DNA of 63,997 bases, counting the filler, from Barthelona sp. PAP020 (Eukaryota), in assembly GCA_040182905.1 (NCBI GenBank). It is 25 parts of 25 records of this genome, joined end to end, with 100 filler letters (N's around TTAATTAATTAA, not from the genome) between each part and the next. Parts side by side here need not be neighbours in the genome. Positions count along the whole stretch, not along the records: positions 29,155 to 31,666 come from JARQWU010000824.1; 24 more parts are not named here. The stretch is one strand, 5' to 3'. The notes under the pieces are model-generated. The model ran no database searches and was not told the DNA's origin. It saw only the letters and a program-made list of their open reading frames with translations. A program made the position numbers and the translations under genes. Positions 1-63,997 of the stretch are shown here, piece after piece. Within the stretch, counting starts at the first letter, position 1. Each line of letters opens with the position of its first letter.

Positions 1-602
1 AACCTAAACAAAACAAAAATCACATTTCATCCAACAAACAAATATCTCAATTATAAAATAAACAAATATCAAATAAGAGATGAAAGAATGTCATTTTTGA
101 TTACATAAAAGTAAGAAAGTCCTTAAAAAAAAGACTTCAAAAACAATACAGTGCAAAGATTTTACAAACATTTTCATAAATAATTCATGTCATGTATGAC
201 CCACGCAGAAGATAGTAGACAATAAATAAGTTTCACGTGAAAAGTTGAACAAAAGCGGGAAAAGTTGACTAAATTCAATCATAATTTATTTCAATGTTTT
301 TTATAAATTTGAACCCAAAAAAGAATACTTTCTTTCAGTGCAAAATCGGCTTTTCTTTTGTGAAGTTAGTTCTTTATTTATCACTCCTATTTCAAAGACA
401 GTGCACAAATAAAAAATTATTTTTCTTTTAAAACTAGCACTTGAATAAAGAAAAAAATTAAACATAAGGCTTCTTTCAAACAAAACAAAGTTTAATCTTG
501 CCCAGAAATAATGTGATAAAAGAGTTTGAAAAGAAATTAACTCCTTGAGAAGAAAAAGAAATCTTTCTTCTGATTTTCTTTTGTCGAAGCATTAATTTTA
601 AA

Positions 603-1904
603 ATGGAATCAGAAAAAGAAAATGTGGAAGAGAAAACCAAAGATTTAAACGAGATTGAAACTTTTTTTGAGGTTAGAAGTATTATTAATGCAGGAGACAA
701 AATTCATGAAATTTCAGGATTCTCCAATAAAATTCATTGTATTGATTTTTCGAATGATGGGAGTATATTTGTTGTTTGTGTTTATAATAATAAGGAGAAT
801 GAATCAATTATGATTTTTGATTCAGAAACTTACACAAAAATTCACAATATTAAAGTAGATCGACCTTGGTACTGTTGTTTCTCTGCAGATAATCTATATT
901 TAGCAGTTTGTGATTCATCAAAAGTATACATTCATCGAAATGACCGCAGCAAGAATTTTGAATGGGTTCAAACTTTCGATGCTGAAACTGAAATTTATTC
1001 GTTATGCTTCTCTAAAACAGATAGCAACATTCTCTTTTGTGGAAGCACGTCTGGAATGTTGATAAAGCTTGACATACAAAGAGGAGAGAAATTGAACTCT
1101 TGTAAGCCGCCAGGTAACGATCAATTTATTTGGCGAATTGATGTCAATCCCGAAAACACTTTACTTGCGGCAGGTAGTGCTGATAACAATCTGTATGTTG
1201 TTGATATAGAAAGCTTCAGTTTAGCTTGGAGCGTATCTAATCACACAAGCTGTATCTGTTGTGTACAATTTAGCCATTCAGGGGAATATCTCATCAGTTC
1301 TAGTGAAGATGGCCATGTCCATATGTATAGTGTCACAACCCAAGAATTGATTCATTCTGTGAGTATAATCACAGAATTTGGTGACAATGAAAACTTTGAC
1401 AACAGTTTCATTGAATATGTGAAGTTTTTTTCAAAGGACAGACAAATTTTAGCTCTCGCCCGTGGAAAATTTTTTATTATCGATGTAGCGACTTTCAAAA
1501 TTACACAGATTATCGATGCAAATCTCGAATCAAATTATGTTGGTGTTGGAATTTCGAAGGATGAAACGCAAATTTTAGTAGGAAGAACAAATGATTGTGC
1601 TTTAGATGTATATGCTACGAATTTGTTTGCAAATAATGGCTTGGAACAGGAAATTGATCAATTGATTAATCTTTCCAGAAAGTACAATGGTGGTGTTATT
1701 CTTGCTGCAAAAAAATATGAATACTTTCACACCAATTTTATTCGCAGACTCGTCAATGCTGGTTTAGTTGTAAAGCAGGAAGAATTTGATGATATCATCA
1801 ATCTGGTATGGGATCTTGTGGAACAGAATGGACAGAACAATGGAAATTTAGAAGAATTCATGGAATTGAACAACAATGATGATGAAACAATTGATGATGA
1901 TTGA
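603..1904 (+). CDS. WD40 beta-propeller protein with family-specific C-terminal domain
   Basis: 433-aa ORF with WD-type repeats (HTSCICCVQFSHSGEYLISSSEDGHVHMY). C-terminal IRRLVNAG..EEFDDIINLVWDLV..N..NNGN is shared with 24698-25906 and 17752-18522. Confidence 0.85.
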   Translation: MESEKENVEEKTKDLNEIETFFEVRSIINAGDKIHEISGFSNKIHCIDFSNDGSIFVVCVYNNKENESIMIFDSETYTKIHNIKVDRPWYCCFSADNLYLAVCDSSKVYIHRNDRSKNFEWVQTFDAETEIYSLCFSKTDSNILFCGSTSGMLIKLDIQRGEKLNSCKPPGNDQFIWRIDVNPENTLLAAGSADNNLYVVDIESFSLAWSVSNHTSCICCVQFSHSGEYLISSSEDGHVHMYSVTTQELIHSVSIITEFGDNENFDNSFIEYVKFFSKDRQILALARGKFFIIDVATFKITQIIDANLESNYVGVGISKDETQILVGRTNDCALDVYATNLFANNGLEQEIDQLINLSRKYNGGVILAAKKYEYFHTNFIRRLVNAGLVVKQEEFDDIINLVWDLVEQNGQNNGNLEEFMELNNNDDETIDDD

Positions 1905-2574
1905 GTTTTCGTGTAAACGTGTTGATTTTTTTTTTTCCTAACTTGGCCAACACTCTTTATATTTTAAGCTAAAAATATGATTATAAAATCTGTTTTCAAG
2001 TCCCTTAGGAACATATGAAAACAAAATCTAAGGGATTTTTGAACACTTCTAATCAGATGTTCAATGTGAAAGATTAATTAAGAAGCTACAATTGATCAGA
2101 TTTGTTATCTTTTTTAAACACAATTTTTACGTAGAAATATTTCTTTTTGGCATATTAATGTTGAATTGGTCAAAGAAAAAATGGTTGACAACGACAAAAA
2201 GTCAGTGTAAGTTACTCCTTCCATTTAACACAGACATTTCCATAATTGGATTTCTAATGCACGTGATTGGTCTATTTCTAGATGCAGATACTTGGTACAC
2301 CTTTCTTTCACCCCTTATTTTGCTAAAGTTATCTTTTCTAACTTGAAATTACAATTGCTTGAAGAAGATCCTCGCAAATCTGTTCAATCAATCCATATGT
2401 TAGAATTACCCAGTGCTTTTGCCGAGTTTGATTCTCTTGGGGAACACAAAATATGTTAGATGTTGTTTCAGCTGGACGTTTGTTACGTGATTCCAAGAGC
2501 AGATCTTTCAGAATGCCCATTGCACGTATGGTAGCCATTTGTGGTTCTCCTGAAGAAGCTGAAATGTTGAATGA

Positions 2575-2674
2575 NNNNNNNNNNNNNNNNNNNNNNNNNN
2601 NNNNNNNNNNNNNNNNNNTTAATTAATTAANNNNNNNNNNNNNNNNNNNNNNNNNNNNNNNNNNNNNNNNNNNN
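2575..2674. other. Artificial contig-joining spacer (N-run + TTAATTAATTAA + N-run); first of 24 such spacers, about one every 2.5 kb
   Basis: The same 100-nt N-padded linker with stops in all frames recurs throughout, and genes are cut at every linker. Confidence 0.98.
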
Positions 2675-2936
2675 GGGCAGCTATCTCTTGTTTGAGAAGC
2701 TTTGCAGCCTCAACATGCTCAGTGGCATCTTGTCTGGCTTTTTTAGCTTTTCCAATAGCTTTTGAAGCCGTATTCAAATCACCCCTTAATTTGTCTAATT
2801 TGCTCTTTTCATCACGAAACTTTTGATCTAATTCAACGATGTCGTCAATAATTTTTGGGTCTCTTCCACGTCTTCTTTGAGATTCTCTCAAATCTTCTAT
2901 ATCAGTACGTCTAAATAATTTAATGTCTAAAACCAT
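2675..2936 (-). CDS. SARS: Cytosolic seryl-tRNA synthetase, 5' fragment
   Basis: MVLDIKLFR..LRESQRRRG start followed by a coiled-coil arm, typical of the eukaryotic SerRS N-terminus; cut by linker. Confidence 0.9.
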
Positions 2937-3031
2937 AACAATATGTGTGGAAAAATATCTTGGATTGACAAAATAAATTGGAAAATTTGCAAATTTTCCC
3001 CTTTTTTTTCTTCGTTTTTACAACAAAAATC

Positions 3032-3798
3032 ATGTCCAACGACTATCAAGAGAGAAAAATGACTCTCAAAAAGAGCGTATTATTGATGCTGAGTATAATT
3101 TTCTAATATTTAAGTTTATTTCTGAAGGTATCCTTCGCGCTGAAGTTAATGAGTTTTTCAAGAAAGAATTCGCTGATTCTAACTACATTGGTTGCACTGT
3201 TCGTGTTCAACCCAGTGGAAGAGTTGAAATTAGAGTTCATTCTTCTGATTCTAGAAAGGTCGCTGGTGAAAACGATTCTCGTATTCGTTCTGTCAAGGGT
3301 TTACTTTCTCAACGTTTGAATATTCCTGAAAAGATGATCAAGCTCACCATCAAGAAGGTTGAAATTCAAGAAACCAAGCTTTCCGCTCAAGTTATGGTTG
3401 AACGTCTTCGTAATGAAATCATCAACGGTTCTGCTCCTCGTCGTGCTGCCAATATGGTTATTCGTGATGCTATGAAGGCTAAAGCTAAAGGTGTTGAAGT
3501 TATCATTTCTGGTAAGGTTCATGCTCAACGTGCCAAAGCTCTTAAATTCGGTGCTGGATATATTTTAAAGACTGGTCAACCTAACAAAGATTATACTGAA
3601 ACTGGTATTAGATGTTACAAGACTGCCCTCGGTATTTTGGGTATGAAGGTCACTATCATGCGTGAAGAACCTATTGATGGAGAAAAGAGACCTTTACCTG
3701 ATCAAATTGTCATTAACGATCCCAAGTTTGAAAATATGGAAGTTATTGAACCCAAGCCCGTCTTTGAAGTTGTTAAAGAAGTTGAAGAAACCAACTAA
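3032..3798 (+). CDS. RPS3: 40S ribosomal protein S3 (uS3); exons 3032-3076 and 3115-3798
   Basis: Removing intron 3077-3114 gives MSNDYQERKMTLKKSFISEGILRAEVNEFF.. in frame with the 3316 ORF (LSAQVMVERLR, AKGVEVIISGK, GILGMKVTIM). Confidence 0.93.
3077..3114 (+). other. 38-nt spliceosomal intron in RPS3
   Basis: GTATT...CTAATATTTAAG; removal restores the reading frame and uS3 similarity. Confidence 0.88.
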
Positions 3799-4025
3799 TA
3801 GATCTTCTGTGAAAAATATTGGGATCCTTTGATTTTTTGTTGAATAAATCAGTAAAAACGATTTTTTTTTTAATTTGAAAATTATTATGTGTTGGCTCAA
3901 TCATTTATCTTGTTTTTGGAGAAAAGAGAGAAAAAATAAATCACTGTAAAAGCAAAGAGAAAAAAAAAAGAAAAAGAAAGAAAAGACTGGAACAGATTTT
4001 TTTTTAACTATTCAACCATGACTGT

Positions 4026-5244
4026 ATGATAGAAGTATCAGAAGAACAATATCAAGAGTATACATCTGAATTTGAATACAATTATGATGAACAAAGTGTT
4101 CGTGATATCAAACAATATTTTGAAAGTAGATTATACACACATGTTATTCAATGTTCAGATGCTATATTGGAAAAGGAACCCAATAATATTATTGTTTTAG
4201 AATATTTGGCATGTTCTTATTTACAAATTAAAAATTTTAAAATGGGAATTGAAACTTTCAACAAAATTGCACAATTAACCAAAACTTCCTTTTTAACGAA
4301 TTATAATTTGTCATTACATCATTATAATGAAGGTAATTATGATTTAGCTTATCAATATTGTCTAAATGCTTGTAATGTTAATGACAGTGATAGAAAGAAT
4401 TTATCTTATTTATTGATGGCAAAAATATGTAAAAAAATGAAGCGAAATGGACTTTCCAAGACATATTTGAAGTTAGTTGTCAATTCAACGAATGAATATA
4501 ATGATAAAATGAACTATTTGCAAGCTTGCTACGAATTAAGTAAGATCTATGAAATTGAAGGATTGATGATAGATTTAAGAGATTTGATTGTTAAAATATG
4601 TAGTTGGTTGAATTTGAATGAAGAAAATGAGGTTAAATTGAATGAGAATTGGGTTGATATTGCAAAATGTTTGAAATCTGCTGGATATATTAAAGAATCG
4701 TTGATATTATTAAATAATATATCTTTAAGCTTTAAAAATATGTATTTGATTCCTGAATGTTATGAAAGTTTAGGGAAATTTGATTTGGCCTTGGCAGAAT
4801 GGGGGAAAATGCTGGACGAATTAAAAAATATTCAATTTTTCACGACAAAGTTAAAATTGCGATTGAATTTACATGTTAGAACTCAAATGTCAGAAAATTA
4901 TATGTTAATAAATGATTATTTTAATGCTGAAAAGATTTTATCTGATTTTCATGTTGAAACTGAAGATTCTTTAAATGATTATGACATTATTGAGTTGGTT
5001 GTTCGTAAAAACAAACAATTAGGGAACCTTTTGAGGAAAATTAAAAACTATACAAAGAGCGCTGAATACTTTCAATTTGCGTACAACTATTTGGTCGAAA
5101 ATGTTGGTGAACGTCCTGAAGAAAATTTTTATCTGAATCTTTATACAGAACTATTCAATGATTATGGTTTGATCTTTCATCATCAAAATAAATATCATGA
5201 AGCATTACAATGGTTTAATTTAAGTCTTGAATACAATGAAAAGT
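4026..5244 (+). CDS. TPR-repeat protein, 3' truncated
   Basis: Repeated TPR-like helices (LEYLACSYLQIKNFKMGIETFNK; YGLIFHHQNKYHEALQWFNLSLE). Confidence 0.75.
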
Positions 5245-6646
5245 NNNNNNNNNNNNNNNNNNNNNNNNNNNNNNNNNNNNNNNNNNNNTTAATTAATTAA
5301 NNNNNNNNNNNNNNNNNNNNNNNNNNNNNNNNNNNNNNNNNNNNCAGTTTTGAGTGTTTGCTGTCGTCACTCAATTGGGATGTTTTATGGAGTCTCTTTA
5401 CGGAAAAGTTCAATAAAGTCTTATTTCATATTTTTTTTTTGTTCAATCATTTTTTTCATTTTTGAACCAACTTAACAACAAATTTTTACCATTTTTACAA
5501 TCATTTACTTTATTCTTCATTCAACCCAACTACATCCTGAAACAATAAATAAATAAAGGGAAAATGAATTTTTGTAAAGAAATCGTGCGAATTTAGTATT
5601 GAAAAAACAATTGGAACTCCATTTTCACAAATCAAGGATTGCTGAAATATTCTCAAAATAAAGGATGCAAACAGATGAATTAAAGAAAGAAAGAAATATC
5701 TTTGCAGCAGTTAATAAACTTGTTGAAGTTGAATTGAAAGAATTAGAATATTGTTTTGTTGAAAACATACTGCTGAAATTACGTTGGGTAAATCATTGAA
5801 AATGCCAGACAACTTCACAACGATTCTTTGAGAGTATTTTCAAGCCAATTAACCAAGAAAAATGGTCATTTTAAATTACTTCTTTTACTCCAAAACATCT
5901 TGCCAAATTATCAAAGATCAGTATTATTTCTGAAGAAAACAATAATAAAGTAGAAACTCACAATGTTTTTTCCAAACCAAAGAAAAGGAAAAGAGCCTGT
6001 TTTTAAAAGCGATGTTCAACATTTGATTTATAAAAAGGTAATTAGTAGCAGTAAAAAAAAAGAAAATATTTATTCAATTAAAAACTTTCGTTCTTCATTC
6101 ATCCATTGAAACTTTCGTTCTTCAAAATGAAAGTCAAAACTTCAAAATTTCTCTCTTGTTAAAAAGGATTTTTACCCTTTTTGAAGGCTAATTAAAAGTT
6201 CAAAACTTTCAACAATTTTTTTCAAACTTCAAAATCCAAAAAGCAAAAACCAATCATACCATATTTACTCATTAAAAGTCATTACTTTTATTTGGAAGCA
6301 ATAAGAATTGTGAAGTCATTCATGTATTTGTATCATACGACCAACCAATTAAACATAATTAGATGTTTATTGCAGTTCAAATATAATAAGTATATATAAT
6401 AGGTTGAAGATTTTTTGTTGTGATTGAGGCATTGAAGAGAACAAAGCTCACTCTTTGATTATTAACAACAAAATTGAAGGGTTCATAAAATGTGGGTTAC
6501 ACATTGATCCAAAACTGCAAATTTAAAATATGGATAGAAAGCTGTGATATAGAGTTGGATGTTTTCAAGTAATATTGTTGTGTGATAATTTATCAATACG
6601 CCAGTGTTTTGTGAATTCAAATTTGTAAAATAGTAAAAGGATTGGA

Positions 6647-7909
6647 TCAATTATAGAAGGGTTGGAGAAGTTGTACAATTTGGGAATGACCTTTGCTTCT
6701 GGCCATATCCATTGGTGTCCATCTTTGTTGAACTTTGAGTTTTACATTGGCCCCATTATCTAAAAGAAGTTTAACTATGTCAAGATGACCTTTTTCACAA
6801 CTGATGTACAATGGAGTAAATCCACCGTCCCTACACAAATTAACATCGGCCCCATGATTCAAGAGCATTTTGGCAACATCAAGATGACCTTCTTGACAAC
6901 TGATGAACAATGGAGAACCGCCATTATTATTACACAAATTAACATTTGCTCCATGATACAAGAGCATTTTGGCAACATCAAGATGACCATTTTGACAACT
7001 GATGTACAATGGAGAGGCACCATTTTTGTTGCACAAATTAACATTTGCTTCATGATCCAAGAGCATTTTGGCAATATCAAGATGACCATTGTAACAACTG
7101 ATGTACAATGGAGAAAATCCACCGCTCTTACACAAATTAACATCAGCCCCATGATCCAAGAGCATTTTGCAAACGTCAACATGACCTTCTTTACAATTGA
7201 TGTACAATGGCGAAGTACCATTATTATTACCCAAATTAACATTTGCTCCATGATACAAGAGCATTTTGGCAACATCAAGATGATCATTTTCACAACTGAT
7301 GTACAATGGAGAAGTACCATTATTATTGCGCAAATTAACATCAGCGCCAAAATCCAATAATAACTCAACAACTTCTAATTGCCCATAAAAAGCAGCTCCC
7401 CAAAGCGATGTCTTTCCTTCCTTGCCCTGTTTGTTCAGATCAACGCCCGCCTTGATACACTGCTTTACAATCTCAAGATTACCCCTACATGCTGCAAAAT
7501 AGATCTTCTTTGGTCGATTTTCTTCAAATCCATCCACGTCAAACCCATCCGGAACAACAACTTTATCCATCTTATACTTAACATATGGGTCAACTTTGTG
7601 ATATTCATGATGTTCATGTTTCGCCATTGTACTCATCATTTCCAACCCGTTGATCAACATATCAAGATATTCGATAATCTCTGAAAAGGTGGGTCTTTTT
7701 TCAGGGTTGGAATCAAAACACCTGGATACGAACTCATATCCAACAACCCGCTCAATATTGCTGAAAGGCTTCATTCCAGTACACAACTTTAAATTAACCA
7801 TATGATCAGGAACACCATCAAAAGGAATATAACCCGTCATCACCTCAAAAAAAGTCACAGCAAATGCCCAATAATCAATTCCTGGATGTGTAACGGCATT
7901 TTCTTGGGT
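6647..7909 (-). CDS. Protein kinase (C-lobe remnant) plus ankyrin-repeat protein, 5' truncated
   Basis: Kinase C-lobe (CFDSNPEKRPTFSEI) followed by ~8 ankyrin repeats; paralog of 42539-44684. Confidence 0.9.
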   Translation of the reverse strand, partial: TQENAVTHPGIDYWAFAVTFFEVMTGYIPFDGVPDHMVNLKLCTGMKPFSNIERVVGYEFVSRCFDSNPEKRPTFSEIIEYLDMLINGLEMMSTMAKHEHHEYHKVDPYVKYKMDKVVVPDGFDVDGFEENRPKKIYFAACRGNLEIVKQCIKAGVDLNKQGKEGKTSLWGAAFYGQLEVVELLLDFGADVNLRNNNGTSPLYISCENDHLDVAKMLLYHGANVNLGNNNGTSPLYINCKEGHVDVCKMLLDHGADVNLCKSGGFSPLYISCYNGHLDIAKMLLDHEANVNLCNKNGASPLYISCQNGHLDVAKMLLYHGANVNLCNNNGGSPLFISCQEGHLDVAKMLLNHGADVNLCRDGGFTPLYISCEKGHLDIVKLLLDNGANVKLKVQQRWTPMDMARSKGHSQIVQLLQPFYN

Positions 7910-8009
7910 NNNNNNNNNNNNNNNNNNNNNNNNNNNNNNNNNNNNNNNNNNNNTTAATTAATTAANNNNNNNNNNNNNNNNNNNNNNNNNNNNNNNNNNN
8001 NNNNNNNNN

Positions 8010-10568
8010 CGGAAAGGATGTTTACAGGTATTGAATCAATGGTTAAAAGAAGAAGAAAGTAAGAAGATTGTCATGAAGTTTCTTCAAGAGTTTGAGTTTG
8101 ATTATGATAAATTGAGAATTTTAAGCTATACTCAAATGAATCAATTGTTTGAAGTTTTGATTGATTTACGCTTGAAATTAATCATTCAATGTGTAATACA
8201 AAGCAAAATTAAAGGATATGCCAAAGATTTGATTGAATTATACATATCGAAACCTAAAATGAATTTTAAAGCTGTAAATTTATCATTTAATGTGTGGTAT
8301 AGATTATTTCGCAGTTTAGATGATATTACTAGAGCTTTTTCGATTCTATTTACTGGAAAGATTCAAGTAAAAGCATTTTTAGAAGTGTATCTCAACAGCA
8401 ACACTCTTGATCTTGATTATATTTTTGATTCACTTCTTAAACAGAAAAATTTCCTTATTTTATCATATTTGATCACTGCATCATTCGAATTAAACATTCA
8501 GCAGAGTTTTGTTAATAAGGTGTTTGAAATAACACATGATAACACATCCAACAATTTAGTTCCATTTTTAATTTATGGTATGAGCTTATTGTCATTTGAT
8601 ACCTTGATAAAATCTCGTGTTTTAGATGTTGATTTGATTAAAAGTTTGGATATTTTGAATTTTTTCAAATTGTTCAACAATAAAATTATGATAGATGGTA
8701 AAGAAGAGCTTATAGTGTCTGATGACCTGTTATACTGTTATTTGGACAGTGTGTTTTTTTATGAATTGATATCTACAGGGCAATATCAAATCAGTCAATT
8801 GATTGAAGTTTTCAATCGATTGATTTTATCCTTGAATTCTGATAGCATTTTAAATTTTAAACCTGTTGCCTTGCGATATTACAGTAATTTTGATGCGATT
8901 CTTGCTTCAAAAGAAAGTAACACGATATTTAACTTGATTGCAAATGGTGAAACTGATTATGTCATTGAAATCTTTCAAAACATTAAGAAGTTTGATCCTT
9001 TCTTCGTTGATAATTCAGGACAAAATATAGCACATATTTGTGCTTTATATAATGATTGTAAATGTTTAAATCATTTGCCTAAACCGATTAAAGAAGAAGA
9101 TCGATCAAAATTATTGTTAGTTAAAGATAATGGAGGGTTACAACCTTGTAATATCATTAAAGATTTAAAAGACCCATCAAATATCAACGATTTAGCGTTT
9201 ATGGAACAAATTTGTTTGTTTGATGCTCATTTCTTAACTTTTTTGTTGAATAGTTCCTTTAAATATTGGGCTATTGAGTTTTATTTCAAGCATATTGATA
9301 TTATTGGCAGAAATGGACGTTTTTTAACTTTATTGGTGAACGAGCCTGATCTTATTTCTCATGCTTTTACTTGTGATCTGCCAAATTTATCTCAATATGA
9401 GTGGTTTGAGGTGTTGATTCAATTAGTTGTTTCAAATAACAATAGAATTACGCAATCAGGTATTAATTTTATGCATAATCTGGACGGTGATTTTGTTACC
9501 CAGCGAAAATCAATTTTTGAAGGAAAACCTTTGTTTGAGCTGGCAAAGAACAATCAAATTGATTGCTTAAATCAGATCGTTGATTTTGGTCTTCAAATTG
9601 ACCACGAAATGATTAATAAGTTCAACACTTACAATGTTTTACATTTTGCTTTAGAAGGTTGTGCTTTTGATACCTTTGATAAAGTTGCCAAATTACAACC
9701 TCAAATTGCCAAACAATTGTTTGATTCAACTTTGAAAAGAGCTGTTGATGACTCTCAATATTCTGATTTGGTTGCAAAATTGTGTTTGAGTAAAGCTTTT
9801 CTTATTGACGACATTGTTGATGAGCAAGGGAATACAATGTTACATTTGGCAATCAAAAATAAAAACATTGATCAAGCTCATTTGTTAAGACAATTAGGAG
9901 CCAATCCAAACATTGCAAACAAAAATGGAGACACTTGTGTTAATTTAGCTGTTGACAATAATTATGGAGAATTAATGAGCGTTATGGCCAATCCTGTCAG
10001 TACCACTATTGTTGTTGGTTTATTTATGGTTCTTTTTGTTTTACCATATTACTTACATTTTCCTATGCCTTTAGTTGTTCTTGGGCTACAATCATTGTTA
10101 TTAACTGTGCTAGGTTTTATTTATGTTAAGCTGTTGGGTTATACACAAACGTTGGGGAATCAATTATTAATTTTGATTAAGACAGCAACCTTTATATTTT
10201 CTTTATCATTGTATTGTTGGTATTCGATTGAACGAGATAATTTGTTAGATGTTAATACGTTGAAATGGTGTATTGGAACGAATCATTTGCTTGCTTTGGT
10301 ATTTACGTTGACTGAAATTCCTTCAATCAAAGGATTTTTAACAAGAAAGCAATATGTTAGTTTTTTTTCATGTTTGATTTTACCATTCATTCAAGTATCA
10401 AGTTCATTTTTCACTGGAGAGAAAAGATTTTTATTTAATACTGATTTAACTTCAGCAAATTTGATTCTGAATACTTTATTACCTAAATTTTGGTTAATTA
10501 TTCCACCATTAACCTTAATTGGACAATATGGTGCTATATATCAAAATATTTCTTTCTTTATGTTAACT
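8010..10568 (+). CDS. Large ankyrin-repeat protein with C-terminal multi-pass membrane region (internal fragment)
   Basis: Ankyrin motifs (DEQGNTMLHLAI..GANPNIANKNGDTCV) followed by several hydrophobic helices; open across the whole contig. Confidence 0.75.
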
Positions 10569-11086
10569 NNNNNNNNNNNNNNNNNNNNNNNNNNNNNNNN
10601 NNNNNNNNNNNNTTAATTAATTAANNNNNNNNNNNNNNNNNNNNNNNNNNNNNNNNNNNNNNNNNNNNTTCTTGTTTTTTCGACCCTTTAAAAAAATCTC
10701 CAATCCATACTGGTTTTGTTCCAAAAGAGCATAAACTCGCACAAAATTCAATGGGAGATGAGTTCATAATAAAGCTTCAAAAATAAATATTATTTTTCAA
10801 TGTTATTCTTTTATTTCAATAATATAATTTGAAATTATCTAACTTTGAATAGGAATATTCTTGATGTTCCTCCTTGAAAAAAAGGAAATTTTTGACAATT
10901 TTATTTCAATTTTGAAGGTGGAAAATAAAACTGCCAAAAGAAAAATTTGATGTTTTAAATAAGTGGTTGTAGCAAAAATGGGGATTGTTCAAAACAACAA
11001 AAAATTGCCGATCTCAACAAAAAAAGAATGGGGAGATCATCAAATGCGAACCTCATAATAAATTGCTCTCAACTTTTTTTTTTAAA

Positions 11087-11680
11087 ATGGTTTACACAAT
11101 GAATGCGGCAATCGGACGAGTTTATTCATATTTAATTTGGATTTCATATGTTATTATGTTACTTTTCCATTTTATTGAACTGGAATTTATCAAATTTAAC
11201 TTCTATTATCTTGGATTTTATTTAAGTTTTGAATTTTTGATGAAAGTGATATTCATGTTCAAAGAACCTTCCCCATTTACCTTAATATCCAAACTTTTGC
11301 AAGGCATTTTCAAAGAAAAAGAAGTTGATCCTTCTGGAAATCGTGCAGCATGGACTGCCGGTTGTGTTATGTCATTGGCTATTGGTATCTTTGGTACCAT
11401 TTTGGACAATCAAATTGTTACTCTTATTCTTACTTTAATAATGTTTATTATGGTTACTCTTCAAGCCTTTAATAACTTCTGCGTTATGTGTTGGATCATT
11501 GGACAGTATAAAAAGCGTGTTCAAGGAGTTGATTCTTGTTGTGCCAATGGTGTTTGTGAAAAACCCATTGAAACAGCATATGATGATCTTTTTGGTGCTG
11601 CTGCTGCTTATGATGTGTCAGATGATCAAGTCAAGAATTTGGAAGTTGATTCAGATGAAAACACTTCTTCTTCCAATTGA
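11087..11680 (+). CDS. DUF4395-like membrane protein
   Basis: Four hydrophobic segments and the LQAFNNFCVMCWI motif, resembling the DUF4395 FCxGC signature; Cys-rich CCANGVCE tail. Confidence 0.6.
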   Translation: MVYTMNAAIGRVYSYLIWISYVIMLLFHFIELEFIKFNFYYLGFYLSFEFLMKVIFMFKEPSPFTLISKLLQGIFKEKEVDPSGNRAAWTAGCVMSLAIGIFGTILDNQIVTLILTLIMFIMVTLQAFNNFCVMCWIIGQYKKRVQGVDSCCANGVCEKPIETAYDDLFGAAAAYDVSDDQVKNLEVDSDENTSSSN

Positions 11681-13324
11681 GTTTATCAGATATTTAGTCA
11701 CAAAACTTTTTCAATTTTATTCGATTTTATTGATTATGATTCGTTCATTCTTTAGAACAGTATACGGTGGACATCCGTTATTTTTTCATTTGATTTTTAT
11801 CAACCAGACATTATAAAGTTTCTTTTCATATTTTTGTTTTTTAACGTTGTCTTTTAGTTGAAATTAAACAATTTGAAAGATCTTGAAAACTCACAACATG
11901 ATGAAAGACTGGAATTTACAAATGTAATTTTTTATTTTTCTTCTTGTACGAACCTTTTCCAGAACTTTCCCAAATTAGAGACTGGGAAAACTCAGTTGAT
12001 TAATAAATAATAAACCTTAATCTTTATTCTTTTCGGGGGGTCCAGCGTTCTTGAAAGGAACTTCTCTTTTTTGAGACCTACTCTTTCATAGGCTTTCGTA
12101 GGAGAGCTACGCCTATGCAGGGTGTGAAATATTGCATTACTAATTGCTCAAAAGAGCTTAACGCCCCGATCTCTTTTAAATTTATCCTAATTGTGCAAGT
12201 TTTCATGCATTCACCGTGGTAGGTCAAAAATTTGGGCGTAGGTTAAGGAAAAGTTCTGTACCTCGAGGGAAAAAGGAAGAATAGGAAAATTTCGATTCGC
12301 CAAAAATAATGATAGGCTTGTGAACAACCCTCATTTTTTCTTTTGAATCATCTGATTTTTTGAGTGTTGCCTTACATTTCCCGTTTAAGAAGCGGTGTTC
12401 TATTAATGAAAAGAGAGGAAGAAGTTTTTATTTTGAAAACGTTTTCAAATACTGGTCAAACTGTTGAAATTCAAAGTTTTCTGGACTTTATATTAAAAAC
12501 GTTTAACAAGTGGGTTTTGAGTGTCATTGCATTGTAGATCAGTTCAATTATAAAATAGTTGACAGTGTACCATTTCTTTAAGCAACGTTTATATTACTTT
12601 ATTTATTCATAAATGAGTGCATATCACAATTATTTCCCTTAAATCCGACCAATTTCGAACATGTTTGAGTAATCATATTGTAGTCCTCATTATTGATGCA
12701 AACACATGTGCTTATCAATCGTATTATGATTTGACCATTAATATTTTCACCCTTTAGCGTTGAAATTAAATTTCAGTCCATCAATTCCCCTCTTTTGCTT
12801 TTGACAAAAAATTCCTTTGAAGATTTTGTGTTTTTGCTTTTTCTACAAATAAATATAGTTGTTTCACAACTGGACCAATTGATTTTAAAAATTTTGTGGA
12901 AATTCATGCTCAATGAACGGAATTTATTGGAGATATAAAGAGGTCAACAAATATCACTTCCTTAATTTGTTGTTTCTTGACCACCTTTAGGTCCAATTTT
13001 TTAAGTTACTTGGGCATCTGAATCCACGTGAGTTTTTCCCAAACCATAAGCTAACTCATACCTCATAAATATCTAATAAAGCTTTGAGTTGACAAGAATG
13101 AACTGTTTTTTTATCTTTAATTGGTCCAGTTGTGAAACAACTATATTTATTTACAAAGAAAGTAAACTTAGAAAATACATTCTGCCAGATTTCAGTCAAA
13201 ATCCCAGGGGGGAATTGAGGGACTNNNNNNNNNNNNNNNNNNNNNNNNNNNNNNNNNNNNNNNNNNNNTTAATTAATTAANNNNNNNNNNNNNNNNNNNN
13301 NNNNNNNNNNNNNNNNNNNNNNNN

Positions 13325-13540
13325 CATTTCAAACAGCCAGGATTCAAATTCAAGGCTTTCCCAACTACTCATTTCAATAACACACCGTATATAAAAGCTT
13401 TCGTATACCTTTTCTTGTACCTATCGTGAAATTCTGAATCTGTTGACCAAAACAGCAAAGATACCATGGAGTAATTTCCCCAACCCCAGTTAGTAAATAT
13501 AAATTAAAGCCTTTAATTTTACCCTTTCGTCAAACGTGAA
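13325..13540 (-). repeat. Pol III-downstream cassettes A (13431-13540) and B (13325-13430)
   Basis: A matches 29160-29273 and B matches 31567-31646; both begin TTCAC at the tRNA-proximal end. Confidence 0.85.
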
Positions 13541-13545
13541 CTTGA

Positions 13546-13560
13546 GAGACTCGATCCTCA
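13546..13560 (-). promoter_or_regulatory. Downstream B-box-like motif TGAGGATCGAGTCTC
   Basis: Starts 23 nt after the first terminator T of tRNA-Ile; same motif and spacing at tRNA-Pro and SRP RNA. Confidence 0.7.
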
Positions 13561-13583
13561 CCCTTTATTTGGAGAATATAAAA

Positions 13584-13657
13584 TGGTACCACTGGGGCTT
13601 GAACCCAGGACCTTCGGTTTATTAGACCGAAACACTAACCAACTGTGCTATGGTACC
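13584..13657 (-). tRNA. tRNA-Ile (AAT)
   Basis: Cloverleaf GGTACCA..TGGTACC-A, anticodon arm TCGGT-CT-AAT-AA-ACCGA, T-arm GGTTCAAGCC; TTTT terminator directly after. Confidence 0.95.
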
Positions 13658-13768
13658 CTTCAGCAAAATGAAGTCTTTTTAAAAAATAAAAACATTGTGC
13701 AAATACAAGTATTCTTCTGAATAATTAATTTTAATAAATTTAAGATAAGCAAAATAATCATTCTTCTT

Positions 13769-13848
13769 TATTTTCAAGCCAAGAAGCACTGTGCGTATGA
13801 GTGAATAAAAAAGAATAATATTTATTTAGATGAAGGCTTTTGAGGTCA
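13769..13848 (+). repeat. Dispersed ~90-bp repeat (copy 1)
   Basis: CAAGCCAAGAAGCACTGTGCGTATGAGTGAATAA.. also occurs at 28961-29053 and 37401-37498. Confidence 0.85.
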
Positions 13849-14226
13849 AACGTAGTTGATGAAAAAAATTTAAAATTTACAATTTCTATAGTTTGCACCC
13901 ATTATTAGTTCTTAATTCCACCAATTCTCCTATTCCATTTTTATTCACTTCTACATACTACTTCTTGAACAATAAAAATAAAACTGAATATTTACCCGAT
14001 TTAACAAAAACCACTATTTTCAAGGTAAACAAACATTTTACATATGCACACACACTCTTTCTTTCTCTCTCTCTCTCTCTCCCTCTCTTTCTATTTATTT
14101 ATAAATTTACAATTTCTTGTGTAAGCCTTGACACAAACTTTCAGTTTAGATCACCAAACCTAATTGCTCGTTCATTCCAAATTTGCCTTCTCCTATCGCA
14201 AAGGAAACATACAATAATATATGTCA

Positions 14227-15879
14227 TCAATCAAATAAACTGTGTTCCTTTTCATCATTCAAATTCTTTCCAAATTTTCCCGATAAAAGTAACAACAAGT
14301 CTTTAAATCTTTCAAAATTATTGCATTGAACGACTTTAGTCACATATTCCTTGGCAACTTCCATGCTGCTAAACAAATAGAAAGAATCATTGATGACAGA
14401 AGTTGAATCTTGAGTATTATCATTTATTTCCTTCGAACCAATATATTCTTCCTTCAATAAAGATTCTTCTAGGCATTCAACAAAAGTTTCAAAAAGGTTT
14501 TCTTTCAAAAAGTGCAAAATTTTACAAAAATTTCTAACAGAGATATTACCTGACCCGATTGAATACAAACACAATTTGAACAATTGCTGAATATTTTCAA
14601 CATTTAACACGTTGTAAAATATCAGTTGAATTAAAATTTCAGTAACTTGACCATTAATCGCTCGATTATTTAATTGCATTGCAACAAATAACATTTCAAC
14701 AATCAAATTAACCTCCTCCAATTCACCAAAATCGTCTTTTAAAGAATGAACGGAATTTTTTAGAATTTTAACATAATGTTTCAAAAGTTCTGAATGTTTA
14801 GTTAAATCTTCAATCAAATATCCTTTATGAGATCCAAATCCAGTTAAAAGAAGCTCATTGATCATTGGGTTAACAGTTTGTACAATAATACCAGCACGGC
14901 TTTGATTTTGATCTTTTTCAGATATGGTAGCCAAGGCCATCATCAAGGAAACATCGATTGTCTCACGGAATAAACTAATATTCAAACTTATCAAATTATC
15001 CAAATAATCTTCTTCTAAATAAGCAGAAAATATAGCGATGGAATTCAATACACTTGCTACACCAGCAATCAAAGTATCTCTTTTTTCTTTAAAGTTTAAG
15101 CACGTTTCACAAAGGTCTTCCAAATCTTTCACTTGTAACACATTGATGAATAAAGGATAATAGATAGTATTGTTCTCCTTTTGACTATCTACAACTAAAT
15201 TTGATTGAATTGATTGGTTATCATTACTTTTAACAATTGAATAAAATTCCATGATATATTTTGATAAAATGTTCAATTTATCAGCCAAAGTTTCAACATT
15301 TTCGGATGCGTCTTCTTTCAACATAAAAATAAATGATTCTACAAAATCTTGGGCCACAGATACAGGTAATGCTCTCAGTAAATTTCCAAAATCATTTTGA
15401 ATATTACAATCCTTCCCACAAGGCTCAGCAAATATGTATAACATTGCTTCATAGTAATCCATAAGAACATTGCTAGATATATAGTTGTGTTCATATAATA
15501 CTTCAAAAAGGTTTAACAAACATTTTCCACAAATTTCAGTCAAAGCAGGCAATTTTCCCCAACGATTGATAAGCAATTTAATTATCTCTTGAATATCTTC
15601 AGTATTCAAGATATCACACACACACAATGAATATCTCGTAAAAATACTTATCCCAGCTTGTAATAACTGCAAGGGAACTTGCCTGTACATTGATGTTGAT
15701 GTTTGTTGAAACATTTCCATAGAAATACTAACAATGAATTTCACTTCATTACATTGTATGTCAGCATTTATTGGACATTGGAAAATGAAAAATAAAAGTT
15801 CCAAAAGTTTCCAATCTTTTGAAACAAACATTTGATAAATTTCCCCTGCATTTTCAAAGATATTTTCATTTGCATACAC
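14227..15879 (-). CDS. Alpha-solenoid (HEAT/karyopherin-like) protein, C-terminal fragment
   Basis: 550-aa open frame with amphipathic helical composition; family not identified. Confidence 0.5.
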   Translation of the reverse strand: MYANENIFENAGEIYQMFVSKDWKLLELLFFIFQCPINADIQCNEVKFIVSISMEMFQQTSTSMYRQVPLQLLQAGISIFTRYSLCVCDILNTEDIQEIIKLLINRWGKLPALTEICGKCLLNLFEVLYEHNYISSNVLMDYYEAMLYIFAEPCGKDCNIQNDFGNLLRALPVSVAQDFVESFIFMLKEDASENVETLADKLNILSKYIMEFYSIVKSNDNQSIQSNLVVDSQKENNTIYYPLFINVLQVKDLEDLCETCLNFKEKRDTLIAGVASVLNSIAIFSAYLEEDYLDNLISLNISLFRETIDVSLMMALATISEKDQNQSRAGIIVQTVNPMINELLLTGFGSHKGYLIEDLTKHSELLKHYVKILKNSVHSLKDDFGELEEVNLIVEMLFVAMQLNNRAINGQVTEILIQLIFYNVLNVENIQQLFKLCLYSIGSGNISVRNFCKILHFLKENLFETFVECLEESLLKEEYIGSKEINDNTQDSTSVINDSFYLFSSMEVAKEYVTKVVQCNNFERFKDLLLLLSGKFGKNLNDEKEHSLFD

Positions 15880-15979
15880 NNNNNNNNNNNNNNNNNNNNN
15901 NNNNNNNNNNNNNNNNNNNNNNNTTAATTAATTAANNNNNNNNNNNNNNNNNNNNNNNNNNNNNNNNNNNNNNNNNNNN

Positions 15980-16120
15980 TTAAATAAGACTAGTGGTTTG
16001 GATATGGTGGTTAAAAGAGCTAAAATAGTTCAATTAGTCAAAGAACAAACTGAGGAAATTGAATTCTTAAAATTAGAACTGGACAGATTGAGAAAAAGAA
16101 CTTTCCCTAGTTTTGGCTAA
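15980..16120 (+). CDS. CFAP43: Cilia- and flagella-associated protein 43, C-terminal fragment
   Basis: Translates ..KIVQLVKEQTEEIEFLKLELDRLRKRTFPSFG*, matching the recalled CFAP43 C-terminal LRxRTFPxF motif. Confidence 0.72.
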   Translation, partial: LNKTSGLDMVVKRAKIVQLVKEQTEEIEFLKLELDRLRKRTFPSFG

Positions 16121-16359
16121 ACAAGGGGTCGGAAAACAGGTGAAAAGTTTGTAAAAAAGTTTTATAAATTATGTGTAAAGTTTTTTTGTGTCTTATTCAA
16201 AGAAAGAAAGAAAAAAAAATTTCCTTTCACTTTCAAGGTCTCTACACATCTTTTTATGGGGTTAAATTCAATCTTGAAGTGTTTAAAATATTTATAGATT
16301 TAATTTTATTGTCCTAACAAGATAAACGGACAAAAATGAAGATTCTTTTTTTTTTTTTC

Positions 16360-17610
16360 ATGTCATCCAAAGAAATATGGACAATTGAAGAGGACGAAAT
16401 TATTAAAGCAGCTGTATTACGATATGGAATGTTTAATTGGGGCAAGATATCCTCCTTTCTTCCGAATAAAACAAGCAAAGAATGTCAAGCTAGATTTACT
16501 GAATATCTTGATCCAACTATTCAAAAAGACAATTGGACTGCTGAAGAAGATGAAAAATTAATTCGTTTGGTGAAAGTTTTACCAAATTCTTGGCGTGCAA
16601 TAGCTGCTGTTTTAGATAGACCAGCTAATATTTGTCATTCTAGATATTTAACTCTTGTTGAAGGATATTTAGAGCAAAATAACGAAAATTCTACCAATAG
16701 TCAATCCAATTTTTCAAAATTATTTGCCGATAGTAGAGCTGAAGTTCAAGCACCAATTGGTGAGTCAATTAATCTTGATACCATGGATTTAATGATGCGA
16801 GAAACATGGGAAGAGGCTCAAGCCAGATTGACAGCTGAAAGTCTAACAAAAAAGCAAAAACGTCGTATTAGAGAATCAAAAATGCAAGAAAAAAAACAAA
16901 AAGATAGAGAACAAGCAATAAAAAATAAAATTGAAGCAGGTGAATATATTGCACCTCGGGTTTCTCATCTAAAGAAAAGAAAACAAGATATTTTAGCAAG
17001 AAAATCATCTACAAAAACAAAAGAACAACAAATCGCACTTCAAGCAAAAAAGAATCGTCGCTTTCGTGCAAAAGTTTTTATGAAACCAGAAAATGGTGAA
17101 TTGGTCAGTAACAAGGAGTTTGACACACAATTTGAAGATATGGCAATGGATAATTTAGATATATCCCTAAGATTCTCGATTGATTCTGAAATTAATTTTA
17201 CAAAACTTGAAAATTTGAAAAAGAACTCAGATTTAGGAATACTGAGCCACATTCATGAACAAACGGTACAAATAGAAACTGATTACATCAAAGCAGCCAA
17301 AGAATTAGTTAATATTGAATTAGAAACAATGATGGAACAGAATTTCAGAATCAACAGTTCTTCACAAATGGAGTTATCAAAGTTGAACACTGCTTTGTTG
17401 TTATTGAAACAAAAAGAAAAAATTGAAGCAGAGTCTTTTATTAAAAAACTTCTTCCCTTTGTTGAAGAAGAAAAGCAACTAAATGATTCAGTTTCCACAT
17501 TATTCGATGATATTCAAAGATTAGAACGTGAAAATATTGCTGTTGATGCTTTATTAGAACATGAAAGTTCTTTAATGTTTAAAACTGGATTTGATCATTT
17601 GTTGATTTGA
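16360..17610 (+). CDS. CDC5: CDC5/Cef1 Myb-repeat pre-mRNA splicing factor
   Basis: WTIEEDEIIKAAVLRYG..WGKISS..KECQARFTEYLDPTI..WTAEEDEKL, plus the EAQARL motif of CDC5L. Confidence 0.88.
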   Translation: MSSKEIWTIEEDEIIKAAVLRYGMFNWGKISSFLPNKTSKECQARFTEYLDPTIQKDNWTAEEDEKLIRLVKVLPNSWRAIAAVLDRPANICHSRYLTLVEGYLEQNNENSTNSQSNFSKLFADSRAEVQAPIGESINLDTMDLMMRETWEEAQARLTAESLTKKQKRRIRESKMQEKKQKDREQAIKNKIEAGEYIAPRVSHLKKRKQDILARKSSTKTKEQQIALQAKKNRRFRAKVFMKPENGELVSNKEFDTQFEDMAMDNLDISLRFSIDSEINFTKLENLKKNSDLGILSHIHEQTVQIETDYIKAAKELVNIELETMMEQNFRINSSSQMELSKLNTALLLLKQKEKIEAESFIKKLLPFVEEEKQLNDSVSTLFDDIQRLERENIAVDALLEHESSLMFKTGFDHLLI

Positions 17611-17751
17611 TTTTGACTTTTTTAGGAAAATAAAAGAAATTTCAAGATTTTTTTCTTTTGCCATGAAAACATTATTTGATTTCTAAGAGTGATTTTCTCA
17701 TTCAAAAAGGTTGAATTGTTCGTGGAAACTTATCGACAAAGCTCACTTTTG

Positions 17752-18522
17752 TCAATCATCATCGTCACTCTCATCCTTGCTATCTTCAGTAAACATGTGC
17801 ATATTTCCTCCATTTTTATCATTCATGTGTACCAAATCCCAACATGTGTCAACAATCATATTGTACTCTTTTTGATTCATTGAAATCACAGAACTCACCA
17901 ATTGGCGAATAAACTGACTGTTAACACTCATATCAATAAGAACAGATATAACATGACCTTCTTTCCTTGATAATTTAACAAATTTTGCTAGATAAGAAGA
18001 ACTCCAAGAACAGTAAATTGGATATTTTTTGGTTGTACCATCTGTACACTTTCCAAAAACTAACTGTGCAATGATAGGTGATATAGCCAAGGAAAAATGA
18101 GAAGGATCACAACCACACTGTATCTTTTATATTTCTTGAAAGCTGTCCACATCATATGAAGTAATATACCCATCACCAGACATAACAAGTAGGATTTTGA
18201 GGGAAAAAAATGAAGGGAATATACTTCACCACCCATAGAAAAAGTATGAATTGGTGATCCATCATCCATGTTCCACAGCTTGACTTTCCATCCTTGATCA
18301 CCACAAGCAATGATTCTTTTTTTTGAATGGAAGTCAATGGCTCTGATATATTCACTGTGCTCAAATGTATGAATAAAAGAAAAATTGTTGGAGTCAACCA
18401 ACTGGGCAGTTGTATCATCACTACAAGTTAGAATATGCTTGCCATTTGATAAAGCCTTTACTTTCCAAATCCAACTGCCATGAAGTTTTGATTTCAAAAT
18501 GGTACTCTCATCCCATATGCAC
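17752..18522 (-). pseudogene. WD40 family pseudogene (paralog of 24698-25906)
   Basis: One-base loss in a homopolymer near 18205 shifts the frame, and an in-frame TAA near 18128 replaces the paralog's Gln codon. Confidence 0.75.
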
Positions 18523-18622
18523 NNNNNNNNNNNNNNNNNNNNNNNNNNNNNNNNNNNNNNNNNNNNTTAATTAATTAANNNNNNNNNNNNNNNNNNNNNN
18601 NNNNNNNNNNNNNNNNNNNNNN

Positions 18623-21038
18623 AATTCCTACCCATTTTGTTATAGATACTAGGTTTGAGAATACCAACACCATTGAAACAGGATGGACAATGATACTTCT
18701 CAGGGATTTCTAACCAATTCATAAAGTTAAGAAAAACTTTATCCAAGTGAGGACAAATGTCGGTTGCTACTGGAGAATTTCTTAAGAAGAAATGAAATTT
18801 TGGATAAATATATCTTTTAAACATTACAAAAGCACCATGACGTGAAGTGTTTTGCATTAAAAAGTTAACATACTTCTCAAACTCAGCAGTGAGTCTATTT
18901 CTTGAAAAGTCTCGTATTCCAAGAGGAATTCCAAGAACTTCATCAAATTGATGTACTTGTTTACATTTGGTTGTATTTAACTCTAAATTGACATGAGAGA
19001 GAACAACTTGAGATAAATGAAAGACTTTTCTTTTAACAAATTCAGAACTTTTTGGAATAGCAATATGAATATCATCCAAGTATGCATAAATTTCAGCATC
19101 TGGTATTTGTTGTTGTATCTTTCGTAAACAAGGATCAATTCCAAGAGAGAATAATAATGGTGATAAAACACTACCTTGAGCAACGCCACTTGTCATGTTC
19201 AATGATAAGTTATCACATTGAGCTGAGATTCCACCATTGTAGAGAAATTTGAAATACTTAGAGTATTGGTGAAAAACAGGATCATTTGTGATACACTTAG
19301 CTATGTTGATTGAATTGAAGGCATTTTTACAGTCAAGTGAGTAAACATTATGTGTTGGGAAAAGCAAAGATATTTTGTGAGCGATTGCTGAACATCCATT
19401 TCTGATACCAATTCCATATTGATATGGTTGAAGATTTGGTGTCAGTTTCTCAGCTATTGTTTTGAATATGTGTTTCTCAACAACTTTCAAGAATGTATTA
19501 CCAATCAAAATTGGTCTGATTCTTTTCTTATCCTTTTTCAGTGGAATAAGTTTAGCTATTTTCAAATGTTTGCTACACTTACCTGAGAGGATATCATTGA
19601 AGATTTCAGTGACCAATGTTGATGTTAATTTGGAATCATATGCAGCACGTAACAATTCGATATTCCATCCAAAGATATCTGTTGAATATGAATTCTTTAT
19701 TGAGTTGAGTATTGATATGATTTGATTGGGATTAACTTTGGGACATTCTAACTCTGTGAGATCTTCAAGAGGGTTTTCAACACCAGTAGGAAATAGACGT
19801 TCCATTTCTCTTTTTATTACACTGTGATTTGTTTCAATTCCACCTGATCGGATTAAATTAGCAGCTGTTGAGTATCGACCTCTTGCTATTAGAGATTTAA
19901 GATCTTTTTGATGAAATTGTCTTTTGTTAGTTGATTCCTGTGTTGTAGAGTTTTGTATTGGTAATTTAAGTCGGTTGACTGTATCTTGATTTGAATCATT
20001 GTTGTGAAGATATAATGAAGGAAGACTCAATAAAGTGTTTGGACCAAATAGAAATGCTTCAGCAACTCTCAATTGCCAAAGTGACAATCCAAGTTCAGAT
20101 GTTGGAAGAGTTCGTTTTGTTCCTGTTTTTGGTACATGAGGTACATCTAAATCTGACCATTGAGAATTTGATATACTCAAACAATTATTATGTATTACAC
20201 ATTTATCATTGATCAAAATGCTACATAATTGTTTACATACTTTACAACGCTTTAATTGAGATGAATCTTCTTGAACAGTTTCATCTGATTCATTTTGAGT
20301 AGAATTAGTTGTTATTGCTCCACCAATTGAACCATAAACTCGTAACTTAACATATCTTAGTTTTGCTCGATTGAATGCTTTTGTCAATATATTATGGAGG
20401 TCCGTTTCGTTATCAAGTACAGCATAATCTGCTTCTTTGATACCATTTCGATGTTCATAATATATTTCCTTTTTAAATACATACTTTGGAACTATTGAAG
20501 TGTATGTCTCAATTTGATTTCGTAAATCAATAATGGAAATATTTAACGGAACCATGAATTTTATACATTTTGCAGGAGTTGCAAGTGGTATTATAATTGG
20601 ATGAATATCACCTGGATTTGCTTTTAATCTTAATTCAATTTCAACAGTTTCAACATCTGGATCTTCTATGATTTCATCTTCAGTAATTTCGGATGAAAAT
20701 TCAAGTGTTGAATCAGAATCTTCAATTAATAATGGTGTAGAAATAGTCTCTTCATCATATAAAGATGAATTTAATGTAGAATTTGATTCTTCAGTTGATA
20801 TAGGCGATCTTTTATCAATAACATCAAAACATGAATTTTGGCGGGTACGACAATCTTGTCTAAAAATTGTGTTTTCTTCAACTACAATTCTATCTGAGTC
20901 ATGAAAAACCTTTTTGTTAATGCTTGGAATAAAAGTAGTATTTTCAGTTTTTCTTTCATCATCATCTGAATAACTAGTATCAGAATCATCATTATTGTTT
21001 TTAACATGCACGCTGAATACATTAGCATAGGGCGGCAT
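18623..21038 (-). mobile_element. Non-LTR retrotransposon ORF (CRE-like reverse transcriptase), 3' truncated by contig end
   Basis: RT motifs LIPLKK..IRPILIG, QYGIG, SLDCKNAFNSI, GVAQGSVLSPLLF, YAYLDD. Upstream acidic region, PB1-like domain and CxxC..H..C finger. Second copy at 62504-63743. Confidence 0.9.
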
Positions 21039-21046
21039 ATTTGGTT

Positions 21047-21088
21047 ACTAATAAGAAACTAAGGCTAATAAGAAACTAATAAGAAACT
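21047..21088 (-). repeat. Three copies of AGTTTCTTATT(AG) just upstream of the retrotransposon ATG
   Basis: CTAATAAGAAACT occurs three times on the + strand. Confidence 0.8.
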
Positions 21089-21263
21089 TTATTTTGCTTG
21101 GACTTTTGTCCGGTTTAGTTGGCAGAGTGCCATGACAGCACTCTTGTGACCATCAATTGAAGGNNNNNNNNNNNNNNNNNNNNNNNNNNNNNNNNNNNNN
21201 NNNNNNNTTAATTAATTAANNNNNNNNNNNNNNNNNNNNNNNNNNNNNNNNNNNNNNNNNNNN

Positions 21264-21530
21264 TACTGTTGAGCAATATTTTCTCCAAATATCAACACAG
21301 AAAGGTATTTTTTGAGTAGCATCTTTCAAAACATCTTTACATTCAGGACCTTTTCCTTGTTGTAGTAAAAATTCACTATATTTAATCCATACCACATGAC
21401 ATAATGGAAATATTTCAAGAAATTGTTTGAATAACTCGATAGTTGTTTCTGGTTCATCTTTTGCTATAGAATCTTTGATCAATTTCATCCAATGCCCATA
21501 GTTTTCGGCATTTGGTTGTTGATCACTCAT
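21264..21530 (-). CDS. PRP39: HAT-repeat pre-mRNA processing factor PRP39, 5' fragment
   Basis: FLEIFPLCHVVWIKY..IPFCVDIWRKYC matches the PRP39 HAT N-terminus. Confidence 0.7.
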
Positions 21531-21595
21531 TATTTTTGGTTTTAAGGAAATTGTTCAACACTTTTTTTTTCAAACCTTTTTGGTTCTTTTAAACA

Positions 21596-23317
21596 ATGGG
21601 AAAAAGAAGAGTTGATGATTATGATGACTATGATGAAGATTATGCTGATGATGAATTGAATGAAGATGATAAGGATTTTTCAGATAATTCTTTGATTTTA
21701 GAATTTTCCGATGATGGTTATGATGACCAATACGATGATTATGTTTTGGAAGACGATACAGATGAAGAAGAAGAAGAAAATTCATATTTATCAGCTAAAA
21801 TTTCAAACATTCGGGCTCCTTCTGCACCACCTTTGCCAATAAATACCAACACACAAGGAAAAAAGGGTAAAAAACAGTTTATTCCTCGGTCAGCTGATAT
21901 TTTACCTTCCAAAACTCCATTATTGAAAGTTTCTGATGATATTCGTTGTAAATCGGTTGATCCTGAGCGTTTACGAGAGTTGGAATCTTCCATGGTCGTT
22001 TTTAATACAAAACCTGTAGTACAGCATAAGAAGTATCAATTTTTAGAAGTAGAGCCTCGAGAATTGGTTTATCTTGGTCAAGATACAAAAGCACCTGTTC
22101 CAACGTTAACTTGTGTTATGATGGGACATGTTGATTCAGGAAAATCTTCTTTGACTGCTAGGCTTTTGTTGAGAGATAATTTCGATGATGTAGATCATAC
22201 TGAGTTACATGGATTTTTGGATTTTACAGCAGTTGAGAGTGATCATGGCGTAACTACATGCGTGAAAGTACGAGATACATATTTGAGTGATGGAACACCT
22301 GTTTTACTGTTGGATGCTCCAGGACATCAAGATTTTGTTTTAGAAGCTATTAGAGGATGTTGTTTAGCACAAACTGTCATTTTGGTTGTCAGTGTAACAG
22401 ACACCCGTATCATGAGACAAACAAGAGACCACTTATTGGTAGCTAAAGCATTAGGTATTGATAAATTAATAGTCGCTATCAATAAAATGGATACAATCAA
22501 TTGGGATAAGACTAGATTTGATGTAGCAGTAAACATCTTGAGAAAACCACTGAAATCTTTTGGCTTTTCAAAGGACAGAGTTGTATTTGTACCCACTTCT
22601 GCTTGGACGTCTGGAAATGTAACCAAACGTCACGCAACTTCTTTTTATAAGGGTTTTTGTTTGTTGGAATTGTTGGAACAATTGGCTTCCTTGCAAAAAA
22701 GTCAACATGATTGCAGACGCTCCGCTCCTGTTGTGCAGATAATGGATCATTCTTATTTTACGAACACAAATAAATATTTACCCTTTGCTAAAGTTGCTTC
22801 TGGCATTTTAAATGAACGAGAGCCTTTGATTCCAGTTGGTTCTAGCAATCAAGACCAATTGCATAAAATTATTTTGCATCGTTATACCAAGGGTTTGTCT
22901 TTTGCCACAAATCAATTACTTGTTTTAAATGAAGTTTTAGAAGAATACAGTGTTGGAACACAACTTGTTTTGGCCAATTCTGAGGTATATTCTTATGACC
23001 CATCAACTTTATTTAAAGCTCAAATTATGGTGTTTCCTGATTGTTCTGTGGAACCAATATGGATTAGAGGATCAAGACTGTCAATTATTTTATCTGGAGA
23101 GCAAATTACTGCTGAAATATTGAAAATTGAGGAGATTGCAGGTTTTGGCGAAGGAAAGTGTATTCAAAGTGGAGATTCTGCCACTATTGTAATTAAATTG
23201 GCAAAACCATGGTTATTGGTTGATTCCAAGATTGCTTCAAATTTTATTGTAAGATACAAGGGAGAGATAATTTCTTTGGGCAAGTTAATTTGTCCAGTAA
23301 AGCAAATATCGATTTAA
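21596..23317 (+). CDS. HBS1: HBS1-like translational GTPase (eEF1A/eRF3 family)
   Basis: GHVDSGKSSL, DAPGHQDF and INKMD motifs; acidic N-terminal extension and C-terminal beta-barrels. Confidence 0.7.
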   Translation: MGKRRVDDYDDYDEDYADDELNEDDKDFSDNSLILEFSDDGYDDQYDDYVLEDDTDEEEEENSYLSAKISNIRAPSAPPLPINTNTQGKKGKKQFIPRSADILPSKTPLLKVSDDIRCKSVDPERLRELESSMVVFNTKPVVQHKKYQFLEVEPRELVYLGQDTKAPVPTLTCVMMGHVDSGKSSLTARLLLRDNFDDVDHTELHGFLDFTAVESDHGVTTCVKVRDTYLSDGTPVLLLDAPGHQDFVLEAIRGCCLAQTVILVVSVTDTRIMRQTRDHLLVAKALGIDKLIVAINKMDTINWDKTRFDVAVNILRKPLKSFGFSKDRVVFVPTSAWTSGNVTKRHATSFYKGFCLLELLEQLASLQKSQHDCRRSAPVVQIMDHSYFTNTNKYLPFAKVASGILNEREPLIPVGSSNQDQLHKIILHRYTKGLSFATNQLLVLNEVLEEYSVGTQLVLANSEVYSYDPSTLFKAQIMVFPDCSVEPIWIRGSRLSIILSGEQITAEILKIEEIAGFGEGKCIQSGDSATIVIKLAKPWLLVDSKIASNFIVRYKGEIISLGKLICPVKQISI

Positions 23318-23696
23318 AAGCACTAAGTGAAGAAATTGTTTGTTCTTTTTTTTTGAGATTAGTCGGAGTTTTTGGAAAATAAACTGTTTATTTGTTTTTT
23401 TTTTTGTTTTTGTCCTTTTGATGAAATTTTTTTTTTTGAAATTTAAAGATTGATTTCATTTTTGAAGAAATGAAGTCTACTCAAAAAATAAATATTAAAA
23501 AAATCATATTCTTTTTAAAAAATCTAAATTAATCTCAAAGTAGTCATTTTATTTCAATTGTTTGATGAATTAACAACCATTTTCGATGTAAAATTTTATT
23601 TTGAGGAACAAAAAAAGTTCGTAAAACTTTTGATCAAACTTTTAAATCAAATTTGAATTTTCACACAACTTTTTTTTTGTGTTTGTATACTCCTAA

Positions 23697-23801
<105 letters not shown>

Positions 23802-24697
23802 NNNNNNNNNNNNNNNNNNNNNNNNNNNNNNNNNNNNNNNNNNNNTTAATTAATTAANNNNNNNNNNNNNNNNNNNNNNNNNNNNNNNNNNNNNNNNNNN
23901 NGGAATATACCCCAACTGAAGAAAATAAAAATGAACAAGCCAAGCTTCTCACAAACACTTTGCACAGTGTGACTCAAAGTTTTGATTAAATAGTGCGTTC
24001 TTTGTAAATCTTATGTTTTTTTTTGTTTGTTTGTTTTTCTTTTTAAACCGTACGTCTTTCAATTCAGGCAAATCAATAATTTGATTTGAAATTTCTTGAA
24101 TTATATTGGTAGAACTACGATACAACAAAATTCATTTGCAGAGTAACTGCAAATGAATATGGAAGTCATTTTATCAAATGCTCGAACAAATGCCAACAGT
24201 AATCATCTATCATTTTATTTTGCCAATCAAAACTACTTTTTGAAGAGATTTTGATTTTGCACTTTGCAATGCTAATTTTCTTGAATTTCATTCTTCAATT
24301 CGGTCAACACAAACATTTTAATTGTTGTTAACTTATAAATGAATGTTGTTGCAATTTATTATGATTAATAACTTGAAACAATTGTGAAGAAAATGTGGTT
24401 AATAATAAAATCATCATTTACAATGTTTACTCAACATCCAGCAAAAACTGACAATTTCACTCACGAAATAATTGTTCCATTATTAACAAATGGTAATATT
24501 TACATGAAAAACTAAAAGCTACAACCATTGAACTATGTTTTTGCATAATTAAATTGGTTAAATTGATTATCATTTTGGGTTGTCAACATTCACAAAATAT
24601 ATCAAAAAGCAAACAAAACACATTTAAAATAAACTTTTGTCAGTTTATATTTGGTTCGACAATTTTTGTTGTGTTTTGAGGTTTATTGATTGTTGAT

Positions 24698-25906
24698 ATG
24701 TCTGCTAAATCAAGTGGTGAATTGGTGGAGAAAACTATTCGTGGAATATTTCCTCTCAAAATTGATGAAATTAGTGTTGGCGAAATTGGAGAATTGCTAT
24801 CTGAATATATATTTGATTGTGAATACTCACTAGATGGAAAACGTATTGTAGTTGGTAGTTATCAAGTTGCTTTTGTAATTGATGCGAAAACTGGAAGACT
24901 GGATCGCACTTTGAACGATCACACAGACAATGTTTATAGTGTTGCGTTTTCACCAGATGGGCAAAAATTGGCAACATGCTCGCAAGATAAATCAATTATC
25001 ATATATAATCTTCCAGATTTCTCCATTTTACGTAGATTTAGTGACATTAATATTATTTGTGGAATTTGTTTTTCTTACTGTTCAAATTATCTGTACTCTG
25101 GTAATAATTATGGAGATATTATGAAATGGGATATTAATAGTGGCAATGTTGTCTTGGAAGAAACAATTCATTCTCGTTGGATTTATGAAGTAAAACTATC
25201 GTCTGATGGTCAATATCTTTTAACTGGTAGTGGGGATAATACTGTCGCGTTGGTTAATCCTGACGATTTGTCTGTTATTCGTGCATTTAGTCATGATGGA
25301 CATGTTAGAACCATTGATTTCCATCCAACTGAAAGAATGATCGCTGTTGGTGACCAATCGAACAAAGCCAAACTTTGGGACATGGATGATGGATCACTTA
25401 TTCATACATTTGATATGGGTGGTGAAGTTTGGTCTGTTCATTTCTTTTCACCCAGTGTCTTACTTATTATGTCTGGTGATGGGTATATTACGTCTTATAA
25501 TTTGGATAGGTTTCAGGAGATTCAAAAAGTTCGTTGTGGTTGCAGCATACCCTATTTTTCATTTGCTATATCGCCTGACAGGAAACAATTGACGTGTGGA
25601 AAATGTGAAGGGGATGTCATTAAGATACATTCAATTGTGCATGAATACGATGCTTCACATCAGTTAGAACTCATCGAATTATCGAAGGATGGTGGTCATG
25701 TCTTATACAATATTATTGATATGAATATGGAAACTCAAAGGATAAGGCAATTGATAAGTGCCGGTATTTGTATGAATCAAGAAGAATACAATTTGATTGT
25801 TAACTTATGCTGGGATTTGGTTGACCTCAACAGAGATAATGGTGGTAACATGTACTCATTTGTGAATGAACAAAGTGATAATGATAATGATAATGATGAT
25901 GATTAA
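24698..25906 (+). CDS. WD40 repeat protein with family-specific C-terminal domain
   Basis: HTDNVYSVAFSPDGQKLATCSQDKSIIIY-type repeats; conserved C-terminal IRQLISAG..CWDLV..NGGNM. Confidence 0.9.
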   Translation: MSAKSSGELVEKTIRGIFPLKIDEISVGEIGELLSEYIFDCEYSLDGKRIVVGSYQVAFVIDAKTGRLDRTLNDHTDNVYSVAFSPDGQKLATCSQDKSIIIYNLPDFSILRRFSDINIICGICFSYCSNYLYSGNNYGDIMKWDINSGNVVLEETIHSRWIYEVKLSSDGQYLLTGSGDNTVALVNPDDLSVIRAFSHDGHVRTIDFHPTERMIAVGDQSNKAKLWDMDDGSLIHTFDMGGEVWSVHFFSPSVLLIMSGDGYITSYNLDRFQEIQKVRCGCSIPYFSFAISPDRKQLTCGKCEGDVIKIHSIVHEYDASHQLELIELSKDGGHVLYNIIDMNMETQRIRQLISAGICMNQEEYNLIVNLCWDLVDLNRDNGGNMYSFVNEQSDNDNDNDDD

Positions 25907-26528
25907 TTAATTAACTGGTACAATTGTTCAAAGCATTATTTTGGGATACGTGACCTATTTTCGGGTCCAAACCATTAGTTCTTTTATTTGAGTTGGATAC
26001 TGTTTTTTTCTTGTTTTTCTATTAGATTCAAATCCCAGGTTAGATTGTTAAGTAATGGCTGGGGGAAAGAGAAGTGGATTTTTGGATTCTTCAGCTTGGC
26101 CATGTAGCCGGAAGGTTTTTGGTGATTTTTTTGTGTAAATTTGCTATTTTTGTGTTTTTTTTTTGTTTTGAAAGTGGTTTTACCCATTGCATTGTGAAAC
26201 AAAAATGTTTTCACAGAAATCAAGCAACAACACACTGAACTAACAAATGAAAATTGTTATGTTACCAAGTAAATAACTAAGATGAGATTTAGAGGGGGAT
26301 GATTAGTGTTCTGGAAAACTTATTTTGTTCAAGACTCCTCCCTCGTTTTTTCTTTTCTTTCTGTTAAAATTTTGATACCTGTGTTGAGTTAAGTGACAAT
26401 TTGATGAGGAAAACAATTTACGATATGTNNNNNNNNNNNNNNNNNNNNNNNNNNNNNNNNNNNNNNNNNNNNTTAATTAATTAANNNNNNNNNNNNNNNN
26501 NNNNNNNNNNNNNNNNNNNNNNNNNNNN

Positions 26529-28199
26529 GAAGATAATGGTCGACCAAAGAAGATTTATCATGCAGCGCTTGAAGGTAATCTTGAGGTTGTCAAGCAGTGT
26601 ATCAAAGCTGGCGTTGATGTGAACAAACAGGGTAAGGAAGGAAGGACAACGTTGTATGGAGCTTCTTTTAATGGGCATACAGAAGTTGTTGAGTTTTTGT
26701 TGGATTTTGGCGCTGATGTTAATTTGTGTATGAATGGGGGATTTTCTTCATTATATGTTAGTTGTCAAAATGGTCATCTTGATATTGCTAAAATGCTCTT
26801 GGATCATGGAGCTGATGGTAATTTGTGTCCTAATGATGGTTGTTCTCCATTATATGTCAGTTGTTACAATGGTCATCTTGATGTTGCCAGAATGCTCTTG
26901 GATCATGGGGCTGATGTTAATTTGTGTAGGAATGATGGTGCTTCTCCACTGTACATCAGCTGTGAAAAAGGTCATCTTGATGTTACTAAAATTCTCTTGG
27001 ATCATGGAGCTGATATTAATTTGTGCAATCACAATGGTACTTCTCCATTGTACATAAGTTGTCAAAATGGTCATCTTGATGTTGTCAAAATACTCTTGGA
27101 ATATGGAGCTGATGTTAATTTGAGTATGAATGAGGGATATTCTCCATTGTACATCAGTTGTGAAAAAGGTCATGTTGATGTTGCCAAAATGCTCTTGGAT
27201 CATGGAGCTGATGTTAATTTGTGTTCTAATGGTGTTTCTCCATTGTTTATTTGTTGTGCAAAAGGTCATCTTGATGTTGCCAAAATGCTCTTGGACCATG
27301 GAGCTGATGTTAATTTCTGTATGAATGATGGGGTTTCTTCATTGTTTATTTGTTGTGCAAAAGGTCATCTTGATGTTGCCAAAATGCTCTTAGATCATGG
27401 GGCTGATGTTAATTTCTGTATGAATAATGGTGCTTCTCCATTATATGTCAGTTGCTACAATGGTCATCTTGATGTTGTTAAAATGCTCTTGGACCATGGC
27501 GTTGATGCTAATGTGTGTATGAAGGATGGTTTTTCTCCATTATTTGTCAGTTGTGAACAAGGTTATCTTGATGTTGTGAAAATTCTCTTGGATCATGGGG
27601 CTGATATTAATTTGTGTCCTAATATTAGTACTTCTCCATTATATGTCAGTTGTCAAAATAACCATCTTGATGTTACTAAAATTCTCTTGGATCATGGGGC
27701 TGATATTAATTTGTGTAGGAATGATGGTGCTTCTCCATTGTACATCAGTTGTCAACAAGGTCATCTTGATGTTGCCAGAATGCTTTTGGATCATGAAGCT
27801 GATGTTAATTTGTGTATTAAGGATGGTACTTCTCCATTATATGTCAGTTGTTACAGTGGTCATCTTGATGTTGTCAAAATGCTCTTGGATTATGGGGCTG
27901 ATGTTAATTTGTGCAATCACAATGGTGCTTCTCCATTGTACATTAGTTGTGAAAAATGTTATCTTGATGTTGTCAAAATGCTCTTGGATTATGGGGCTGA
28001 TATTAATTTGTGCAATCACAATGGTACTTCTGCATTGTACATCAGTTGTCAATTTGGTCACCTTGACATTGTTAAACTTCTATTAGATCACAGAGCCGAT
28101 ATAAATCTCAAATTTCAACAAAAATGGACACCAATGGATATTGCCACAGACGAAGGTCATTCCAAAATTGTACAAATTCTCCAGCCCTTCTACAATTGA
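26529..28199 (+). CDS. Ankyrin-repeat protein (~16 repeats), 5' truncated
   Basis: Tandem 99-bp units encoding GxSPLYISCxxGHLDVAKMLLDHGADVN; same QPFYN end and 3' flank as 6647-7909. Confidence 0.93.
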   Translation, partial: EDNGRPKKIYHAALEGNLEVVKQCIKAGVDVNKQGKEGRTTLYGASFNGHTEVVEFLLDFGADVNLCMNGGFSSLYVSCQNGHLDIAKMLLDHGADGNLCPNDGCSPLYVSCYNGHLDVARMLLDHGADVNLCRNDGASPLYISCEKGHLDVTKILLDHGADINLCNHNGTSPLYISCQNGHLDVVKILLEYGADVNLSMNEGYSPLYISCEKGHVDVAKMLLDHGADVNLCSNGVSPLFICCAKGHLDVAKMLLDHGADVNFCMNDGVSSLFICCAKGHLDVAKMLLDHGADVNFCMNNGASPLYVSCYNGHLDVVKMLLDHGVDANVCMKDGFSPLFVSCEQGYLDVVKILLDHGADINLCPNISTSPLYVSCQNNHLDVTKILLDHGADINLCRNDGASPLYISCQQGHLDVARMLLDHEADVNLCIKDGTSPLYVSCYSGHLDVVKMLLDYGADVNLCNHNGASPLYISCEKCYLDVVKMLLDYGADINLCNHNGTSALYISCQFGHLDIVKLLLDHRADINLKFQQKWTPMDIATDEGHSKIVQILQPFYN

Positions 28200-28899
28200 T
28201 CCAATGCTTTTTCCTTTTAACAAAATTGACTTCACAAAACACAATCCTATCGATAAATTATCACACAAAAAGATACTGAAAATACCCAACTTTATATCAC
28301 AGCTTTCTATTCATATTTTTGCAGTGTTTGGATCAAAGTGTAACCCACGTTTTATAAACCCTCCAATTTTGTTATTGATAATCAAATAGTGAACTTTTGA
28401 AGTGAGCTTAGTTTTTCTTTGGTACATCAACCCTAGTGAAATCTCTTTTGTTTCTTCGTACTTACAGTGGTTGAATCTAGTCCTCAATTGGTTTGTTTTT
28501 ATTGGGTAGTTGTGAGATAATTATGGATTAATACTTTCATTTCTTCATAATTCCTATTGCTTCCAACTAAAGGCAGTGACTTGTGATCTTATGATTTGTG
28601 AGTCTGAAATGATTGTTGTTTGCTTTTATGCTTTTGAAGTTCAACAAATGTTCTTCAACTGTAATATTAATCAAAGAGTGTTAGAACTTTTGATTTATGA
28701 AGAAGAAGGGCTATATGTATGAATGAAAAAAATTGCAACGATGCCTATTTCGCCAGAAGCTTTCAACGTCTGAGTAACATACTCAAACTTTTAATTCTTC
28801 AATAGTGAAAGTTTAAACTTTAAAATTTTGCTTTTGCTAAATACAAAACAGGAATGAAGAATTTCTTCGAAATTCTCATACTTGATTGTTAGAATTACA

Positions 28900-29053
28900 T
28901 TTCAGTTCCTTCCTGGGGTTTTGACTGAAATTTGCTGGAATGAGTGTTCTATGTTTACTTATTTCCAAGCCAAGAAGCACTGTGCGTATGAGTGAATAAG
29001 AAAGAATAGTGTTTATTTGGTTAAAGGCTTTCGAGGCCCGATTGATCTGTTGA
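28900..29053 (+). repeat. Dispersed repeat (copy 2)
   Basis: 28961-29053 matches 13769-13848 and 37401-37498; 28900-28960 resembles the reverse complement of 13150-13222. Confidence 0.8.
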
Positions 29054-29159
29054 ANNNNNNNNNNNNNNNNNNNNNNNNNNNNNNNNNNNNNNNNNNNNTT
29101 AATTAATTAANNNNNNNNNNNNNNNNNNNNNNNNNNNNNNNNNNNNNNNNNNNNCTCAA

Positions 29160-29273
29160 AGAATTCTGAATCGGTTGACCAAAACAGCAAAGATACCATG
29201 GAGTAATTTCCCCAACCCCAGTTAGTAAATATAAATTAAAGCCTTTAATTTTGTCCCTTTCGTCTAAAGTGAA
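29160..29273 (-). repeat. Pol III-downstream cassette A (copy 2)
   Basis: Nearly identical to 13431-13540; begins TTCAC at the tRNA-proximal end. Confidence 0.88.
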
Positions 29274-29285
29274 ATGTTGTTTATT

Positions 29286-29300
29286 GAGACTCGATCCTCA
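29286..29300 (-). promoter_or_regulatory. Downstream B-box-like motif TGAGGATCGAGTCTC
   Basis: Starts 23 nt after the first T of the tRNA-Pro terminator. Confidence 0.7.
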
Positions 29301-29324
29301 GGATTCGCCGTTTCATTCAAAAAT

Positions 29325-29396
29325 GGTCGCCGCCGGGAATCGAACCCGGGACCTCTCGCACCCTAAGCGAGTATTATACCGCTAAACTACGGCGAC
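29325..29396 (-). tRNA. tRNA-Pro (AGG)
   Basis: GTCGCCG/CGGCGAC acceptor stem, anticodon arm CTCGC-TT-AGG-GT-GCGAG, T-arm GGTTCGATTCC, TTTTT terminator. Confidence 0.95.
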
Positions 29397-29512
29397 TCCT
29401 TCTTTCTTTCAAATAATAATTTTTTCAAATTTTTTTTGTTGAAATTTTTAAAATAATATAATTTTAACAAAAAAAAAACATATTATTTATGATTAGATGT
29501 TGTTTTGTATAT

Positions 29513-30622
29513 TTATGACTCACATAATTGTAAAAAATTTAAAATTTTTACTGGCAAATAAGAAGAATTTGATTGAAATAAATTATTTGTTAAATATTCA
29601 TCATATACTTCTATTTTTAAATTATTAAGTCTTTTTTTTTTTTTAATATTTTTTTGATAACTAAAAATTAAAACAATACCTTCTGGTCCATAACTTTCTT
29701 CAAAAAAGAAATTATCCATTTTTGAATGAATAATTAAGTTTTGTGAATCATCATTAATAGATATTAAATTGGTGTCTTCAATAAATCGTGGTAACAAAAA
29801 TATAACAAAGGGCAAAACTCTTTCATCAATCATTTTGATCGATTGGGTGATTTTTGAATAGAATTTTTCTGGTTGGTTACACAGTAGGTCTCGACCTTCT
29901 TTGTTGTAAAAGTTAAAACAGCAGCTTTTGCTAAAATTTTTGGGAATAAGCTTTTCCAATAGCTGGTTTCGAAAGGAATCACACTGAAGATAAGGAGGAT
30001 GTAGAAAAGAATTGCTTATGTTATTTGTGCACTCAGAAAGAATATAATGAACCAATCCTACTTCAAGTAAACTTAAATGAATTTGATTCCACTGGTTAAA
30101 TATGCGTTCGTCAATTATGTCTTGGGAACATTGAATTAGTCTCTTTAAAGTATCATTGAAATTATCAATTATATGGTCAATTAGATCATTAAAATCATTT
30201 TCAGTTTCAGATGTAAGGTATTTTTGAATTTCGGGTAGTAAAAAAAGTTCTTTCTGATGATCAATGCAGAACCTTAAGGTGAAAAGCAAGGTCTTTCTTC
30301 GGACTAACCCTTGTAAAATAATAGTAACATGTCTATTGCACCATTCTTCTCGATACGAAGAAGCAAATCCACTAAATGGATCATAAACCAATTCTAATAC
30401 AAGATCTAAAAGAAATTTCTTGATTGAAAAATCTCTTTTGTTGAAAGAATTAAAATTGCAGGCATTTTGCCCTTCAGTTTCTTTAAATTGTTTGAAATAC
30501 CAATGAATGACTAATAAATTTTTCCATTCTCCCAAATCAATTGGAATATCAAAGCAATTGAAGATTTCTTTTGGTATATGAATATATTCAATAAATTTTT
30601 CCACGTTGAAAACTTCATTCAT
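29513..30622 (-). CDS. Hypothetical protein (369 aa)
   Basis: Long ORF in very AT-rich DNA; no recognised motif. Confidence 0.55.
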   Translation of the reverse strand: MNEVFNVEKFIEYIHIPKEIFNCFDIPIDLGEWKNLLVIHWYFKQFKETEGQNACNFNSFNKRDFSIKKFLLDLVLELVYDPFSGFASSYREEWCNRHVTIILQGLVRRKTLLFTLRFCIDHQKELFLLPEIQKYLTSETENDFNDLIDHIIDNFNDTLKRLIQCSQDIIDERIFNQWNQIHLSLLEVGLVHYILSECTNNISNSFLHPPYLQCDSFRNQLLEKLIPKNFSKSCCFNFYNKEGRDLLCNQPEKFYSKITQSIKMIDERVLPFVIFLLPRFIEDTNLISINDDSQNLIIHSKMDNFFFEESYGPEGIVLIFSYQKNIKKKKRLNNLKIEVYDEYLTNNLFQSNSSYLPVKILNFLQLCES

Positions 30623-30945
30623 TGAGTAAATTACATTTTATGAAAAGTTCGCAATTTGTGAAGTTTGAGCTGAAAATTTGAAAACAGAAAAAATTCTCTT
30701 TATGGCTTTTGTTTTGAATTCTTAACAAAGATAAAAAGGACTGATTGAAGTTTTGAAGATCTCAAAAGAAATTTGAAACAAAAAATTTTTTTGTTTCTTT
30801 CAAGTAATAATATTTTGTTGTTCAAAACTGTCTGAAAAGATAAATATTGTGAAAAAAATGTGAAACTTCACTCCGAAGTTTTTTTCCATATATTTTTTTT
30901 AGAACTCTATTTTGAAATAATGTGGTAAATTTTCTTTTTAGTTTT

Positions 30946-31243
30946 GGCTTGGTTCCTGGGTGTTGCATATGTGACACCTGTAACCGAAAGGGGGATTGTC
31001 CAAGCTAGGAATATGTCAGATTCCGGTGGGCAGAAATGCAAACGCATGTAGATGACTAGTCTTCTGAGTCGAACGGACCATCTTACTCTCTTAATGTAGG
31101 TCTAGGGAGTTTGAAAGTGCTAAGTGTTGGAACTGGGCAAGGCGAGTTTGATCGAGCAGTCCTAACAGCATCCGAATTGATTCTCAGGAGATGGCTGGTT
31201 TGAGTGAGAGTTTGCAGGGAGTTCGCTGATCTAGGGATAGACC
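30946..31243 (+). ncRNA. Signal recognition particle RNA (7SL)
   Basis: ~298 nt. Alu domain (GGCTTGG/CCAAGCT, GGGTGTTGCA/TGTGACACCT, TGTAA motif). Helix 5 pairings (TGCAAAC/GTTTGCA, CTTCTGAG/CTCAGGAG, CGGTGGGC/GTTCGCTG). Helix 8 GGGC-AAGG-CGA..TCG-AGCA-GTCC. TTTT terminator at 31244. Confidence 0.88.
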
Positions 31244-31266
31244 TTTTCAAGGTCCGTTATGAGGGC

Positions 31267-31281
31267 GGAGGATCGAGTCTC
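31267..31281 (+). promoter_or_regulatory. Downstream B-box-like motif GGAGGATCGAGTCTC
   Basis: Starts 23 nt after the first T (31244) of the SRP RNA terminator. Confidence 0.7.
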
Positions 31282-31290
31282 TCAAAAGTG

Positions 31291-31646
31291 TTCATAGCAA
31301 AGCGGACGGATTCATGATGCAAAACAGAAAATTCACGTTAGGTACAAGAAAAGGTATACGAAAGCTTCACTCGACATTCATGATGCAAAAGTGTTCGTAG
31401 CAAAGCGGACGGATTCATGATGCAAAACAGTTTCACGTTAGGTACAAGAAAAGGTATACGAAAGCTTTTATATACGGTGTGTTATTGAAATGGATAGTTG
31501 GGAAAGCCTTTTCACACGACAATAATAAAAAATGTTTATAAAGATCTTTATTGTTCTCGGTTAGATTTCACGTTAGGTACAAGAAAAGGTATACGAAAGC
31601 TTTTATATACGGTGTGTTATTGAAATGAGTAGTTGGGAAAGCCTTG
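31291..31646 (+). repeat. Polarised stack of 10 short cassettes (D,C,B,E,C,D,C,B,E,B), each starting TTCA/TTCG
   Basis: Starts at 31291, 31311, 31332, 31366, 31377, 31394, 31414, 31432, 31511 and 31567. B copies are 34, 79 and >=80 nt with a shared proximal end. Confidence 0.85.
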
Positions 31647-31746
31647 AATTTGAATCCTGGCTGTTTNNNNNNNNNNNNNNNNNNNNNNNNNNNNNNNNNN
31701 NNNNNNNNNNTTAATTAATTAANNNNNNNNNNNNNNNNNNNNNNNN

Positions 31747-32791
31747 NNNNNNNNNNNNNNNNNNNNTAACAGCTGTTGATGATTTGGTGTTGTTGATGAG
31801 AAAGAGTTTTGAGCTTTCTCATTCAATTAATATATCTAGAGATCATCTTGTATCTCAAATTGATTTTCACTCAGTTTTTAACATTGTCAATGTTTGTGCA
31901 ACATTATTTGAAGAATTGACTCACAAACTTGCAAATTTTGTTAAACTTCCTGTTGATCAGTTGATTCAAGAATATTTTTCAGCAACAAATGATGAATTGG
32001 TGGCTCTTAAAAATATTCTCACCAAGCCAAGAAATGAAATTATTGAAGGCTTGGCTGATTTTACTCAAATTGTGCAAAAATTCCAAAATGAAGTTAGTTC
32101 TTCTCTTTCTTTATTGTCTAATATGGGTTCCAAAGATTTTTCATCTGAAAATTCCGATGAATCTGAAGTTATTCGTGATTTAGCCGATACTTTTGGAGAA
32201 AAAGTACTACCAATTGTAAAACAAAGAGCTTCAGAATTAGTTCAAAGAGCAGATGCTCCTGAAGCTTGGGTAAATATGCCCATTGCTGATTTAATTCAGC
32301 ATTTTAATGATTTGGCCAATGCTGTCACTCAAAACTCTAAATTAACTGGTGGAAATGTTTCTCTAACAATGGATCCCGAAGAATTCGCTTCAATAAATGA
32401 ACAAGGACACTTATTAAAGTTTGTTTTTGAAGGAGGTACTCATTTACACATGCCACCTGTTTTAGAGGATGTCATTCGTGATTTAATATTCAATTCCAGA
32501 AAATATTCACCCATTGGTACCACAATTACTGCACATATTTTTAATACAAAGAATAGTTTGCACATATCTATCTCTGATTTCGGTTATGGTTTTGATAGTG
32601 AAAAGGAATTGTACATGTGTGTTCAATATGGAGTAAGAAAGATGAAAAATTCTTCTGTTCGTAATTTAGGCTTAGGATTTGGTTTGACAAAGGCCGTTTT
32701 AATTACTGAATTTTTCAAAGGTACTTTTAAGATCTCAACTGCTCCTAAAATGGGGACAAGAATTAAAATCAAATTACCAAGACCCGAATAA
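31747..32791 (+). CDS. Sensor histidine kinase (HATPase_c), C-terminal fragment
   Basis: N box (VIRDLIFNSRKY), G1 (ISDFGYG), G2 (GLGFGLT) and terminal GTRIKIKLP. Confidence 0.85.
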
Positions 32792-32945
32792 ATGTGTTTA
32801 TTGATATTCATGTATTTTTGAGAATGGTTTAAAAATCAAATTTTGTAAATTTTTCATTTGATTTTTTTTTAATGTTTAAAAGTTAAGGAAAGACAATCAA
32901 ACATTCTAAATTTGACACACACAAAAAAAATAAGATAATTTATTG

Positions 32946-33980
32946 TTATATTCTAGATTTCTTTTCAAGACTATTCGCTACAAATCTTTTAAAAGAAGCA
33001 ATTGCTAATTTTTCGGTTTCTCTTGCTGCTTCCCTCACCTTTGAAGATAAAATTTGATTTCTTTTCCTTAAATGTATTTTCATATCATTCTCCATTTTTT
33101 CTCTAAGCATCCATTTGTCCAAATTACGCTTTAATTGTATATTTTCTACCTTTGAATTATGAATGTGAGCCTTTTCAACAATATACATGAGATGTTCATC
33201 TTTTCTTGTTAAAATATTATTGTAATATTCTTTATCAGCAAAGATCTTTAATTCTCTTCTTCTTTCATCCTCTGCCAATTTCATCTTTGCCTTTTCACAA
33301 GCACAAGTTCCAAATCTTCGAGCTTTTTCTATTCTTTCATGCATTAATTCATTTCTATTTTCTTTTGCAATTTGTTGGCTTTCATATATATTAGAATAAT
33401 AATAAATTCTCATATCTGTTTCATGGCGTCTATTTCGAGCTCTAACAATATAGTAATGATTCAAATGATTCAATATCTTTGAAACTCTTTTCGCAATAAA
33501 TGATTTTCTCCTGGCTTGAGAAGAAATATTTTTTGCTTGCATTAAACGATGTTTCAGACGAATTTGTGTTTGATACCTTATCGAAACAATAAATCTCTTT
33601 CTCAAAGCAAGTTGATTGTAATTGATTAAAGCAATTTTTCTTTCCCTAATAATAGTATTTCGTCTGACATCAGCTGCTCTCAATTTTGTTTTTAATCTTA
33701 ATTTCCGTGATAATTCTTGTTCCTTTCTTTTGGTTTGAATTTTATCATAATTGATTAAAACCCTCATGTATTCTCGACAGCCACGTTTTTGAATAGATCT
33801 AATGAATTCATTTCTTCGATTCTGCGCTTTTCTTAATTTTTCATCAATTTGATACCTGGTGATTCTTGGAAATTTAACAGTAAATTTTGGCCTATGAAAT
33901 AAAACAGTTTTTTTTTGTTTGTCATAAACTATTGAAAAACTGTAACCACCTTTAGTCTTTAATAGTGGGATTACAAACAT
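32946..33980 (-). CDS. Basic coiled-coil hypothetical protein
   Basis: 344-aa Arg/Lys-rich helical ORF with repeated AxxRR motifs. Confidence 0.6.
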   Translation of the reverse strand: MFVIPLLKTKGGYSFSIVYDKQKKTVLFHRPKFTVKFPRITRYQIDEKLRKAQNRRNEFIRSIQKRGCREYMRVLINYDKIQTKRKEQELSRKLRLKTKLRAADVRRNTIIRERKIALINYNQLALRKRFIVSIRYQTQIRLKHRLMQAKNISSQARRKSFIAKRVSKILNHLNHYYIVRARNRRHETDMRIYYYSNIYESQQIAKENRNELMHERIEKARRFGTCACEKAKMKLAEDERRRELKIFADKEYYNNILTRKDEHLMYIVEKAHIHNSKVENIQLKRNLDKWMLREKMENDMKIHLRKRNQILSSKVREAARETEKLAIASFKRFVANSLEKKSRI

Positions 33981-34377
33981 GGTTATAATGAAAAATAATA
34001 CACAACGAACACCAGTTTTTTCTTACTAAGGCTTCATATTTTTGAAAACATGGTTATCAAGTAAATTTAGTCAACCTTAATTTATATATGTTGTATTCCA
34101 AACAATAATATTTTGATTATCAAATGTCCAAAAAAAAATTCAAAAGAAGAAAGCTTGAAAAATTGGTGCAGAATAAATGAATAAACAAAAAAGAAAACCC
34201 AAAGAATGTTTATGTTTCCTCAAACAAGGGGAGGTTACTCAAGGAACGTGATAGAGGTCTTGAGGGACTATTGAGAGNNNNNNNNNNNNNNNNNNNNNNN
34301 NNNNNNNNNNNNNNNNNNNNNTTAATTAATTAANNNNNNNNNNNNNNNNNNNNNNNNNNNNNNNNNNNNNNNNNNNN

Positions 34378-35552
34378 GGCTTTTGGAAAGAAAGGGATAT
34401 GTGGAAAGGGTTCAAGAATTGACTAATGAAAACGGTCAGTTGAAAGCTAAAGAGGAGAAATGGATGAATGAAAAGCAAGAATTGGTCAATCAAGCAGACA
34501 ATTTTATGGAAGAAAAAAGAAACTGGATGAATAAAAACCAAGAATTAACAAATCAAGTCGATCATTTGACAAACCAATTGAATGACCTTATGAACAACAA
34601 TACCAGAGAACCATTCAATGAAAATAGAAAGCAAATTGTTCTTGCAGTCGAAAGATTTGAAGAAAGGCCTGTGTTTAGTGAAGAGTTTCCTGATATTCAG
34701 ATTTTTGCCCTTGATTACAGCCCTGATGGACGCTTTTTTGCGGTTGCTGGACATAATAGTAAATTACTCAGAGTCTACAACGCTGAAACACATGAAATTG
34801 TGCATGAAGGGGAGTATATGAACGCTAGGGGTCTCAATTTTAATCCAGACTCCAAGCTGTTGGCTGTTGGTGGTTATGCTTCAGCAATTCATATCATTGA
34901 GGTTGATACTTGGAGAACAGTAAGAGTGATTAGGGGCATGTCAATTGATGTAAAACGTATGTGGTTTTCACCAGATGGCAAATTGCTTTCTTTTGGTATG
35001 CGAAATGGTTACATTGGTATATACACGGTTGAAGGACAGAAGTTGCATGAATCTCGAGCTCATGAAAAAAATGTTTACTCTGTACGCATCAGCTCCGATA
35101 TGAAGTACTTTGCCTCTGTCAGCGATGATGGATGTTCAAAGTTGTTTTCATTGGAGACATATGAAGAGCTTTACAGGTGGAGTCATGATGGAAATGAGGT
35201 TAACTCAGGCAACTTCTCACCCGATGGTGCCTATTGGGCGACAGGTGATGACAGTGGTACAATCAGGATATTTCATGTTGAATCTAGAGAGTTGGTGCGA
35301 AAGTACAAGGTTCATGATTGTTGGATATACTCAATCATCTTCTCCCAAGATGGTTTATTGATCTATTCTGGTTCTTGGAAAAAATCATTTGCTGTGATTC
35401 GAAGAGAAACAGGTCAAGTGTTGCAGAAAGTGAAAGTACCTTTTTATATTCGTGCTATAGCCCTCAACCATGATAGAACTCGTTTGTTGTGCAGTGGATG
35501 GAATGGTGAGAATAATCTCCCAATCCAAGAATTCATTGCTTCAAATCTGTAA
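34378..35552 (+). CDS. Coiled-coil plus WD40 protein, 5' truncated
   Basis: N-terminal heptad repeats followed by ~7 WD blades (FSPDGAYWATGDDSGTIRIF). Confidence 0.85.
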
Positions 35553-37400
35553 AACTCCACATTGCATTTTGCACTAGTAATCATTATTACATGTTTCACC
35601 TCGCTTCTCAGGTTCTGCAACTGGTAAATTTAAAACACATCTTCATTTCATCATTTTATTCATTTTGTCAGGAAAATTTTTCCTCCCATTTTTTTCATAT
35701 TTGGCAAAAGCCAATTTATTCTAGTTTTCAACTTTCACTTTCGAAAGATAGATATTGTTGTTTCATTTTAAATCAATAAGGGTATTTAAAGCCTTCAACA
35801 AAAAGAACATGACTCTTTCTTATTCACTTTTTTTTCACTGGGTTTCTTTGCAAATAAAATTCTTTCCATTTTTGAAGTTTAAATTTTGAAATTTTGAAAT
35901 TCACAGAACAATAATAATAATTGCTTATAAAGACCTCTTTTGTTCAGGGTTAAAAGTTAGGAGTATTTGCAACTAGGTCTTTTTGTGTGGAGGGTTCAGA
36001 ACACTCCTAAAGATAAAAAAGAAATGCTTCCGGTTTAATGAGGGTATTTAAAGAAAAGAGTAAAATTTTCCTGCCCTTGATTCACTTTAAATTTCAACAA
36101 TAAATTTTGAAGAGTTTATGTCCAACTCTTAGGTGTGTGTGTGGGGGGGGGGGGGATTCTAGTTGAGATGTTAGCAGCATAATCTTTCTTTCCCTCTTTA
36201 AAACAAAAATTTTTTCATTCCAAACTTTTGAAACTTTTGAAAGGTGGCAAGAAAACCTATTCTTTCTTGATGATTTGGCAAATATCTTTTCCTCATTTAT
36301 GGAGTTCTGGTTGTAAACTGATTCATTTATTGACATACTAGTATTGAATGTTGAAAATTTCACTGTGCCAGTTTAAAATGTCTCCACTTATGTTCTCTTT
36401 TTGACACTTTTATATTCGTTGTTGGCTTAATTTATTTACTTGTATCCCTAATCTTATAATTCTTACGATTCCGTGTTATTGCGAGCTTTTCAATTTTGAT
36501 ACCCATCAATATCAAAAATTGCAAAAAGAAACCTTGAACACATTTATATTGTCTTTTGCATGAATTTCACAAAGAGTGGATTATTTTATAAAGGACATTC
36601 AGTTCACAAACCAGAATCAGAGCAAGAACTGACAAACACAAACTAGCCAACTTCTCATCCGATAATCTTCACAAAAGCTTTGATGATCATTTTCAGTTTT
36701 GAAGATGTGAATGTTGTTGAAAATTAATTTGGCAACAACAAAAATTTCACCGAAAGAGGACGCAAAGGAAGAATTAACCCAAAATACTCCTGCATATAAA
36801 GCTAATAATCCCATAAGAAAGAAAATTTTAAATCTGGAAAAGAGGAGATCAAAACAATAAGAATTTTATTTTCTAAAGGACCGCNNNNNNNNNNNNNNNN
36901 NNNNNNNNNNNNNNNNNNNNNNNNNNNNTTAATTAATTAANNNNNNNNNNNNNNNNNNNNNNNNNNNNNNNNNNNNNNNNNNNNGTTTTTGTCTCTTCTT
37001 TAAGATGGCCTGGTGCATGTCATATTTCTTTTGAAAGAACATTCTTCAATTGTTATATTGGTAATGGTTTACCATATTCTCCAGTTAGTGTTGTTCCAAG
37101 TTTACCAAAATTCAACATGGAATATGATTATCTCAACAAAAGCTTAAAATTGTATGATGAAGAAGAAGATCCTCATGATGTTGTAAAACCTGAAGACAAA
37201 AATAAGGACGAAGAAAAGAATGATCACGATGATAATGATGAAGAGGAGAATGATGATGATGAAGAGGATTAATTGTGTAACTTGTATCTTGGAGCAAAAT
37301 AAAAATTATTTGTAAAATGAACGTTTTTTCTTTTATCAAACCATTTAGAAACAAAACATTTGTTGAAATTCTTGCTTAAAAGAAATAAATAGAGTACTAA

Positions 37401-37498
37401 TTATTTCCAAACCAAGAAGCACTGTACGTATGAGTGAATAAAAAAAAGAACAGTGTTTATTTGGTTAATGGCTTTCGAGGCCCGATTGATCTGTTGAA
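37401..37498 (+). repeat. Dispersed ~90-bp repeat (copy 3)
   Basis: Near-identical to 28961-29053. Confidence 0.85.
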
Positions 37499-38259
37499 AA
37501 ACTTTAGATTTTCTAAAGTAAAGTTTGAATTTTTTCCAAAGACACAACCTAGATTCACACAATGTACTTTCAGTCTGGATCTCACACACTGTATTTTTCC
37601 GAAATTCACTAAAATGACCCTTTGGGTTTTTATTCAGTGTAAATAAGTTTATGTCACTACTGGAGCAAAGTATCAGGCCACTTCTATTTTTTTTTGAGAT
37701 TTTGATGTCAATTATTGGAGTCCAGCACAACAAGAACAAAAAATATTGATAATAAATGATGTTGATTTTATTAGTTAAATTGAAGGTCGTCACACTAACA
37801 ACATTGGAGACTCTCATTGAAGAAGTGAAAAAGGTTCTTGCAATGGAAGAAAAAAAGAAGATACATATCGCACAATTGCAAGTTTAATTTGTGAATTTCG
37901 TGGGTGCAAATATGTCAACACCATCATTACATCAACAAATCTGTGAAAATGAATTGGAACAATGTCTTTTGTTAAAAAATTCGAACAAACATTATCATGA
38001 CAAACTTTCAGAATTGTGTGACATTTTGGCAATGTTTAAATCAATAGCGAAAGTTCAATTGGATGCTTCAATTCGAAAAAGGAAATCTCAAGAAAGAATT
38101 AAATTATATTGTGAATAGTTCTCCACAAACCAGTCAATCAATCATCGAATTTCATTTTGACAACAACAAAATTAAAATACTGCCTGATTTGAGGGATAAA
38201 TATTGATATCCAAAGAGAAATGGGAAATTTGGAGGTCCTTTTTTTTTTTTTTGCCGATA

Positions 38260-39489
38260 ATGGTTGTTGACACTGTAGTTGAGGAAACTGATCCATATAT
38301 AAAGTATAACATGGATCAAGTTGTTGTTCCGGATGGGTTTGATGTGGATGGATTTGAAGATAATGGTCGACCAAAGAAGATCTATTTTGCAGCATGTGAT
38401 GGTAACCTTGAGGTTGTCAAGCAGTGTATCAAAGCTGGCGTTGATGTGAACAAACAGGGCAAGGAAGGAAGGACATCGCTTTGGGGAGCTGCTTTTTGTG
38501 GGCATATAGAAGTTGTTGAGTTTTTGTTGGATTTTGGCGCTGATGTTCATTTGAGTATGAATGATGGATTTACTCCATTATATGTTTGTTGTCAAAATGG
38601 TCATCTTGATGTTGCCAGAATGCTCTTGGATCATGGCGCTGATATTAATTTGAGTATGAATGATGGATATTCTCCATTGTACATCAGTTGTCAAAATGAT
38701 CATCTTGATGTTGCCAGAATGCACTTGGATCATGGGGTTGATGTTAATCTGTGTAATAATAATGATGCTTCTCCATTGTACATCAGTTGTCAAAATGGTC
38801 ATTTTGATGTTGCCAAACTGCTCTTGGATCATAGAGCTGATGTTAATCTGTGTAATAATAATGGTGCTTCTTCATTGTTCATTAGTTGTCAAAATGGTCA
38901 TCTTGATGTTGCGAGAATGCTCTTAGATCATGGAGCTGATGTTAATTTGTGTCCTAATGATGGTGTTTCTCCATTGTATGTTAGTTGTCTAAATGGGCAT
39001 CTTGATGTTGCCAGAATGCTCTTGGATCATGGAGCTGATGTTAATTTGTGTGACAATGATGGGTGGTCTCCATTGTACATCAGTTGTGAACTTGGTCATC
39101 TTAATGTTGCCAAAATGCTTTTGGATCATGGGGCTGATGTTAATTTGTGTAAGAATAATGGTGTTTCTCCATTGTACATCAGTTGCCAAAAAGGTCATCT
39201 TGATGTGGCCAGAATGCTCTTGGATCATGGAGCTGATGTTCATTTGTGTAGGGACGGTGGATTTTCTCCATTGTATGTTAGTTGCCATAAAGGTCATCTT
39301 GATATTACCAAGATGCTTCTAGATTGTCCCGAAATAAACTTATATGGTGAAGATATGCTGTTTTTTTTCAACAAATTGTATACAAGTGATGAACAATGGA
39401 AAAAGAACAAATGCAGTATTTTGAGCTGTCCCAATTTAAAACAACAATTGAAGAGTGGTGAGCCTGTTGATTTGAAATTTGAGCATTTG
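38260..39489 (+). CDS. Ankyrin-repeat protein of the same family, lacking the kinase domain, with an unrelated C-terminal segment
   Basis: Shares the DPYIKY.MD.VVVPDGFDVDGFE leader and ankyrin repeats with 6647-7909; switches to non-ankyrin sequence near 39325. Confidence 0.85.
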
Positions 39490-39589
39490 NNNNNNNNNNN
39501 NNNNNNNNNNNNNNNNNNNNNNNNNNNNNNNNNTTAATTAATTAANNNNNNNNNNNNNNNNNNNNNNNNNNNNNNNNNNNNNNNNNNNN

Positions 39590-39873
39590 CAATAATAACC
39601 ATTTAAATTTTACTAAATCTTCCAAAACAACAGAAGCTAAAAACTTTGTCTCCATATGTTCAGCATTTGTCAAAATTGTGTCGCATATGGTCCAAGCTCT
39701 AGGTTCATCTTTAAATTGAGTTAATAATTTCTGTGCTTCACTTTGCTATTAAGGTTAGTCACTATCAATTGAAAAAAAGTTACAGCTTCACCATTTCCAT
39801 AATATGCAGTTTCAACAACAGAATCCAATATACTCACATCATAATCATCTGTGATATCTAAAATGGTGTCCAT
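39590..39873 (-). CDS. XPO1: Exportin-1/CRM1, 5' fragment; exons 39873-39784 and 39745-39590
   Basis: Spliced product MDTILDITDDYDVSILDSVVETAYYGNGEAQSEAQKLLTQFKDEPRAWTICDTIL..TKFLA..KW matches the CRM1 N-terminus. Confidence 0.88.
39746..39783 (-). other. 38-nt spliceosomal intron in CRM1
   Basis: GTAACT...ACTAACCTTAATAG; removal restores the frame. Confidence 0.88.
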
Positions 39874-39937
39874 GAAATAACAAACAATGTTGGAAAAATC
39901 AAAATCAACTTTTTTTTATTTATTTCATTGAATCATT

Positions 39938-42090
39938 ATGGACACTGCAACCGAAATAATTGATGGAGCGTTGCAAAGTCTTAAAGCAGCTTTAAATCCA
40001 GCTTTAAATTCTACGATGGAAACAAGTGTGACTTCTGATACTATCATTAATTATTTGCAATTGATATGTGAAATCATTGAACGGTATTTTTATTCTTATA
40101 ATTATTCATTTTATCTAATAGTTTAGTGATACTAATCCCTATTATTTGAAACATTTATTATTTGAAAACAAATTTGATTTTGAAGAATTGATTGTTATCA
40201 TTATTAGATTTATTCATTTTTATTCTTCAGATGAAGGTCTTCTTCCATTTCATACTCCGGAATGCAGACGAGCAGCCTTAAACTTTTTGAACAATTTTAA
40301 TTATTATTTTTCCACTGTACAAAATCAAGAAAATGCTGAAGAAGTTAGAGCTAGACAGGAATTATCTTTACGTTTTACTGGATATTTTGTTAGCAATCAA
40401 GGTATTAAGGAAGTTATTGAATTAATTAAAGTTGAAGACAATCCCGACACTAGAGCTGTTGCTATCGAAACTTTAGGGTCATTATGTCATTCAAATGATC
40501 TTTGTTTAAAGAATGCTGTTTCAGAAAAGGTCATTCATGTCCTATTAAGTCGTTTGCAAACCGATAAGTGGGATATTGTGAGACGTTGGGCCGCTAGCGT
40601 TCTTTCCTTTGTTGCAAAACGTTATGCTCAACAATTTGAACAGGCTGATGGTTTGAAAATAATGCTTTCAATTTTGAAATTAGATCCTCATCCTAATGTT
40701 CAAGCAGATTCTGCTGAAATCATTTCCATTTTATTTGCTGAACTTCCAAAACTTATTGATGATGCTGTTGACATTGGTTTGGTTGAAATTTTAACAGAAG
40801 TGCTTTCACAGGGTAGTGATGTTGCAGTTCGTGAAATTTTACGTCTTATCGAAAAAATTTTATCGTTTGCTCCTTTGTACGTATCATTTATCGAAAAATT
40901 TATTAAAACTGCTGGTTATATGGCTGTTTTAAGATTGGTTGAAGAAGGTTCAGAAGATATTTCCAGAAGATCTATTCGTCTTATAAGAATTTTGGTTCAA
41001 AAGGCTCCAATTCGTTTCCGTTTACCCTTAATGTTGGTTGGAAGAAAACATTCTTTGAATTGCATTTTATCTTGCACACGTGAAGCTTTTATCAGTCCTT
41101 CTGCTGATGTGTTAGAATCCCCAACTTTATTAAAACGATTAGAATGTGCTTTGACATTGGCTTGGTGTTGTACAAGTGATAAGTTGTGCATTGAATATCT
41201 TAGAAATGCTCTTGAAATCAGTCCTACAGATCTTGAAGCAAAAGGTTCAGTTTTGATCCGTTCTCTTCTTTTATTGGATGAAACTTCATTAATAGATACT
41301 CCTTTGCTGAATGTCTGTGGATACCGTCTTAATGGTGTTGGTATTGATGAACTTGGTCGTGGTTATTGGACACAAGATAAAGAAGGTAATCCAATTTTGC
41401 AATTTAGAGATTGTGTCAGACATATGTTTGATGTTGTTAACACTGTTCCTGTGCCAGAAGGACTTTTAAATGATAAATGTGTGTCCTTAGAAGCTGAAGA
41501 AGAATGGCAAAAAGGCATTACTGAAGAAGAGATGAATTACTTTATGAAAGACTTTGATTCAATGACTTTTAACCTTTCTCCAAGCAAACACAAACAAGTT
41601 GATGCCAAACTAACTCACAATCTTCTTTTGAGATTTTTAGCAGAAGCTTTTGTTACTGACGATGAAACTGCTGGTTCATTTATTTCTAAGCATAGACATT
41701 CCATGAAACAAGCTGCCTTCAATCCAGTTGCATACACTCAAGCATCAACTCCATTATCTTCAAAGAGAATTGTTTCACCTTTAAGAACAAATAAGAAACC
41801 TAAAATGAGTCCAAGACCTGTTCCAAGTGTCAAAGCCAATTCTCAAAGAATTATGAATGGAACTATGACACCAACAATCATCAAAAAATTGGAAGAAACA
41901 ACCATTTCCAAAATATCTTCGGTATCAAAATCACCAAAATCACCAAAATCACCTGAACTTCCCTTTTCTCCTGCTGGAATTCTTCACAGAACTTTAGATG
42001 ATAAAGCTGTTTTTGCTACAACTTTACCTGAAGTAAAAGTCAGTTTAAAAGGAGTTAATGATGATCTGTTAGAGTTTAACTTTGCTGGTA
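39938..42090 (+). CDS. Armadillo-repeat protein with a 43-nt intron (40084-40126), 3' truncated
   Basis: The GTATT..CTAATAGTTTAG intron joins the 39938 and 40146 ORFs in frame; ARM-like helices followed by a Ser/Pro-rich region. Confidence 0.78.
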
Positions 42091-42190
42091 NNNNNNNNNN
42101 NNNNNNNNNNNNNNNNNNNNNNNNNNNNNNNNNNTTAATTAATTAANNNNNNNNNNNNNNNNNNNNNNNNNNNNNNNNNNNNNNNNNNNN

Positions 42191-42510
42191 GCAATTGACA
42201 GATAGTTCAACCAAAGTTGTGAAGCTCTATGACATCAGTATTGCCAACTCAATCGAGTATGCTGAAAGACGCAAAAAGTGCAAGTTCGGTAATACTGTTG
42301 TTCCTCTGGTGTTTTTAGAGACTGGTCTTTTCTCAAGTACAGTCTCTACTTTCTTCAACAAGTGTCTGCAAACAGTCTCTCCATACGTCAAGCACACGCT
42401 CTGGCCTCGCATCAGGTACAGGCTCTCTGGACTTCTCGCAGAGTTCTGGGCCCTGCTACAGGCAACAAAGTAACAATGTGTAGCATTTGTTTTGTAAATA
42501 GGTAAAATAG
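42191..42510 (+). mobile_element. 3' end of an RLE-type non-LTR retrotransposon (endonuclease C-terminus, short 3' UTR, TAG tail)
   Basis: LYDISIAN..AERRKKCKF..VPLVFLETG resembles the restriction-like endonuclease D..E..K.KY..P..ETxG. Near-identical inverted copy at 63766-63997. Confidence 0.75.
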
Positions 42511-42538
42511 TGAATTTGTTAAAAAGGAAAGCATTGGA

Positions 42539-44684
42539 TCAATTGTAGAAGGGCCACAAAAGCTCTACAATTTGGGCATGACCGTTGGTTCGGGCAATAT
42601 CTATTGGTGTCAATTCTTGTTCAGTTTTGAGGTTGACATTGGCTTTATGATACAAGAGCATTTTAGCAACATCAAAATGCCCATTTTGACAACTAATGAA
42701 CAATGGAGAAGTGCCATCATCTCTACACAAATTAATATCCTCCCCAAGATCCAAGAGCATTTTAGCGATATTAACATGACCAAATTCACAACTCACAAAT
42801 AATGGCGACTCACCATTATTCATACATAATTTGACATTGGCACCATGATCCAAGAGCATTTCGGCAACATCAAGATGACCAAATTGACAACTAATATACA
42901 ATGGAGAAGTACCATTCCTATTACACAAATTAACATCAGCCCCATGATTCAAGAGCATTTTGGCAACATCAAGATGACCATTTTCACAACTACCATACAA
43001 TGGAGAAGCACCACGTTTGTCACATTGATTGAAATCTACCCCATGGTCCTCTAAGAGCATTTTGGCAACATCAAAATGACCTTTAAAACAACTAACGAAC
43101 AATGAAGAAAAACCATATTTAGTACATTGATTGGCATCAACTCCATGATCCTTTAAGAGCATTTTGACAATATCAAGATGACCTTCTAGACAACAAATAT
43201 ACAATGGAGAGCGACCATCTTCATCGCATTGATTAACATTAACCCCATGATCCAACAACATCTTTGCAACATCAAGATGACCTTTTTGACAACTAATATA
43301 CAACGGTGAAACCCCATTGATCTTGCATTTGTTGACATCAGCTCCATTGTCCAAAAGCATTCTAACCACATTCTTATGCCCATTTTCACAGGCAGTAAAC
43401 AATGAAGAAGCACCAGTATTCTTACAAAAATTGATGTCAACCTTAAAATCTAACAAGACCTCAACAATATCACTGTGCTCACAAGAAGAAGCCTCCCAAA
43501 GAACGCTTTCACCCTCATTTCCAAACTTTATCCATTTTTTAACAACTTCCAATTTTCCATCACGCACACTATGATATATCGTATCTGTATTGCAATATTC
43601 TGAAAAATTATCTGGAACAAGAACCTCATACAATCTATGTTTCACATAAGAATCACAAATAGCCGACTCAAGTTTTTTCTTTTCTTCCTCGTTATTTTCA
43701 TCCAAATTATGTTTCTTAAAATAATCACAAACAAGGAAAGAAATACATTTTTTCAAGTCAACAATCAACCCATCGAGATACTCAACTATTTCTGAAAACA
43801 ATGGTCTTTTATCGGGATCACGATTAAAACACTGAGACACAAAATTATATCCAATGACCGACTCCAATTCTTCATGTTTAAAAGGCAATTCACCTTTATT
43901 TAATTTTAGAGGAATTCTAAAATCAGGAATTCCTTCAAAAGGCTGAAACATTGTAATCACTTCAAAGTAAGTTGTTGCAAAAGCCCAACAATCAATACCA
44001 GGATGAGCAAAAATATCATTATTTACCAACTCAGGAGGCATATAACAAATGGTTCCTGTTCTAGACATCCTACTGTTTCTTTCAAAACAACGAACAAGAC
44101 CAAAATCGCACAGAACAGTAGTTCCATCATTTTTGATCAAAACATTCTTTGGATTGACATCTCGATGTATCACACCTTTACTATGACAAAACTCAAGTGC
44201 AGAAGCCAGTTGGAACATACTGATTAATCTCTCAATAACAGTCATTTTATGCATTCTTTTACTCAGTGTGTGTGGGCAATATTCCATCACAATGCCCCAT
44301 TTAATTTGATCTGCGACCTCCTTAGATGTCATACCATACACTTTGCAAATAAATGGATGAGAAAATGTAACAGCAATACATTCACCTTTCACTTCTTTTT
44401 TAGTTGAATCACGGGTATACTTTATAGCAACATTGGAGCATTGATATTGACCAAAATAAACTGTGCCATAACCACCCGATCCTAATTCTCTTTCTTCATT
44501 TAACAGTTCATAATCTATAAAAGGAACCTCAATTCCAGAACTGACGAGTTTGTGTTCAAATTCATTCATTTTTTGTTGCAACTCTTCCATCTTTTTCTTA
44601 CGTTCCAAAGGGTCCATTTTCGACATTTCATTCATTTGCAAATTTTGTTTTGAATTGAAAATTTCATCCATATTGAAAATATGC
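42539..44684 (-). CDS. TKL-like protein kinase plus C-terminal ankyrin repeats
   Basis: LGSGGYGTVY, VAIK, HRDVNPKN, DFG and YMPPE motifs, followed by ~10 ankyrin repeats. Confidence 0.92.
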
Positions 44685-44783
44685 NNNNNNNNNNNNNNNN
44701 NNNNNNNNNNNNNNNNNNNNNNNNNNNNTTAATTAATTAANNNNNNNNNNNNNNNNNNNNNNNNNNNNNNNNNNNNNNNNNNN

Positions 44784-44966
44784 NCATTCTTCAACCAAGG
44801 TGTTGAAATTGCTAAAATGATCCAAGCCGATTCCGGAAGCACAAAATTAAAAGATTTTAAGACCTATTTACAAAAACATGCCGATGAATACCCCCAAATT
44901 AATCAACTCACATCTCAAGTCGTCGATTATGCCAAAAAGTTCCCAATGCCTGGTTTCTCCTTGTGA
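44784..44966 (+). CDS. SHMT: Serine hydroxymethyltransferase, C-terminal fragment
   Basis: Translates ..GVEIAKMIQ..TKLKDFK..SQVVDYAKKFPMPGFSL*, a eukaryotic SHMT C-terminus. Confidence 0.82.
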   Translation, partial: XFFNQGVEIAKMIQADSGSTKLKDFKTYLQKHADEYPQINQLTSQVVDYAKKFPMPGFSL

Positions 44967-45435
44967 TCAATTGTTGTCCATAACTGTGTGTCAACTTGTT
45001 TTGTAAAAGGAATATTGAGCTTTTCTCTTTTTTTTTTTTGGCAGATTGTAAATCAAAAGGAACACAGTAAATGATGAAGAAAATATTCCAAATTTAACAA
45101 AGAATGTTTCTCCCTACTGTTCCATCAAAAGATCAAAAAAATTGTTACATGAGAGAAGTGTGAAAAAGATCAATTTTTGGACAAAAACAACTGCCCAACA
45201 TTAAAAGCAGTATTCTTTCTTTGACGTTTAGGAAATAAGCGGTGAATAATTGTATCAACTGAAAATAATTCTTTAAAGGAAAGGATCAGTTAAACAAATC
45301 CAAAATGTTATTTGAAAAGATTGACAAAAGCGAAAAACTGTCAAACACTCTTGAACCAAAGAAAAATAAACAAGACTATTTTTACACGATTTTTTAAAAC
45401 TAAATAACTGCTGAAATGTAAATATCTTTGAAAAA

Positions 45436-46326
45436 CTAATTAATTTGTATTTCCTCATCATCTGAAAGCTCAATATCATCCCATTGATGTAAACATTGTC
45501 TCCAATATTTCATTTGCTTGTCTAATTGTCGTTTACCTATTCTTTGAAAGATGTTTGGAGTGTTTGGATCATTTGGCCCTCTTTTATCTTTTGGAATGGT
45601 TTTCAGATATTTTTTATAACTGGAAGTATCTTTACCAATGTCAATTTGTTTTTGACGTTGCGCAATTCTTCTTTCATTCGTTTCAATTGGAAAAAGTTTG
45701 GCTTTTGAACAAAAATCTTTTCCTTGATTGAGAATAATCATATTTTTCTCTTTGTTGGTATCTTCTTCTACTTTTTTAAAATCGATTTTTCTATTTGCTT
45801 TGGTTTCTGAAGAAACAACTACATTTAACGGAAAAGTACAAACATTATTCATAGCAGATGGACTATCAGGATGAAAATCATCGTTTGGATTGCTAAATCT
45901 ATCTGATATAGCAATAGCTGGTGCACTGGTACTTGGTCTAAGAATAACATTTGAAAACTCAAATTTGCTTTCATCTAAAGTTTGAGATAAAGATTCTTGT
46001 GTGTTTGTCACTCTAGTAAAACTTATTTCATACTTTAAATTCCAAAAGACAAAACATTTTTCAAAATTTGTTTTTTGTGATGATGGTATGCAAATAGAAA
46101 CAAATTTTCCATTTTTCCGAACTAATTCATGCCTTATTCTTCGACGAGAATAAAGGTTTTCAGATAAAGAGAGAAGCAATCTTTCATTCACATCATCTGG
46201 AATTGTATAGAATATATACTCACTTCCTCCTCTCATTTCCAATTGATTAATATAATTATAATCTTTTGGGAAGAAAAAAAGGAGAAAAAATGTTTCTTTC
46301 CCAAAAAATTGAAATTTGCAAACCAT
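45436..46326 (-). CDS. SLBP: Histone mRNA stem-loop binding protein
   Basis: C-terminal ETNERRIAQRQKQIDIGKDT..Y..Y..IPK..R....P.TP..KR..D..MKYWRQCLHQWD is the SLBP RNA-binding domain. Confidence 0.88.
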   Translation of the reverse strand: MVCKFQFFGKETFFLLFFFPKDYNYINQLEMRGGSEYIFYTIPDDVNERLLLSLSENLYSRRRIRHELVRKNGKFVSICIPSSQKTNFEKCFVFWNLKYEISFTRVTNTQESLSQTLDESKFEFSNVILRPSTSAPAIAISDRFSNPNDDFHPDSPSAMNNVCTFPLNVVVSSETKANRKIDFKKVEEDTNKEKNMIILNQGKDFCSKAKLFPIETNERRIAQRQKQIDIGKDTSSYKKYLKTIPKDKRGPNDPNTPNIFQRIGKRQLDKQMKYWRQCLHQWDDIELSDDEEIQIN

Positions 46327-46967
46327 TTTAGATTTTTTTTTCGATTGACTTTTGGTTGATTTTTTGTCTTTTGTGTTTTGTAATAGATTAAAAATGTGCT
46401 TTTAAGTGTAAATTTGCATGGAAAATAACTTTTGTTTGTTTACAGTAGTTGTCCTTCTTTCTATTTATGAAGGTTATTTTTATATTAGTATTGTAATAAA
46501 CATTAAATATTCTTCATTTTTATTACAAAATGTCATTGACAACGAAAAATTGGCTCTTTGATACAAAGACCAATCTTGAAGTTTATCATCTTGCTATTCA
46601 AGAACAAAAATGTGGTATGGAATCGCCATATCCAAATGCAAGAAAGACACCCAGGTTAGAAAAAAAGACAAAACCAAATTTAAAACAGTTTGCTTCAACC
46701 TCAAATTTATTTGAAATAAGTGAAATCAATTCAAATGTTTTGATATCTCCTTCAATATCACCTTCATTGAAATAGAAATTGCACAATTTCTTTTATTCAC
46801 TTGATGTAAAAAAAAAAAATCTTTTTTATTCTTTCTTTTCAAAATGAATAAAATCTTTTGTTTGTGATAGAAACTCTTCTTTATTCCCTTTAAAAGAAGG
46901 TTTCTAACACTTTCATAATTTTTTGAGAAAGAAAAAAAAACATTCTTTATATATGCCGCTTTAAACA

Positions 46968-47267
46968 CTAGACTTGAGATGCATCTTCAATTTTGTCATA
47001 ACCTTTCTCTTCTGTTGAAACGGTTTCCTTCTTGATACAACCCCATCTCCAGCAACCAGCGATTAGCAGAACACAAACGAGACCAGCAACCATCATTGCA
47101 TTGTAAATTCCAGCAAGTGAAGCAAATTGATATCCTGAAGCACAAACTTCAAAAGCTCCACTGTGATCACCAGCAACACATTTGTTTGCCTTACCACACC
47201 AACCACATTTTTCATTAAGGAAACATTCATCTTGTGACAACTTGGGGCAAACAGTGGGGTCAAAGAA
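46968..47267 (-). CDS. PSI-domain single-pass membrane protein, C-terminal fragment
   Basis: C..CGWC..C..G..C motif followed by a transmembrane helix and a short tail. Confidence 0.6.
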   Translation of the reverse strand, partial: FFDPTVCPKLSQDECFLNEKCGWCGKANKCVAGDHSGAFEVCASGYQFASLAGIYNAMMVAGLVCVLLIAGCWRWGCIKKETVSTEEKGYDKIEDASQV

Positions 47268-47367
47268 NNNNNNNNNNNNNNNNNNNNNNNNNNNNNNNNN
47301 NNNNNNNNNNNTTAATTAATTAANNNNNNNNNNNNNNNNNNNNNNNNNNNNNNNNNNNNNNNNNNNN

Positions 47368-48193
47368 ACCTTAATTGCTCTTCTCTCTTTTCAAATATTG
47401 TAACGTAAATTTCTTCAACGTTGAATAATAATGCATTGTCAAATATGATTTTTAAGAATCTTTCTCCTAATTTTAAACCATTTGATGTAACTTTAAATGT
47501 GCCAATTTTTAATCGCCTTTTGGGTGGCAAACTTGGTGTAACGTCACTGTAATTTTCATCTTTTTCCTCTTTCTTTAAGTATAAAAAAGCCTTAATACCC
47601 CCATCAGAAATACATATGTATGAAATATTCTCAGATTTACGATTAAACCAATCTTTAAACTCATCATAATCTTCTTTGAATGAGTCGAAGAAAGTATCAT
47701 CTATGTTTATATTTCCAAAGTATTCTTTTTTTACTGCCAGAATCTGGTATTCTTTTAATAGGGGATTTTCTGCAATACACTTTTCTAAAAAAGACTCAAT
47801 TTTAAAGACTTTTTCTGCACATCCTAATAATTCTGCTTTTCGATGAATACCTCTATCTTCTGTAATTAAAAAATCAACTCTATTATTATAAACTTCTTTT
47901 AAAATACTTGTGTCTATATAATCATTTTCGGAAGTATCTGATTGTCGTATTTGCTCTATTAATTTATCATCGGTAGACTCTGTTTGTAAAACATTGTAGC
48001 TTGCAATCTTTATTTTCATCATTTCTACAACAGTTGTGTCTTTGTATGAAGAAATTTCCTTAATAGAAAGAGGATGAACATATTTTTCAAATTTTAATTT
48101 ATCAAGCCAATTAAAGAGTAAACCTATATCTTCATTAATAACTCTATTCGCTTCACGATGAATTATTATGTTTGTATCAATCAGTACTTTCAT
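47368..48193 (-). CDS. Bacterial PIN-domain plus GNAT-like fusion protein, 3' truncated
   Basis: MKVLIDTNIII..D..IL..FLITEDRG (PIN), then FFDSFKEDY..W..K and LKIGTFKV..G..LGERFLK (acetyltransferase). Start overlaps the upstream stop. Confidence 0.82.
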
Positions 48194-48711
48194 AATTGTT
48201 TTAATTGGTTAAGAATTGTTGTTTCTCCATCGTTTACAATAAACAAAGGAATATTTAATTTGTCGGAAATTTCTTTTGCAAAAGAAATTTCCATTTTCTG
48301 CATCTTTTCAAGTGTCGATAAATCATATTTAATACAATCTCTATTATTTAATCTTTCATAGATTATTTGTGGAATACAAGACAGTACTATAATCGAAATT
48401 GGATTAATTTCATAAAAAACAGTTTCTTCTATTCTTTGAGGTTTTCCTCCTGAATCTAATAACGTGAAATGTCCATCAAGTAAATACTTTTTGTCTTCAG
48501 ATATTATTGTCTTTAGATTGACAATTAATCGTTCTTGTGTCGTTGCAAAATTTTTAACTCTTTTACTTTTTGAGACACAGATTTCATCCCATTTTAAAAC
48601 TTCGCTTGCCGATAAATGAACATAATCTAACTCTTTCGCAATCTTTTTACAAAATGTTCCTTTTCCAACCCCGTGGATGCCTCCAACAAATATTATATTA
48701 TTAGTTTCCAT
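48190..48711 (-). CDS. Bacterial P-loop nucleotide-kinase-like ATPase (AAA_17/adenylate-kinase-like)
   Basis: IIFVGGIHGVGKGT Walker A, LSASEVLK and LLDGHF motifs. Confidence 0.85.
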   Translation of the reverse strand: METNNIIFVGGIHGVGKGTFCKKIAKELDYVHLSASEVLKWDEICVSKSKRVKNFATTQERLIVNLKTIISEDKKYLLDGHFTLLDSGGKPQRIEETVFYEINPISIIVLSCIPQIIYERLNNRDCIKYDLSTLEKMQKMEISFAKEISDKLNIPLFIVNDGETTILNQLKQL

Positions 48712-49165
48712 AAATCGCGGATTGCATTGGCCACAACTTAGTTATCTCTCTCCCAAAACTACACCTGCATCCTATTTTCTCCTTTCCATGTGTAGTTTTC
48801 CCTCTCACTGTTCTCTCCCAAAACGACAGCTAAAAATAGCAATAAAAATTATACCAATACCATCATATTTTCAATATTTTGTGAAAAGTACATTCGCTTT
48901 GCTCTTATAATCTAGTGGTTGGCTAAAAGTTGGCTGTGTTTTGCAGAAGAAGATATGCTTACAAAATAAAAACAAAAACGATATTGTTGGCATGGTATTT
49001 TTTACTCATACTGTGTTATCTGCCTCTTTAGTTTTTGTAATGCTCTGCACTACCACTTAGATTCCAAAATGATGTTACCTGTATTTATTCTTGCGTAGAT
49101 TTTGACTCTTCAACCGATAAGTATATTCAACGAAATTGTATTGATTTCTTTGTTCTGACTTTCGA

Positions 49166-49414
49166 TCATTCTTTATTTATATTTATTTCAAAGTCAAAAA
49201 GCTCTTTGGGTTGTATACCAAGTCCTTTTGCCAATTCTAAAACAGTGGACATTTGAATATTTTTTTTCCCTTTTTCAATCTTGCGAATATCACTATGATC
49301 TAAATTACAGTTCAACGCTAATTTCCGGAAACTAAGATTTTGTTCTGTTCTGAAATGTTCTAAACGTTTTCCAAAAAGAAGGAGAAATTCATTTTTATCG
49401 TTAAGAATTGCCAT
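49166..49414 (-). CDS. XRE-family helix-turn-helix transcriptional regulator
   Basis: FGKRLEHFR..LSFRKLA..DIRKIEKGKKN..STVLELAKGLGI.PKELFD. Confidence 0.9.
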   Translation of the reverse strand: MAILNDKNEFLLLFGKRLEHFRTEQNLSFRKLALNCNLDHSDIRKIEKGKKNIQMSTVLELAKGLGIQPKELFDFEININKE

Positions 49415-49457
49415 ATAAAAATTGTTGAATGGCAATTTCAGCATTATGAATAAAAAT

Positions 49458-49501
49458 ATTGTGGGTAAAATAACCCACAATTGAAAAAATTATTATATTT
49501 G
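49458..49501 (+). promoter_or_regulatory. Palindromic operator plus Bacteroidota-type -7 promoter element
   Basis: ATTGTGGGT-N6-ACCCACAAT perfect inverted repeat; TATATTTG (TAnnTTTG) at 49494-49501. Confidence 0.7.
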
Positions 49502-49575
49502 TCCCGACATTACATCGGAGAAGATGTAATTTTGCGAACCTTCGAAAAGAAATTAGAAGTATTCGCTTTGAGTCT

Positions 49576-49710
49576 CGGCTTGAAAACTGGTAATTTTTAC
49601 GGAACGAGATGATAAGTAAGAAAAACTCACGACCTAGGCGTGGGTTCTCTTATCGTTCCGAGGTATACCAGTACCACAAGCCGGTAAGTTGAGCCCGCGC
49701 CCTTTTTATT
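49576..49710 (+). ncRNA. Candidate structured leader RNA
   Basis: Nested helices CGGCTTG/CAAGCCG, ACTGGTA/TACCAGT, CGGAAC/GTTCCG, GATAAG/CTTATC and AACTCACG/CGTGGGTT, followed by a U-tract. Confidence 0.62.
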
Positions 49711-49909
49711 TCCGGCGTTTATAGTTTTAATCAGCTCAACTGAATTGTTCAGGTCATGCCTCTGATCAGACATCGCTTGATAATATTGGAATAAGAAGTT
49801 AAAAAGGTGNNNNNNNNNNNNNNNNNNNNNNNNNNNNNNNNNNNNNNNNNNNNTTAATTAATTAANNNNNNNNNNNNNNNNNNNNNNNNNNNNNNNNNNN
49901 NNNNNNNNN

Positions 49910-50260
49910 AAAGAGACCAATTAATTGTTTGGAAGAAACATCTTTGGGAATGTTTTTGACATAGAGAGTATTGGGTGTTCCTCTTCTAACAGCAGCGTTC
50001 TTGTTAATACGTGCAATTCTCAATTCAAATCCGTTGAAAATTTCCAAATTCAATTCAAGCATCTTTTTAAGCATTTCATCATTTGGTAAAGTAACATAAG
50101 CGTATCTTAAAGTCTTATTCCTTTCATAATAATCCATTGGAACTTTGATGTGAAGAGTTTCAACACTCTTACTTTCTAAAAAGGGTCCAAGTTGGTCTTC
50201 TCTAACAGAAGGTGGTAAGTCACCGACAAAAAGTTGGAAAGCGTTTGTGTTGGAAGCCAT
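49910..50260 (-). CDS. PABP: Polyadenylate-binding protein-like RRM protein, 5' fragment
   Basis: LFVGDL RNP2, TLRYAYV RNP1 and a second RRM starting LYVKNI. Confidence 0.7.
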
Positions 50261-50939
50261 TTTGACAATAAATATTGATTGGAAAGTTTTTTTTTTCCAA
50301 ATGTTTTTCAATTTTTCACTTTTTTTTTCATCAATGAATTCACTTTTTTCATTGAATTTTTGCACATGTTTTGTGAATAAATTTATTTGGTTGTTTTATG
50401 AAGAAATTTGTGCTTTTCGTAAAAATACTGGAGAGCTTGTTTATCAAAATGGTCTGAATAATCAAATTAAATATGAATTTGTTTGCATTTTTGGGGTTTA
50501 TTTCCTTGATCATTAACAATTTCAGCTTATTTGTGAATAATTGTCCGGACATTTTTTTGAGACATTTTGATCTTTTTAAGCATAATCTTTTTCTCATTGG
50601 TTCAATTTATTCACGTTACATGAAAATATGATACTTTACACATGCCAAAAAATCAAAAGAATTTGGAAATCTACTGGACAACACAAAAATGGTTCAATTT
50701 CAGAAAGTTTTAAAAACCAAATTGAAGTAAAATGAGAAACACTTGTCATAAAACTTTCTTCAAAGTGTGAAAAAAAGTCTTCTTTGTGAATGAAAATAAC
50801 AGGCTAACAATCAAAAGATCGGATTTTATATAGTTGTTTTGTGGTTCAAATAATAATTGAAAGGATTTATAATTTTAGCAAGTTGGCTGATTCTTCAGAA
50901 TTGAAAAAGACTTCAAAGTTCATTTGGTGATCAATTGAG

Positions 50940-52039
50940 TGGAAAGGCTGGTGTATTTCATTCACCAAAACAGTGCCATAGATGTGCAGCTGTGATAGCT
51001 TAAAACAATGGAAAAACTGGAGTTTTCTTTGATGCTTAAGAATCATTCAAGTGCAAGAAGCACCCAAACAATTACCAGATGGTGCCACCCCTAAATGCTG
51101 TGATTGTACATGGTTGTGATCAATGTGTTGAAACTGTTGTTCCTGGATGTTTGGAAATTGTGAAGACTCAATTGTTGCAACATGAACATAAACGAAGTCC
51201 ATGATACATTTATACAAGTGGTAAGTGATTCTTTGCAGTTGTTTTTACCGCTTAGGTCACCAAAGACGAAGACACAGGAGAACATGTCTTTTGAAAGTGG
51301 GACTTTGACATTTAGTGACTTGATATTTGTTGCATTGATGAGTTTCACAAAGCAAGTAAGCAAACAACAATATTAAAAAAAAATCTGGAGCAAGAGACAA
51401 TATCAGTTGCAAAGGCAGGTATTATTACCACATCAAAGGCTAGAACTTCTATACTGGCAGCTTCAAATCCTATTGATGTGAGATTTTCTGCGTCTGAATA
51501 TATCAGGATGATTCCTGCTCAATTGTCAAGATTTGATCTTTTCTGTTTAATTTTAGATGTACTTGATGAACAAGAAGATCGAATACCAGCAATACACATT
51601 GTCTCATTGTTTTTGGATGAACTAGAAAGTCAATAAGTGATAATTTGGATGTAGAGTTTCTTACAGAATACATTTTGTTCTTTAGGCAGAAGTAAATTTA
51701 AAACTAACTCTTGAACCTGCAGAAGTTTTGAGAGTGTGTTATGTTGATTTGAGAGTTGTTGGAAAACAAAGCGAAGCTATTACTGCAGCCGTAATGAAAT
51801 TGGAATCTTTGACAAGAATTGTTGAAAGTTTATTAAAAATGGAATATCAAGGAGATATTAGAGAACATGTAAAAGAAGAAATTCGTTTGATGAAATCCCC
51901 TTTTCGATCATCTGTCACCGAAGGTCGAGGAATATTATGTACAGATACTTTGTTCACAGGGTATTCTGCTGAAGAAAAACTTAGGGTAAAAAGGATTCCT
52001 GAAATCATTGCAGAATCCTTTAAGATAGAATGTCACTGA
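50940..52039 (+). pseudogene. MCM4: MCM4-like helicase pseudogene
   Basis: Fragments in several frames: QEAPKQLPDGATP, ESGTLTFSD, ICCIDEF, EQETISVAKAGIITT.KARTSILAASNP, LSRFDL. Multiple frameshifts, stops and deletions. Confidence 0.8.
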
Positions 52040-52436
52040 AATGGGGAGAAGCCTTTTTGAGACAAATAAGTACTGATGGTGTCAGGATTTCTTTGAAAAT
52101 ATTTTCCAAAAGTTTGGAGTTTTTGAGAGCTGACAATTTGTTTGGTCTCAAGGGAGAACCAGATTTTTTAAAGTTTTTTAGTTTGTAAGTGATTTTTAAT
52201 AACAACCGTTTCATAAAAAAAAAGAAAAAAGAAATAAAGCGATTGTGTTAATTTATATGAAACTTGAATACATAGACAACCTATTTAAGCTTCTTGGACT
52301 ATGGATTTGGGTTCATCAATGTTCATTTCAATGTTGNNNNNNNNNNNNNNNNNNNNNNNNNNNNNNNNNNNNNNNNNNNNTTAATTAATTAANNNNNNNN
52401 NNNNNNNNNNNNNNNNNNNNNNNNNNNNNNNNNNNN

Positions 52437-54400
52437 CCTTTGTTGAGACACTATTTTCTCAAGTTATTCAATTGATTGGTTCTTCTTCAATATATACTGG
52501 AAGAAGATGTATTGCACTTGTAAAGACAATTCAAACCATATTATTAGGAGTTTTTCATGCAAAAAAAGGTCTTCGTAAGAAAGATGCATCTGCTAAAATG
52601 CTTGAAGATTTATTAAAATCGTTGTTTGAACAGTTTATTATGCACATTCAGCCTTTTTTTGACTATACTACTGATAATGCTAAAATTTCAATAAAGATCG
52701 ATGAAAACACTGATTTTTATCGTTTCTTCGTTCAATGTCAATTTATTATCAAATCCATAATTTCAACAAAACAGTTAAATCATTTAGTTGAACCGTATCA
52801 TGATAAAATTTTTGAAAATGTTATTAAGGGTTTGACAGAAGATAATTGGTCAATTAAAAACGGTTCTTATCATATTTTGGGAGCTTTATTGAGAAGGTTA
52901 TCAAGTTCAGGATTGTTTTCTCATTCTAGACTTTTGGTTCTGTTGTTATCAGCCTTGAATCAGAGTAATGTTAATGAGTCAACCAAATTAAGTGTATTAT
53001 GCGTATTGCAATCCATTAATTTTCATGATAGGAGTATAAAACCGTACACAAATATGACTCAGGCAAAAATTGAAAGTTTTACAAATATTCACAAGGAAAG
53101 TTTAAGATTTTTGGATTTTCTTTTAGAAATGTGTGACGATTCTAATTGGCAAATACGAAATGTGATTCAAAGGATCATTCCAAAAATGGTTCACAATGTT
53201 TGTTTACATTCCTTTAAGTTGAAACAGACTTTTGAAGGGCTAAATCTAGAGTTTAATGATGTTTTTACTGAAGAATTATTCGTAGCCAAATGTCTTCAAA
53301 AATTAAACACCAATCAGACAAATCCAAATGCGATCAATGGAATATTGGGAATATTGGGACAGTTTATGATCAGCAACAAAAATTTAGTAATGTTTCAAAA
53401 AATTTCTTCTAAAATTTGCCCAATTTATCCATTAGATGTATATTTTAAACTTAAAGGTTTCAATAATGAAGTTAACGAAATTAATAGTCTTTTGAACAAT
53501 GAGTTAACCTACCATCTTGTTCATCTGCCTGAAAGTCACATGTTTAGAAATGCAAAAGTTGATTTTGCCCGACATATTCTTAGTTGTCCCATTGATATTG
53601 CTAGTCTCCAATCAACGGAATATCTTTGTTTGTTGGCTGCTCTTGATGCTGGCATTGTTTTGAAAGAGAATGAAGAAGAATTACCGATTCCCATTTTAAA
53701 AAATGTTGAAAATTTGGTCTTTGCAGCAGATTCACAGCATGTTGATTTGAGAAACAGCCTTTTGAGTTTTTTCATCAATCATCGAATGTTGATTGACAAG
53801 ACATTGGACTGTCACTTATTGAATTTAGCTGGTGTGCTCTTTAACAATATTGCAAATGATTTAGTCTCATCATTTCATTATGATTGCATGAATGTTGAAA
53901 GATTTCATGACTTTGCTAGATGTCTAAAGGGTAAAGTGGAGTTTTCAGAAAATATTCAAGCAGAATTGGTTTTCAGCAGTTCTGATTATGTTCGAGATAT
54001 GGGTTTGACTCTGATTGGTTCAAATTTGTTGGAAACTTTTCAAACTTTTGAAGTTTTTCCAGATGTGGATCAATCCATCGATATTTTTGACACAATTGCG
54101 ATAGCCAAAGAAGAAGGATTTTTTGCTGGCAAGTTTTATTTTTTGGATATGGAAAATATGAAAATTGGAAGTTCAAAAAATAAAACCTTCATAAAATATG
54201 TTGAAAAAGTTTGTGAAACTTTAAAACTTTTGACTAAGAATGAAGATTTCATTGGAATACCCAGATTTGTTTATAATGTTTGTCAACTTATCATTTTAGA
54301 ACAACAAAATGTAATTGATCTTTTACAGGATAACAAGCACCCTTTGATTTTGTACTTTTTGAATAAAAATTCAAGGTCATTATTTACATCCAGGTTATAA
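52437..54400 (+). CDS. THADA/Trm732-like HEAT protein, C-terminal part
   Basis: NWSIKNGSYHILGALLRRL resembles the DUF2428 W..RN...F.AL..R motif; a later NWQIR motif is also present. Confidence 0.55.
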
Positions 54401-54714
54401 AGTCTCTTTTCTTTTTTTTTTTCATTTAAATTTCTGCTTTTGGGGGTATCTTCATATAGTCTCCTTTTTCTTTTCTTTTCTTAAAGTGACATTTCTCTTT
54501 ATTAAATTTGGGACAAGAATCAGGCCAGAAACTGACACTTTCATCCTGCTGAAAGAAATTGAAATATTTGTTCATTTTGTTGTGACAATCCATGAAAATT
54601 TGTAAATGTGGGAATTAGATGAAAAATCAGAAAAAAAATAAACGTATTTACACATTTACAAAACATAAAACAAACGTTTTTCAACAAAAATTCATTTTCT
54701 TTGTAACTAAATTG

Positions 54715-54858
54715 TCACTTCTGTTTCTTTGGTTCAACAATCACAAAGCCTTCCATGGTAGAGTTTAAACTAACTAAATCTCTGTCTACTAATTCACAAG
54801 CCTCACCATAGGACAAAACAACTGGAGAATTTTGTGTTTGGAATCCGGTAACTGTTCT
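54715..54858 (-). CDS. RPN1: 26S proteasome subunit RPN1/PSMD2, C-terminal fragment
   Basis: Translates RTVTGFQTQNSPVVLSYGEACEL..MEGFVIV. Confidence 0.88.
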   Translation of the reverse strand, partial: RTVTGFQTQNSPVVLSYGEACELVDRDLVSLNSTMEGFVIVEPKKQK

Positions 54859-54958
54859 NNNNNNNNNNNNNNNNNNNNNNNNNNNNNNNNNNNNNNNNNN
54901 NNTTAATTAATTAANNNNNNNNNNNNNNNNNNNNNNNNNNNNNNNNNNNNNNNNNNNN

Positions 54959-57377
54959 GGGTATCAAAAAAGAAATCTCCGAGGTTTATTTAAGACAGTT
55001 TGAGACTTTTGTTTCTCGTATTGAAAGTCAACAAATTATTATTGTTGGTACTATTCAGTTGTTAAACAATGATGTTATGTCTTTACCCATGTTATCTTTA
55101 TCTAACATTTCTGATTCTTTATCGCTTGCCAGTTCTTTAAATGCTTCAATGTGTAGTTTGAATACTCGAAATAGTATTCTGGGAATGCACAGCAACTCTT
55201 CTTTGTTTGGTTTTTCCAAGTCTCAATCAATGTCTATGGTATGGAACACTCAGTCGGGTGTTGTTGTAACAAGTGAAATGACTACTGATTACAGTGCAGA
55301 AACAGTATACAGTTTATTAGGTACTGTTGTTTATTGGGGAATGTTAGGTTGCGCTTCAGCTGTATTTCCAAAGCCAACTGACATTCAAGATGATTCTGCT
55401 GAGGTTCAATTGGTATCAGCTAGAGGATCAAGGAAGAATTTATCCAGCCAAATGTTAAACATTAGTGGGTTGTTCGAAAATGATGTTAGATTTCAAAAAA
55501 TGATTCAACGCTTGGAAACTATGGTTTTGGATTGTTACATGTCTTTGGAAACCTCTTTAAAGATAAAACGTAACATTGGTCAAACTGTAATTGATGCTGT
55601 TGAAAAGATTTTTGATACTGATGTCATACACGTTGATGAATTAGTTGTGAATGTCGAATATGATTGTCCTGGGTTTGTGATGCCTTCTTTAACGTATTTA
55701 CCTTCAGGAGGATTAAAACAGATCTTCAACAGAATATTTCCATTCAACAAAATATATGTCTCTTTTGAACAGTTCATAAGGAATGAAAAGAATGTTGAGT
55801 GCACTTCCGTTTATGAGTGGGATAATTCTTCTTTCTTAGCTTCACTCTCAGTTCATGCTAGGTTGATCCGAGAGTTCATCAAAGAATCAATCGATCAAAT
55901 AATCCATTTCACAAAGAATTGTATCACTTTTTTCAAAAACGCTAGAACGAAATTTAAAAATGGGGTTCAGGATAGTCAAGAATTTGAAGAGGTCAGCTCT
56001 TCTTCCACTCATTCTTTACCTATTAACAATACCAACAGCAGTATGTTAACAAAGAAGAAAAAAACAAACGCTTCTACAGTTGAATCTTTTCGCATAGGAC
56101 TGATAATTGGAAAATTTTTACAAGACCAATTTCAAGAAGTTTTCAGAGATATCATTCAATCAAATACTTTTATTATTGAGATGTCTGGTTTATTACAAGG
56201 GGAATTGGGCGAATTGGTTAATTTTTCAAACGAACTGATTGAACAAATAGAAATAATGAATAATGTTAAAGATGAATTCAGTGAAAAGACTGATGTTGCC
56301 TTGAAAGTCTTTCAACATGAAATATTGAATCGAATCGAAGATATAAACAACAATAGTAAGCATTATGAATCAAAGATTTGTTCTATTGCTACGAAATTTA
56401 ATGAAATTGGGTGCATTATGTTTGAAAAGAATAGAGAAAGAGTAAATGGATTGTATGAAGCTTTTCAAGCATTACAACCCAAAATTGTCAGATTAAAAAC
56501 TGTTGAAGATCAAATACGTTTTGATATCAGCTTAGTATCTGAACCAATGGAGATGAATTTGAATTATTCTGAAAGTTTTGATTCATATTTTGATGTATTT
56601 AAAACTTTAAATGAAATGAATGAACAATTTTATAAAATGATGCAATTATCTTGTAAGACTGATAATTTAATGTTATTAAGGATCTGCATGACTGAATTTG
56701 AAGCAAAATTGGTTAAAATGACTGGAGGATTATCTATTCGTATTAACATACAGGATTATTTTGGGAATTTATTTGATATTTTAAATGGTGCTCAAGATTT
56801 GATGAAGACTTCATATTCAATTTCAGAAATGTTTTCTATTGTTGCTGGAAAAGAAGTTCATGAGAAAGATATGACTTTAGATTTATTCTTATCTTGCTTG
56901 AATGAAAGACAAGAAATTTTAGAAGATTTCTCGTTATTCTTTGAAAATGTTAATGGTAATGGTGTGGATGATCAGTTATTAATAGATGAAATCAACAGTT
57001 ATTGGAGTCTTTATAACATCAGTTTTAATGAACACAAAACAGCAGTACGTTCAATGTCAGTTTTAGATCATTATTTTACTTTCTTTGGCTTAGAAAATGA
57101 TGGATTCATAAATCATGTGTACATAGCAGATTTAAGCTTATTGAGCATTTGGGATACTGATGATAGTCCTTTAATGAGCTTTATATTAAATAACCTGTTA
57201 ACTGATGAATTTGTGTATGCAAATGACCCTATTGAAATGTTACCATTATCTAAATCTTTACAAACTTATACAAAGAAAATTGTTGAACAATTACAGATAA
57301 GTAATCAGAATGAAGAATTGTTATTGCATTGGCATCAAAGGTTGTTAAAAGTTGAGAAGTTTTTGCAGATGTTATTT
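54959..57377 (+). CDS. Internal fragment of a large helical protein (variant 1)
   Basis: Open across the whole contig; paralog or allele of 57478-59893. Confidence 0.8.
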
Positions 57378-57477
57378 NNNNNNNNNNNNNNNNNNNNNNN
57401 NNNNNNNNNNNNNNNNNNNNNTTAATTAATTAANNNNNNNNNNNNNNNNNNNNNNNNNNNNNNNNNNNNNNNNNNNN

Positions 57478-59893
57478 AAATAACATCTGCAAAAACTTCT
57501 CAACTTTTAACAACCTTTGATGCCAATGCAATAACAATTCTTCATTCTGATTACTTATCTGTAATTGTTCAACAATCTTCTTTATAAAACTTTGTAAAGA
57601 TTTAGATAACGGTAACATTTCAATAGGGTCATTTGCATACACAAATTCATCAGTTAACAGGTTATTCAACATAAAGCTCATTAAAGGGCTAGCATCAGTA
57701 TCCCAAATGCTTAATAAGCTTAAATCTGCTATGTAGACATGATTTATGAATCCATCATTTTCCAAGCCAAAGAAGGAAAAATAATGGTCTAAAACAGCCA
57801 TTGAACGTACTGCTGTTTTGTGTTCATTAAAACTGATGTTATAGAGACTCCAATAACTGTTGATTTCATCTATTAATAACTGATCATTATTGCCATTCCC
57901 ACTAGTATTTTCAAAGAATAACGAGAAATCTTCTAAAATTTCTTGTCTTTCATTCAAGCAAGATAAGAATAATTCTAAAGTCATATCTTTCTCATGAACT
58001 TCTTTTCCAGCAACAATAGAAAACATTTCTGAAATTGAATATGAAGTCTTCATCAAATCTTGAGCTCCATTTAAAATATCAAATATCTTACCGAAATAAT
58101 CCTGTATGTTAATACGACTTGACAAATTTTCAGTCATTTTTATCAATTTCGCTTCAAAATCAACAACTTTCATCTTTAAAAACATTAAATTATCAGTCTT
58201 ACACGATAATTTCATCATGTTACAAAATTGTTGATTCATTTCATTTAAAGTTTTGAAAATTTCAAAATAACTATCAAAAAATTCAAAATAATTAACAGAA
58301 TTAATCTGCTTTGCTTCAGGTAAAAGACTTATATCAAATTTCAATTCAGTTTCTGCATTCTTTAATTTGATAATGTTTGGTTGAATTTCCAAAAATTCTT
58401 CAAACAATTTGTTTACCCTTTTTCTAGAAATTTCATCAAGAATACAACCAACATTATTGAATTTCATCGTTAAACCATCAATATATTCAGAATATTTTTT
58501 GCTGCTTGTCATAACATATTCTATTCTGTTTGAAATACTATTTTGAAAAGCTTTCAATGAAGCATCCGTTCTTTCATCAAATTGCTCCTTGATATCATTC
58601 ATGTCTTCAATTTCTTTAACCAGATTTTGAGAAATAGATACCAAATTCCCTAATTGACCCTCAAGTAACGAAGATACTTCAACAAGAAATTGATGGGCTT
58701 GACTAATATCTTTGAAAACATCTTGAAATTGTTCTTGAAAAAATTTAGCTATGATTAAACCAACACGATATGATTCAATCGATGATGTACTCTTTTTCTT
58801 TGAGTTAGTCAAACCATTTGAGGGTAAAAAATTAGTTTGAGATGAGACATTGGCAAGTTCAGTAATTTCTTGACTACCTTCAACTCCATTCTTAAATTTA
58901 TTCCTAGCGTTTTTGAAAAAAGAGATACAATTGTTAAAGATCAAAAATAATTGATCTATTGATTCTTTGATGAACTCTCGAATCAACCTGGCATGAACAG
59001 AGAGTGAAGCTAAGAAAGAAGAATTATCCCACTCATAAACGGAAGTGCACTCGACATTCTTTTCATTCCTTATGAATTGTTCAAAAGAGACATATATTTT
59101 GTTGAATGGAAATATTCTATTGAAGATCTGTTTTAATCCTTCTGATGGCAAATATGTCAAAGAAGGCATCACAAACCCAGGACAATCATATTCGACATTC
59201 ACAACTAATTCATCAACGTGTATGACATCGGTGTCAAAAATCAATTCAACAGCATCAATTATCGTTTGTGTGATATTACGTTTTAGTTTTAATGAAGTTT
59301 CTAAGGAAATATAACATTCCAAAACCATTGATTCTAAGCGTTGAATCATCTTTTGAAATCTAAAATCGTTTTCGAACAACCCAGTAATATTTAACATTTG
59401 GCTGGATAAATTCTTCCTTGATCCTCTGGCAGATACCAATTGAACCTCAGCAGAATCATCTTGAATGTCAGTTGGCTTTGGAAATACAGCTGAAGCGCAA
59501 CCCAACATTCCCCAATAAACAACAGTACCTAATATACTATAAACAGTTTCTGCACTGTAATCAGTTGTCATCTCACTTGTAACAACAACACCCGACTGAG
59601 TGTTCCATACCATAGACATTGATTGAGATTTGGAAAAACCAAACAAAGAAGAGTTGCTATGTATTCCCAGAATACTATCACGAGCATTCAAACTACGCAT
59701 TGAAGCATTTAAAGAACTGGCAAGTGATAAAGAATCAGAAATGTTGGATAAAGATAACATGGGTAAAGACATAACATCATTATTTAACAGCTGAATAGTA
59801 CCAACAATAATAATTTGTTGACTTTCAATACGAGAAACAAAAGTCTCAAACTGTCTTAAATAAACCTCGGAGATTTCTTTTTTGATACCCTCT
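57478..59893 (-). CDS. Internal fragment of a large helical protein (variant 2)
   Basis: Same segment as 54959-57377 with the same breakpoints. Confidence 0.8.
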
Positions 59894-60160
59894 NNNNNNN
59901 NNNNNNNNNNNNNNNNNNNNNNNNNNNNNNNNNNNNNTTAATTAATTAANNNNNNNNNNNNNNNNNNNNNNNNNNNNNNNNNNNNNNNNNNNNTTGTGTT
60001 CCGAATTAAGATAATTCTGATTGGAAACTAATTTTTACTTTACTTACAGCTTGTGTAACGTTCTTATTCTTATTATAAATTATTGTATATGTATTGCATC
60101 ATATTTAACAATCAGAAGTGCAAGAATAGAACCTAAAACAATGTTTATTTTGTCATTTGG

Positions 60161-60188
60161 GTGAAATCCGTCCGCTTTGCTGCGAACA
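60161..60188 (-). repeat. Isolated cassette D followed by TTTCAC
   Basis: TGTTCGCAGCAAAGCGGACGGATTTCAC matches 31392-31417. Confidence 0.7.
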
Positions 60189-61429
60189 ATTTATATCCAA
60201 CTATAAAGTGTAGAGGGTTGTGTTTGAGATATTAGCTGGATCGTCTTTCTTTTCCACCAATAAGGAAAAAAGAAATTGACTGGTTGAACTGAACTAAAGA
60301 AATTACAAAGTGAATATCAATTAGAATGTTGGAATGAAACTTTTGAAACTTTTCGAAAGTTTGGGATGTTGTTTTCTTTCTTTGCATGTTAACACCTCAA
60401 ACATAGGGACTCCTCCTTCTGTTAACTTTTATTTCCTTTACCTACCAGTTTTGAAACTTGTATAAATGGAATATATTTTCAGATGCTACAAATCTCGCTG
60501 TGCTAGTTCAAAGAAAGGAAAATATGGGCAAAGAATTGCACATAAAATCTTTCCTTTTCTTGATTAAAGAAATTTAAACGTTTATAAACTTCTTTCATTT
60601 TTACTCTGAAATTTGTGAAAATTGATGAAACTACTTTTCTCCTCCAAATGGTCAAATATTTTTTCGGCATTTTTAAACTTCCGAATTTGCATCAATTCTA
60701 CTATTTGAACTCAATTATTAATCAATTAAAATCTCGAAAATTGCAATGTTGCAGTGTAAAAAACAAAAATGCTTGCTAACACACAAATGACAGAACAATC
60801 AAAGGATAAAAAAAACATCTACTCATGCATAAAAAACTTTATAAGTTAGATTGAGCATGAATAGTGAACCAGAAATGTCCATTTTTTTTGTTTCTATTAG
60901 GCAGTTGGTCAAAATTTGTTGCTGGAACAAACTCAAGATGAAAAACCAAAATTCTGAAATCAAAATGTGGAAAATGATATGTTTAATTGTCTTTAAGCAA
61001 TGAAAATTGAAGAATGAAGAATTTTTCAGCCAACAAACATGTTCACTTTGCATTCCTCATCAATGAAGATTTTGTGGAACTCTCCAAAAAAAAAGAAGCT
61101 CAAATATATTTAAATGATTATTTTTCACATTCTACATGGTTTAAAAATTTGGAGAATAGAAAATTTTGATAAACTTGACAAAATGTTCATATTTTTTTTG
61201 TTGTCTTTTTTCTATTTTTACAAGGTATGTTTTGTGTGTTTTTTTACATGATGAATATGTAGTCCGTGTTTCTGATGTAACCCATGAAGAGAAACATTAC
61301 CACCTTTTGGTGATCTGATTTTATCATTTTATCTTTTGTTTAGAACTTAGCTAATATTAGTGTACAATAATTTTCAAATCAAGCTATTTTTCAATCATAA
61401 AAATCAGATATTTGTATTTTTTTAATTAA

Positions 61430-62233
61430 ATGAATGAAGATTTTCTTATGACTTTAGTTCCAACTACCATTGCTGGACTTTCAACCATGTTAGGCTGTTT
61501 AATTTTATTTTTTAAACCATCGCAGCAGTCATTTTCTTTGGGACAGTCTTTTACTTGTGGTTTTTTGATTACTATAAGTATTTTTGATCTATTACCATCG
61601 GCATTTGACATGCAAAAGTTAGTAAAACAAAAACATTTGGTTTCCATTTCATTTATATTTGGATGCTTTTTTTGTATTCTTATTGAACACATTGCTGATC
61701 GCTTTTTTTCAGAAGAACAAGCATTAAATGATATGTATAGAGGAAATAAAAAGAAAGAAAAAGTAGAAACACACAAAACGAAACCATATGCATCAATATT
61801 TGTGATGTCAACATCGATGCTTTTGCATAACTTACCTGAGGGTTTGATTGTTTTTGCAGCAACGACAAATAAACCACCCATATCAACCACTCTGGCGATT
61901 GCTTTTCACAATATTATTGAAGGAGCAAGTGTATCATTGTCAGTATATTGGGCAAGTAAATCCATTTTTCAAGCTTTGATATGGTGTTTTTTTTGCTCAG
62001 TTATTGAACCTATTGCCAATATTGTCAGCAATCTATTGTTGGCTGCATATGTTCAAAATTTATCTTTTAAAATTGTAAGTATTGGTTTTGTTGTTGGATT
62101 GATGATTACAATGAGTGTTTTGGACATTTGGACTGAAGTGATTAAAAATAGAAGCCCGAAGAACAATTCAACAAATTTTTTATTTTTATTTGGTTCAGTA
62201 GTTGCCATTCTTATCTTAATTTTTTCTCAATAA
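61430..62233 (+). CDS. ZIP-family (ZupT-like) metal transporter
   Basis: LLHNLPEG and AIAFHNIIEG signatures; multiple transmembrane helices. Confidence 0.9.
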   Translation: MNEDFLMTLVPTTIAGLSTMLGCLILFFKPSQQSFSLGQSFTCGFLITISIFDLLPSAFDMQKLVKQKHLVSISFIFGCFFCILIEHIADRFFSEEQALNDMYRGNKKKEKVETHKTKPYASIFVMSTSMLLHNLPEGLIVFAATTNKPPISTTLAIAFHNIIEGASVSLSVYWASKSIFQALIWCFFCSVIEPIANIVSNLLLAAYVQNLSFKIVSIGFVVGLMITMSVLDIWTEVIKNRSPKNNSTNFLFLFGSVVAILILIFSQ

Positions 62234-62309
62234 ATGAAGCATTTGTTTTTTTTTTTTTTGAGGAAATTGCAAACAATTTTTTTGAAAAAGAATATCATTA
62301 TATCAGGCC

Positions 62310-62403
62310 ATGAGTCAAAACAAACGATCCTTGCAGTTTAAAATAGGATTATTGGGTAATATGCAAGCTGGAAAAACGACCCTAATGGTTAAATATGTTC
62401 AAA
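62310..62403 (+). CDS. Tem1/Spg1-type small GTPase, 5' fragment
   Basis: Translates MSQNKRSLQFKIGLLGNMQAGKTTLMVKYVQ; GKTxLMVKYV is typical of Spg1/Tem1. Confidence 0.7.
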
Positions 62404-62503
62404 NNNNNNNNNNNNNNNNNNNNNNNNNNNNNNNNNNNNNNNNNNNNTTAATTAATTAANNNNNNNNNNNNNNNNNNNNNNNNNNNNNNNNNNNNNNNNN
62501 NNN

Positions 62504-63743
62504 TCAATGATAAGTTATCACATTGAGCTGAGATTCCACCATTGTAGAGAAATTTGAAATACTTAGAGTATTGGTGAAAAACAGGATCATTTGTGATACA
62601 CTTAGCTATGTTGATTGAATTGAAGGCATTTTTACAGTCAAGTGAGTAAACATTATGTGTTGGGAAAAGCAAAGATATTTTGTGAGCGATTGCTGAACAT
62701 CCATTTCTGATACCAATTCCATATTGATATGGTTGAAGATTTGGTGTCAGTTTCTCAGCTATTGTTTTGAATATGTGTTTCTCAACAACTTTCAAGAATG
62801 TATTACCAATCAAAATTGGTCTGATTCTTTTCTTATCCTTTTTCAGTGGAATAAGTTTAGCTATTTTCAAATGTTTGCTACACTTACCTGAGAGGATATC
62901 ATTGAAGATTTCAGTGACCAATACTGATGTAAATTTGGAGTCATATGCAGCACGTAACAATTCGATATTCCATCCAAAGATATCTGTTGAATATGAATTC
63001 TTTATTGAGTTGAGTATTGATATGATTTGATTAGCATTAACTTTAGGACATTCTAACTCTGTGAGATCTTCAAGAGGATTTTCAACACCAGTGGGAAATA
63101 GACGTTCCATTTCTCTTTTTATTACACTGTGATTTATTTCAATTCCACCTGATCGGATTAAATTAGCAGCTGTTGAGTATCGACCTCTTGCTATCAGTGA
63201 TTTAAGATCTTTTTGATGAAATTGTCTCTTGTTAGTTGATTCCTGTGTTGTAGAGTTTTGTATTGGTAATTTAAGTCGGTTGACTGTATCTTGATTTGAA
63301 TCATTATTGTGAAGATATAATGAAGGAAGACTCAATAACGTGTTTGGACCAAATAGAAATGCTTCAGCAACTCTCAGTTGCCAAAGTGACAATCCAAGTT
63401 CAGATGTTGGAAGAGTTCGTTTTGTTCCTGTTTTTGGTACATGAGGTACATCCAAATCTGACCATTGAGAATTTGATATACTCAAACAATTATTATGTAT
63501 TACACATTTATCATTGATCAAAATGCTACATAATTGTTTACATACTTTGCAACGCTTTAACTGAGATGAATCTTCTTGAACAGTTTCATCTGATTCATTT
63601 TGAGTAGAATTAGTTGTTATTGCTCCACCAATTGAACCATAAACTCGTAACTTAACATATCTTAGTTTTGCTCGATTAAATGCTTTTGTCAATATATTAT
63701 GAAGGTCAGTTTCGTTATCAAGTACAGCATAATCTGCTTCTTT
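62504..63743 (-). mobile_element. Second copy of the CRE-like retrotransposon, 5' interrupted or truncated within the PB1-like domain
   Basis: Near-identical to ~19200-20438, with scattered, mostly silent substitutions. Confidence 0.9.
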
Positions 63744-63997
63744 ACTACTACTACTACTACTACTATTTTACCTATTTACAAAACAAATGCTACACATTGT
63801 TACTTTGTTGCCTGTAGCAGGGCCCAGAACTCTGCGAGAAGTCCAGCTAGCCTGTACCTGATGCGAGGCCAGAGCGTGTGCTTGACGTATGGAGAGACTC
63901 TTTGCAGACACTTGTTGAAGAAAGTAGAGACTGTACTTGAGAAAAGACCAGTCTCTGAAAACACCAGAGGAATAACAGTATCACCGAACTTGCACTT
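63744..63997 (-). mobile_element. RLE-type element 3' end with (TAG)7 tail, joined head-to-tail to the RT copy
   Basis: Reverse complement of ~42276-42510; CTA x7 at 63745-63765. Confidence 0.82.

What the first reader, a model, noticed from the sequence alone, without database searches (positions are those of the whole stretch)
31244..31281. Same B-box-like motif exactly 23 nt past the terminator of three different Pol III genes
Seen: (T/G)GAGGATCGAGTCTC follows tRNA-Ile (13546-13560), tRNA-Pro (29286-29300) and SRP RNA (31267-31281) in the same orientation. It starts after exactly 23 nt counted from the first terminator T, and the three spacers are unrelated (TTTTATATTCTCCAAATAAAGGG; TTTTTGAATGAAACGGCGAATCC; TTTTCAAGGTCCGTTATGAGGGC). 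Known: GGATCGAGTC resembles the TFIIIC B-box GGTTCGANTCC, and extragenic downstream B-boxes exist (Dictyostelium exB, yeast U6). Inference: a lineage-specific, terminator-phased downstream Pol III element shared across gene classes, or the conserved end of an element that inserts at a fixed distance from terminators.
Basis: partly seen in the sequence, partly recalled or inferred. Interest (0 to 1): 0.85.

Follow-up and report, generated by a model that had tools for sequence, protein, structure and literature searches.

The report
Extra B-box behind Pol III terminators
In a little-known single-celled eukaryote, two tRNA genes and a likely SRP RNA gene are each followed, at the same distance after their stop signal, by an identical 14-base motif and then a patchwork of shared repeats; the motif is likely an extra docking site for a transcription factor, and the repeats likely pile up behind it, as in slime moulds.

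Summary
GAGGATCGAGTCTC occurs exactly 3 times in the window, each time on the gene strand, 24 nt after the first terminator T of tRNA-Ile, tRNA-Pro and a probable SRP RNA gene, on unrelated spacers. Its core GATCGAGTC fits the B-box consensus GWTCRANNC, and it is the SRP gene's only sense-strand B-box. The motif is never repeated inside these arrays. Best reading (0.5): a host external B-box like Dictyostelium exB, spaced against the terminating polymerase, with small repeats accumulating behind it as TRE3/Skipper-2 do. Main rival (0.3): the end of a mobile element inserted with near-base precision. The window's own non-LTR retrotransposon is not the source. Only three loci could be examined: no whole genome was held, no sequencing run was listed, and no relative turned up in the metagenome, genome or viral scans. 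This scan had not noted the sequence on other DNA.

The parts
13584..13657 (-). tRNA-Ile(AAT) gene with internal A-box and B-box (GTTCAAGCC)
13560..13583 (-). T4 terminator and unique spacer, 24 nt from first T to the 14-mer
13546..13559 (-). Motif copy 1, GAGGATCGAGTCTC
13430..13540 (-). Module a (about 110 bp, starts TTCAC, 9-bp-arm palindrome at +30); 95.5% identical over 112 nt to the tRNA-Pro copy
13325..13432 (-). Module b, runs into the contig end; 99% identical over 102 nt to the last SRP copy; a diverged homolog of module a
29325..29396 (-). tRNA-Pro(AGG) gene with internal A-box and B-box (GTTCGATTC)
29300..29323 (-). T5 terminator and unique spacer, 24 nt
29286..29299 (-). Motif copy 2
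29155..29273 (-). Module a, runs into the contig end
30945..31243 (+). Probable SRP RNA gene (Rfam match 30974-31216; ends inferred); no sense-strand GWTCRANNC and no strict A-box inside
31244..31267 (+). T4 terminator and unique spacer, 24 nt
31268..31281 (+). Motif copy 3
31283..31430 (+). Module c twice (31283-31327, 31386-31430; each holds an A-box-like TAGCAAAGCGG) around a 36-bp piece of module b (31332-31367)
31431..31510 (+). Module b, 80-bp copy
31511..31565 (+). Module d (starts TTCAC, 14-bp palindrome at +34); 81% match at 35900-35952 away from any detected Pol III gene
31566..31666 (+). Module b, longest copy at this locus, runs into the contig end

Best explanation
The 14-mer is likely a host-encoded external B-box, predicted to bind TFIIIC, that sits 24 nt after the first terminator T of three Pol III genes, and short repeats likely accumulate just behind it. 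Shown: position, strand, invariance, B-box fit, absence elsewhere in the window, and the repeat patchwork. Inferred: (1) spacers of equal length and unrelated sequence mean selection on distance, so a protein on the box would sit against the front of Pol III paused on the short T4-T5 run. There it would serve as the B-box the SRP gene lacks, and at tRNA genes it would keep TFIIIC on the gene during transcription or help stop the polymerase. (2) The bound factor marks a landing zone: small non-autonomous elements insert 5-12 nt past the box, or downstream flanks are swapped between Pol III loci using the box as the last shared sequence, which would also keep all 14 bases identical.
For: 3 of 3 detected Pol III genes carry it, same strand, same phase; 0 other copies at up to 2 edits. 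Core fits GWTCRANNC; chance for a random 14-mer about 0.002-0.003. It is the only sense-strand B-box match in the SRP region scanned, 30900-31666, like yeast U6 with its downstream B-box (PMC1796607 passage). 0 motif copies at up to 3 mismatches inside the 737 nt of arrays, so it is not the end of the repeated modules. Homology between loci breaks 0-4 nt past the 14-mer and resumes only at module starts. Modules a/b occur 6 times, all in the three arrays, with no other hit below E 4.6 elsewhere in the window. Precedent: external B boxes about 41 bp downstream of 66% of D. discoideum tRNA genes (PMC3159450), with TRE3 inserting downstream of the internal or external box (PMC5911963).
Against: Only 3 loci. 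14 of 14 identical bases is more than TFIIIC needs: the two internal B-boxes differ from each other. Both tRNAs already have good internal B-boxes. GWTCRANNC alone occurs 29 times in the window. TFIIIC was not detected in Giardia, though it was in Trichomonas (PMC3369914), and whether this organism has it is unknown. The tRNA-Ile and tRNA-Pro loci share motif plus module a at about 95%, which fits one copied unit equally well. Two of three copies begin TG, as LTRs do (recalled). No relative carrying the arrangement was found.
Confidence: 0.5

Rival explanations
1. The motif is the terminus (LTR end or terminal inverted repeat) of a young mobile element whose integrase is tethered to terminating Pol III and inserts 23-24 nt after the first T; the modules are its variable subterminal region.
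For: Repeats at 95-99% identity follow within 12 nt at 3 of 3 loci and all three run into contig ends. Sharp 5' boundary with unrelated spacers. Copies 1 and 2 start TG. Skipper-2 lies 8-23 bp downstream of D. discoideum tRNA genes (PMC5006619).
Against: Module order differs between loci from the first module on (a-b; a-other; c-b-c-b-d-b). No second motif in the arrays, as repeated insertion at one distance would leave. No opposite end in the window (0 unlinked copies against 3 linked; weak). The SRP copy starts GG. A random terminus fits the B-box consensus about 0.2-0.3% of the time. No matching autonomous element seen: the window's RT element ends in (TAG)n and lies elsewhere.
Confidence: 0.3
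2. The motif binds a lineage-specific factor other than TFIIIC and acts as a roadblock terminator or replication-fork barrier behind Pol III genes, in the manner of Pol I terminators; fork stalling beyond it would scramble the downstream flank.
For: Geometry: 19-20 nt from the last T; yeast Nsi1 binds 12-20 nt downstream of the T-rich Pol I site and roadblocks (PMC7618708). The T-runs are only 4-5 long, weak in yeast (PMC9278858). Full invariance suits a dedicated factor.
Against: The B-box fit would be a coincidence. A tRNA stem next to T4 already aids termination in yeast. No factor identified; no read-through data.
Confidence: 0.12
3. No present function: a relic spread by gene conversion between Pol III flanks, or an assembly artefact at repeat-ended contigs.
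For: All three arrays lie at contig ends of a fragmented assembly; no reads were available to check.
Against: Mis-joins or neutral conversion would not give three unrelated spacers of one length; the motif lies 131-385 nt inside the contig ends.
Confidence: 0.08

Closest known systems
Dictyostelium discoideum external B box (exB) with TRE3 / Skipper-2 insertions
   Same: B-box-type motif on the 3' flank of tRNA genes at a set distance; repeats inserted further downstream, often in tandem (PMC3159450, PMC5911963, PMC5006619, PMC5391098 passages).
   Different: Core starts 27-28 nt after the tRNA end (exB about 41 bp in one paper, about 100 bp past the internal box in another); GATC rather than GTTC core; 14 invariant bases; also behind a probable SRP gene; repeats are 20-110 bp non-coding modules with no poly(A), not multi-kb APE-RT elements; unrelated lineage. 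The exB logo is a figure and could not be seen.
S. cerevisiae U6 (SNR6) downstream B box
   Same: A Pol III gene without an internal B-box has one beyond its terminator (PMC1796607 passage); fits the SRP locus.
   Different: About 120 nt beyond the terminator, one gene; here 24 nt, shared with tRNA genes that have their own B-box.
Yeast ETC sites (extended B box)
   Same: Solo B-box with conserved extra bases (PMC3395662 passages).
   Different: ETC sites are away from Pol III genes and have a 10-base 3' extension; here the box is tied to terminators.
Pol I roadblock terminator (T-rich site plus Nsi1/Reb1 site)
   Same: T-run followed at a fixed short distance by an invariant site (12-20 nt in yeast, PMC7618708 passage).
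   Different: Pol I and rDNA only; no factor or binding shown here.
Helentron / HINE / DINE-1 non-autonomous elements (for the modules only)
   Same: Variable T-run at the constant end, nearby palindrome, tandem patchwork (PMC4067079 passages).
   Different: No subterminal inverted repeat pair, far end or Rep/Helicase partner shown.

Membership tests
Dictyostelium-type external B box (exB) | Fits the B-box consensus | tested here: met
   GATCGAGTC fits GWTCRANNC; it does not fit the stricter GTTCRANNC used for Dictyostelium
Dictyostelium-type external B box (exB) | Downstream of tRNA genes at a set distance | tested here: met
   2 of 2 tRNA genes; 48 and 49 nt from the internal box; closer to the gene than exB
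Dictyostelium-type external B box (exB) | Present at most tRNA genes of the genome | not testable with these tools
   No genome held, no run listed
Dictyostelium-type external B box (exB) | Bound by TFIIIC | not testable with these tools
   Needs EMSA/ChIP; presence of TFIIIC in this organism unknown
Dictyostelium-type external B box (exB) | Guides downstream insertion of mobile elements | tested here: inconclusive
   Repeats follow at 3 of 3 loci and a/b occur only there; no insertion event or empty site seen
TRE3 / Skipper-2 tRNA-downstream retrotransposons | Coding retroelement (APE-RT, or LTR gag-pol) in the downstream flank | tested here: inconclusive
   None in the 131-385 nt visible; contigs end there
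TRE3 / Skipper-2 tRNA-downstream retrotransposons | Oligo(A) tails at unit ends (TRE3) | tested here: not met
   No A or T tail longer than 4 at module junctions (parse)
TRE3 / Skipper-2 tRNA-downstream retrotransposons | Target-site duplication | not testable with these tools
   Far ends lie beyond the contigs
U6-type downstream B box | Gene lacks an internal sense B-box | tested here: met
   True for SRP only; both tRNAs have one
U6-type downstream B box | Internal A-box to pair with | tested here: inconclusive
   No strict TRGYNNANNNG in the SRP gene; a one-mismatch candidate TGGCTTGGTT at 30945 seen by eye; 5' end unmapped
Helentron/HINE (modules) | Variable T-run at terminus and nearby palindrome | tested here: inconclusive
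   TT to TTTT before CAC; palindrome scores 9.5, 7.0, 7.5 for a, b, d, reached by 18 of 179 TTCAC sites at 7 or more, module copies included
Helentron/HINE (modules) | Paired subTIRs and Rep/Helicase partner | not testable with these tools
   Far ends missing; genome not held
Pol I-type roadblock terminator | T-rich site with an invariant site 12-20 nt downstream | tested here: met
   19-20 nt from last T
Pol I-type roadblock terminator | Bound factor stops the polymerase | not testable with these tools
   Needs 3'-end mapping on mutants

The most novel reading that the evidence does not exclude
Pol III genes of this lineage use a two-part terminator: a short T-run plus a protein bound exactly 24 nt downstream, across gene classes; or a mobile element reads the terminating Pol III and inserts there with single-base precision. 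Either would be a terminator-phased mechanism that my literature searches did not turn up for Pol III.
Probability: 0.3. Interest if true: 0.85.

Novelty: new variant of a known kind. Interest (0 to 1): 0.58.

Why it matters
The role of external B boxes behind tRNA genes is, as far as the passages I read go, unexplained, and insertion downstream of tRNA genes was described for dictyostelids and not for budding yeast (PMC5911963). A second, independent case in a distant protist, extended to SRP RNA and fixed to within one base of the terminator, gives a sharp test: change the spacer length and measure termination, re-initiation and insertion. If the motif is an element end, it would reveal a targeting route through terminating Pol III.

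Tried and rejected
Whole genome: none held. Sequencing runs: none was listed; read laying not used. Module b 24-mer: 0 matches in metagenome contigs and genome contigs. T4 plus 14-mer: 1 viral and 4 prokaryotic loci, 0 of 5 with a tRNA. No match in phages or plasmids. Modules as structured RNAs: 6 folds, z from -0.72 to 0.75; motif regions z 0.39, 0.48, -1.73; rejected. Regular satellite: TRF found none at the SRP locus. tRNA-derived SINE with its own promoter: no A-box upstream of the motif in the spacers and no B-box in the modules; rejected. The window's non-LTR retrotransposon as source: its 3' end is a short UTR plus (TAG)n, with no match to the modules, and neither of 2 visible 3' ends is at a Pol III gene; rejected. 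Shared upstream motif of the three genes: none seen by eye. Decayed fourth motif near 60235(-): z 1.1, not significant. TTCAC as Pol II initiator: not evident upstream of 11 guessed start codons. ESM atlas for the ORF 29516-30619 did not answer; Pfam gave nothing. Ribozyme in the RT 5' UTR: no Rfam support. Earlier findings: none by place, sequence or relatives; three word hits were bacterial or phage and did not bear on this. Siol 2006 and Eichinger 2005 were not held.

Full report
Setting. The window is 25 contigs of about 2.5 kb joined by N44-TTAATTAATTAA-N44 linkers. It is an AT-rich eukaryote read by the standard code. Ribosomal protein S3 has no relative above 40% identity and the Cdc5-like protein finds only itself and distant Myb proteins. 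The only clade hint is a retrotransposon RT whose best named hits are Barthelona sp. PAP020 (40%) and Eukaryota sp. TZLM1-RC (25%) (that the latter is a Skoliomonas is recalled). A barthelonid-like metamonad is therefore likely, not shown. No whole genome is held and no sequencing run was listed, so everything below rests on three loci.

Observation. GAGGATCGAGTCTC occurs exactly 3 times and has no other copy within 2 edits. Each copy is on the gene strand behind tRNA-Ile(AAT), tRNA-Pro(AGG) or a probable SRP RNA gene (40.6 bits, E 9.9e-7, below gathering; absent from the whole-window scan; fold z -2.27). These are all the Pol III genes detected. Distance from the first T is 24, 24, 24; from the last T 20, 19, 20. 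Spacers match at 4, 7 and 4 of 19 positions. Chance is excluded: 8e-5 expected copies, and 0 of 200,000 random T4-anchored triples share 14 in-phase bases.

The motif as a B-box. The core GATCGAGTC fits GWTCRANNC (PMC5499648 passage). That 9-mer pattern is common (29 hits in the window), but a given 14-mer would contain it only 0.2-0.3% of the time. Both tRNAs have their own A- and B-boxes, 48 and 49 nt upstream of the motif core. The SRP region has no sense-strand B-box except the motif, and no strict A-box. The motif regions do not fold notably.

Five, 12 and 9 nt after the motif the three loci enter repeat modules that run 221, 131 and 385 nt to the contig ends. Module a (about 110 bp) follows the motif at both tRNAs (95.5% over 112 nt). 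Module b follows a at tRNA-Ile and occurs three times at SRP (36, 80 and over 100 bp; 99% between loci). a and b are diverged homologs (z 3.7-5.6; 0-1 of 200 shuffles; alignment). A profile built from five a/b copies finds 6 copies, all inside the three arrays; the best hit elsewhere has E 4.6. Modules c and d, in the SRP array, also have single relatives away from detected Pol III genes (60151-60192, 35899-35955). Modules share a constant gene-proximal start, TTCAC (8 in 737 nt, 1.08 expected, copies not independent; none on the other strand), and have variable far ends. a, b and d carry a palindrome around AAAG(n)CTTT 30-34 nt in (post hoc, moderate). They have no RNA structure signal, no poly(A), and are not a regular satellite.

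Which is the unit? The motif is absent from every module junction (0 copies at up to 3 mismatches), so it is not the end of the repeated modules. Between tRNA-Ile and SRP, identity ends 4 nt past the motif; between the tRNAs it ends at the motif and resumes at module a after linkers of 5 and 12 nt. This fits a fixed anchor with a changeable distal flank. It does not exclude one composite element with a variable interior, since far ends and target-site duplications are out of view.

The resident retrotransposon is not the driver. An RT ORF at 18623-21035(-) and 62504-63750(-) (Pfam RVT_1) has its C-terminus at 42222-42470(+) and 63836-63979(-) by tblastn with P0006. Its 3' end is a short UTR plus (TAG)n; one 3' end abuts a 5'-truncated copy, the other an ankyrin-kinase gene. 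Neither resembles the modules or lies at a Pol III gene.

Relatives. None found. Module b: 0 in metagenome and genome collections. Five T4-plus-14-mer hits have no tRNA. These collections are mostly prokaryotic or viral, so this says little about eukaryotic relatives.

Mechanism. I commit to a host external B-box (0.5). Shown: phase, strand, invariance, consensus fit, repeat patchwork. Inferred: TFIIIC binds it; the fixed length reflects contact with Pol III paused on a short T-run; it supplies the B-box SRP lacks; and the bound factor makes the next few bases a landing zone for small elements or for exchange between Pol III flanks. Against: invariance beyond need, redundancy at tRNAs, and TFIIIC was not detected in Giardia though found in Trichomonas (PMC3369914 passages). 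Rivals: precise mobile end (0.3), non-TFIIIC roadblock like the yeast Nsi1 site 12-20 nt past the Pol I T-rich element (0.12), relic or artefact (0.08).

Known systems. D. discoideum has external B boxes about 41 bp downstream of 66% of tRNA genes (PMC3159450; a review gives about 100 bp past the internal box and about 80%, PMC5911963). TRE3 inserts 40-150 bp downstream, guided by either box, and Skipper-2 8-23 bp downstream. Yeast U6 has a B box about 120 nt beyond its terminator. This locus type works like exB plus downstream repeats; membership cannot be claimed without binding and genome-wide data. Ten literature searches listed nothing on such a motif in metamonads; the metamonad genome paper has no 'tRNA' occurrence in its main text. 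I saw search listings and found passages only, for PMC5006619, PMC5391098, PMC3159450, PMC11316075, PMC7618708, PMC1796607, PMC9278858, PMC5499648, PMC3395662, PMC4067079, PMC3369914, PMC5633606 and PMC5911963; no figures or supplements. The exB logo and the primary exB papers were not available and could change the comparison.

Verdict. A real, tightly phased element plus a real downstream repeat patchwork; a new variant of a known kind; interest 0.58, limited by three loci and no functional data.

Noticed in passing
window 18623-21163(-), 62504-63750(-), 42191-42512(+), 63762-63997(-): Pieces of one non-LTR retrotransposon family (RT plus probable restriction-like endonuclease; CRE-like by recalled motifs) with a (TAG)n tail; at 63745-63772 a 3' end is joined head to tail to a 5'-truncated copy. 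Best named relative is from Barthelona (40%).
   Followed up: partly
window 13768-13866, 28957-29054, 37399-37502, 35761-35860: Dispersed repeat 'U' of about 100 bp (4 copies, 71-93%); one lies 110 bp upstream of tRNA-Ile, one 40 bp from a module d relative; it has the same AAAGCCTT core as the modules.
   Followed up: partly
window 12775-13224: MITE-like element with inverted ends of about 117 bp (74%); a fragment of its end at 28902-28960 abuts a U copy.
   Followed up: no
window 31295-31305, 31398-31408, 60165-60192(-): Module c contains a perfect tRNA-type A-box (TAGCAAAGCGG) with no B-box after it; possibly a tRNA-derived fragment.
   Followed up: partly
window 61243-61322(+): Possible box C/D snoRNA (SNORD18 model, E 0.027, below gathering).
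   Followed up: no
window 47368-48741(-): Two adjacent ORFs that look bacterial by eye (PIN-like protein, ATP-binding protein): contaminant contig or lateral transfer.
   Followed up: no
window 31769-32788(+): ORF with a C-terminal HATPase_c domain (Pfam E 6e-9), histidine-kinase-like.
   Followed up: partly
window 6647-7957, 26481-28199, 38200-39537, 42539-44728; 549-1904, 24680-25906, 34378-35552: Expanded ankyrin-repeat (kinase) and WD40-like gene families; duplicated 835-aa genes at 54959-59893.
   Followed up: no
L008, L012, L035, L049, L063, L068, L084, L090, L109, L110: A prokaryotic tRNA-Lys(TTT) recurrently followed by TTTTTGAAACCAG...GGGATCGAATCTTAAGATCAG; a conserved flank of one bacterial group, unrelated to this finding.
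   Followed up: no

What the first reader, a model, noticed from the sequence alone, without database searches (positions are those of the whole stretch)
31291..31646. Polarised array of TTCA-headed cassettes stacked downstream of Pol III genes: candidate site-targeted insertion system
Seen: 43-50 nt past each terminator, modular cassettes begin. SRP locus: D,C,B(34 nt),E(11),C,D,C,B(79),E(56),B(>=80). tRNA-Ile locus: A then B. tRNA-Pro locus: A. Every cassette has a fixed gene-proximal end starting TTCA(C/T) or TTCG. B, C and E have variable distal ends, and the same cassettes appear in different combinations at different loci. Known: one fixed end plus variable truncation is the signature of 5'-truncated retroposed copies, and Dictyostelium TRE3 elements insert downstream of tRNA genes. 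Inference: several element families ending ...GTGAA insert repeatedly, antisense, at a fixed offset from the downstream motif and push older copies away, giving a chronological stack. Targeting includes the SRP gene, not only tRNAs.
Basis: partly seen in the sequence, partly recalled or inferred. Interest (0 to 1): 0.9.

Follow-up and report, generated by a model that had tools for sequence, protein, structure and literature searches.

The report
Retroelement tails stacked behind tRNA genes
In this single-celled eukaryote, two tRNA genes and a probable SRP RNA gene share a conserved 14-base signal just downstream, followed by one-way stacks of short repeat fragments that are likely the tail ends of jumping genes inserted backwards there, a habit otherwise described mainly in slime moulds.

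Summary
The repeats are real. Behind tRNA-Ile, tRNA-Pro and a probable SRP RNA gene, an identical 14-mer (B-box-like) lies 19-20 nt past the terminator: 3 of 3 genes, no other exact copy in the window. TTC(A/G)-headed fragments start 5-12 nt after it, all on one strand. All 6 A/B copies lie in these zones (0.6% of the window).

New here: A and B are related. Read antisense to the Pol III gene, both end a similar reading frame about 50 nt before the fixed head, so they are probably 3' ends of coding elements. This favours 5'-truncated non-LTR retrocopies, oriented opposite to Dictyostelium TRE3.

- The SRP stack repeats the order D-C-B-E (p about 0.01) between 11-nt direct repeats, so it is partly one duplicated or transduced block.
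- A newest-proximal chronology is not supported.
- D has no variable end.
- Diverged D, E, F and G copies lie away from Pol III genes.

No parent element, genome, reads or relatives were found; all three contigs end inside a cassette. Verdict: probably a new variant of tRNA-3'-targeted retrotransposition with a convergent external B box. Three loci only; mechanism inferred.

The parts
30950..31247 (+). Probable SRP (7SL) RNA gene with T4 terminator at 31244-31247; 5' end approximate
   Evidence: Rfam Protozoa_SRP 30974-31216, 40.6 bits, E 8e-7 in a 1-kb search, below gathering score 65; fold z -1.09
31268..31281 (+). Conserved 14-mer GAGGATCGAGTCTC, external-B-box-like, 20 nt past the terminator
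31283..31396 (+). Proximal block D-C-B34-E11-C' flanked by an 11-nt direct repeat (31283-31293 and 31386-31396); probably one duplicated or transduced unit
   Evidence: direct repeats; repeated order p=0.010
31394..31431 (+). D (20 nt) plus C (18 nt), probably one unit
31432..31510 (+). B, 79 nt, broken just after a TT
   Evidence: 77 of 79 identical to the distal B
31511..31566 (+). E, 56 nt
   Evidence: 81% to 35900-35952
31567..31666 (+). B, at least 100 nt, cut by the contig end; its minus strand carries a reading-frame end
   Evidence: 99% to B at tRNA-Ile
13584..13657 (-). tRNA-Ile(AAT)
13546..13559 (-). 14-mer behind tRNA-Ile
13431..13540 (-). A, 110 nt, head 5 nt past the 14-mer
13325..13430 (-). 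B, at least 106 nt, cut by the contig end; frame end 13327-13380 on + strand
29325..29396 (-). tRNA-Pro(AGG)
29286..29299 (-). 14-mer behind tRNA-Pro
29155..29273 (-). A, at least 119 nt, head 12 nt past the 14-mer, cut by the contig end; frame end 29157-29225 on + strand
35900..35952 (+). Diverged E copy, TTCAC-headed, no Pol III gene detected nearby
60110..60192 (-). D-like copy (head 60186) followed by TTCAC-headed F (head 60165, distal end not defined); no Pol III gene detected
42192..42514 (+). 3' end of an RLE-type non-LTR element; read antisense it also begins TTCAC at 42514 (comparison case, not part of the stacks)

Best explanation
The fragments are likely 3' ends of several related non-LTR retroelements, predicted to be copied by target-primed reverse transcription into the DNA just past a conserved B-box-like motif behind Pol III genes, pointing against the gene. 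Shown: the motif and its spacing; one orientation; fixed heads and variable tails for A, B and E; A-B homology with a frame ending about 50 nt from the head on the antisense strand; 6 of 6 A/B copies in the motif zones. Inferred: TFIIIC bound at the motif tethers the integration complex. The enzyme nicks the tRNA-sense strand at a TTCA(C)-like site, primes cDNA on the element RNA's 3' end and usually stops early. The TTCAC is regenerated, as a short target duplication or as the element's own end, so every insertion offers a new site and stacks grow at any head, not only the proximal one. The proximal 103 nt at SRP are probably one event, either a retrocopied composite read-through RNA with an 11-nt target duplication or a local templated duplication.
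For: Motif: 3 exact copies, all behind Pol III genes; T4 plus motif 3 against 0 in 100 shuffles. Location: an A/B profile finds 6 copies at E<=1e-6, all within 290 nt past a motif on the gene strand; these zones are 0.6% of both-strand sequence. Homology: A-B DNA alignment score reached by 1 of 1000 (local) and 0 of 1000 (end-anchored) shuffles; peptide score by 9 of 1000 shuffles and 6 of 1000 random segments. Given 19 mismatches in 39 nt, the amino-acid score is reached by 0.18% of random placements, block chosen after seeing it; stops lie 49 and 51 nt from the fixed end. Junctions show 0-2 nt overlap with the head, and an 11-nt direct repeat ending in TTC flanks the proximal block. The genome holds a recently active non-LTR family with the same geometry, a fixed 3' end followed head-to-tail by a 5'-truncated copy 98% identical to a longer one. 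One copy of that 3' end is TTCAC-headed when read antisense, where paralogous empty flanks carry TTGAC/TTGAA-TTCAC. 5' truncation and variable target duplications are standard for non-LTR elements (PMC2881922 passages).
Against: No parent was found. The A/B peptide ends do not match the C-termini of the window's RLE relatives or of the other stored RT proteins (best score 25), and a 32-residue frame holding the A end found 0 hits among 1.84 billion proteins. No poly(A) tails. Inserts of 11-110 nt are very short. All three breakpoints with a near-identical longer copy fall right after TT (TT frequency 0.146), which fits nested insertion into TT equally well. Proximal copies are more mutated than distal ones. 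E, D, F and G copies occur off Pol III genes. The second copy of the RLE 3' end has an (AGT)n tail and no GTGAA. Predicted hairpins are not more stable than shuffles (z -1.5 to +1.9). Only three loci.
Confidence: 0.55

Rival explanations
1. Nested insertion of full-length elements. Each new element (DIRS-like recombinase, rolling-circle or LTR type) lands at a TT inside the head of the previous one, so distal copies are the youngest and the interrupted remainders lie beyond the contig break.
For: 3 of 3 informative breaks follow TT. Distal copies are longest and 99% identical between loci while proximal ones are short and mutated. DIRS-1 targets its own copies (PMC5633606 passage). Skipper-2, an LTR element, inserts downstream of tRNA genes.
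Against: Needs repeated hits within 11-110 nt of the previous head, all in one orientation. Heads do not begin TG and do not end CTRR as LTR and Helitron ends do (recalled definitions). The E11 break has no TT. No integrase, recombinase or Helitron domain among the 62 frames scanned with Pfam.
Confidence: 0.2
2. Dispersed short repeats that self-nest at TTCA-like sites without real Pol III targeting, plus local microhomology-driven duplication. The clustering behind tRNA genes reflects tolerated space and the fact that short contigs end in repeats.
For: D, E, F and G copies and the TTCAC-headed RLE end lie off Pol III genes. The proximal 103 nt at SRP can be rebuilt from downstream sequence by switches at short repeats.
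Against: 6 of 6 A/B copies sit in 0.6% of the sequence, first heads 5-12 nt past the motif at three unrelated genes, one strand. The window holds 181 TTCAC sites, yet no A/B copy lies at one outside the zones.
Confidence: 0.15
3. Short-read misassembly created the SRP stack by joining repeat nodes.
For: All three contigs end inside a cassette and the window is 25 contigs of about 2.5 kb. No reads could be examined.
Against: Internal repeats are at most 80 nt. Copies carry private differences (D1 vs D2, B79 positions 62-63, E11 position 6). The motif-to-head arrangement recurs on three contigs.
Confidence: 0.05
4. The fragments are retrocopied 3' ends of host mRNAs and GTGAA is the host poly(A) signal, like Giardia's WGURAA.
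For: Stop codon about 50 nt before GTGAA; WGURAA is the Giardia signal (PMC11529991 passages).
Against: GTGAA occurs in 2 of 20 host 3' flanks against 1.27 expected. The copies end exactly at the motif, with no downstream transcript sequence or poly(A).
Confidence: 0.05

Closest known systems
TRE3 non-LTR retrotransposons of Dictyostelium with the external B box (PMC5911963, PMC5006619, PMC3159450, PMC5391098; passages read)
   Same: Insertions a few tens to hundreds of bases downstream of tRNA genes, one orientation, tandems at one gene, and an extra B-box-like motif downstream of the gene (about 41 bp, 66% of tRNA genes in PMC3159450; 24-25 nt from the tRNA end here).
   Different: TRE3 is co-oriented with the tRNA and has a poly(A) tail; here the coding strand is antisense, with no A-tail and a TTCAC junction. 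First heads sit 5-12 nt from the motif. A probable SRP gene is also used. The host is probably not a dictyostelid (closest RT relative is a barthelonid protein, 41%).
NeSL-1_TV, LIN15_SM and LIN25_SM, RLE elements specific for tRNA genes (PMC4640811 passages and S6 file passages)
   Same: Precise 3' boundary, variable 5' boundary in this class, tRNA-associated target. TV is recalled as Trichomonas vaginalis, a metamonad.
   Different: Their 3' boundaries fall inside the tRNA gene and are co-oriented (NeSL-1_TV in the T-arm of tRNA-Pro), one isotype family each. Here the gene stays intact and unrelated genes share an external motif.
Skipper-2 LTR retrotransposons of dictyostelids
   Same: Insert 7-140 bp downstream of tRNA genes.
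   Different: LTR elements; no LTR-like ends or integrase seen here.
DIRS-1 (PMC5633606 passage)
   Same: Self-targeting gives nested arrays.
   Different: No tRNA preference stated in the passages read; no tyrosine recombinase or terminal inverted repeats found here.

Membership tests
TRE3 | Insertion 40-150 bp downstream of tRNA genes | tested here: met
   First heads 43 nt (Ile) and 51 nt (Pro) past the tRNA end
TRE3 | Same transcriptional orientation as the tRNA | tested here: not met
   The conserved frame end is on the opposite strand; TRE3 orientation
TRE3 | 3' poly(A) tail | tested here: not met
   At most 2 extra T before the heads in the stacks
TRE3 | L1-clade ORF2 with APE, RT and zinc finger | not testable with these tools
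   No parent sequence recovered
Non-LTR retrotransposon (RLE or APE) | Fixed 3' boundary and variable 5' truncation | tested here: met
   A, B and E heads identical in position across loci; tails vary. Not met for D.
Non-LTR retrotransposon (RLE or APE) | ORF ending shortly before the 3' end | tested here: inconclusive
   Homologous 17-22 residue frame ends, p 0.002-0.009, block chosen post hoc
Non-LTR retrotransposon (RLE or APE) | RT and endonuclease encoded by the parent | not testable with these tools
   Contigs end 100-119 nt into the element; the window's RT family has a different C-terminus
Non-LTR retrotransposon (RLE or APE) | Target-site duplication or defined target | tested here: inconclusive
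   One 11-nt direct repeat and a shared TTCAC; no empty allele of a Pol III locus available
External B box (Dictyostelium exB) | B-box sequence at a fixed distance downstream of tRNA genes | tested here: met
   Core GATCGAGTC differs from GTTCRANNC at position 2; 3 of 3 genes, 19-20 nt past the T-run. That A is tolerated there is recalled.
External B box (Dictyostelium exB) | TFIIIC binding | not testable with these tools
   Needs ChIP or EMSA
LTR retrotransposon (Skipper-2) | LTR termini TG...CA (recalled) | tested here: not met
   Heads begin TTC
Helitron/Helentron | 3' CTRR and stable subterminal hairpin (recalled) | tested here: not met
   Ends read GTGAA; fold z-scores -1.5 to +1.9 for 8 of 8 sequences
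DIRS-like tyrosine-recombinase elements | YR gene and terminal repeats | not testable with these tools
   Parent not recovered; no YR domain in 62 frames scanned

The most novel reading that the evidence does not exclude
A metamonad lineage has independently evolved an external B box shared by tRNA and SRP genes, and a family of retroelements uses it as a landing pad. They prime at TTCAC a few bases past the motif, insert antisense without damaging the gene, regenerate their own target, and retrotranspose composite read-through RNAs, building self-renewing polar arrays behind the whole Pol III gene set.
Probability: 0.3. Interest if true: 0.75.

Novelty: new variant of a known kind. Interest (0 to 1): 0.5.

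Why it matters
A 2018 review (PMC5911963) states that insertion downstream of tRNA genes is found only in dictyostelids, where an external B box is thought to widen the TRE3 window. A second, unrelated protist with a downstream B-box-like motif and elements packed 5-12 nt behind it, in the opposite orientation and also behind a probable SRP gene, would be an independent case of convergence. It would also give a sharper test of TFIIIC-tethered integration than TRE3. The 14-mer itself is a candidate Pol III promoter element for this lineage. My nine relevant paper searches listed no report of this in barthelonids or related metamonads; the library lacks most subscription papers.

Tried and rejected
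No whole genome was held.

Exact-pattern scans for B found 0 loci in metagenome, viral and prokaryote collections. Scans for A found 0 in prokaryote and viral collections. A T-arm plus terminator plus motif-core pattern gave 29 metagenome loci; none resembles the cassettes (best 15-19 nt matches) and those with tRNAs look prokaryotic or viral, so I treated all 29 as chance. The motif plus TTCA gave 10 viral loci, 0 of 10 with a tRNA. The stack has no match in plasmids or phages.

Parent search: the 32-residue frame holding the A end gave 0 hits; a query this short has little power. The Atlas gave no result. C-termini of the 42 stored proteins do not match A or B. A ribosomal protein S3 search gave one 48% hit and did not fix the lineage.

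Rejected readings: stable hairpins as a shared signal; GTGAA as host poly(A) signal; CRISPR-like or integron-like arrays (no constant repeat with unique spacers, no inverse core site; from the sequence); homology of G to A (121 of 500 shuffles) and only weak to B (21 of 500); RNA genes near the off-gene copies (best E 0.26). Earlier scan notes for this genome or sequence: none.

Full report
Setting. The window is 25 contigs, 24 of about 2.4-2.6 kb and a last one of 1.5 kb, joined by N-spacers, from an AT-rich eukaryote (about 30% GC; eukaryotic genes). No whole genome is held and no sequencing run was listed. The closest relative of the window's reverse transcriptase is a Barthelona protein at 41% identity, so a barthelonid-like metamonad is likely but not established; a ribosomal protein search did not settle it. 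All conclusions rest on three loci, each cut by a contig end inside a cassette.

The genes and the motif. tRNA-Ile (13584-13657, minus) and tRNA-Pro (29325-29396, minus) are solid. The SRP RNA at about 30950-31247 is probable: Rfam Protozoa_SRP, 40.6 bits, E 8e-7 in a 1-kb search, under the gathering score. The 14-mer GAGGATCGAGTCTC has three exact copies in the window, one behind each gene, 19-20 nt past the T-run; T4 plus motif occurs 3 times against 0 in 100 shuffles. Its core differs from the B-box consensus GTTCRANNC (PMC5391098 passages) at one position. Dictyostelium has external B boxes about 41 bp behind 66% of tRNA genes (PMC3159450 passages). That the motif binds TFIIIC is inferred.

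The cassettes. First heads lie 9 (SRP), 5 (Ile) and 12 (Pro) nt past the motif. A, B and E start at the same base in different upstream contexts, so the fixed head is real. A profile of A and B finds 6 copies at E of 1e-6 or better; all 6 lie in the zones behind the motifs, which make up 0.6% of both-strand sequence. These are three independent loci, not six.

What A and B are. A and B align collinearly from the head: 1 of 1000 and 0 of 1000 shuffles reach the DNA scores. On the strand opposite the Pol III gene both end an open frame, and the ends align without gaps around T-A-K/R-I and F-P-N. The peptide score is reached by 9 of 1000 shuffles and 6 of 1000 random segments, and by 0.18% of random placements of the same number of mismatches, with the block chosen after seeing it; the stops lie 49 and 51 nt from the fixed end. 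I read them as the C-terminus and short 3' UTR of two related coding elements. This is modest evidence from 13-22 codons. E and F may also be related (1 of 500 shuffles), but not clearly to A/B.

(1) The order D-C-B-E occurs twice (p=0.010 in a label shuffle), and an 11-nt direct repeat ending in TTC flanks the proximal block; a 15-nt repeat also flanks B34-E11. The proximal 103 nt are probably one duplication or one retrocopied composite. (2) Newest-proximal order is not supported: proximal D and E copies each carry an extra change relative to the off-gene copies, while distal B copies at two loci differ at 1 position in about 100. (3) D ends at the same base in 3 of 3 copies and probably forms one unit with C. 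(4) Diverged copies occur off Pol III genes: E-like 35900, D-like 60192 with F behind it, and four G copies, one of them 111 nt upstream of tRNA-Ile and one at a contig end; Rfam finds no RNA gene near three of these sites.

The TTCAC head. The window holds an RLE-type non-LTR family: an RT frame at 18623-21038, a 98% identical copy truncated 600 nt into the frame, and a 3' end whose protein matches the Barthelona element's C-terminus (28%, E 1e-8). One 3' end carries an (AGT)n tail followed head-to-tail by the truncated copy, the same geometry as the stacks. The other is followed by GAA, so it reads TTCAC antisense, 24 nt past an ankyrin-kinase stop, where two paralogous empty flanks carry TTGAC or TTGAA then TTCAC. 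GAA has frequency 0.027, and this is 1 of 2 copies. It hints that TTCAC is a target sequence. A and B are not this family: their peptide ends do not match it or any stored RT C-terminus.

Mechanism. Best reading (0.55): target-primed reverse transcription at TTCAC-like sites past a TFIIIC-bound motif, antisense, with early 5' truncation and a regenerated target. 5' truncation and variable target duplication are described in PMC2881922 (passages). Main rival (0.2): nested insertion of full-length elements at TT, since 3 of 3 informative breaks follow TT (frequency 0.146) and distal copies look youngest. Untargeted self-nesting with local duplication (0.15), misassembly (0.05) and host mRNA ends (0.05; GTGAA in 2 of 20 flanks against 1.27 expected) are weaker.

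Comparison. It works like TRE3 but is not a member: TRE3 inserts 40-150 bp downstream in the same orientation and has an A-tail (PMC5911963 and PMC5006619 passages). RLE elements specific for tRNA genes exist, but NeSL-1_TV, LIN15_SM and LIN25_SM have their 3' boundaries inside the gene (PMC4640811 passages and S6 file passages). Penelope-like elements give truncated tandems, but the passages read mention no tRNA targeting (PMC8557442). Passages of PMC11316075 on repeats in BaSk genomes mention no such arrays; its supplements were not read. Two unchecked scan notes describe LINE pieces behind tRNA genes in yeast genomes; I did not test them, and they would weaken the claim that the habit is rare.

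Search for parents and relatives failed: 0 loci for A or B in the collections scanned, 29 chance loci for the motif architecture, and 0 protein hits for a 32-residue frame. The element class therefore stays open.

Verdict. A real, non-random feature: a new variant of a known kind, with a candidate external B box shared by tRNA and SRP genes and an orientation opposite to TRE3. Interest 0.5, limited by three loci, truncated contigs and no parent.

Noticed in passing
window 18623-21038 (-), 62504-63997 (-), 42192-42514 (+): Recently active RLE-type non-LTR family. A 3' end with an (AGT)n tail is followed head-to-tail by a 5'-truncated copy 98% identical to a longer one. Closest relative is a Barthelona protein at 41%.
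   Followed up: partly
window 60236-60270 (-): A degenerate form of the motif (2 mismatches in 10) lies 20 nt after a T6 and 49 nt before the off-gene D copy. Three such degenerate sites are seen against 1.2 expected, and no RNA gene was found upstream; possibly a decayed or unrecognised Pol III locus.
   Followed up: partly
window 28956-29054, 37398-37498, 13768-13845, 35788-35828: Dispersed repeat G of about 100 nt, 80-92% identical, TTCAAC-headed in two copies; one copy lies 111 nt upstream of tRNA-Ile on the gene's strand and one about 70 nt before the off-gene E copy.
   Followed up: partly
window 12775-12891, 13108-13224, 28902-28960: Another repeat of about 115 nt, with two copies in inverted orientation on one contig (74% identical).
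   Followed up: no
window 47368-49809: Contig that looks bacterial (PIN domain, AAA/kinase, Cro/C1 HTH genes packed together); probable contaminant in the bin.
   Followed up: no
window 31769-32791 (+): Protein with a C-terminal histidine-kinase-like ATPase domain (PF02518) on the contig after the gap; not physically linked to the stack.
   Followed up: no
window 45436-46326 (-): Histone stem-loop-binding protein domain (PF15247, E 1e-24); PMC11529991 notes that Giardia lacks an SLBP homologue.
   Followed up: no
window 61243-61322 (+): Weak C/D-box snoRNA-like match (E 0.027, below gathering score).
   Followed up: no
window 6647-7840, 26730-28199, 38260-39489, 42539-44671: Expanded ankyrin-repeat (kinase) gene family with paralogous 3' flanks, useful as empty-site controls.
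   Followed up: partly
L001, L006, L019: Metagenome contigs with dense tRNA arrays (14, 16 and 46 genes), unrelated to this finding.
   Followed up: no
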